Shown here: positions 1-36,986 of the stretch, piece by piece | Position numbering within the stretch: position 1 is the first letter of the stretch | How the letters are laid out: every line of letters begins with the position of its first letter | Assembly (NCBI GenBank): GCA_000934665.2 | Contig: KZ539001.1 | Location: 1-36,986, forward strand | Length of the DNA: 36,986 nt | Reading direction: 5' to 3' | From: Catajapyx aquilonaris | Taxonomy: Eukaryota | Notes under the pieces: model-generated | What the model was told of the DNA's origin: nothing | What the model saw: the letters and a program-made list of their open reading frames with translations, nothing else | Database searches by the model: none | Translations under genes and position numbers: made by a program

Positions 1-217
1 CTTCGTGGACCGTGACGTCACGGGTTCTGTAACCGGATGGATTAGGCGGAACATGGTCACTCCGTTGACGACGAACTCCAGGTTATTATTTCCAGCTCTC
101 TAGCGGTGCTGGGTACGCCCGGGCGGGAACGCGTAGCGCCGAAGGCGCGCCAATTGGGGCGCAGCCCCAAGGGGGGGTGTGGGGGGGGCGGAGCCCCCCC
201 CCGCCTCGCAAAGCGAG
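1..217 (+). mobile_element. 3' part of a Helitron-like non-autonomous element (copy 1)
   Basis: 13-52 and 136-217 are near-identical to 666-706 and 717-796. It ends in GC hairpins (GGGGGCGGAGCCCCC; CTCGC-AAA-GCGAG). Confidence 0.45.
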
Positions 218-796
218 TCTAATATATATGAAGCCCCTAAACGAGGAGGAGGAGGATATATAGGAGGATATAGGATGGAGAAGATTTCGCACTTCCCGGC
301 GTCGCAGAGACGTCGGACTTGCACCGTTGCATTTCTAGCCCCCGATATACCGATTACAAAAATCCTCATAATCGCAAAATTCCCAGCCGTTTTCGAGATC
401 GCCAAATTAAATGTAGACGCAAACCCGAGATCGCCAAATTAATGTATCCGCAAACTGCCTCGGATCGACTTGCGACCTTCCCGACAGATGGTTGTAAAGA
501 AGGAGAACAATGGCCCACCCCCACCCTTCCACCCCCTGGGATCTTTACACTACTCAAACCTGCCGTGAGAATGATACGTCACAGATGGTCCCACTTTGTC
601 ATCCCAAGCGCTGTTTTGAACGATACGTCACAGAGGGCATGTTCGAATTCTCCTCACGGCTACCGTTGACGTCACTGATTTCTGTAACCGGATGGATTAG
701 GCGGAATACGGGCACCGCGCCGAAGGCGCGCCAATTGGGGCACAGCCCCAAGGGGGGTGTGGGGGGGGGCGGAGCCCCCCCGCCTCGCAAAGCGAG
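218..796 (+). mobile_element. Helitron-like non-autonomous element (copy 2), head-to-tail with copy 1
   Basis: Starts TCTAATATATATG directly after the GCGAG end of copy 1 and ends with the same hairpin block + GCGAG, followed by T. No TIR or TSD seen. The 3' end is not the canonical CTRR. Confidence 0.45.
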
Positions 797-931
797 TAGT
801 GACAAATAAAACTCCAAGTGGGTAATCACTCGACTGAAAAGTGTACACCGGAGTACCAAATTCAAGGATTACCAAGGAGTACCAAACCTAGCAGTGGCGT
901 AGGGAGGAGGGAGGTTGGGGGGGGGGGGGGG

Positions 932-1071
932 NNNNNNNNNNNNNNNNNNNNNNNNNNNNNNNNNNNNNNNNNNNNNNNNNNNNNNNNNNNNNNNNNNNNN
1001 NNNNNNNNNNNNNNNNNNNNNNNNNNNNNNNNNNNNNNNNNNNNNNNNNNNNNNNNNNNNNNNNNNNNNNN
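932..1071. other. Assembly gap (N run) flanked by poly-G
   Basis: 140 Ns between G homopolymers. Confidence 0.99.
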
Positions 1072-1824
1072 NGGGGGGGGGGGGCGTTCATTACGATACA
1101 TAAGCGGTGTTTGCTGGGCATGTCAGCCGGACGGTGGGCCATGCGGCCGTGGGCCGTTGTGTGGGTTCCGGAATAGATTCCGGAACCCACACCACATGTC
1201 CCGAAGTCGGACGGTCGCGTGGTCGGACGGTCCGAGTCGTGGTTTGAGACCACAGCAGCTGGTAGTGTAATAGGCCAAAGTATACTAACTTGACCTTTTG
1301 GCCCAGATATTACAAAATGAGACGACAAGATAATTATACGTAATACAAAGAGACGCTGCAAAAGTGCATCAGACTTATTGTAGTACCAGGATCAGCGGCG
1401 TAGGGAGGGGGAGGGGGTTGGAGGAAGTTGTATCCCTCCCTGCCCTGGACCCAAAAAATATAGTTCAAATCAGCTATTTTAAGGTATAAAACCGCACCTT
1501 CGCAAATATTGTATGTAGTGGATGATGTAAGTCATATATTCCAAATGGAAAATAATTATAACTGTAACGTGACAAGACATCCCGAATTTTCCGGGGCAGT
1601 CCCGAATTTTCGTCCTTTGTCCCTGAAGTGTCATTCGGGACGCCCATTTGTCCCGGATTCGGCCAAACTGTCACAGTTAGAGCTAGTGTTGTAAAGACCA
1701 GGGAAAACCTGATTTTTCGTTTTTCCCTAGGAAAATTTGGGTTTCTCTCGTTTTTTTTTACAAAGACCCAGGTTTTTAACAGAAAATCTGCATTGATTAT
1801 TATTATGTTCATAGTACACATATC

Positions 1825-2055
1825 CCACCGAAGCAGGTTGGCATAGTGGATAGGGCGTCCGACTGCTAATCGGGAGGTCCTGGGTTCGAATCCAGGGGCC
1901 GGCAACCCTGACCGTGGTTTTCTGTGGTTTTCCACGGTCTTTCTAGGATAATTCCGGGGTCGCTTCCGTATAATAGGCCACAGCCGCTTCCTTCCTTTCC
2001 TACCCTTGGAGGTTGAAAGGCAATGCTGGGCCAACCTCCTTAATATCAATTATAA
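1825..2055 (+). mobile_element. tRNA-derived SINE family A, copy 1
   Basis: Box A TGGCATAGTGG, GACTGCTAATC anticodon-arm-like motif, box B GGTTCGAATCC. 12-bp TSD AGTACACATATC (1813-1824 / 2056-2067). Head and core shared with 8972 and 18171. Confidence 0.85.
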
Positions 2056-3150
2056 AGTACACATATCTCCTGCACAATCATATCCCAGATCCCCTGCACA
2101 TAAAAATGCGATTGAAGGCAAATAAAAATTCCTCGGAATGTCGGAAAGACGACGAGGATTTACGTATTGTTTGACCCGGTTGTGGAAATTCATCACTATT
2201 ACAGCATAAAACAGTGCTAGCAGCAAGAAAATAATTTATCAAATTGGAACATTGCGATCTCCGAGAAATGCACTCGCACTTGTATGACGGTAGTCGATTT
2301 TTGTCGCACATCAGACAAGTACTTTGAAAAGATTTTTTTGCGGAGACGAGGATGCAGCAGCGTAACTGCAATTATGATAAATAGCGTTATTGTAGTACAC
2401 TTCAGACACATGCAGATTTGAAACCCCAATTTTTCCGAAATATAAGTGACTTTATTCTACATGTTCAATGTCGACCTTGAGAGACAAGAATGCGCTGAAT
2501 AACCCGGAATAACCCGCGTACACGTTAGATCAAGATTTATCCCAGAGACCTCGATAGCGCAGGCGACAGACTCTAACGAGGGAGGGCCGGCCCGGGGCAA
2601 GCGTGTATCGCCCTCAGTCAGTATCGATCATATTTCAAGGGATGGAATGAAGACCACCACGTGAAAAAGGCCGCACGTGTTAGGTTACGATGCATTGATA
2701 ACAAGGACCGGTGGCTCCCAGAGACCTAAAAAGGGCAGCCGGAGAACTCTGAAGAGCTAGGGCGGCCCCGGGGCAGACGTCTGCGATTTTATCGCATCAC
2801 TCAACATGGCGGCCAGCTTATCGCCTTCTTTTTCACCCAAAATTTCCTCAAGACTCTGAGGGGAATTTTAAAACTACTTTTACTAATGTTTACCAGTATA
2901 GGCCCATGCCAGAAGGCTTGGAGAATCTAATATGATGCATATTGTGTCATAAAACCTTTGCGCTTTGCCAAAACGACATGGCCTAGCTTGTAGAATAGGT
3001 AGTCTCAGCGCCTGATCCCATCCATGATTCTGTCAGCAGGAAACAATGGTTTAGCGAATGCCCCCTTTGCCCACCTGGCCTCCTCTCAACCATCTGGTCT
3101 CCTCTTGTTACGTACGTAAGCATATCAATTCTATCGTCGCGCCTTCCGAC

Positions 3151-3245
3151 AGGAGTACCTGAGAATACCAAGGAGTACCGAGGAGTACCTGGGAGTACCA
3201 AGGAGTACCAAGGAGTAGCCTACCAAAGGAGTACCGAAGAGTAAC
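3151..3245. repeat. 10-bp minisatellite (AGGAGTACCN)n, ~9 degenerate units
   Basis: Read directly: aggagtacct gagaatacca aggagtaccg aggagtacct gggagtacca aggagtacca... Confidence 0.9.
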
Positions 3246-3596
3246 CACTGTAGGTGTACAGTACACCGGAGTACCGAAGTGATTACCCCCTTGTAAAACT
3301 CTGTCTTGAACCGGAACCCGCTGGTGTCTTTTGAACCGACTACGGTCACAGTATCATGTGAGATATGTATAGATACACACACTTGACCTTTCTCTCATGA
3401 TTATTTTTATATTAAACTAGGCCAACTTTAGCGTCGTCATTAAACAAAAAACTTTTGGAATGGTATTGTCACCTTTTCTGACTACCTACTTGAAATTTTT
3501 TTGCAGAATTCCAAGCTTGATTTTACAAATCAAGAAGCTGGTATGAAAAGACAGAGTGTCATTTTTTATTCGATAAGCATATTGTTAGAAACAACT

Positions 3597-3680
3597 GCTA
3601 CGTCATCAGGTCCAATGTATACTGCACGAATAATAAAGGTCCGTGCCATATAACTCGTAAGAAGTTCGTGCACTACCCGG

Positions 3681-3757
<77 letters not shown>
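3597..3757 (+). mobile_element. 5'-truncated retroposon 3' end with (ATT)n tail
   Basis: Absent from the homologous introns of ZF2/ZF5. 8-bp TSD AAACAACT (3589-3596 / 3758-3765). (ATT)n at 3681-3757. 3' end resembles the SINE tail at 8013-8082. Confidence 0.7.
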
Positions 3758-3758
<1 letters not shown>

Positions 3759-3868
3759 AACAACTTGCTCAAGCTAAAAGGAACATGCAATGAAATGGAG
3801 TCGATGCATAAGGTGGTAAAACTGTTGCTTTTTACATGACATTTCGCAAGTTCTCTCCCGGTTCTGAC

Positions 3869-4168
3869 CTGATTTTGTCTGCCTGTGTCTCCACTTCCAT
3901 TGTCTGCCTCCTCCTCCTCCTCCCTCGCTGGACCAGTGTCATTACCGATGGGGTAATCATCACTCGGCTGTATAGTGTGCACTGGAGTAAGAAATTCAAG
4001 GGGTACCACGCAGTACGTAGGGGGTACCAGCAGGGGATGCCATGTTGCACCACTAGGGAGTACCAGTGCAGGTGCACACTGGAGTACAGGAGGGGTTACC
4101 CCCTCGTCGGTCACTGTGTCCCTGTCGACAGTTGCTCTGCTCCCACCCTCCCAGGGCCTCCACATCAT
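3869..4168 (-). CDS. ZF1: N-terminal coding exon of a C2H2 zinc-finger paralogue (finger exon presumably left of window)
   Basis: MMWRPWEGG...TDEGVTPPVLQCAPALVLPSGATWHPLLVPP...DTGPAREEEEEADNGSGDTGRQNQ, homologous to the ZF2/3/5 exons. Donor CAG|GTCAGA at 3868. Intron 3400-3545 matches the ZF2 intron 12420-12567. Start codon uncertain. Confidence 0.6.
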
Positions 4169-4620
4169 CCGATCTGCTGACCTCGCGGCCACCACCGTTG
4201 ACCTCCTCTGGCTCCACCTTGACCCCTGTCCCACGCACCTGGAGGCTGGAGTGTGTGCCAGCTGGTGAAGTCTCCTGTTGATCACACCTCTTGTCGGGGG
4301 AAGTGGGCGCACCTTACAGATCTGCACTTTTGGTGATGAGATATTGAGATGTATCACTGAAGCAGAGTAGCAGACTGCATGAGTCTCGGTGCTTGCGTCG
4401 ACTGGCTGTGAAGAGTGTGAACCTGTTTCCTGTAATTCGGCTGGCCATGGGTTATAGGGCAAGACCTCTCTGCCCTCCCTCCCTCCCCCCCNCACCAAAA
4501 GAGAAAGAAAGTATCCCCCTTTTCCAAAAAACGAGACCTCCACTTCAACCGATCCGCTTATTCTCCCCCCAAACATCCGTTGCCCTCCTCGAGCATACGT
4601 GCAAGAGCCCCGCCCAAAAG

Positions 4621-4989
4621 TAGGGATGGGACAAACATCGCTTACCAGTTTAAAAAGCTGCTATTTTCAAATAGCTCTAAGCATATTGCTATTCACTTGA
4701 TCGCAATAGGCGATTTTCATATTAAGTGCTATTTATGTTTAAGTTAATGCAATTGAAGCCTTTTTTTTTGTATAAACAACACATGTCAAAAACTTGAACT
4801 TTTCAGGAGACACAAAAAAAATTCTCTGCTTTTTTTTCTACCTTGGTTTTCTCCCGCCTTCACAACACTTTTTGCGTTTCGATTGCAGCATTTAGAGCGC
4901 AAGGCTAGGAACTAAGCGGTGGTGGCCATATCTCGTTTTCGACCATTTTTGACATATGTTGTTTTTGCAAAGAGAGAGAGAGAGAGGGG

Positions 4990-5037
<48 letters not shown>

Positions 5038-5922
5038 CTCAATTCCAACTGACTGCATGCAAAATGCACAAATTTATAAATCCATTCTACAAGATATTGT
5101 TCGGTCATCAATAATGTACTTTTTTGAGTGGAGCCGTCTTCATTCTGCGCAGTACCTTGCTTGCGTCTCTGTGCACAGCTAAAAATCGCACTCTCCCAAG
5201 TGCTCTCTCCCGCCCAAATGCTAATGCTAATCTCGCAGTCGTCTCTCTGCACAGCTAAAATTCGCACTTCCCAACTGCTAATGCTAATCTGCCCAGTGCA
5301 TTGGGCCCGTACACATATTACGTCATCATCGAAGGAGGAAGAGGAGGGGAGGGTCCAAGTTGGTATGAATAAACCAACCAAAACCCTGGGGGGCCCCGGT
5401 TCAAAAATGTGACGACTTAATATGTGTACGGCCACCTTTGTTTGCGTCTCTGCGCAGCTCTAAATCCTCGTGCGTGGCTCGTGCTATTTGCGATTCTTAC
5501 GGATTTCAATCTGCTCTCTCACTACCATATGCCTCATTGGTCATTACCTCTGAGTCAGTATAATAGCTCTTGGTATAATGACAACATAGTGCCGATAGTT
5601 GCAGTACTCAGTCAGCAGGAATTGACTGGTCAGGGACTCAGGGTTCGTCTCTCTGCCCTTTATTATTATTAGTTATGTGGTTGGAATACACGCAAAGTGA
5701 AGAGAAGCTATGGTGGAACCCGCATTCCCAGCCAGACGAAGTCCGGGTTCCGCTTCAACACTTTTAGGCCCCAACGTCTGCACCGCCTGCCCTGCAGTTT
5801 ACCTATATTCTACAAAAAAAAAGCCCTTTCAAATAGCATTAGCAGTTTAAAAACGCCGCTAATACTAAAAATCAATAGCAGTGATAGGTGCTTCTGAAAA
5901 AGTGCAATTCAGCCCATCGCTA
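4621..5922. mobile_element. Non-autonomous hAT-type element
   Basis: TIR TAGGGATGGG / CCCATCGCTA (Ac-like TAGGGATG). Perfect 8-bp TSD CCCAAAAG at 4613-4620 and 5923-5930. Confidence 0.85.
4971..5036. repeat. (GA)n microsatellite
   Basis: Direct reading. Confidence 0.98.
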
Positions 5923-6780
5923 CCCAAAAGTATCCCTTCTTCTAAAAACAGAACCTTTCACCCTGTGGCGGTGGGAGAGGGAAATCGAAAGGACCTTGGA
6001 ATCTGGCAGTGCATGGAGGGGTCAGGAGCGGGTCACTCATAACATTATAACAAAAAGTGAAACTAAGCTTTTAAATATCTGTCCCCAAAGGACTGAAAAC
6101 CTGGGCTCAAAAGTGGAGAATTTGGAATATTGTTGCACTTGAAATGACTACAGTAGGCACTAAAAAGCTGCCGGAATTTTAATATTAATTTTTCAGATAC
6201 CAGCTGATGAAGGACAATTTTTTGAGTCGCATCTTGTTCAAGAACGATAATTTTGTTAACATTTTAACTGCGCGCAACAGTGCAATATTCCATTTGCAGT
6301 GTTGCCACATTGTGCAAGTATACATGCCTATCCTTCAGCAGAAACACGCCTAGGAGTAGCCAATCGGAGTCTACCGTGACATCAGACATTGACTATTCTC
6401 TCCCTCGAGTCTCTCTAAGTCCTGGCACAGAAAATGCCAGGAGAGTGAATATTATTTCCAGGAGTTCGGGAGCCAGAAGAATGACCTTTGGATGCATTAG
6501 GATTAATATCACGGTCCAGAACAAACGTTGTCTATGGAAATTTCTGTGGGTTCATGACATCCCTTCATGCCATGGAATCACAGTTATTTCAAAACATTTA
6601 AGCTATTTTTATTTATTTATGTTTACCCCGGTGGGCACGATGGCCATTGGAGGGAGACAGACCAAGCGCACTGGCTACAACAGCACTCGGGAAAAATTAG
6701 TAAGCAAAGAAATCTACCCTCTTTAGGAACATTTTTTACAAAGTTAAAAAGATTGAAGAAGTTGTCTGGGTGAATGTCGT

Positions 6781-8480
6781 TCACCATTTTTGCCATATTC
6801 GAGTCTGGCGCACCCGGTAAGGAATCCAAAAAATTGTAGCGTGTGGGGGGGCAAAGAATAAAGGACAGTCATATAACACATGGTGCAAATCAAACACTAC
6901 ATGGAGATTACAGTATTCACATATATCATCGTTGGAAAGCACCAAACACTGGGATCCTATTCTAATGTAGTTAGAGCCATTTTTAATATTTATTAAAAGT
7001 CTAGTAATCGGTAATGGTAAGGAACAAGCTAAGTATGTTGTATTGTTGGCCTCTCTCAAGAATTCGCTCCTGTAGTGTGTGTACCTAGATGTTCCCGTGA
7101 GTCTGTCCATATCCTCGCGAAGACAGCTGTCGGCCAAATCTACTAAACATTTCCCAGTATCAATGTCCTCCAGCGTAGTTAGGGTAACACCGGTTCTTGC
7201 TAATTGTTTTAAAATTAAGTCCATCCAACAGTGTCCCTTTGTTTGGTTGCTCAATGTTAATTTGCTGCGCATTAGGGCCTTGGAAAGAAGGGAGTCCCGG
7301 TCGGCTCTGTTCAGTTTAATTAAAAATCGAATGAGTGTTTAATAACTCGGATTTGTATTGGATTTACCTTGAGCTCCCGACGTAGAAAATATCCTGCCGT
7401 TGATTTCGGTAGGGCGAAAAAAAAAATCAAAAAAAGGTTAAAGACCACCTCCATTTCGTCCAGATAATTAAGCGCCCAAATCGGAGAGGCATATGAGATA
7501 TTAGGAAAGATTTTTGAGTGGAAAAGTTTATGTGCAATTTCAAGATCGCGAATTGCCAACCTTAGTAATGTAGGCCAGAGTGCTGCATGCACGGCTATTT
7601 TAGCTTTGTTGGAAAAATACTGCGCCGTTCTTCGGAAGTTGCCATTTAATACTGAAAAATACTCCCTAGTAGGCTATGTGTATTGGTTCACCTGTTCAAT
7701 TTGTACATCGTTCATTCGGAATGAGTGTTTAAAGGGTAGTGCCCTTGGCCAGGGAGATGAAGTGGCGCCGCGGTAAAGCGCGCGCCCACGGATATGAAGG
7801 TCCCGGGCTCAATCCCCACCCGGGGTTCCCACCTTTATCCGTGCAGAGTTGAGCCATCTCTGGCTTCATTTCGGGTGGAAATTTCCTAAAGACTAATCCA
7901 CCCGGAGAGTTCACAAAATGACCACTATTGAGACATTGGACTGTACCTTGCACCTCCCCTCCTACTCATCCCCCTTCGGTACCCGGGCGTTACGGCTTGT
8001 ACACCTAAAGCAAAATAATAAAGGTACCGTGCCAGATGCCCATCATGGGCGGTGCACTAACCCCAATTATTATATATATTATTAGTGCCTTTGGCCAGCT
8101 GGTGGGCACTGTAGCCCATATCAGACAGTAATTTTGAAGACATAATAGGTAGTCAAACAGGTCATTTGAAGCAACAGCTTTTGAACATGTAAGTTTCTTT
8201 ATGTGAATTGCTAATTCATCCTGTATAATTGGGGAAAGTAAACATGCATGCTCAGATGATAGACAGTCATCCACTGTAATAATAGGGTATCTAAAGGCAA
8301 CTGTGAAGGAATAATATATTTTTCAGGTAGCTCCACCAGGTCTCATCAGGCAAGCAGTTGGACAAGCGGCTGTTATTACCCTCCTTGACAATTTGCCAAA
8401 ACACCTTGTGGTCCTGAGTTGTAGTTAAACTTGGCACAAATATTATTATGTGAAGAAGAAGCATTGATATTACTCTGGGG
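6781..8480 (-). mobile_element. Decayed non-LTR retrotransposon (LINE) ORF2 remnant, RT core deleted
   Basis: Fragments QDHKVFWQIVK; IIQDELAIHIKKLTCSKA..VPTSWPKA; IEQVNQYT..LG; KLFHSKIFPNISYASPIW; C-terminal CEYC-x9-H-x4-C. Frameshifts, stops and a SINE insertion. Confidence 0.8.
7753..8082 (+). mobile_element. tRNA-derived SINE family B inserted in the LINE
   Basis: Box A-like TGGCGCCGCGG, box B-like GGCTCAATCCC, ATT/TA tail. 16-bp TSD TAGTGCC(C/T)TTGGCCAG at 7737-7752 / 8083-8098. Confidence 0.8.
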
Positions 8481-8598
8481 TTGGTTAACGGTGCAGTGGG
8501 TACCGTACTGAGTGATAAGTACGACCCGGACACTCCAAATAAAAGCAATTCCTTAATTACCGTACACATGGAATAACAAATTCTCCCTTCAAACCATA

Positions 8599-8739
8599 CA
8601 GGGTGTTTCTCAATTGGCATCCAAACTTCTAGGGTGAACTCCTGAGCACCAGTGAATCACTTCGCCTCTATGTAAAGTGATCCACTGGTGCACAGGAGTT
8701 CAATCTCAAAGTTTTGGACACGAGTTGTGAAACACGTTG
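8599..8739. mobile_element. Tc1/mariner-type MITE, 141 bp, almost fully palindromic
   Basis: TA|CAGGGTGTTTC...GAAACACGTTG|TA; inner arms GAACTCCTGAGCACCAGTG / CACTGGTGCACAGGAGTTC. Confidence 0.75.
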
Positions 8740-8971
8740 TACCGGTATAATTCCCCGTGACCCAAGTGGCTCAACCTTAGTCAATAACGTCGAAGTCTTA
8801 GTAGTACATAAATATATTTATTGTTTAATATATAATATAACAAAACTTAATAACAGTAGACTGCTATAATATGAAATAATAATGTCAAAATGTCAAAGTG
8901 CAATGGAAAATAAAATGTACAAATTCCCGGTTTGTTCTAGGCCTTACAATGGTTAAAATATAATATTGGTT

Positions 8972-9380
8972 AACCGAAGCAGTAGTGGTGGAGTGCATAT
9001 GGTGTCCCACTGCTAATCGGGAGGTCCTGGGTTCGAGTCCCAGTGGCCGGCGATCCTGACCTTGGTTTTCTGTGGTTTTCCAAGGTCGCCCCAGGAAAAT
9101 TCCGGGATCGTACCGTAAAAATAGGCCACAGCCGCTTCCTTCCTTTCCCTGCCCTGGAGGAGGTGCGGTGTCAGTCGGGAGTTTCTGACCCGCATCCAAG
9201 GGTTCATCTTGGTGAACGGGCCCCCAGGTGAGAGACTGCACACGACCCCCAATTTTGAGACATTGCACATGCACCGCAGTGTCCCCCCCCCCCCTCATTA
9301 TCCATGTCCTGTCCCCTGGACTGATGGTGGTATTCCACTCCCCTAAGAGGGCCCAGGGCCCTAGCACGGGGTATAAATAA
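8972..9380 (+). mobile_element. tRNA-derived SINE family A, copy 2 (longest)
   Basis: ACCGAAGC head, box B GGTTCGAGTCC, 3' CTAGCACGGGGTAT. 17-bp TSD AAAATATAATATTGGTT (8955-8971 / 9381-9397). Confidence 0.88.
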
Positions 9381-10404
9381 AAAATATAATATTGGTTTTC
9401 GATTTTTTTCGGATTCCTGTAATAAATGGCTGAAATATTCCAACTTACTTTATTGTACTCATTGACATTAACTTCATATGGTCATACTTAAAACTGATTA
9501 CGACATCATGATGCACTATTTTCTTTCTAATACATGCCAAATATATGTAGCCTATGATGGCTATGATGTGAAATAGTGTTAGTATTATCATCTATGAGGA
9601 ATAAGTAATAATTTAACAGACCCCAAACACCTTGAGTATTAAATTTATTTTATTTTCACTTCCCCACATTTTTTTACAACATACTCCACATTCTGTCATA
9701 TATCTGCATTCTGCAAGTGTAAACAATTCTCTTTATACATCTAAACGGCCCTACAGAAACTTATAAAACCCTCAACTATTTTGCCTACAATTCAACAATT
9801 ATAGTAGTTTCAATAGATGAGGCACCAAGATTCTCAACCAGTGTAGCTGATTCCATTGTCACCATTTTACATGGTGATTAGAGAGTTTCAGGGGATCCGT
9901 TTTCCGACACGAAACGAAACATGAAAGCATCGTAACTCCACCCCGCCTGAAAGCGTATCGTTTGACACGGTAGGAGTGTTTCAGGTGTGCCATATTTCCC
10001 TGGTCCTAGCTGGGAGGGAGTGCTACCAACCCTTGCACTGTTTGTCCTGCCCTCACACGCGGCGACGTGCACACCGCCTGGTCTAGGTGAAGGTGGTAGC
10101 AGTGGGATGGTTTCGGTCATCGGAATTGGTATTGTCACCGTTGGGTTTTCACCCAACTGTAATGTCGTTTAAGGTTCGAATAATCTTTGGGTAAGGCTGT
10201 ATTAAAATGTGATTTTAATATGACATTATGTACAATGATCTCTTGAATTACTACAATACGGACTTACGGAGCTACAATAATGCTGACGTTACGGTTGTTC
10301 TCAGCCATGTTTACAAGTTCAAAATTAAAGGCAATTATCAAACAACGTTGCCTCAGCAAAGGCCTGCCCAAATGCCCTGCAAATGCCAGTAATAAGGCCC
10401 ACTG

Positions 10405-11051
10405 AAACTCTATTCTCCCGAATGGAAACCCAAACATTCCTCGATAACTTTTTAACTATGGTATGGTTCCCTATGAAAATTGACATGTACACTTACCTTG
10501 TAACATGCCGAACAAGGTCTGACTAAAGAATAATTATTATACCAAAAGTGGTTCCCTCCAGCATCCAAAGATTGTACATTGCGAGTCTGAATATTGCCGA
10601 AGACTCCTGCATATGTGGACACTGACTTGGCGGGTGTGAAATACCTGCTTGGTGAGAGGGCATCTCAAGGCACGGGAACAATCCAATTCTTTTTGGGGGT
10701 ATGATGGGTTGTTTTTTTTTTTCTCTCGCGGAGTTTGTTGAAAGGCTGTACACACAAAAATAACCCTGGAACAAGTTATCCTCTCAAAGACGCCGTACGA
10801 CGCGCGGCGGGCGGAAGATTGATGCCATCCCCGCCGCCACATGTGCAGGAGTCTTCGGCAATATGCAGACTCGCATTTAAAAAATTCTTTGATGCTGGAG
10901 GGGACCACTTTTGGTATATTCTTTCGTCAGATCTTGTTTGACATGATCCAAGGTAAGTACATGTCAATTTTCATCGGGAATCATACCATTGGGAAAAAGG
11001 TATTGAGGAATGTTTGGGTTTCCATTCGGGATAATCAACCTCTAGAGTGTA
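10405..11051. mobile_element. MITE with ~200-bp imperfect inverted arms, ~80 bp downstream of the ZF2 stop
   Basis: 10412-10620 is the reverse complement of ~10836-11037 (e.g. CCCGAATGGAAACCCAAACATTCCTC; TATACCAAAAGTGGT). Exact termini uncertain. Confidence 0.8.
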
Positions 11052-11128
11052 GATGATTTGTATTTAGATAACTGGACTATAGTGTAGGCCTACTGTACAT
11101 TTTTTGAATGAGATATTAAACTCCGAAA

Positions 11129-12048
11129 TCACTTCTCTTTTGTGTGCTGTTTTCTCTCGTGATATTTCAAACCTGCTGAGTGAGCAAACCTTTTACTGCA
11201 AACCTAGCAACTAAATGGCTTCTCCCCTGTGTGAGTTCTCATGTGTCTATTCAAATGCCCTGAACGAGTAAAGTTCTTCTTGCAAACCTGGCAACTGAAT
11301 GGCTTCTCCCCTGTGTGAACCCTCATATGTAGAGTCAAATATCTTGAAACGCTAAACTTTTTCTTGCAAACCTGGCAACTGAATGGCTTCTCTCCTGTGT
11401 GCGTTTTCATGTGGGTATGCAAATTTCCTAACTGTCTAAAGTTCTTCTTGCAAACCTGGCAACTGAATGGCTTCTCCCCTGTGTGAATCCTCATATGGTC
11501 ATTCCGATCTCCTGAATATCTAAACTTTTTCGTGCAAACCTGGCAACTGAATGGCATCTCCCCTGTGTGAACCCTCATATGTATATTGAAAGCGTTTGAC
11601 CTTTAAACTTTTTCGTGCAAACCTGACAACTGAATGGCTCATCCCCTGTGTGAACCCTCATATGTACATTCAAAGAGTTTGACCATCTAAACTTTTTCGT
11701 GCAAACCTGGCAGCTGAATGACTTCTCTCTTGTATGAACCATCATAATATGTTTGTTCAAAATATCTAATCGACTAAACTTTATCTTGCAAACCTCGCAA
11801 CTGAAATATGCCACGTTTCCTGTGTTGGTCGTCGTGTGTTTATTCGAAGATGATGGGTGACTAAACTTACTACTGGAAACCTGGCAGTTGAATGGCTTGT
11901 CGTTGGAATGAATTCTCATGTGACTCTTCAACTCATTCCAAGAACTAAATGTCATCTTGCAAATTTGACAACCATTCTCCCCCAAGTTTCTCCCTCTGTC
12001 CATGTCTTGCTGGATTCCATTCTTCGAGTTCTCTTCAGCACCTTCTCC
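11129..12048 (-). pseudogene. ZF2: terminal exon with 10 C2H2 units, disrupted by a 1-bp deletion and a nonsense codon
   Basis: Acceptor TTTCAG|GGAGAA at 12049; TGEKPF linkers. Frameshift at 11601/11602 (AAA-GG versus AGA TGG in the neighbouring finger). CAG>TAG at 11204-11206 in the last finger. Original TGA at 11129-11131. Unit 2 is degenerate (CQVSS..HTTTN). Confidence 0.85.
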
Positions 12049-12690
12049 CTGAAATTGGTAAGAGCAACCTAATTACGTACATTCGTGATATTAAGGCAGG
12101 TTAATTAAGGGAGAATGCCGGAGCAATTTTTGTGACGGAGTGAGCCAAGGAACGTTATTGTGGCTTTGCCAAGCGCCAACCTAAGCTGCTGCAAGGGCAG
12201 CAAACAAAGCCACTGACAGGGAACTGGTTAACCTATAACGATATGATTAGGTACTAACAAGTGTTTATATTCTTAAACCAGCAGTAAGCATAACAATCAT
12301 GCGCCGCAACAAATCGGAATGTGCAGAGACAAAGGGGCAAACATACTCAAAGCGATTATTCTGCCTGCGCAGTTGTGGTAGCACAATTAGGCTACTGATA
12401 AATACTTACGGGGAGCTATAATTTTTTTAAAAATTGAACTAGGTCATCTGTATCATCGCCATTAAACAAAAACGTTTGGAATGTTATTGTCACCTTTTCT
12501 GAAAACTCGAAAAAAAAATGTATTGCAGAATTCCTAGCTTGATTTTACAAATCAAGAAACTGGTATCTATTATTAGAAACAACTTGAGCTAAAATGAACA
12601 TGCAATGAAATGGAGTCGATGCATAAGCTGGTAAAACTGCTACTTTTTACACGAATTTTTGCATGTGAAGATGTGCACTCTGGTTCTCAC

Positions 12691-12804
12691 CTGGTTTTGC
12701 CTGGCTGTGTCTCCACTTTCATCATCTGCCTCCTCATCCTCCTCCTCCTCCTCCTCCTCCCTGGCTGGACCAGTGTCGTTACCGAGGGGGTAACCACCAC
12801 TCGG
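12691..12804 (-). CDS. ZF2 putative mini-exon 3 (acidic, 38 aa)
   Basis: TTTACAG| acceptor, CAG|GTGAGA donor, phase 0-0; PSGGYPLGNDTGPAREEE...TARQNQ. Confidence 0.55.
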
Positions 12805-12882
12805 CTGTAAAGTGTAAAACTGCTGGTTTTTACCCCACTTTTGGCATGTGAACAGCCATGTCAATATAATGCTGCTCCTCAC

Positions 12883-12978
12883 CTGGTCTTGCATGTCTGT
12901 GTCTCCACTTCCATCGTCTGCCTCCTCATCCCTAGATGGACCAGTATCTTTACCGACGAGGGGGTAATCATCACTCGC
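12883..12978 (-). CDS. ZF2 putative mini-exon 2 (32 aa)
   Basis: TTTACAG| acceptor, CAG|GTGAGG donor, 96 nt; ASDDYPLVGKDTGPSRDEEADDGSGDTDMQDQ. Confidence 0.55.
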
Positions 12979-13067
12979 CTGTAAAGTGTAAAACCGCTGG
13001 TTGTTATACCACTTTTGGCATGCGAACAGTCGGGTCAAAATAATGTTGCCTCCTGGCTGCCTCTCAC

Positions 13068-13316
13068 CTGGTTTTGACTGCCTGTGTCTCCACTTCCATC
13101 GTCTGCCTCCTCCTCCTCCTCCTCCCATTCTGGACCAGTGTCATTACCGAGGCGGTAATCATCACTCGGCTGTAAAGTGTGCACTGGGGTTACACATTCC
13201 AGGGGTACCAGGCAGTACGTAGGGGGTACCAGGGGATGCCATGTTGCACCACTAGGGAGTACCAGTGCCGGTGTAAGCTGATGAAGGACAGGAGGGGTGA
13301 CCCCCTCGTCGGTCAT
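13068..13316 (-). CDS. ZF2 first coding exon (83 aa)
   Basis: ATG at 13316 (MTDEGVTPP...), in-frame TAG upstream at 13377-13379, donor CAG|GTGAGA at 13067. Confidence 0.6.
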
Positions 13317-14212
13317 TCCGTTCCTGTCCAGAGTTGCTCTGCTCCTATTCCCCCACTTCAACCAGTCTGCTGACCTCTAGGGCACCCCCTCGTCTTCTTC
13401 CCAAACATCCGTTGTCCTCCTCTGGCTCCGCCTCGACCTCTTCCCCACCTGGACTGTGTGGTGTGTGCCAGAAACGTGCAGATGAAGCTTCTTGTTGATT
13501 AACTCTTCTCCGAGCAGTGGTCGCACCTTACACTGGCTGACCCTCTAGATATGCACTTTTTGTGATGCCTGCTTCGACTGGGCCCTTTACCTCTTCCGTC
13601 TTCCGTTTTCCGGTGGTGATAGGGATACCGCGGGCTGGGCAAAGCCCCTCCCTCCCTCCTTTCCACCTCCAAAAAAAGAGAATAAGGTAGGCCTGTCCCC
13701 CATTTTCCAAAAGCCGGCTCCACATTACTTTTACAACTGGATTCCCCTCTATGGGGCTTTTAAAAAATGACGATAATTCGTCGCATAAATATTTAGGACG
13801 CTTTTGGCGCAAAATGTGCGTCGGTGCATGCGAATATGCGTCGGTTGGGTCTACTGCCTTCTTCCCTGGGTTGGGCGGGAAATTCCTGTGTGCCAAGAAT
13901 AAAACGGGAAAAAGCTCCAAGGCAGGTGGAAGGGGAAGAATAAGTAGTCTAATACACGCCCTCTCCGTGCCCTTTCTTCCGTGCTGTTGTCAGATGTAGT
14001 CTGTATGCCTGGGGAAATAATTATTGTGCATTTTATGTGATACCAACATGCCGCTTTGCACGATTGTTGTATACACCTTACTAGTTGATTTAAGCGTGGG
14101 AGTCACTCGGGATTGAACCTGGTTTAACCTGGACGGGCGTTCAAAGTTGGCCAAGTTAAAAGACTGTTTTGGCCATAAAGCGGGTACAAATCGACCTATT
14201 TCGACAGTTTCG

Positions 14213-15566
14213 TAGTGATGGGTACACTTGTAAATATATCGATAAAGAGAAGAATCGATATCCAAGAAACCGATATATTAAAAATCGATTTATCGGTTGT
14301 AATTACTCGATAAATCGATATAAATCGATTTTGGCTATTATTTGTGTTTCTGTTGCAAAACAGCTGCTCTAAACAGAAGTAATGGGTTCTGGGTAATGTG
14401 GAATAGTATTCCACATTACCCTCATTGTTGTAGTAAACTTACATGGCCAATCACAGAATCATGGACACACAGTAGCCTATATAGACTAGACATAGTAGTC
14501 AAACTAGTTAAATTAGACTGTCTGAAATACATAACACTATTGACTGACAGGTAACGGCTAAATAAGACATGCCGAAGAAAGGATGCAAAGAGAAACGATG
14601 TGATCCAGATGATAATGTATCAAGCACTTGAGGCTGTGCGAGAAAAGAGATGGGCTATTTATACTTGCAAGTTGCAGCTAAAACAATACCACGTTCCCAG
14701 AACAACTTTATTCCGCCTTTTGAAGAAACACGCTCCACTCTGCCTGATGCAGAAGTTGCAAGGTTGCCATTGGGAATACTGCATTCCACATTACCCATAT
14801 TCCACATTATCCTCACAGTTTTCATACTTGGGGAATTTGCAACTTGCCACTTTGTAAAAATGACTTAAAAGCCTAATCAAAGTAGGGCCTACAAATATGA
14901 AACTTAACACAATTGCCAGGTATATGTTCCAAGGTTCTTCTGCTAAATTGGCAAACAAATAGCACTGTACCTAAACCAGTTATTAGCCAGCAAAACAGAG
15001 TTGGAATTTCACATTAGCCTGATTACTCTTACTCTATTAAAAATCAGCTCCGCCCAAAATAAGCAATTTTAAGGCCCTCTCGGGGCAAAGCCGGTTCCTC
15101 TTTTCAGTAATAAGATTTCCTGCCATGGAAAACAATAGTTCTGAAGGCATAAAAGTAGTTGTGATGCCTAAGTATTTCAGGGCAAGTTTGTAGAGTCCAG
15201 TGTAAACAGCCCGCAGCTCTTCCCACACTTGGAGTGGATTTTCTTTCCTGGTCAGCAGCTGACCATGCACTGGTGACCTCAGGTAGGCCTACTGCTTCAG
15301 GTTTTCACGCTGATTCCGAATATGAAGTCAGAATTAGTCCATCCCCCCTTCTGCCTTCACATTGGGAATCAACGTGAAAAGTTCTTTTCAGTAGAAACAC
15401 CCTCTCCCTTCCACAGGGCAGAAAAAAGTTTGAAAACACGAAATATCGGATGTAAATATCGTTTTGAACAAATCGATTAGAAGCGATTTTATCGGTTGGA
15501 GCAAAAATCGATAAAATCGAATAATCGGTTCGTAATAAATCGATATATCGATTTAACCGATACGAT
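14213..15566 (-). mobile_element. Defective hAT transposon with C-terminal dimerisation-domain remnant (15037-15270)
   Basis: TAGTGATGGG terminus; ATCGAT-rich subterminal blocks at 14235-14330 and 15440-15566. Peptide NPLQVWEE..YTGLYKLALKYLGI..PSELLFSMAGNLITEKRNRLCP matches the hAT dimerisation consensus. Confidence 0.85.
14569..14730 (+). pseudogene. Frameshifted Pipsqueak-type HTH of a pogo/Tigger-like transposase, nested in the hAT remnant
   Basis: Joined frames read MPKKG...MYQALEAVREK/MGYL..AAK/QYHVPRTTLFRLLKK. Flanked by GGGTAATGTGGAAT / ATTCCACATTACCC motifs (14391-14421, 14782-14812). Confidence 0.7.
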
Positions 15567-15570
15567 ATAT

Positions 15571-16958
15571 GAGGAGCTTGCCAGCAAAACCAGTTCAATC
15601 CACAATTTGCAATTTTTCAGGAGGAGCCAATAAGTGATTACTCAATGCTGGTGGCAAAAGTGGCAGTGAAGTTGTCATGGGAAGTATGCTATAGGGGTTG
15701 CCATTATGTAGACACAATTGTTTTACTTCAATGTATGGTGATTGTTGAGGTAGGGCATTGTTAAAAATGGATAGAACTGGTTTTGTGTGCAAATCATGGA
15801 TAGAGCTGATTGTGCATGAAAATCATGGCATTATCTTTATTTTTCACAAATATACAATGAAAGTAATTGACAAAGGAACCTAAATTGATACTCCCACATC
15901 GAAATTGGTCAATGTCACTCCCTAGAAGTTCACAGCACTGGTACACAGTGTTCGCCGCACCTGCTAGGTGGTCTCAGGTCACCTTTTTTGGGCTGGGAAG
16001 CTGTGGGTCGACTGCGTATCTGGCCTTCTTCTTTTTCCGCTCATCACTGGCCCACCGTTGTTGTCGTTTTCTAGTCCCCTTATTTGCATCAGCAACAGCA
16101 ATTGTGCCTTCTAAACCGTCCGCATCCCCTGCACCCTCCTCCGGTATCCCTTAACTACGTAGGTGGGTGAAACACCTTTAACTACGTAGGTGGAGCCTCA
16201 GAGGCTCCAACGGTATATTTAAATTTCTGCTTATGGACTAAATTGTTATATTGGACTTTTCACATACAGAAAGTGCAGTTCAGATCATTAGGCTTCCGAA
16301 AACGTAAAAATCACATGCTGAGTCAGCATATTCCGACAGGGAAAAATTCTTAATTAAATGGTTACATCATGTGTTTGAGCCGCTCAGGCTTCACCTGAGA
16401 TATAGAGACTGAGCGGTTCCAGGAGGGACCTGTTCCTCGTTACGAATTTTTTAAAACCAAAGAATAGGGACTAAAAATTTTTTTCTTTCCTTTTCATGCT
16501 TAGGAAGGTTTTTCTGACAAAGTCACGGAAGGACAGAGGAAAATAAAATTCATTGAAAAAGTTACATGCGTTTAAATAGTGCTTGGAGCCTCTCAGGCTC
16601 CACCTACGTAGTTAAGGGGTATGGGGCCCGCCATCTTTGCAGAGTGGGAAACAGATGACTATCGGGGGAGTATCGTTCCGATACTCCCCCGATAATATCG
16701 ATATTATCCATATATCTCTCTTCAAGACCGCTATCTGATTGGTTGCTGGATTGAACTGCTTTTGCTTGGCAACCACCTTCGGATAGAGCTGGGTCTGCTT
16801 GAAAGGGCAATTTTCCCATGGCTCGCATTCGGTGGAAATGTCTGGTTTCACTTGCAACTTCATGTCAATAGAAAGGCATTGCCTGGAACATGCCTCCAGC
16901 GTGTCCAGATTATTTTCGACCCGGAGTGGATTGAACTGGTTTTGCTGGCAAGCTCCTC
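15571..16958. mobile_element. Non-autonomous TIR element, possibly Sola-like
   Basis: Perfect 33-bp TIR GAGGAGCTTGCCAGCAAAACCAGTTCAATCCAC with ATAT on both flanks. Superfamily inferred only from the GAG terminus and 4-bp TSD. Confidence 0.75.
16148..16618. mobile_element. piggyBac-like MITE nested in the 15571-16958 element
   Basis: TIR CCCTTAACTACGTAGGTGG / CCACCTACGTAGTTAAGGG; GTAT on both flanks (16144-16147, 16619-16622). Left TIR partly duplicated. Confidence 0.7.
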
Positions 16959-17815
16959 ATATGCTAGTCGAAACACTTTTTTCCGACTAAAGCAGTGGTT
17001 CCCAGTGGGCGTGAGAGGATTTCACGTGAGGCCATGAGAAATAAGTAAAATAATGTAACATGCTTGCACTTCGCGCTGCTGGAACTATAAATGGACCGAC
17101 TTTTCTACTTGCTTATATCCGACGTGCTTACAGTATAGGAGGATTCCACTGTACTTCGTCAGTTACATTCACCTGAACTTGTGTGACCTTTCAACCCGCA
17201 AATCCGCAAACCGCAAAATCAGCAAAGTCTTCACTGCAACTTTTTGGACAATAGTAAAGTTCCACCATAAAATCCTCTGAATTGCAGACTCAAGTGAAAG
17301 AAATGAAAAGCTTGATTCGACATAAAATTTTTACTGTGAAATGGAAAATAATTTGACTTAATCTAGTAAGTGGAAGTGCAGAAGTGTTGGTATTGCTCCA
17401 AATTAGAATTCCTCCAATATTACGCTATTTCATTCTCCAATAAAAATGATATGTTTGAATTTCAAATTGGCTTTCAGAAGATTTCTAAGCTGTTTTGACT
17501 GAAAATGTTGGCCAAGAAAAGTAATATTAAAAAGTGCCACAAAATGACTTCTTTTTAAGACAAAACTATATGATGATTCCAAAAGACAAAATTCAAGTGT
17601 TGCATTTAGACCATCTGGAATAAATGGAACTGACCAACCCCTATGATAAAGCGTGTTGTTGGAATTGTGACATAATTCCAACACTTCTTGCTGCAAAAAT
17701 ACATTTAAATTTTTTTGATATTTTCTTATTTGCATAAAATAAATGTAAATTTGAAAAGAGAGAAACTTCTCCCTATAGTGATGTAATTTTTAGATTCCGT
17801 TTTATGCAGTATTGT

Positions 17816-17866
17816 TATTTATTTTTTATGATGATGATGATGGTGATGATGATGATGATGATGATG

Positions 17867-17919
<53 letters not shown>

Positions 17920-18171
17920 CATTATTATCATACCCCGTGCTAGAGCCTTTGGCTCCATTAGGGGGGTGGACCACCATTGGATGGGACCAGGGATAGGGAA
18001 GGAAGGAAGTTGCTGTGGCCTATTTTTACGGAAACGACCTCGGAATTGTCCTGGAGGGGACCATGGAAAACCACAGAAAACCATGGTCAGGGTCGCCGGC
18101 CCCGGGATTCGAACCCAGGACCTCCCGATTAGCAGGCGGGCTCCTTATCCCCTACACCAACCTGCTTCGGT
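17816..18171 (-). mobile_element. tRNA-derived SINE family A, copy 3, with expanded (ATA)n/(ATC)n tail
   Basis: Reverse complement of the family A head and CTAGCACGGGGTAT end. TSD TTTATGCAGTATTGT (17801-17815 / 18172-18186). Shorter internally than copy 2. Confidence 0.88.
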
Positions 18172-18213
18172 TTTATGCAGTATTGTGTGTTGTGTATAAT
18201 AATACTTCGATAC

Positions 18214-18370
18214 GGGGAGGTGTGGTGGCCGAGTTGGTAACGTCTCGGCTTGCTGAGTGGAAGGTCCCAGGTTCGATCCCCGCCTGGGAGTTCCCTTCCA
18301 CCTGCGTCGGGAGGGTCTCTGACCTGCACCTTGGAGGTGTCTGCCAACCTAACCTATTCAGAATACTGCT
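18214..18370 (+). mobile_element. tRNA-derived SINE-like fragment, family C
   Basis: Box A TGGCCGAGTTGG and box B GGTTCGATCCC at tRNA spacing. No convincing acceptor stem; 3' boundary uncertain. Confidence 0.6.
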
Positions 18371-18649
18371 GTAACTATCATACGCGTATAAGTATAATGT
18401 CCATTACAAAAAGCTATTGAACAAAGTATATTAGAGAGAGGTCTTCAGGCTGACTTTGTTGGCTTGGTTAGTAAATATTTCCTAGTAAGAGAAATGCTCA
18501 TTTTTGTGAATAACCAAGGTGAGATAATGATGATTGTCAACTCCGCCAGGAGAGCTTTTCCTTCATACAGTGTTATATTCCGGAATGTGTTTTGGTTGGG
18601 CCGAGGTGTACGCTCAACGCTCCACATGTTATAGCTCAGACCAGCCCCC

Positions 18650-18930
18650 GGACACTTATAGTCTTATACTACGTTCTGGTGTTATCACCTGCCGAGGAAT
18701 TTTGCAGCGGGTGCTCACCTGAGAGCGCCATGAGACATTTAGGGGGCCACAGTAAGTGGCGACCCTACCGGACTAGGCTGAACTTTATAGGTACGAAAGG
18801 GGAGGGCTACATGCTGGCCTAAAGTTCCTAAAGTTCAGCCTAGTCCGGTAGGGTCGCCACTTACTGTGGCCCCCTAAATGTCTCATGGCGCTCTCAGGTG
18901 AGCACCCGCTGCAAAACGCCCCGGCAGGAG
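18650..18930. repeat. Foldback repeat with perfect 88-bp arms
   Basis: 18700-18787 is the exact reverse complement of 18829-18916. Related copy at 26030-26250. Confidence 0.9.
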
Positions 18931-19890
18931 GTGGGTGGGAGTGACCAGACCTTACTTATATGACCGTGGCTCAGGCAAATTTTCTTAAACGCCACGTGGT
19001 GGAGAGAAAATGAATTAAGGGACGAAGGAGCTAATTCCTGGTCACGAATACTTATTCATATGAATGACAAAGGTGAGAAAAAGATGGCGACTCTGCAAGA
19101 ATTATTTTTATTAATATATTCTGGAATTGCTTTTGGTCGGGGCGAGGTGTACGCCTCACATGATGTTGCAAAAAGACTGGTTGGGCGTGGTTTAATTAAA
19201 TGGTATGAGTAAGAATACTACACTTACGTATTATTACTTGACACTTGTCCAAGTTGACAGAGATTAGCGATCGTAACATCCTAGAAGAAAATAATAATCA
19301 CCAAGTCTCTAGAAGACGTGTCTATTTTTTGCGAGAGCTTAAAATTTGCTTTAATGCTTTGGTCTGTTGGTATCTTGATTTCTACCTAAACGGATATTGC
19401 ATAATATTCATTACACAGGCTCTAGAGGTGAAAAGTTTACAAAACAGTTTCAAGCAAACATAACATTGCACAAATAATCAAGTCCTTGTATTACTGGGAA
19501 ACGCAGACCTTTCCGTGTACTTAGCTATACTGGACAGGTTATGACTGTTAAGTGTACATAACAGTTCGTAAAAGATCGTGTGAATATACTTTGCTGATTC
19601 ACTATTCCAAAATATCTCTTGTAATCGGAAATATAAATTACACTTATACATCATATTTCGACATTATGGCCCATTTAGCACTGCTGTATTTTGTGCATAA
19701 ATTGCCTTATTCCTCAGACATAGCCATAGACACCCAGTTTCTAAGCCTTACCCAAGATCCAGGAAGTTATCTTCTCATGCAGCTTTGTCTGACTGGGAAT
19801 CTGGACATTTTCCCAGTCACCCATGGGTCGGTAGAATCAATATTTCGGGGGGTTATGCCGTCTAATCATAATGTTTGAGGAAATGGCCCT

Positions 19891-20910
19891 GCCGAGCTAT
19901 GTGACGGTTTTGTTTCCTTCTTCCTGTGGCTCTCCGGAAATATGCCTTGCTGATCAAAAATCCATGGCAGTTCATTCGCACCATTAATAATTCTTTGTTT
20001 CATGTGACAGAGTACATTTCTGTGTATGTGCGGTACATTTATGTAGATCTATAAAAATGCCCCCAACGCAACGTATAGTATTGTAAAAAAAACTGAATTG
20101 ACAATTGTGGGGGTTATCTAGGTACCTACTATACAAGAGAAAATGGGATTAATAATTAGTTACTGTCCAGTGAAGGCACCACTGAACATGAAGTCACAGA
20201 TGCACAATTTTAATCCACATAACATGTTGAGTACAAATATCATGATTAAATGTCAAAAACAACTCACAGTTAAAATATTAAAATAAATTGAAAATTTTAT
20301 TCAAATCACTTAGTCTTCCGAGTGCAAGAAAGTACGAGTAATACATGCGTTTCTAGTGCGGATCAGATATTTTTACAGTACCCTGTCAATCTCCCATACT
20401 ATCAGCTACACAATGTATTGTGCAGATCCAATACCAGACTACACCCACTACAGTCAGTTAATCATTCAACATGTTATTGCTCAACCCTCAACTCCTTGCG
20501 TATTTTTTATTTCCCTTCCCCACATCTTACAGAGTTACAGCACTCTCCACATCCTGCCACATATTATGAACTACTCCGCAAGAATAGTGCACACTACGTT
20601 CTTTACGTCTAAACTGTTCTGTATAAACGTAAAAGGTCATAATCTATTTTGCCCATAATGCAATATTATTTCAAATATTAGCCAGCAAGATATTCGACCA
20701 GTGGCAGGATTGGGTCATGTTGTGTTACCGAGTTACTAGATGAGTATCCGTGAGTATCATTGTACCCACTGCACCTGTCATGGTCTGTTAAGATAACTTG
20801 ACTAATGTAAATGGGGTTTAAAACATCGGAATCACTTCTTTCTTGTGTGGATTTTCTCATGCGTTTTCAAACCTCCCGAGTGAGCAAACATTTTAGTGCA
20901 AATATGGCAA
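19891..20910. repeat. Segmental duplicate of 27143-28155 (last finger + ~0.95 kb 3' flank of ZF3 and ZF4)
   Basis: Long near-identical stretches, e.g. GAACATGAAGTCACAGATGCACAA...CACATAACATGTTGAGTACAAATATCA. A more diverged version lies near 9600-9870. Confidence 0.9.
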
Positions 20911-21407
20911 CGGAAACGCTTTTCCCCTGTGTGAACCCTCATATGTACATTCAAACATCTTGAAGAGCCAAACTTTTTCTTACAAACCTGGCAACTGAAT
21001 GGCTTCTCTTCTGTGTGAGTTATCATGTGGGTATTCAAATTTCCTAACTGTCTAAAGTTCTTCTTGCAAACCTGGCAACTGAATGGCTTCTCTCCTGTGT
21101 GAACCCTCATATGTATATTCAAACATTTTGAGTAGCTAAACCTTTTCGTGCAAACCTGGCAACTGAATGGCTTCTCTCCTGTGTGAGTTATCATGTGGGT
21201 ATTCAAATTTCCTAACCGTCTAAAGTTCCACTTGCAAACCTGGCAGCTGAATGGCTTGTCTGCGGAATGGACTCTCATGTGACTCTTCAACCCATTCCAA
21301 GAACTAAATGTCCTCTTGCATATTTGACAACCATTCCTCTCCAAGGGTTTCCCTTTGTCCATGTCTTGCTGGATTCCATTCTTGTTGTTCTTTTCAGCAC
21401 CTTCTCC
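20832..21407 (-). CDS. ZF3 terminal exon, six intact C2H2 fingers
   Basis: Acceptor TTTCAG|GGAGAA at 21408; open frame with 6 CxxC-x12-HxxxH units and TGEKPF-type linkers; TGA at 20832. Confidence 0.9.
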   Translation of the reverse strand, partial: GEGAEKNNKNGIQQDMDKGKPLERNGCQICKRTFSSWNGLKSHMRVHSADKPFSCQVCKWNFRRLGNLNTHMITHTGEKPFSCQVCTKRFSYSKCLNIHMRVHTGEKPFSCQVCKKNFRQLGNLNTHMITHTEEKPFSCQVCKKKFGSSRCLNVHMRVHTGEKRFRCHICTKMFAHSGGLKTHEKIHTRKK

Positions 21408-21539
21408 CTGAAATTGGCATGAATGAACTCTTTGAATTCATGATATTAATGCAGGTTTAATATAATAGAAAATGTTGGGGCTATTTCTGCTGGGGTATAT
21501 GCGACAGGGAGTGTGAGCCAACGAACAGTAACAGTTGCC

Positions 21540-21600
21540 TAGGCGTTTCTCAACCGGGGTTCCGCGAGCAATCGCCACGGGTTCCGCGAGAAATTATGAC
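21540..21600 (+). mobile_element. hAT (Charlie/Buster-like) terminal fragment in ZF3 intron
   Basis: TAGGCGTTTCTCAACCGGGGTTCCGCGAG with repeated GGGTTCCGCGAG. Other end not found. Confidence 0.4.
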
Positions 21601-22041
21601 AAATAGGCTAATACTATCGCGAGTAATATCGTGTAAAGGTATTTTTGAGTCATAAATTGATATATTTTTTGTACATGGGTTGGACAAAATAATGGGGATC
21701 CTTGTGAAAAGCGATTGAAAGTTCGCGTCGGTTTTATTCGAAAACTGTGAATGTTACAAAGGCATCTTTTAGGGAGTTTTGAAGCTCTGCCGACGAACAT
21801 TTGTCAAGGTATGCAGATGGCGAAAAAATGATGAGATGAAGGGGGAAACCGAAGTCAAACGACACCTTCTCATCCACAATTTTCGACCGGTGTCCCACCC
21901 TATTCATTTGAAAAAGAAAAGAGTTGCAGATATGAACATTACTGTGTTTTTAAGGTCTATCAATGTCACTTTGTGGGGTATACAGATGGCCCAAAAAGGT
22001 ACGAGAGAGGGTGAGGAAAATAGAGCACTAAATCTGACAAG

Positions 22042-23156
22042 CAAAGTAACTTTTCTTACCCTCGTGGATTTTGATAATTTTTATAAATTAAATTCTGCTT
22101 GGCCTGTAGTGTTGGGAAAACATCACCTCAGCTGCTAAATTCCACGTTAGCAGGGTGAACTAAAGGCGATGTTCCGTAAGCCACAACACCAGCGTTCGGT
22201 CGCGAGGCGCTTTCCAGGCTGCCCGGTCACGCTCGTCCCGGCTGCCCGGTCGCGGTCGGATTTCACCGCGTCTGCAGCTCTCTCCGGTGCCACTAAGGAG
22301 AAGGGTCATCTCGCACGCTTTGCAGTCGAAGGCGATTATAATAATGGAGAGCCAGGACAGGGGGCATAATACTACATAAGAGGCGCAAACATTCGATTCG
22401 CCTGTCTCTGTTTGATGGGGCCAACCATGGGGTCAACATTGGGCCAACGGTGGCGGCCATTTTGAAGAGATGCCAACGAGGTGTAAATAGGGTACAGGCA
22501 GGCCAAAGCTTCGCCATCTTTGATTGTTTTGGCGGCGGCCATGGCACTTCACGGCAAGAACACGGGCGAATTTGAATATTTTTGCCGTACTTACGGAATT
22601 AATACGTAGAAAAGTGCATTAAATTAGCTCATACGGCAAAAAGATTCAAATTCAGCCGCCAAAACCATCAAAGATGGCAGACCTTTGGCCTTCCTGTACC
22701 CTATATTTACACCTCGTTGGCCTCTCTTCAAAATGGCCGCCACCGTTGGCCCCATCAAACAGAGACAGGCGAATCGAATGTTTGCGCCTCTTATGTAGTA
22801 TTGTGCCCCCTGTCCTGGCTCTCCATTATTATAATCGCCTTCGACTGCAAAGCGTGCGAAATGACCCTTCTCCTTAGTGGCACCGGAGAGAGCTGCAGAC
22901 GCGGTGAAAGCCGACCGCGACCGGGCAGCCGGGACGAGCGTGACCGGGCCGGGACGAGCGTGACCGGGCAGCCTGGAAAGCGCCTCGCGACCGAACGCTG
23001 GTGTTGTGGCTTACGGAACATCGCCTTTAGGCTGGATTTTCACCCTGCTAACGTGGAATTTAGCAGCTGAGGTGATGTTTTCCCAACACTACAGGCCAAG
23101 CAGAATTTAATTTATAAAAATTATCAAAATCCACGAGGGTAAGAAAAGTTACTTTG
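22042..23156. mobile_element. 1.1-kb foldback element (two ~530-550-bp inverted arms, 42-bp spacer) in ZF3 intron
   Basis: 22042-22589 versus 22632-23156 are reverse complements with few substitutions and small indels. Terminus CAAAGTAAC; no clear TSD. Confidence 0.9.
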
Positions 23157-23709
23157 TTTGTGAGACAGCTACAGACTGTTTAAAACTTGAATGTGTCCAC
23201 TACAAGAAGGATTTGTTGGGCTGTATTGAAGGCAAAGGTGGTCAAATATCATAGTAATTAAGAAATTGTAGTGTACACTAACAACTAACAAGTGTATTTC
23301 CATTATCCGACCCATACCACACAGGTATATGTATAGAACTTCAGTACCCAGTAAAGTAAATATCTTTAACTGCTTTCGTTTGCAAATGAAAAGGGAGGGG
23401 TACTTTTCGAAAATGGCAGGTGGGGGGTGTCATTCGAATTTTGTTTACGCCCCTCCTCTTGTGACCTTTGAAAAATCCCCATACCTAGACGAATGTACAT
23501 CGACAGAGCTTCAAAACTCAGTGAAAGTCATATAGTATGTAACTTTTCCAATGCCAAATTATGAATAAAACAGACACGAAACTTTCAACCTCCTTTAGCA
23601 GGTGTCCCTATTATTTTGTCCAACCTCTGTTAGGCTCAAACGCCGAAAACGCTCATTGAGCGAAAAAGCGACAATTTCGCGAAATGGTCCCTTTCAAACC
23701 TCTCATAGA

Positions 23710-24300
23710 TTCATTTTGTCTGAAATTTGTTTTTGGCCCGGAAGCAGTCAAAAAAACCAGGATCCTCGAATACTGTATAGGGGTCATTTCGAATCAAGTG
23801 GGCCAAAATGTTGCTAGACCATCTCGGATTTTTCTGAAATGCAACGCACATTTTTTTGGTTATATTTGTGAGGAAAACCAAATCCATAGGCGGATTCGAC
23901 TCGTCCTTCTTTCTCATTTGATGTATATTATGTTTGTTGGGTTTTGACAACTGGGAAGCACTAACTGGGAAAATTCTCCAAAAATTGCCTCATTTTCAGC
24001 CCTTTCCAAAATTTCACAATCCCCCCCCCCCCCCCCCCCNACGGTATTGCGCAATATGGCTGAAACTTGATATTCTGCGTTATGGCATAGTGATGTACAA
24101 CTGTACACCTCTATGATATTTTTCAGCAAAAACCGAGATATTCTAACAACATTTCGGTCACTTGATTCGGAATGACCTCTATATTTCGAGGATTTTGGTT
24201 TTTTGACGGCCCCCAGGCCAAACACAAATTCATGACAAAATGGATGTCCATTTCGAGTTTCCAGTGACCTAAGGAACATGGAAACAACGATGAATTTCCA
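23710..24300. repeat. Dispersed DNA-element-like repeat with degenerate inverted copies
   Basis: 23710-23840 is inverted relative to 24120-24245 (GAATCAAGTG core). Related pieces at ~26965-27040 and ~32860-33130. Confidence 0.7.
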
Positions 24301-24523
24301 TTGACAAAAATTGGGTTGCATAATATTGTGTTCTCCTCGCACAAATTGCGAAACTTGAAGGCAGTTGCGTTGCGGGGAATGAAGAACAAGAGTATCTATT
24401 TTGCAGAAAATTTATTTAAAGGTTCACCAGTCAATGCACAACCTTTGACACCTACTTCCTTTTAATCTGACAAATTTCATTTTTTATCCCCGCTCCACCC
24501 TAATATCCAATGCTGCTTCTCAC

Positions 24524-24619
24524 CTGGTTTTGCCTGGCTGTGTCTCCAATTCCATCGTCTGCCTCCTCTTCCCTGGATGGACCAGTATCATTACCGACGA
24601 GGGGGTAATCATCACTCGC
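24524..24619 (-). CDS. ZF3 putative mini-exon 2 (32 aa)
   Basis: TTTACAG| acceptor, CAG|GTGAGA donor, 96 nt; preceded by a 78-nt GT-AG spacer. Confidence 0.6.
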
Positions 24620-24697
24620 CTGTAAAGTGTAAAACCGCTGGTTGTTACACCACTTTTGGCATGTGAACAGTCGGGTCAAAATAATGCTGCTTCTCAC

Positions 24698-24952
24698 CTG
24701 GTTTTGCCTGGCTGTGGCTCCACTTCCATCGTCTGCCTCCTCCTCCCAGGTTGGACCAGTGTCATTACCGAGGGGGTAATCAACACTCGGCTGTAAAGTG
24801 TGCACTGGGGTTACGCATGCAAGGGGTACCAGGCAGTACGTAGGGGGTACCAGGGGATGCCATGTTGCACCACTAGGGAGTACCAGTGCCGGTGTAAGCT
24901 GATGAAGCACAGGAGGGGTGACCCCCTCGTCGGTCATTCCGTTCCTGTCCAT
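24698..24952 (-). CDS. ZF3 first coding exon
   Basis: ATG at 24952 (MDRNGMTDEGV...) or 24937; upstream in-frame TAG; donor CAG|GTGAGA at 24697. Confidence 0.65.
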
Positions 24953-25615
24953 AGTTGCTCTGCTCCTATTCCCCCACTTCAACCAGTCTGCTGACCTCTA
25001 TGGCACCCCCTCGTCTTCTTCCCAAACATCCGTTGTCCTCCTCTGGCTCCGCCTTGACCTCTATCCACCTGGACTGTGTGCCAGCACTGCAGATGAAGCT
25101 CCTCGTTGATTAAACTCTTCTCCGAGCAGTGGGTGCACCTCACATGTCTATAGATCTGCACTTTTGGGGGTGAGATGTGTCACTAGACTGCTTGAGTGCT
25201 TGAATGCTTGGACCTTGGTTCGACTGGCCGTCATGGCGGGGCAGGTCATGGCGTGGGCAAAACCACTCCCTCCCTCCTGCCCACCTCCCCCCCAAAAGAG
25301 AAAGGCACGTGGTGTCTGGAGGCTTATTTTCGTGCAACCGAGCGGCTCGGCTAACCGAACGATGACGTTAACCGAGGGGAGGGGGCGTGGCAACGAGATC
25401 GGTGGAAACTGGAAAGGTTCTCGTTCGTATCGTATGCTTCGGCAACATCGCCTAGACCGAGTCCTTTTGAGCCGAGGGGCCCCGATTTGGGATAATACGA
25501 ACGAGGAATCGGCTAAGGACCAATCACCGGTGGGATGATGCGCGCGCCACTTATTAGTGGAGAGTTGGGAGTATGTTACACTCCGCTCAAATTTCAAACA
25601 AGGCCGCCATCTCTA

Positions 25616-25925
25616 AAGGCCACCCCGCAGCCCTTTCGCTATTTAATTCTCCCGTTAATTAACCCGCGATTATTTAAGACGAATACGCACATCCCCGGTA
25701 TCGTCGGAACCTCCCCTCAACCACGAGGGCATTGTCACGCCCGGGAGACCCCGGGTTTGGCCGAAAGTACTATGAAAAGGTCACCCCGCAGCCCTTTCGC
25801 TACTTAATTATTCCGTTAATTAACCCGCTATTATTTAAGACGAATACGCACATCCCCGGAATCGTCGGAACCTCCCCTCGATGACGAGGGCACTGTCACA
25901 CCCGGGAGACCCCGGGTTTGGCCGA
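25616..25925. repeat. Tandem duplication, ~161-bp period, two copies
   Basis: AAGG(C/T)CACCCCGCAGCCCTTTCGCTA...GGGAGACCCCGGGTTTGGCCGA at 25616 and 25777. Confidence 0.9.
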
Positions 25926-26029
25926 TTTTTAGAGGCAACCCTGCACGTGTGTCCCGTACGGCCCAAAGGGGGGGAAAAAGCAGTTCGGCAGCCTTTCAAC
26001 CGAGTTCGGCGGGTTGAGAGCAACCGAGT

Positions 26030-26250
26030 AAGGTACGAAAGGGAAGCGCTACATTAGGGGACCCAACATGGTCGCCGGCGGCCATGTTGGGCCCGCATGT
26101 AGTGCTTCCCTTTCGTACCTATAAAGTTCAGCCTAGTCCGGTAGGGTCGCCACTTACTTGGGCTCCGAAATGTCTCATCGCGCTCTCAGGTGAGCACCCC
26201 CTGCAAAATGCCTCGGCAGGAGATAACATCAGAATTTAGTATAAGTGTCC
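26030..26250. repeat. Second copy of the 18650-18930 foldback family, with central hairpin
   Basis: AGGTACGAAAGGGAAGCGCTACAT...ATGTAGTGCTTCCCTTTCGTACCT, then TAAAGTTCAGCCTAGTCCGGTAGGGTCGCCAC... ending TATAAGTGTCC. Confidence 0.85.
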
Positions 26251-26463
26251 CCAACCTTCCTTACTAGGACTCCATATCTGGGAGCCTTCCTTCCCATCTT
26301 CCTATCCTCACAAGTGAATCTGTGGAGTAGTGAAGGATAGGTTGAGAGGAGGATGGGGTGTGAGAGGAACCCATCTCCTTTGAAATCGTTGGGTTTTTCC
26401 CCAAAGGCCCTGATAATTTAATTTAAACAAATTCCTCATTATAATATTTATTTTCCAAATTCA

Positions 26464-26466
26464 ATA

Positions 26467-26552
<86 letters not shown>
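26464..26552. repeat. (TA)n microsatellite
   Basis: Direct reading. Confidence 0.98.
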
Positions 26553-26556
<4 letters not shown>

Positions 26557-28073
26557 AAATGTGTGATGAATGCTATCACATAACATACGAATATTTCATT
26601 ACCTGCGATGTATAGGCTATGGCGCTATGCTCTAATAATAGTATGTGCAAAAATGGGAAAACTACTCATCAATTCTGGATGTCACTGTCATTACCATATT
26701 TCTTGTGTCTCCATATTTTCCCTGGAGTCGCAGGTTTTTAAAATTAATTTAAAGTGACTTCTGATCACGACCAATAATTACTTTTACTAGTAATGTACAG
26801 TACTACCCTAATGCAAAATATGGAGAGTGATCACCACTTGTACTGTAATTATTACACCACGCAACACGACTTTGTCAATGGAATTTTGTCGCTATTTCCA
26901 TGTCCCTTAGGTCACTCGTAACCAACAATGACCATTAATTTTGTATGGCTTTGGTTTTTTTGACATTGGGGCAGTAAAAAAAACAAAATGTCCGAAATAT
27001 AGGGGTCTTTCCGAATCAAGTGGGCAGAAATATTGCCAAGGGATTGGGCAGGCCACGGGGTAGCAGATAAGGAGGGTCAGTCCTAATCTACACACCTCGG
27101 GCTTGTAGCATTTGGGGAACCGGACCTTCTAAAATAATTTTTGCTGAGCTCTGTGATGGTTTTGTTTCCTTCTTCCTGTGGCTCTCCTGAAATATGCCTT
27201 GCTGATCAAAAATCCATGGCAGTTTATTCGTGCACCATTAATTCTTTATTTCATGTGACAGAGTACATTTCTGTGTATGTACTGTACATTTACGTAGACC
27301 TATAAACTGACTGTAAATACCCCCAAAATAGAATATTGTAGAAAGCTGAATTAACCATTGTGGGGGTTTATCAATAGGCACAAAAGAAAGGGGGATTAAT
27401 ATAGTGTCCAATAAAGGCAGACACAACCGTGAACATGAAGTCACAGATGCACAATAATTTTAATCCACATAACATGTTGAGTACAAATATCATTATTAAA
27501 TGTCAAAAACAACTCGCAGTTAAAATATTAAAATAAATTGAAAATATTATTCAAATCACTTAGGTTTCCCAGTGCAAGAAAGTAATACTTGCGTTTCTAG
27601 TGGGGATCATATATTTTTACAGTGCCCAGTGAATCTCCCATACTATCCGCTACACAATGTATTGTGCAGATCCAATACCAGACTATAGTCAGTTGGTCAT
27701 TCAACATTCTTGCTCAACCCTCAACTTCTTGCGTATTTTTTTATTTCCCTTCCCCACATGTTACAGAGTTACACCACTCTCCACATCCTGCCACATATTA
27801 TCAACCACTCCGCAAGAGTAGTGCCTACTACTTTCTTTACATCTAAACTGCTCTGCATAAACTTAAAAAGCCGTACCTATTTTGCCCACAATACAATATT
27901 AGTTAGAATATTAGGCAGCAAGATATTCGACCAGTGGCAGGATTGGGTCATGTTGTGTTACCCAGTTACTGTATGAGTATCATTCTACTTATTGTACCCG
28001 ACAAGGCATGACTGTTAAGATAGCTTGACTAATGTACACAGCATCTCTGTGAATGGGGTCTAAAACACCGAAA

Positions 28074-28364
28074 TCACGTCTTTCTTGTGTGTATTTTTTC
28101 ATGCTTTTTCAAACCTCCCGAGTGAGCAAACATTTTATTGCAAATATGGCAACTGAATGGTTTCTGTTGTGTGTGTAATAACTTCTCTGCTGTGCGGGTC
28201 CTCGAGTCTGTAGTCAGAGGGTAATGAATTCTCACGTGACTCATAAACTCATTCCAGGAACTAAATGACCTATTGCAAATCTGGCAAGCATGTCCCCAGA
28301 GTTCAATCCCTATGTCTATGGCCTCCTGGATTCGATTCATCATGCTCCTTTCAGCGCATTCGGC
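28074..28364 (-). CDS. ZF4 terminal exon, two C2H2 fingers (first-type and last-type of the family array)
   Basis: Acceptor TTTCAG|GCCGAA at 28365, phase 0; CQICNRSFSSWNEFMSHVRIH and CHICNKMFAHSGGLKKHEKIH. Confidence 0.8.
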   Translation of the reverse strand, partial: AECAERSMMNRIQEAIDIGIELWGHACQICNRSFSSWNEFMSHVRIHYPLTTDSRTRTAEKLLHTQQKPFSCHICNKMFAHSGGLKKHEKIHTRKT

Positions 28365-28845
28365 CTGAAATGAGGAAAAAGGGGCTGATTAAATTTACGA
28401 TGTAAATGCAGGTTTATTGAAGGGATAATGTTGGGACTAGGTATGCTTGCCATGCAATAACTATCATTACTAGCACAAGGCGTGGGTCAACGAACGTTAT
28501 TGTGGCTTTGCCAAGAGCCAAGATCAGATGGTGTAATGCGCAGAATTCAGTTTCTTAATGGCCCCAACAAATAATAACTAAGTGAGTTGATGCAAATGGG
28601 AAGATTCGGACATTTCACACTGGGTTTGTGGGTGTGAACCCCCCCCCCCCNNNNNNNNNNNCCCCCCCCTTCCTTTCCCTTTCTTTTCCCCCCCCCCCCC
28701 CCCCCCCGACTTGGTCCAATACAATTTTTGGCACCAAAACGGGATGCCGGAGAAGATCCTTCAAGTCTGCTGAAACTTTGGCATTTTACTCTTGGCACCA
28801 GAGTTTATCATAATTTATGTGAACATGTACAATCTGCTATCTCAC

Positions 28846-29253
28846 CTGGTTTTGCCTGCCTGTGTCTCCACTTCCACCGTCCTCTCCATCCTCCCTGGCT
28901 GGACCAGTATCAGCCTCTTGCGTCCCTTTGCCCTCTTCCTCCTCTTCCGCTGCACCGGTGTGATCACCTTCCTGGCTGCAGTTGCCCTCTTCCTCTTCCT
29001 CCTCCTCCTCCTCCTCCTCCTCCCTTGGCTCCTCCTTGACCTTCAGACCCCATCTAAATCCTTCCCAACCTATCTTGTCCATCTCCTCCTTGGTGAAGGT
29101 GATTGTGGCCCTCACCTCCTGTTCCTCCTCCTCTGGCTCCACCTTGACCCTGTCCCATTTGGAGTGGGTGGTGCTGTGTACAAACAGGTCCATCTTCCTG
29201 GTGAACACCTTGTCTGGGCAGCAGGGGCACTGGAATCTGCCCAATTTCATCAT
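28846..29253 (-). CDS. ZF4 first coding exon: solitary C2H2-like finger + KVEPEE/KEEP motifs + poly-Glu
   Basis: MMKLGRFQCPCCPDKVFTRKMDLFVHSTTH..VKVEPEEE..DTGPAREDGEDGGSGDTGRQNQ. Donor CAG|GTGAGA at 28845; predicted spliced product 232 aa. Confidence 0.8.
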
Positions 29254-30179
29254 GTTGCTCTCTGGGGGATGGGTCTCTCCTCTGTCCGCTGTTCACTCAA
29301 CTGCTGTACCACCCTGGAACTGGAGACCCTAATAAGACGAGTCCAATGTGGTTCTCCTTCATGCCCAACCCCAAACCAGACCATCGCGCATCTCACTGCA
29401 AGATGGTGGACCCTTGCCCAGAGACTCCATACCTGAACTTGGCGGTGGTGAACTCTCTCACTGAATGAGGGACAGAGGCATAATGTCCAACTCTCCAGAC
29501 TGGCGACTGCCCGTGCCCCCCTCAACGCACCATGAGGGAGACCCCGAAAAAATCTTCTCCCCCACTCCACCTCCTCCTTCGCACAGAGAAGTGGAATTTT
29601 CTGAAAACTCGGCAACGAGGCTTCAGGCAGGAAAGAGGTCTGGTGGGGCCTGGCCTCCCCAATGCTATTATCAGCTGATTATCAGTTCTATTATTGTCTA
29701 TGATCCAGCCAGGTATATGCTTGGTTCTTGTCTTACCCCCCTTCCAATATATTGCAAGCGATGGGTAATGCTCTTTATCTTTCTTTCTTAATGAGTAATT
29801 ACAGTAATTAATATTCAATGCATTCTTTGTAGTTGGAATTTCCAGTACCTACATCGCACTGGCATTTGGGGCTGATCGCAAATTACAGAAAGTTGATAAT
29901 TTTATGACAAAAGGTAATCAACAAAGGTGAGGTATGCACAACAAAGAAAGAAAGAATTTGAAAAGTATAGTCGCAGCAACAACGGAAGTTCCAGGGGCGA
30001 GGTTAGATAACGGCCACAACATGGGGGGAGGGGGGGGGGGAACTCCCGTTGATAACGTGGAAGTAGAAACACCACTGGAGCTTTATATCAGTGGGACATT
30101 ATAATCGAATTTCCATTAGCTTGACTGAAAGTGCAAAATATCATAACCATTTACTTCAGAATTTAGGTACTGTACCTCA

Positions 30180-31600
30180 TTAGGTGCCTTGAATTTTTGA
30201 GTCCAGTGGTCCAAATCGCATTGCATCATTTGCAAGATGTATCAGGGAATGCTCATTGTACGCCAGCATTTCAGGAGAATACAATATTTTACAAAGCCCG
30301 ACAAATTTTTTGAGTAAAGTCCCAGCATACCGGCACATCTGCATATCTAATTTCGGCTGTGCAAGTATGTATATCGATACTGATTGCAGCAGAAAGTGCC
30401 GATACAAATGTGCTGGCAACACTGAAAGTAAAACCCACATACAACAGCATCCATCGATCCACAAAATAATTTCAAGGTCCTTTGTCTTCGTCCAAAATCA
30501 CTTGGAATGAATTGCACCATACTTTCAAGCAACTGTGACAAAGTTGTACTTGCTGCAGCACACAGCATCCGCACTTGCAATTCCCCCCTCAACCAGGTTT
30601 TCATTAGTCGCCTCATCACCCCCAATAGAATGATATGCATATAATCTTGACTTCTAGAGGGAATTGCGTCAAGGGAGATATTTTATCATGATGTTATTCA
30701 TTTTTCTGACATTGATGAGCCAGAAAACTTTAGTCCGTTGGCAACTGTGCATGTAAATTGCTAAATATCGTACGTCCAAGAGACGAACCCTCAACATTAC
30801 ATTTTTCACACCCAAACCAACTATTGTGAGATTTAATTCCCTTAATAAAGGCACGCGCTGGTGCATCACACACAAAGAAGCACTTAGTGACATAATTATG
30901 GTACGTATGTGACAGTTCCTACAGATACCGCATTTGCAATTAAGTTACCTTCATCTCAGTCACAAACTCTTCCAAGTATTCATATTTTATATTCTGCGGT
31001 TTGCTGTACACACAATAACCCCATGCCACAAAAGGAGTAATACTTTTGGATTCATTTACGATATACACGACCGTATATAGGCCAGAATTGTGTATTTGAA
31101 CTTTTTGATATGGGAATGCCATGTATATTTATGCTTAAAGACAATTCAGTTTTGTGCTGGTCAATTACTCTCCTTTTGATAGCACAAATAATCCCATAAG
31201 TGATACCCAAATAAAATGATTTTCCACCAGCAACGAGCCTGACTTCTGAATCAGAAATGACTGAATAAGGACAACGCATCAGTGTTCGTGGATCTTTGGG
31301 CAAATCATTCGCCTGGCCATGTATTCTCAATACTCTCAGTAAATCTCTCTGAGAAGTCACTGTCACTTTATGCTTCACAAACAGCTGCTGATGAAGATCA
31401 GTTGCAAGTGCAAGCTCCACATTTGTTGCAGGCTATTTGAAAATTGTTTGGCTGCCACACCATCTATATCTGCATGACTGTTATGTTCACTAGTTCCACT
31501 TTCTGACATGACACTGACCTGATCCTCTTGCTCACTTTCACAACTCCTGTCACTTGTGAACTGAATTGCATTTCTGGTGCTGACTGCATCATTGGAATTA
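30180..31600 (-). mobile_element. Decayed CACTA/EnSpm-like (CMC) transposase
   Basis: Ordered motifs LPKDPRTLM; LSINIHGIPISKSSNTQFWPI; SKP..YLEEFVTE; FVCDAPARAFIK..CEKC; YMHIILLGVMRRL..W; IPSDFGR; YNEHSLIHLANDAMRFGPLD. Several frameshifts. Confidence 0.85.
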
Positions 31601-31849
31601 GTGGGCATTTACATTTACAGGGGAATGGTTGTCCGTCTTTGACCTCTTAAAACTCTGCGCAATTGACATAAGGTCTTCTGACACTTGTTTCTGATCAGCG
31701 CGGTATTGATAACGTCCCTTTTTTAGACATTGTCAGGCCTACGGCTGGCACGAGAAGCAGCTTGCATCTGAAAACACAATAATTGAGAACAACAGGTACA
31801 TGAAAAGGTGTCGTCATTATTAATACCAAGAATAGATCCAAATAATATT

Positions 31850-32500
31850 ACCAATAATCGCCTACGCTCCCTTCTGTCGGAAGTCCCCTTTATCCACGTG
31901 CCACTGGCAGACAGGATCTGCTTCTCGGTGATAGTATCATCTTTTGCAGATACTGCAACTGCTTCTGGAAAGACAATCATCAACAACAACTGCATGTCGG
32001 CATATGAAAATACTGTACACTTACCCCTAATGGCTCGGAAGAAGTATGCATTTCATAATGAAAATTTATCACGCAGCTCAGTCAAATTCATAACCTTTGC
32101 TACTTCATCTGTCACCGTTCGTGCCAATATATTTCCTGTTGCGTTTGGTATGCTGTCGCCACCAAATGTAGCCAGATATGACAACTGAAAAGTTCACATA
32201 TAGTTATTGCCTCTACAAGGTCCTAATAAAGTCTCTTCCACAGTGAAATATGTATCATGGTACTTACTAAACTTTGATGGTCGCTGTCTCGAAGGCTTCT
32301 GCATGACACATTGATTCCTCCAACTGCGCCCTTGATTTACATGGCAGATTCACGCACACATCAGGAATAATGTTGGCTGATGGAAGAGTATGGCTTTGCA
32401 GGGTTTTCATTATAATGTGCATCATTGACTTGCACTGTGCTGTGTCTGTTTGGATGAGGGCCAATCGCCTGAGAACTTTCCTCAGTACAGCTAAAAACAA
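31850..32500 (-). pseudogene. Accessory-gene remnant upstream of the transposase, resembling DUF4806-type proteins
   Basis: Fragments LRKVLRRLALIQ; YLATFGGDSIPNATGNILART..; WIKGTSDRRERRR. Probable small intron ~32186-32267; internal stop. Domain name is from pattern recall only. Confidence 0.5.
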
Positions 32501-33946
32501 ATTAAAGGAACATGAAATAATAAATTATACTGGTTACTTGGGCACATAAAACTGCCTAAGTTGATATTGATTGAAATTCCAGGAATGGGATGTCTACCCC
32601 AGCATGCACACACAATATTTTAAAACATATTGCGATACAGGTTGCCTCCTCTTCTTTAATGACGATTTATATGGAGATTTTAGACATTTACAGCATCAGA
32701 GTGGAAGAATTACCCATTCTCAAGAAGATTTAAATAATTGAATATTGCGATTAATATAAAGGGAACTGACATTGTCTCCCCATACAATACCACACTGATG
32801 GTTATGGAAAAATTTCACAGCACTATACATAAGGGTATATACAAGAAATAACTGCATACTAAAACACTTCTCACGGTATTTCGCAATTTGATGAATCTTG
32901 ATATGCACTGTTATGGCATATGCGTGTACAGCTGAGATTTTTAAAGCAAAATCCGAGATGGTATAACAACATACTGTATTGGCCCGTTTGGTTGGGGAAA
33001 ACCCATATATATTTGAGGATTCTGGTTTTTTGACTGCCCCGAGGTCAAAAACAAATCGAAGACAAAATGAATGGCCACTATGAGTTACGAGTGACCTAAG
33101 GAACACGACAATGGCGATGAATTTCCATGCACCAAGTAATATATAATAATAATAATAATGGTGATATTTAAGTTTCAAATATATCATTAGATAGAGAAAG
33201 ATTTGTACTATCCAGGGTTTACAGGGATGTTTTCGGCCTCAGGTAAGTGGCAGATAAAAAATAATTTTTCGGCATAACGTCGGCAACTCCTTTCCGCCTT
33301 CTTTTTATGACAAAAGATCACACCGTGATAGGAAAACAACTCGGACACCTCCTTACGTGGATTTAACAAGCTTTAGAACAATATTATATAAGATAATATT
33401 TTTGCATCATCAGTCTAGAAATTGTTTCCAGTCAAACACAGGGCTATTTGGATAGTATTCGGGTGGTGTATTGAAATAATTAATGAGCGGGGGTGTGCAC
33501 TGACACCAACAGAAATCATGTTGCTATGGAGAAAATGACCTAATTTTAATTTTGTTTTGAAGTTAGATTTCCCCTGAGTGCACCTGTCAACGCCTTTCTC
33601 ATTATCCCCACAAATGTCACAAACCATAATCGAGGTGGCAGTCCCTGTTATAGAGAAAGTTAAATGTTTACATCGCAGGTCCAATCCCCAATCAAAATAA
33701 TATGCAGGAAACTCCGAATCTCAATCTACACTCGGCGCATATACCACCTATTGACATGTAACAGAGCACCAATAAGAGTCAAGACAGTAACTATCCCCTT
33801 CAGTTACACCACCGAAAATAGACGGCTAGCAAGCCTCACCTTTTTCACATGAAATTGTTGCACACAGCTATACCTCCAGACACCTCCGCGCTGCAGAAGA
33901 AATCTGGCTGGCAAGTTGATGCTGATGGTGAAGTCACCGAATGAAC

Positions 33947-34221
33947 TGCCAGCAGTGCAGATGAAGCTTGTTGATACTCTTCCCCTAGCAGTGGGCGAAC
34001 CTTACATGTGGGCTGACAGCCTATAGTCTACAGTCTATAGATCTGCACTTTTGGTGATGAGATGTATCAGTATCACTGAAGGTCTGAAGCAGTTAGCAGA
34101 CTGCTTGAGTGCCTGCTTCGACTGGTCGCCATGGGCTGGGCAAATGCCCTTCCTCCTTCCTCCTCCCCACCTCCAAAAATGAGAAAGTGTCCCCCCCCTT
34201 TCCAATAGCAGGCTCCACATT
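33947..34221 (-). pseudogene. Orphan 5' fragment of a further ZF paralogue
   Basis: Matches upstream blocks of ZF1 (4255-4545), ZF2 (13465-13727) and ZF3 (25078-25305), e.g. AGATCTGCACTTTTGGTGATGAGAT. No acidic or finger exon of its own follows. Confidence 0.7.
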
Positions 34222-35112
34222 GTGACCATTCATTTTAACTGGATCTACTCACCCCCACCCCCCAGCACGGTGTGGGACGACGACCTTCCAACAATGAGTG
34301 GTACACTGGTAGGAAAGGAACTGAAGTCCCAAATGGTTAAAATTCAATCAAAATCATTGGCACAATTTATGAAAAAAGATATCACCTCGCAGGGGGAACT
34401 TTGCTGAAAGAAAAAGAGTCTGCAGGTGAAGGTCTGCTTTACAAAGCGATGGAAATGATTGTGTCCTCACACCAATTTTCAACAATGAGATTTCCCCACC
34501 CCTTCTTTTTCCTGCACTATATTTTTCGAGGCCATTTTGGTGAACTTCCATTTCACAATTCATGGAACTCAAAAATCAAGTCTTCCAGACAAAATATGGC
34601 AAACAGTTTTGAAATCCGTGTAAAATATTCGTGAGAAAACACATGATCGGATCAATATTATAAAGAAGTTAAATTTAGTTGGCCAGTGTTATTGTTGTTT
34701 TTCGTTGTTATTACCACCATCCTTATCCTCGTCATTATCAATGTGACACTTCCAAAGAATATGGTAAGTGAAGAATTAGAGAGCTTCTGCTCTTCACTTA
34801 CCGATTACTTCAGGACACTAATATTAAATAATTGCATGGGAATGATTTGGAAATAGATACATGTCAATACATAAAATATGAGAAATCAATATCACAATTG
34901 CAATTTTGTAAGGAAAAAAAGGCGAAGTTGTCAAAATGGATTTTTTTCCAGTCGACTTCATCTAGCAGTAAATGTCAATACTTGCCCGAGTGGAATAAAA
35001 GTCAACAAGCTCTCTACCAGTCCTTAATTGGTTTATTTGCCGTCCGCATATTACCCCTCCTTCCCCAATGTGACCATCACAATGCAGCTGTTTCTTGTGT
35101 TAAACACCGAAA

Positions 35113-35592
35113 TCACTTTATCTCTTGTGTGTGTGTTCTCTCGTGGTATTTCAAACTTGCTATGGTAACAAACATTTTACTGCATATGTAGCAACGATGT
35201 GTTCTCATGTGTGAATTGAAATTTAGTATCCTACTAAATTTCTTCTGGCAAACCTGGCAGCTGAATGGCTTCTCTCCTGTATGAACCATCATATGTTTGT
35301 TCAAAATATCTAATCGACTAAACTTTGTCTTGCAAACCTCGCAACTGAAATATGTCATGTTTCCTGTGTTGGTCGTCGTGTGTTTATTCGAAGATGATGG
35401 GTGACTAAACTTTCTACTGGAAACCTGGCAGTTGAATGGCTTGTCGTTGGAATGAATTCTCATGTGACTCTTCAACTCATTCCAAGAACTAAATGTCATC
35501 TTGCAAATTTGACAACCATTCCCCTCCGAGTGTCTCCCTTTGTCCATGTCTTGCTGGATTCCATTCTTCGAGTTCTCTTCAGCACCTTCTCC
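35113..35592 (-). CDS. ZF5 terminal exon, four intact + one degenerate C2H2 unit
   Basis: Acceptor TTTCAG|GGAGAA at 35593; open to TGA at 35113; first three units near-identical to ZF2. Confidence 0.85.
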   Translation of the reverse strand, partial: GEGAEENSKNGIQQDMDKGRHSEGNGCQICKMTFSSWNELKSHMRIHSNDKPFNCQVSSRKFSHPSSSNKHTTTNTGNMTYFSCEVCKTKFSRLDILNKHMMVHTGEKPFSCQVCQKKFSRILNFNSHMRTHRCYICSKMFVTIASLKYHERTHTQEIK

Positions 35593-36172
35593 CTGAAATT
35601 GGTAAGAGCGACCTAATTAAATTCGTGATATTAAGGCGGGCTTAATTAAGGGAGAATGTTGGGGCTATTTTTGCGACGGAGTGAGCCAAGGAACGTTATT
35701 GTGGCTTTGCCAAGCGCCAACCTAAGCTGCTGGCCCTAACAAGTGTTTATATTCTTAAACCAGCAGTAAGCATAACAATCATGCACCGCAACAAATCGGA
35801 ATGTGCAGAGACAAACGGGCAAACATACTCAAAGCGATTATTCTGCCTGCCCAATTGTGGTAGCACAATATATTAGGCTACTGATAAATACTTACGGGGA
35901 GCTATAATTTTTTTAAATTGAACTAGTCCATCTGTACCATCGCCATTAAACAAAAACGTTTGGAATGTTATTGTCACCTTTTCTGAAAACTCGAAAAAAA
36001 TGTATTGCAGAATTCCTAGCTTGATTTTACAAATCAAGAAACTGATATCTATTATTAGAAACAACTTGAGCTAAAATGAACATGCAATGAAATGGAGTCG
36101 ATGCATAAGCTGGTAAAACTGCTGCTTTTTACACGAATTTTTGCATGTGAAGATGTGCACTCTGGTTCTCAC

Positions 36173-36289
36173 CTGGTTTTGCCTGGCTGTGTCTCCACTT
36201 TCATCGTCTGCCTCCTCATCCTCCTCCTCCTCCTCCTCCTCCTCCCTGGCTTGACCAGTGTCGTTACCGAGGGGGTAACCACCACTCGG
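36173..36289 (-). CDS. ZF5 putative mini-exon 3 (39 aa)
   Basis: TTTACAG| ... CAG|GTGAGA, 117 nt. Confidence 0.6.
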
Positions 36290-36367
36290 CTGTAAAGTGT
36301 AAAACTGCTGCTTTTTACCCCACTTTTGGCATGTGAACAGCCATGTCAATATAATGCTGCTCCTCAC

Positions 36368-36463
36368 CTGGTTTTGCAGGTCTGTGTCTCCACTTCCATC
36401 GTCTGCCTCCTCTTCCCTGGATGGACCAGTATCATTATCAACGAGGGGGTAATCATCATTCGG
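36368..36463 (-). CDS. ZF5 putative mini-exon 2 (32 aa)
   Basis: TTTACAG| ... CAG|GTGAGG, 96 nt; 78-nt spacers on both sides. Confidence 0.6.
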
Positions 36464-36541
36464 CTGTAAAGTGTAAAACTGCTGGTTGTCACACCACTTT
36501 TGGTATATGAGCAGTCGGGTCAAAATAATGCTGCTTCTCAC

Positions 36542-36877
36542 CTGGTTTTGCCTGGCTGTGTCTCCACTTCCATCGTCTGCCTCCTCCTCCTCCCTGGCTG
36601 GACCAGTGTCATTACCACTCGGCTGCATAGTGTACACTGGGGTTACACATTCAAGGGGTACCAGGCAGTACATAGGGGGTACCAGGGGATGCCATGTTGC
36701 ACCACAAGGAAGTACCAGTGCAGATCCACACTGGAGAACAGGAGGGGTTGCCCCCTCGTTGGTCATTCCGTTCCTGCCTTCCTGGCCAGGAGTTGCTCTG
36801 CTGCTATTCTCCCAGGGCCTCCACTTCACTCGATCTGCTGACCTCGAGGACACCACCTCGTCTTCTCCCCCAAACAT
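36542..36877 (-). CDS. ZF5 first coding exon (start uncertain; frame open to window edge)
   Basis: ATGs at 36877 and 36766 (MTNEGATPPVLQC...); donor CAG|GTGAGA at 36541. Confidence 0.6.
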
Positions 36878-36986
36878 CCTTTGCTCTCCACCTTGCCCTC
36901 CCCCTTGACCTCTGTTCCACCTGGGGTGTGTGCCAGCATCAGATGAACCTTCCTGTTGATGACCCAGTCGGTGCAGTGGGCGCACC

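What the first reader, a model, noticed from the sequence alone, without database searches (positions are those of the whole stretch)
3942..4113. N-terminal coding module of the zinc-finger family appears to be an exonised TIR transposon
Seen: the segment encoding TDEGVTPPVLQ...PSDDYPL(V)G in ZF1 (3942-4113), ZF2 (~13144-13315), ZF3 (~24764-24936) and ZF5 (~36612-36765) is bounded by inverted repeats. TDEGV codons (ACCGACGAGGGGGT) are the reverse complement of YPLVG codons, best preserved in the mini-exon copies. The interior is a degenerate GG(A/G)GTACCA 10-mer array. The same TIR core (GGGGTAATCA), the following AAGTGTACACCGGAGTA..AAATTCAAGG stretch and the 10-mers occur in the free element at 815-3293, which has a perfect 8-bp TSD. 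ZF4 lacks the segment; its similarity stops exactly at CAGTATCA, the left junction. ZF1 shows a possible decayed TSD (CAGTGTCA / CTGTGTCC). The frame is open in all four copies, with the indels seen in frame. Inference: non-coding MITE sequence became a new ~55-aa N-terminal module of a ZF family.
Basis: partly seen in the sequence, partly recalled or inferred. Interest (0 to 1): 0.9.

Follow-up and report, generated by a model that had tools for sequence, protein, structure and literature searches.

The report
Transposon copy inside zinc-finger gene exon
A small non-coding jumping element landed in the first exon of a young zinc-finger gene cluster and has been carried along in reading frame, a known route to new protein sequence, but nothing here shows it is actually expressed or translated.

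Summary
The ~172-bp segment in four tandem C2H2 zinc-finger paralogues (minus strand) matches, end to end, the two arms of the TIR/8-bp-TSD element at 815-3293. Local scores are 49-62 (left arm) and 30-39 (right arm), against 15-17 for shuffles. All 20 GGRGTACC motifs in the window lie in these two kinds of sequence. DNA contigs of the organism contain short, MITE-size versions of the element at high summed depth, while the zinc-finger exon bins sit at about 3x single copy. So the family is not confined to zinc-finger genes, and the direction is transposon into gene.

The coding claim is only partly supported. In favour: complete spliced ORFs of 303 and 305 aa run from an ATG at the element's edge in ZF3 and ZF5. 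All 8 indels from just upstream of the segment to the donor are multiples of 3, against 2 of 14 further upstream. Against: no codon-position bias (10/8/10), exons evolve like introns, no protein relatives, and no RNA data. ZF4 is not a clean empty site, and the proposed TSD is unsupported. ZF1, at the finding's coordinates, has no finger exon. This is an ordinary kind of event with neat anatomy.

The parts
807..814 (.). Left target-site duplication TAAAACTC of the free element
   Evidence: Exact 8-mer also at 3294-3301
815..886 (+). Left arm of the free element: TIR CAAGTGGGTAATCAC, subterminal AAGTGTACACCGGAGTACC..AAATTCAAGG, and the first 10-mers
887..3150 (.). About 2.26 kb of unrelated nested material inside the free element (N gap 932-1072, tRNA-like SINE). 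It is absent from short copies elsewhere in the genome.
   Evidence: Joints 860>3261, 881>3181, 881>3262 and 886>3181 in contigs of X1-X3 and X5
3151..3293 (+). Right arm of the free element: GGAGTACC 10-mer array and right TIR
   Evidence: Summed depth at 3216 is 5148, against 30-38 for single-copy contigs in X1
3294..3301 (.). Right target-site duplication TAAAACTC
3942..4113 (+). ZF1 copy of the transposon-derived segment, in the same orientation as the free element; the host ORF is on the - strand. The host copy is truncated and has no finger exon.
   Evidence: homology to the ZF2 unit stops at 3397
3869..4114 (-). ZF1 exon-1 frame from GTG (where the others have ATG) to the donor CAG|GTCAGA
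13144..13315 (+). ZF2 copy of the segment
13068..13316 (-). ZF2 predicted exon 1: ATG at the element's right edge, through the segment and the acidic stretch, to the donor. An in-frame TAG lies 20 codons upstream.
12883..12978 (-). ZF2 mini-exon 1 (96 nt, phase 0-0). The acceptor TTTACAG| and the first ~30 nt are the duplicated left terminus of the element.
12691..12804 (-). ZF2 mini-exon 2 (114 nt)
11100..12048 (-). ZF2 finger exon. The frame changes near 11590, and the threaded ORF stops at codon 311.
24764..24936 (+). ZF3 copy of the segment
24698..24937 (-). ZF3 predicted exon 1 (240 nt) from the junction ATG
24524..24619 (-). ZF3 mini-exon (96 nt)
20832..21407 (-). ZF3 finger exon. Six C2H2 fingers; it completes a 303-aa threaded ORF.
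36612..36765 (+). ZF5 copy of the segment; a 15-nt in-frame deletion removed its left terminus
36542..36766 (-). ZF5 predicted exon 1 (225 nt)
36368..36463 (-). ZF5 mini-exon 1 (96 nt)
36173..36289 (-). ZF5 mini-exon 2 (117 nt)
35113..35592 (-). ZF5 finger exon. Four C2H2-pattern fingers; it completes a 305-aa threaded ORF.
28846..29253 (-). ZF4 exon 1, without the segment. It keeps the ancestral ATG, a single N-terminal finger and an acidic stretch. Its similarity to the others resumes only at the segment's left junction.
28074..28364 (-). ZF4 finger exon (shortened)

Best explanation
The segment is a decayed full-length copy, about 170 bp, of a short non-autonomous TIR transposon (a MITE). 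It belongs to the family of the element at 815-3293, which looks hAT-like by its 8-bp TSD and CAAGG-type ends.

The inferred history is this. The copy inserted into the first coding exon of the common ancestor of ZF1, ZF2, ZF3 and ZF5, and tandem gene duplication then copied it. On the gene's strand the element is naturally poor in stop codons, so it was tolerated in frame. The ancestral start codon and N-terminal finger upstream then decayed. An ORF now starts at or just upstream of the element's edge (A|TGACCGACGAG in ZF2, ZF3 and ZF5). It runs through the element into the old acidic stretch and, across GT-AG introns in phase 0, into the finger exon.

The element's left terminus carries a TTTACAG acceptor. 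That terminus, with the 3' part of exon 1 and the start of the intron, was duplicated in tandem. This gave 96-117-nt cassette mini-exons that begin with TIR-encoded (A/P)SDDYPLVG.

I judge the transposon origin about 0.9 likely. I judge translation of the segment, as a fast-evolving and probably unstructured N-terminal tail in the intact copies ZF3 and ZF5, about 0.5 likely. ZF1 and ZF2 are broken copies.

Shown: the homology, the family's multiplicity, the ORF threading and the in-frame indels. Inferred: the insertion into an exon, the order of events, transcription and translation.
For: Transposon origin:
- Left-arm scores 49-62 and right-arm scores 30-39, against shuffle means of 15-17; 0-1 of 500 shuffles reach them.
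- 20 of 20 GGRGTACC motifs lie in the element or the segments.
- A 14-nt perfect inverted repeat, 5 matches against 0 expected.
- A perfect 8-bp TSD and 14 of 15 TIR positions in the free copy.

Family multiplicity:
- Contigs of X1-X3 (one sample) and X5 (a second sample) join 860>3261, 881>3181, 881>3262 and 886>3181. These are short forms lacking the 2.3-kb interior.
- Further variants join 3199/3200>3261/3262, in 14 contigs in X1.
- Summed depth at 3216 is 5148, against 30-38 for flanking single-copy contigs.
- The segment bins are only 123 and 90.

Coding:
- Threaded ORFs of 303 aa (ZF3, 6 fingers) and 305 aa (ZF5, 4 fingers) run from the junction ATG to the finger-exon stop.
- All 8 unit exons are multiples of 3.
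- Consensus donors CAG|GTGAG and acceptors TTTACAG|.
- Indels between 13356 and the donor: 8 of 8 are multiples of 3. Three lie in the segment, three in the GAG run and two just upstream. Further upstream only 2 of 14 are multiples of 3, and an 11-nt indel lies in intron 1.
- The element's right arm has 0 stops in two of three minus-strand frames.
- X5 record 23 bridges the whole segment with 58 and 83 letters either side, so a further paralogue carries it.
Against: There is no amino-acid-level constraint:
- Variable columns by codon position are 10/8/10 in the segment. dN/dS is 0.36-1.0, the same as in an out-of-frame control at 0.40-0.45.
- Mini-exons: 7/12/7 by codon position; 18 of 93 exon columns vary, against 16 of 78 intron columns.
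- Segment identity of 0.88-0.97 equals intron identity of 0.89-0.96.

The finger exon's 5' part also looks unconstrained, with dN/dS 0.6-1.4 and 24/27/26 by codon position.

The cluster shows decay:
- ZF1 has no finger exon.
- ZF2 changes frame in its fingers.
- ZF2 and ZF5 have lost the Cys/His of the second finger.

The open frame proves little:
- It is expected in 15-20% of shuffles.
- Absence of stops in the N-terminal exons is expected in 39-73% of neutral simulations.
- The four copies are not independent.
- The 78-nt introns are themselves in-frame and open in 4 of 5, so a multiple-of-3 unit length proves little.

Databases give nothing: 0 related proteins among 1.84 billion representatives and no Pfam family.

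The insertion itself is not cleanly documented. ZF4 gives no clean empty site, and no TSD can be shown for the segment.
Confidence: 0.5

Rival explanations
1. The segment is transposon-derived but not translated. The four paralogues that carry it lost their ancestral start and N-terminal finger. They are either decaying pseudogenes or genes translated only from an ATG in the finger exon. The segment would then be 5'UTR or plain dead sequence, and its open frame would be a by-product of the element's stop-poor composition.
For: - No codon-position bias, and dN/dS equal to the out-of-frame control.
- Exon conservation equals intron conservation.
- The open frame is expected in 15-20% of shuffles, and stop-free N-terminal exons in 39-73% of neutral simulations.
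- The upstream relic is broken in all frames in ZF2 and ZF3.
- ZF1 lacks fingers, and ZF2's fingers are frameshifted.
- No related proteins.
Against: - In-frame indels: 8 of 8 (5 of 5 without the GAG-run events) against 2 of 14 further upstream.
- Complete 303- and 305-aa ORFs in ZF3 and ZF5, threaded through 3-4 exons in phase 0.
- The junction ATG is conserved in 3 of 4 copies.
Confidence: 0.35
2. Only the element's terminal ~30 nt are exonic. In the first unit too, splicing uses the element-borne acceptor TTTACAG|CCGAGTG, as in the mini-exons, from an unseen upstream exon. The bulk of the segment (TDEGV...HT) would then be intronic.
For: The same acceptor-like site is kept inside the full segments of ZF1 (exon would start at 3967), ZF2 (13169) and ZF3 (24790), and it is the acceptor of all 5 mini-exons. 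The free element has the equivalent CACTTTTCAG on that strand.
Against: Two of the three in-frame indels in the segment lie upstream of that acceptor, as do two 9-nt indels just upstream of the segment. No upstream donor or exon was identified. X5 record 23 runs unbroken across the acceptor and the whole segment; that run's kind is not on record.
Confidence: 0.1
3. The direction is the reverse: the repeat family arose from, or captured, this exon, and 815-3293 is a mobilised or decayed exon copy.
For: The segment's inverted repeat (ACCGACGAGGGGGT) extends 5-8 nt beyond the point where the free element ends, which a simple insertion of the same subfamily does not explain.
Against: - The shared sequence is the element's own termini, subterminal parts and 10-mer array, with no host-type sequence between them.
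- The free copy has a perfect TSD.
- The arms are many-fold repeated and occur as short forms, while the exon flanks are about 3x single copy.
- ZF4, which keeps the ancestral N-terminus, lacks the segment.
Confidence: 0.03

Closest known systems
MITE exonization as described in mulberry (PMC6593561; passages read)
   Same: Parts of a MITE are retained in mRNA because motifs inside the element resemble splice sites. Here the element's left terminus carries TTTACAG|, which serves as the predicted acceptor of all five mini-exons.
   Different: There the MITEs sit in introns and the evidence comes from transcripts. Here the whole element lies inside a predicted exon and ORF, the acceptor-bearing terminus was afterwards duplicated in tandem, and there is no transcript evidence.
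Alu-derived coding exons in human (PMC6924539; abstract read)
   Same: Both are frame-preserving transposon-derived coding segments. In the human case peptides exist, but no selection could be detected. That is the same pattern as here: the frame is kept and there is no amino-acid constraint.
   Different: Alu is a SINE recruited from introns into alternative exons. Here it is a DNA-transposon MITE within a first exon, duplicated with its host gene, and no peptide data exist.
hAT-superfamily non-autonomous elements. The defining features, 8-bp TSDs and terminal YARNG, are stated in PMC3014272 (passage read). The Mar hAT MITEs, PMC3517528, were seen only in a search listing.
   Same: The free element has an 8-bp TSD, short TIRs beginning CAAGG/CAAGT, short copies and no coding capacity.
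   Different: No transposase partner was seen and no sequence relation to any named hAT family was tested. The assignment rests on the TSD length and the end motif only.
L1-derived protein-coding exons (PMC12129022; start of abstract in a search listing only), and host-transposase fusion genes (recalled, not looked up)
   Same: Mobile-element sequence is incorporated into host proteins.
   Different: Those cases reuse sequence that already encoded protein. Here the donor is non-coding.

Membership tests
MITE family of the element at 815-3293 | Terminal inverted repeats (free copy) | tested here: met
   CAAGTGGGTAATCAC against the reverse complement of the right end, CAAGGGGGTAATCAC: 14 of 15
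MITE family of the element at 815-3293 | Target-site duplication (free copy) | tested here: met
   TAAAACTC at 807-814 and 3294-3301, 8 of 8
MITE family of the element at 815-3293 | The segment in the zinc-finger exons is homologous to the element over both ends and the interior | tested here: met
   Left arm 49-62 and right arm 30-39 against shuffle means 15-17, with 0-1 of 500 shuffles reaching them. 11 of the 20 GGRGTACC motifs lie in the segments.
MITE family of the element at 815-3293 | The segment has its own terminal inverted repeats | tested here: met
   A 14-nt perfect repeat between the right ends (ZF1-3) and the left end as preserved in two mini-exons. Within the full segments it is significant in ZF1 (0 of 500) and ZF3 (4 of 500), but not in ZF2 (84 of 500) or ZF5 (168 of 500).
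MITE family of the element at 815-3293 | The segment is flanked by a target-site duplication | tested here: inconclusive
   CAGTGTCA / CTGTGTCC is 6 of 8 in ZF1. CAGTGTCA / TTCCGTTC is 2 of 8 in ZF2. The inverted repeat also runs 5-8 nt past the free element's end point, so the true ends are uncertain.
MITE family of the element at 815-3293 | Many short copies elsewhere in the genome, not tied to zinc-finger genes | tested here: met
   Short joined forms appear in contigs of two samples. Summed depth at 3216 is 5148 against 30-38 for single-copy contigs, and 90-123 in the zinc-finger segment bins. The tool warns that summed depth is not a copy number. Flanks and TSDs of those copies could not be read.
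hAT superfamily | 8-bp TSD | tested here: met
   the feature is as stated in PMC3014272
hAT superfamily | Terminal motif YARNG | tested here: inconclusive
   The right end CAAGG fits 5 of 5; the left end CAAGT fits 4 of 5
hAT superfamily | An autonomous partner encoding a hAT transposase with matching ends | not testable with these tools
   No genome is held; none is seen in the window
Exonised transposon / transposon-derived coding exon | Present in mature transcripts | not testable with these tools
   No run on record as RNA was offered. The only other holder, X5, is of unrecorded kind.
Exonised transposon / transposon-derived coding exon | Open frame joined in phase to the host ORF | tested here: met
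   Exon-1 lengths 246, 249, 240 and 225 nt. ORFs of 303 and 305 aa thread through to the finger-exon stop in ZF3 and ZF5.
Exonised transposon / transposon-derived coding exon | Selection for the encoded protein | tested here: not met
   Codon-position counts 10/8/10 and 7/12/7. dN/dS equals the out-of-frame control. Exons vary as much as introns. Frame-level constraint only: indels 8 of 8 in frame against 2 of 14 upstream.
Exonised transposon / transposon-derived coding exon | Translation | not testable with these tools
   No ribosome-profiling or peptide data
C2H2 zinc-finger gene (host) | zf-C2H2 finger array in the same gene | tested here: met
   Pfam PF00096, E = 7.9e-32 for ZF3 and 1.2e-18 for ZF5
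C2H2 zinc-finger gene (host) | The copy at the finding's coordinates (ZF1) has a finger exon | tested here: not met
   Homology to the ZF2 unit ends at 3397, and no finger-like match lies in 1-3397

The most novel reading that the evidence does not exclude
One insertion of a non-coding MITE gave a young zinc-finger gene lineage three things at once: a new start codon formed at the element's junction, a ~55-aa N-terminal peptide read from the element's 10-mer array, and a splice acceptor in its terminus. That acceptor-bearing terminus was then amplified in tandem into in-frame cassette exons. In ZF3 and ZF5 most of the non-finger part of the protein would then be transposon-terminal sequence, replacing an ancestral N-terminal finger that decayed.
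Probability: 0.3. Interest if true: 0.5.

Novelty: new member of a known kind. Interest (0 to 1): 0.3.

Why it matters
If it is translated, this is a compact and datable case of new protein sequence born from non-coding transposon DNA. ZF4 keeps the older gene architecture for comparison (though not a clean empty site), there is a free relative of the element 650 bp away, and later exon duplication was seeded by the element's own splice signal. It would add a DNA-transposon example to a literature dominated by SINE and LINE exonization. As it stands it is an ordinary transposon insertion in a fast-evolving, partly decaying zinc-finger cluster. Its main value is as a well-anatomised candidate for a simple transcript test.

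Tried and rejected
- Earlier notes of this scan: nothing by sequence or for this genome.
- Protein relatives of the 113-aa exon frame: 0 of 1.84 billion representatives at E <= 0.001. Pfam: no family for the segment frames or ZF4 exon 1.
- A search with the ZF3 finger exon gave only generic zinc-finger proteins, at most 56% identical among the 120 listed. I therefore cannot tell whether this organism's proteome is in the library, and the blank says little about coding.
- Two pattern scans of metagenome contigs, for the element's left and right subterminal motifs: 0 matches each.
- Sequencing runs: no RNA holder listed. X5 is of unrecorded kind.
  - Its depth relative to X1 varies about 200-fold between bins and is highest on the zinc-finger exon bins. 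It has no cover on 7 of 30 bins.
  - One of its contigs stops aligning at 12047, 1 nt from the predicted finger-exon acceptor at 12048.
  - I read these only as a lead that X5 may not be plain genomic DNA, not as evidence of expression.
- ZF4 as an empty site: rejected, because only one junction is shared.
- TSD of the segment: rejected as unsupported (6 of 8 in ZF1, 2 of 8 in ZF2).
- Pairwise dN/dS: tiny counts (3-12.5 changes per class) and low power.
- Neutral simulation of stop gain: the intact N-terminal exons are not surprising.
- Chance similarity: rejected.

Full report
SETTING. The window is eukaryotic: it has N gaps, microsatellites, tRNA-like SINEs and 84-nt C2H2 finger repeats. Five related zinc-finger gene copies lie in tandem on the minus strand. 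Finger exons hit Pfam zf-C2H2 at E = 7.9e-32 (ZF3) and 1.2e-18 (ZF5).

THE FREE ELEMENT. TAAAACTC stands at 807-814 and again at 3294-3301. Between them the element begins CAAGTGGGTAATCAC and ends with the reverse complement of CAAGGGGGTAATCAC, 14 of 15 matching. An 8-bp duplication and ends of the YARNG type are the features given for hAT elements in PMC3014272 (passage read). No transposase partner could be sought.

Only 815-886 and 3151-3293 belong to the repeat family. The 2.26 kb between them is nested foreign material: an N gap, poly-G and a SINE. In the organism's DNA contigs the two arms are joined directly, at 860>3261, 881>3181, 881>3262 and 886>3181, in X1-X3 (one sample) and in X5 (a second sample).

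THE OBSERVATION. The segment in ZF1 (3942-4113), ZF2 (13144-13315), ZF3 (24764-24936) and ZF5 (36612-36765) aligns with the element in the same orientation.
- The left arm aligns over 56-72 nt at about 80%. It is followed by decayed 10-mers and then the right arm up to TTACCCCCT(C/T)G.
- Against 500 dinucleotide shuffles, left-arm scores are 49-62 (mean 15.5, sd 2.2, none reaching). Right-arm scores are 30-39 (mean 16.5, sd 2.6, 0-1 reaching). The opposite orientation scores 16-24.
- All 20 GGRGTACC motifs in the window fall in the element's arms (9) or the segments (11); 1.9 are expected.
- ACCGACGAGGGGGT stands on the minus strand at the right end of the ZF1, ZF2 and ZF3 segments. It stands on the plus strand in two mini-exons, at 12952 and 24593. 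The TDEGV and YPLVG codons are therefore indeed each other's reverse complement. The mini-exons preserve an older state of the left end than the full segments, which have a 3-nt loss there.

Inside the full segments the inverted repeat is significant only in ZF1 (0 of 500) and ZF3 (4 of 500). It is not significant in ZF2 (84 of 500) or ZF5 (168 of 500). ZF5 lost its left end by a 15-nt deletion.

DIRECTION OF THE EVENT. That test fails.
- In X1 the summed contig depth at 3216, in the right arm, is 5148, against 30-38 for neighbouring single-copy contigs.
- The bins holding the ZF1 and ZF2 segments are at 123 and 90.
- Further internal variants of the arm (3199/3200>3261/3262) appear in 14 contigs in X1.

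The tool warns that summed depth is not a copy number. X1-X3 may be the sample the window was assembled from. I take these figures only as showing that the arms are many-fold repeated while the exon is not. Flanks and TSDs of the other copies could not be read.

The shared sequence consists of the element's own ends and array, with nothing host-like between them. ZF4, which keeps an intact ancestral N-terminus, lacks it. Transposon into gene is the economical reading.

ZF4 is not an empty site. Upstream of that it carries other, GAG-rich sequence in place of both the segment and about 100 nt of its flank.

The proposed TSD is 6 of 8 in ZF1 and 2 of 8 in ZF2; one search shows the same flank in ZF3 and ZF5.

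The segment's inverted repeat runs 5-8 nt (ACCGA.../...TCGGT) beyond the point where the free element ends. I cannot explain this. It may mark a subfamily with longer ends.

ZF1, the copy at the finding's coordinates, is a truncated duplicate. Its homology to the ZF2 unit ends at 3397, and there is no finger exon in 1-3397.

GENE ANATOMY. ZF4 reads from ATG at 29253 through a single N-terminal finger and acidic sequence to CAG|GTGAGA at 28846. It joins the finger exon at 28364 in phase 0, giving 232 aa.

The four segment-bearing copies share a 1-nt difference from ZF4 upstream. Their relic of that N-terminus is broken. ZF2 and ZF3 have stops in all three frames there, including a TAG 20 codons before the segment.

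In ZF2, ZF3 and ZF5 an ATG sits exactly at the element's edge (GGA ATG ACC GAC/AAC GAG); ZF1 has GTG there. From that ATG, exon 1 is 249, 240 and 225 nt long and ends at a consensus donor.

One or two mini-exons follow, of 96, 114 and 117 nt. Each starts after TTTACAG| and each ends CAG|GTGAG. They arose by tandem duplication of the element's left ~40 nt, the acidic 3' part of exon 1 and the start of the intron. Their acceptor and their first residues, (A/P)SDDYPLVG, are therefore transposon terminus. The free element has the equivalent CACTTTTCAG on that strand.

Threading these exons to the finger exon gives uninterrupted ORFs of 303 aa with 6 fingers (ZF3) and 305 aa with 4 fingers (ZF5). 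ZF2 stops early, at codon 311, because its finger array changes frame.

IS IT CODING? In favour:
- The threading above.
- The conserved junction ATG.
- The indel pattern. In a four-way alignment, all 8 indels from 13356 to the exon-1 donor are multiples of 3. Three lie in the segment, three at one GAG-repeat site and two 9-nt events lie just upstream. Further upstream only 2 of 14 are multiples of 3, and intron 1 has an 11-nt indel. Leaving out the GAG-repeat events, the contrast is 5 of 5 against 2 of 14. By my own hypergeometric arithmetic, not a tool output, that has a chance of about 0.002.

Against:
- Substitutions show no coding signature. Variable columns by codon position are 10/8/10 in the segment and 7/12/7 in the eight unit exons. 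dN/dS is 0.36-1.0, against 0.40-0.45 in an out-of-frame control. 18 of 93 mini-exon columns vary, against 16 of 78 intron columns. Segment identity equals intron identity.
- The open frame is cheap. It appears in 15-20% of mononucleotide shuffles, and the element's right arm has no stop in two of three frames on that strand.
- Neutral substitution at 3-6.5% would leave the N-terminal exons stop-free in 39-73% of trials.
- The 78-nt introns are themselves open and in frame in 4 of 5.
- The finger exon's 5' part looks just as unconstrained (dN/dS 0.6-1.4; 24/27/26), and ZF2 and ZF5 have lost zinc ligands in their second finger.
- No related protein exists among 1.84 billion representatives, and there is no Pfam family. 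Because the finger exon itself finds nothing above 56% identity among the 120 listed hits, the organism's own proteome may simply be absent from those libraries.

The pattern, frame kept but residues free, is the one reported for Alu-derived coding exons with peptide support (PMC6924539, abstract). I put translation of the segment in ZF3 and ZF5 at about even odds.

RUN X5. A contig of X5 bridges the whole ZF1-type segment: 467 letters, laid on 3884-4196 with 31 other letters and 30 gap letters, leaving 58 and 83 letters on either side of the segment. So at least one more paralogue elsewhere carries it. The kind of that run is not on record, and I draw no conclusion on expression from it.

COMPARISON AND VERDICT. 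Exonization of MITEs through splice-like motifs is described in mulberry (PMC6593561, passages). Transposon-derived coding exons are well known for Alu and L1. This is a new member of that known kind.

It has tidy anatomy: the whole element within an exon, a start codon at the junction, and an element-borne acceptor later amplified. It has no expression evidence, and it lies in a cluster that is partly decaying. Interest is modest.

Noticed in passing
1827-2012, 9040-9160, 18059-18171: These are copies of a tRNA-derived SINE. ARAGORN calls tRNA-Ser(gct)-like heads at 1833-1904 (+) and 18094-18165 (-). The copies pair as repeats D19 and I3. The bin 1574-2010 has by far the highest summed depth of the laid stretch, 220,500 in X1.
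   Followed up: partly
22033-23165: A nested set of near-perfect inverted repeats (arms of 221 nt at 95%, 127 nt at 98% and 83 nt at 100%) sits inside the ~3-kb intron between the ZF3 N-terminal exons and its finger exon. It looks like a foldback-type insertion.
   Followed up: no
18663-18928 and 26087-26245: An inverted repeat with 100-nt arms at 97% and a 41-nt spacer has related arms 7.3 kb away. This looks like a second MITE-like family in the cluster.
   Followed up: no
11578-11602: The ZF2 finger array switches frame here: two ORFs, 11207-11602 and 11578-12072, overlap in different frames. This is either a real frameshift or an assembly error.
   Followed up: partly
12979-13067, 12805-12882, 24620-24697, 36464-36541, 36290-36367: Four of the five introns between exon 1 and the mini-exons are exactly 78 nt, open in frame with the exons, and vary no more than the exons do. 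Retaining one would therefore not break the ORF. The fifth, in ZF2, has an 11-nt insertion and a stop.
   Followed up: partly
4098-4113, 12950-12965, 13300-13316: The segment's inverted repeat (..ACCGACGAGGGGGT) extends 5-8 nt outward beyond the point where the free element's TIR (CAAGGGGGT..) ends. The extra ACCGA/TCGGT is inverted, not direct, so it is not a TSD. This is unexplained; it may mark a subfamily with longer ends.
   Followed up: partly
30183-31432 (- strand): Several ORFs of 105-126 aa in one neighbourhood have no Pfam family at E <= 0.01, for the two that were tested. They may be remnants of a mobile-element protein; that resemblance is recalled, not tested.
   Followed up: partly
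3680-3762 and 4960-5043: A long (ATT)n microsatellite lies in the ZF1 intron and a (GA)n run lies upstream of ZF1. Contigs of the runs break at both places.
   Followed up: no

Follow-up and report, generated by a model that had tools for sequence, protein, structure and literature searches.

Can a tandem duplication across an exon-intron boundary give rise to new exons, and may this have happened in a cluster of zinc-finger genes? The question is raised by a 36,986-nucleotide stretch of DNA from Catajapyx aquilonaris (assembly GCA_000934665.2, contig KZ539001.1; hereafter the window), which contains five related C2H2 zinc-finger loci (ZF1 to ZF5), all on the minus strand, together with microsatellites and tRNA-derived repeats, as is usual for animal DNA. 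Among the latter, a short repeat is present in three copies (1827-2012, 8972-9160 and 17987-18172; 84-86% identical); its head matches the tRNA model (Rfam RF00005, 1833-1904, 33.5 bits), the sole Rfam match, and the repeat is probably a tRNA-derived SINE.

The zinc-finger loci and their gene models

Tandem C2H2 fingers with H/C links are present, which places these loci among the C2H2 zinc-finger genes. The finger exon of ZF3 matched the Pfam families PF00096 (E=7.9e-32, six stretches) and PF13465 (E=7e-39), and that of ZF5 matched PF00096 (E=1.2e-18). When the ZF3 finger exon was compared with a protein database, the 120 matches listed comprised generic C2H2 proteins only, at 34-56% identity; its closest relatives among them were 40-56% identical and mostly teleost proteins. 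Given that the best relatives are just 40-56% identical, the protein collection searched seems not to include the proteins of this species itself. The gene models of the loci (ATG, donor and acceptor) were inferred as follows.

13068-13316, minus strand: putative first coding exon of ZF2, from the ATG at 13316-13314 to donor a; 83 codons open
13068-13169, minus strand: acidic cassette a of ZF2, within the putative first coding exon
AG ending at 13170, minus strand: original exonic ACTTTACAG of ZF2, within the putative first coding exon
12049-12690, minus strand: main intron of ZF2; its first 60 nt (GTGAG...GTTTTAC) supplied the intron-derived portion of the spacers
11100-12048, minus strand: C2H2 finger exon of ZF2, acceptor TTTCAG/GGAGAAGG; one frameshift and one in-frame stop
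20832-21407, minus strand: finger exon of ZF3; open, with C2H2 fingers
35113-35592, minus strand: finger exon of ZF5; open frame, with a C2H2 match
28846-29292, minus strand: exon 1 of ZF4, with a single cassette
3869-3967, minus strand: single cassette of ZF1, donor CAG/GTCAG

An ATG (MTDEG...) starts the frame that leads to the donor in ZF2, ZF3 and ZF5, and a GTG is found in ZF1. This frame from start to donor is kept in all four paralogs, with in-frame indels only; from the ATG to donor a there are three non-microsatellite indels (3, 3 and 15 nt), each a multiple of 3. The finger array of ZF2 (11100-12048) carries a frameshift after ...CQVCTKKFK and an in-frame stop between ...EKPFSC and VCSKRF, and ZF2 is therefore probably a pseudogene, unless these lesions are sequence errors. 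Downstream of the ZF1 cassette, no finger exon was found within the window. The ZF1 locus (3566-4660) contains a 364-codon minus-strand open frame, which takes in both the donor and an (ATT)n microsatellite, along with several long frames on the opposite strand; since this region is stop-poor in many frames, open frames there are weak coding evidence.

Exon 1 of ZF4 is longer than, and different from, that of the other paralogs and bears an N-terminal finger-like motif. The sequence that it has in common with them is confined to the last ~65 nt of the exon, 8 nt of the intron and a patch of 32-54 nt within 29126-29178. In ZF2 and ZF3, the ZF4-type patch is out of frame with the cassette, with stops before the patch. 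Because the ancestral N-terminal part, as kept in ZF4, is frame-broken in these two loci, their exon 1 region may be untranslated. Protein searches returned no match for the 304-aa read-through of ZF5 exon 1 at E<=0.001 (2277 candidates of 167-532 aa and 588 candidates of 30-166 aa), and 0 matches for ZF4 exon 1 (151 aa) among 1.84 billion protein representatives. Two neighbouring open reading frames (30183-31432 and 6784-7673) matched no Pfam family.

These observations bear on an explanation in which the arrays described below have no protein consequence. The lineage of ZF1, ZF2, ZF3 and ZF5 would have lost a functional exon 1 when the ZF4-like N-terminal part was replaced and frameshifted, so that the cassettes would now belong to a pseudogene or to 5' untranslated sequence, with translation starting in the finger exon. 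The lesions in the ZF2 fingers, the lack of a finger exon for ZF1 in the window, the ZF4-like remnants that are out of the cassette frame or blocked by stops, the pN/pS values of 0.5-1.0 (finger exon included) and the failure of the protein searches to find a homologue of exon 1 are all in keeping with such neutral decay. It is opposed by the MTDEG frame kept to the donor in four of four paralogs with in-frame indels only, by the open finger exons of ZF3 and ZF5 with their strong C2H2 matches, and by the fact that every candidate mini-exon is open in frame 0. We consider this explanation unlikely.

A repeated unit that straddles the exon 1/intron 1 boundary

The repeat unit measures 174 bp and, on the minus strand, consists of ~100 nt from the end of exon 1, the CAG/GTGAG donor and the first ~69 nt of the intron. 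Alignment of 250 nt around all ten donors yielded one copy in ZF1 and ZF4, two in ZF3 and three in ZF2 and ZF5, in agreement with the copy numbers across this boundary given in the initial annotation. Tandem Repeats Finder (TRF) recovered period-174 arrays at 12750-13116 (2.1 copies, 81% matches, score 471) and at 36235-36616 (2.2 copies, 84% matches, score 549). The copies are thus head-to-tail direct duplications inside one gene, with the unduplicated state in relatives, as is characteristic of introns or exons gained through tandem genomic duplication. Listed below are the parts of the arrays.

12979-13067, minus strand: spacer a of ZF2, 89 nt, GTGAG...TTTACAG
12883-12978, minus strand: candidate mini-exon b of ZF2, 96 nt, phase 0-0
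12805-12882, minus strand: spacer b of ZF2, 78 nt, frame 0 free of stops
12691-12804, minus strand: candidate mini-exon c of ZF2, 114 nt; ends at the ancestral donor position
24524-24790, minus strand: array of ZF3, with cassette a (24698-24790), spacer a (24620-24697, 78 nt) and mini-exon b (24524-24619)
36173-36622, minus strand: array of ZF5, with cassette a (36542-36622), spacer a (36464-36541), mini-exon b (36368-36463), spacer b (36290-36367) and mini-exon c (36173-36289)

The last exon base at the donors lies at 13068, 12883 and 12691 in ZF2, at 24698 and 24524 in ZF3, at 36542, 36368 and 36173 in ZF5, at 28846 in ZF4 and at 3869 in ZF1, where the donor reads CAG/GTCAG. The first base 3' of TTTACAG was found at 12978, 12804, 24619, 36463 and 36289, and the five donor-acceptor pairs proposed earlier (13068/12978, 12883/12804, 24698/24619, 36542/36463 and 36368/36289) proved exact. 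All five junctions read TTTTACACTTTACAG, which occurs five times on the minus strand (first base 36478, 36304, 24634, 12993 and 12819) and is absent from the plus strand; ACCAGGTGAG occurs nine times on the minus strand and likewise never on the plus strand.

The candidate mini-exons measure 96, 114, 96, 96 and 117 nt, all multiples of 3, in phase 0-0 and open in frame 0. Four of the five spacers are 78 nt long and free of stops in frame 0, with two stops and one stop in frames 1 and 2; spacer a of ZF2 is 89 nt long owing to an 11-nt insertion and contains an in-frame stop. The anatomy is accordingly as the initial annotation described it: phase 0-0 segments of 96-117 nt, four stop-free spacers of 78 nt and one of 89 nt, a donor in each copy and an acceptor-like sequence at each junction. 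Its proposal that all isoforms are frame-compatible is borne out, by lengths and open frames, for ZF3 and ZF5. The longer spacer had also been taken as a sign of intron status, an argument that loses its force given that the ZF2 fingers carry a frameshift and a stop as well and ZF2 is probably a pseudogene.

Within a gene, divergence between units amounts to 10-14% for the exon part and 13-19% for the spacer, and the arrays are for this reason not an assembly artefact of identical repeats. Runs of N are located at 932-1072 (141), 4492 (1), 24040 (1) and 28651-28661 (11), none of them inside the arrays.

How the acceptor-like junction may have formed was examined from three contexts. At the original site, the exon reads ...GTGCAC/ACTTTACAG; the ancestral intron, which follows unit c and is also seen in ZF1, reads ...GTTTTAC/CAGCTT; and both ZF2 junctions read ...GTTTTACACTTTACAG. 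Comparison of these contexts showed that, at the junction, intron ...GTTTTAC is joined to exon ACTTTACAG, with AC as a 2-nt microhomology. So reconstructed, the acceptor-like site is a chimera, with its T-rich part from the intron start and its CAG from former coding sequence. The alignments further showed a history in which a segment straddling the boundary of exon 1 and intron 1 was tandemly duplicated twice in the common ancestor of ZF2, ZF3 and ZF5, and every extra copy received an intact CAG/GTGAG donor by inheritance.

Two other origins were weighed. The initial annotation had regarded the TTTACAG acceptor as derived from a transposable element. Apart from itself, the segment with the original TTTACAG (13170-13415) matched only the other three paralogs in a self-comparison of the window, and the acceptor-bearing segment matched no Pfam family and nothing in the protein-database searches. 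The acceptor sequence is thus neither a copy of a dispersed repeat in the window nor a match to an element family in these searches, and a transposable-element origin is not supported. The same annotation stated that the motif is coding as HTLQ in exon 1; this applies to ZF2a and ZF3a, but ZF5a encodes YTMQ (TATGCAG) and ZF1 HTIQ (TATACAG).

The second possibility is classical whole-exon duplication, in which the first TTTACAG was already a true acceptor fed by a conserved donor, GAG/GTCAGCAGA, ~190-220 nt upstream, so that cassette a would be internal and the units would be exon duplicates of the ordinary sort. As an acceptor, the exonic TTTACAG does rank at the 94th percentile in ZF2a and ZF3a, GAGGTCAGCAGA is invariant in four of four paralogs, and the junction would be in phase 0 in the ZF4-like frame. 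The frames ending at the upstream donor, however, lack an ATG in all four paralogs, and the motifs of ZF5a and ZF1 are weaker at the acceptor position (88th and 87th percentile). Moreover, the unit starts just 9-10 nt 5' of the AG, so that a native pyrimidine tract and branch point fall outside the copied stretch; the upstream pyrimidine tract comes from the intron start, and no native internal exon with its own acceptor region lies in the unit. We regard whole-exon duplication as highly improbable.

One old array, inherited and reshuffled

The units group by position (a, b and c) across paralogs and not by gene. Within a position class, exon parts are 2-9% and spacers 1-10% apart; between classes, the corresponding values are 4-14% and 10-19%. 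This grouping makes both rounds of duplication older than the divergence of ZF2, ZF3 and ZF5 from one another. Beyond donor b, ZF3 retains 15 nt of a/b-type spacer before the sequence becomes unrelated, and of the family intron only ~54 nt adjoining the finger exon are left in an intron of 3.1 kb. Given that the sequence breaks off 15 nt into spacer b and most of the family intron is gone, unit c was lost secondarily in ZF3, through a rearrangement at that point in the spacer. The ZF3 intron also contains a large inverted-repeat, foldback-like element (21678-23625), with a self-complementary core at 22033-23165 (84% over ~1.2 kb) and flanks at 21678-21976 and 23317-23625 that form an inverted pair (70%); its presence goes together with the loss of unit c and most of the family intron. 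Upstream of ZF3, TRF reported a further tandem repeat (25615-25925; period 161, 1.9 copies, 92% matches).

ZF2 differs from ZF5 at 48/488 sites 5' of spacer b and at 24/916 from spacer b on (Fisher P=1.7e-8). In a comparison of ZF2 (12254-13560) with 24502-25165 and 35736-36986, ZF3 is the nearest paralog for the 5' part, upstream of the units (2.4% divergence), and ZF5 the nearest (1-3.5%) for the 3' part, which extends from spacer b across the intron and into the finger exon, a pattern that points to ZF2 being a mosaic formed by recombination or gene conversion between paralogs. Between ZF2 and ZF5, spacer b shows 1 difference and mini-exon b shows 9; this seemingly greater conservation of the spacer can be traced to a recombination breakpoint near the border of exon and spacer b. 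Elsewhere in the cluster, ~1 kb 3' of the finger exons of ZF3 and ZF4 (19890-20915 and 27142-28157) is 83% identical, which indicates that the segmental duplication unit of the cluster reaches well past the genes.

Together, these comparisons showed that a three-unit array was passed on by gene duplication, reshuffled by recombination or gene conversion between paralogs and truncated in ZF3. The series of one, two and three units is, on the evidence of this grouping, one old array modified by inheritance, loss and recombination and not the outcome of repeated tuning. The suggestion that the number of cassettes per protein is tunable is thus replaced by a single inherited old triplication, from which ZF3 lost unit c.

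Splice signals and the fate of the spacers

All eight donors of the arrays read CAG/GTGAG. Acceptors were scored with a crude weight matrix and ranked against the 4231 AGs of the window. On this crude matrix, the five junction acceptors scored 1.73-3.75 (94th-98th percentile) and the finger-exon acceptors 3.06-3.95 (97th-98th percentile; n=3, with that of ZF4 left out); the other AGs inside the spacers all scored below -6. The copies had previously been said to carry a good acceptor, and on the crude score the junction acceptors do equal the finger-exon acceptors of the family, which makes splicing at the junctions plausible.

The last 16 nt of the spacers are invariant in all five, and 16 of the other 62 columns are variable; for the invariant acceptor block, P=0.021 for a pre-named 15-mer and P=0.35, scan-corrected and no longer significant, for any invariant run of at least 15. 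The exonic counterpart of the acceptor motif varies (TTTACAG, TATGCAG and TATACAG). A strict yUnAy branch point is present in four of the five spacers, only at -45 from the acceptor, and spacer a of ZF2 has none. The spacer length of 78 nt lies within the vertebrate short-intron class, human introns having a threshold of 65 nt and a peak at 85 nt (PMC4463651).

The reading that we prefer, at a probability of about 0.45 and hence somewhat short of even odds, is exon birth as a whole: tandem duplication, removal of the 78-nt spacers by splicing and inclusion of the segments as exons. In ZF5, with three units, and ZF3, with two, the 78-nt spacers would be removed as short introns and the 96-117-nt segments would then be included as phase 0-0 exons. 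Each included exon would add an acidic cassette (...DTGPxxEEEADDGSGDTxxQNQ) N-terminal to the fingers; ZF2 shares this anatomy, yet it is probably a pseudogene.

Exon and spacer cannot be distinguished by their substitution patterns. Mini-exon b bears no mark of purifying selection (pN/pS 0.90-1.60), and since the finger exon itself has a pN/pS of 0.79-0.96, these tests are without power. Exon parts and spacers have diverged equally (Fisher P=0.46, 1.0 and 1.0), and the differences in the spacers comprise 0 synonymous versus 5 and 1 non-synonymous changes.

The junction acceptors might instead be ignored, with only the last donor (c in ZF5, b in ZF3) pairing with the acceptor of the finger exon. 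The array would then be one exon, and each 78-nt spacer would be translated as a 26-residue insert (VRSSIILT...FYTLQ). That four of five spacers have a length of 78 nt and an open frame 0, with the other two frames closed, fits this reading, as does the ZF5 frame, which is open over all three units. Among competing equal donors, the one closest to the acceptor is often preferred, which would again favour the last donor. The acceptor-like junctions, however, score on a par with real acceptors, and where a good acceptor follows a donor at a distance of 78 nt, the two should normally pair. Spacer a of ZF2 tolerates an 11-nt insertion and a stop, although ZF2 is broken elsewhere too, and the spacers show no synonymous bias (0 versus 5 and 1 non-synonymous). 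Translation through the spacers thus seems to us quite unlikely.

Conversely, the first donor alone might be used and be joined directly to the finger exon, leaving the extra units as intronic relics that do not affect the mRNA. Such a silent duplication would leave the ancestral mRNA unchanged and should therefore be the easiest to fix neutrally; the equal rates of divergence of mini-exons and spacers and the pN/pS of about 1 for mini-exon b agree with it. Against it, the donors (8/8) and junction acceptors (5/5) are intact despite a divergence of 10-19% between units. Strong decoy splice sites within introns are usually recognised, which also counts against intronic relics that escape splicing. 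We judge this outcome very unlikely.

Exon birth can also be read in a stronger form, which takes the paralog series as exon birth in steps, with the junction acceptor kept by selection and the array acting as a modular, alternatively spliced acidic effector region; this form we hold to be possible but doubtful. One microhomology-mediated event across the 5' splice junction would have produced both a new 78-nt intron and a phase 0-0 exon. Selection would have kept the chimeric acceptor invariant (identical in 5/5) while the coding motif drifted, and a second round would have added the third cassette. As skipping, inclusion and retention would all keep the frame, the array could serve as a modular effector region of a fast-evolving zinc-finger family.

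The mechanism is of a known kind, namely intron or exon gain by tandem genomic duplication, for which the present locus is a candidate. Gao and Lynch (PNAS, 2009) reportedly catalogued internal gene duplications and described those with both exon and intron parts as a common source of new introns; the duplicate here likewise comprises both. As in intron gain by tandem duplication (PMC3443670), an intragenic duplication supplies the splice signals in one step; in the 'imprecise' form of this process, latent sites in the duplicate add coding nucleotides, as is proposed here (PMC3443670). The classical model involves duplication of an exonic AGGT and leaves the coding sequence unchanged, whereas here an exon-intron boundary that already existed lies inside the unit, the copies inherit a complete donor, and a new exon would arise along with a new intron.

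The potato RdRp gene PGSC0003DMG402000361 (Ma, Lan & Niu 2016, PMC4974935) offers a close parallel, in that a single splice junction lies within the duplicated stretch, the parental structure provides one of the splice sites and most signals, and the other site comes from former exonic sequence. In potato, it is the intron-exon (3') boundary that was duplicated, and a cryptic donor in the exon was recruited; the present locus is its mirror image, with the exon-intron (5') boundary duplicated, an exonic CAG as the acceptor and the pyrimidine tract from the intron start. The potato intron is confirmed in transcripts, whereas the present one is a candidate; unlike in the potato case, the duplication occurred twice here and was then copied with the gene. 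A single-step origin by segmental duplication is also a feature of the functional ATP2A1 intron of vertebrates, whose gain has been reproduced by experiment in vivo (Hellsten et al. 2011, PMC3265369).

Few young cases have been proven in which the sequence that gave rise to a new intron or exon is still legible (PMC4974935). If the junction acceptors are unused, the arrays would represent ordinary neutral tandem duplication in a decaying gene cluster. If they are used, the cluster would provide a clean 5'-boundary example of a readable intron and exon origin, in which one-unit (ZF1 and ZF4), two-unit (ZF3) and three-unit (ZF2 and ZF5) states adjoin each other, and exon birth, if true, would illustrate the modular growth of zinc-finger effector regions.
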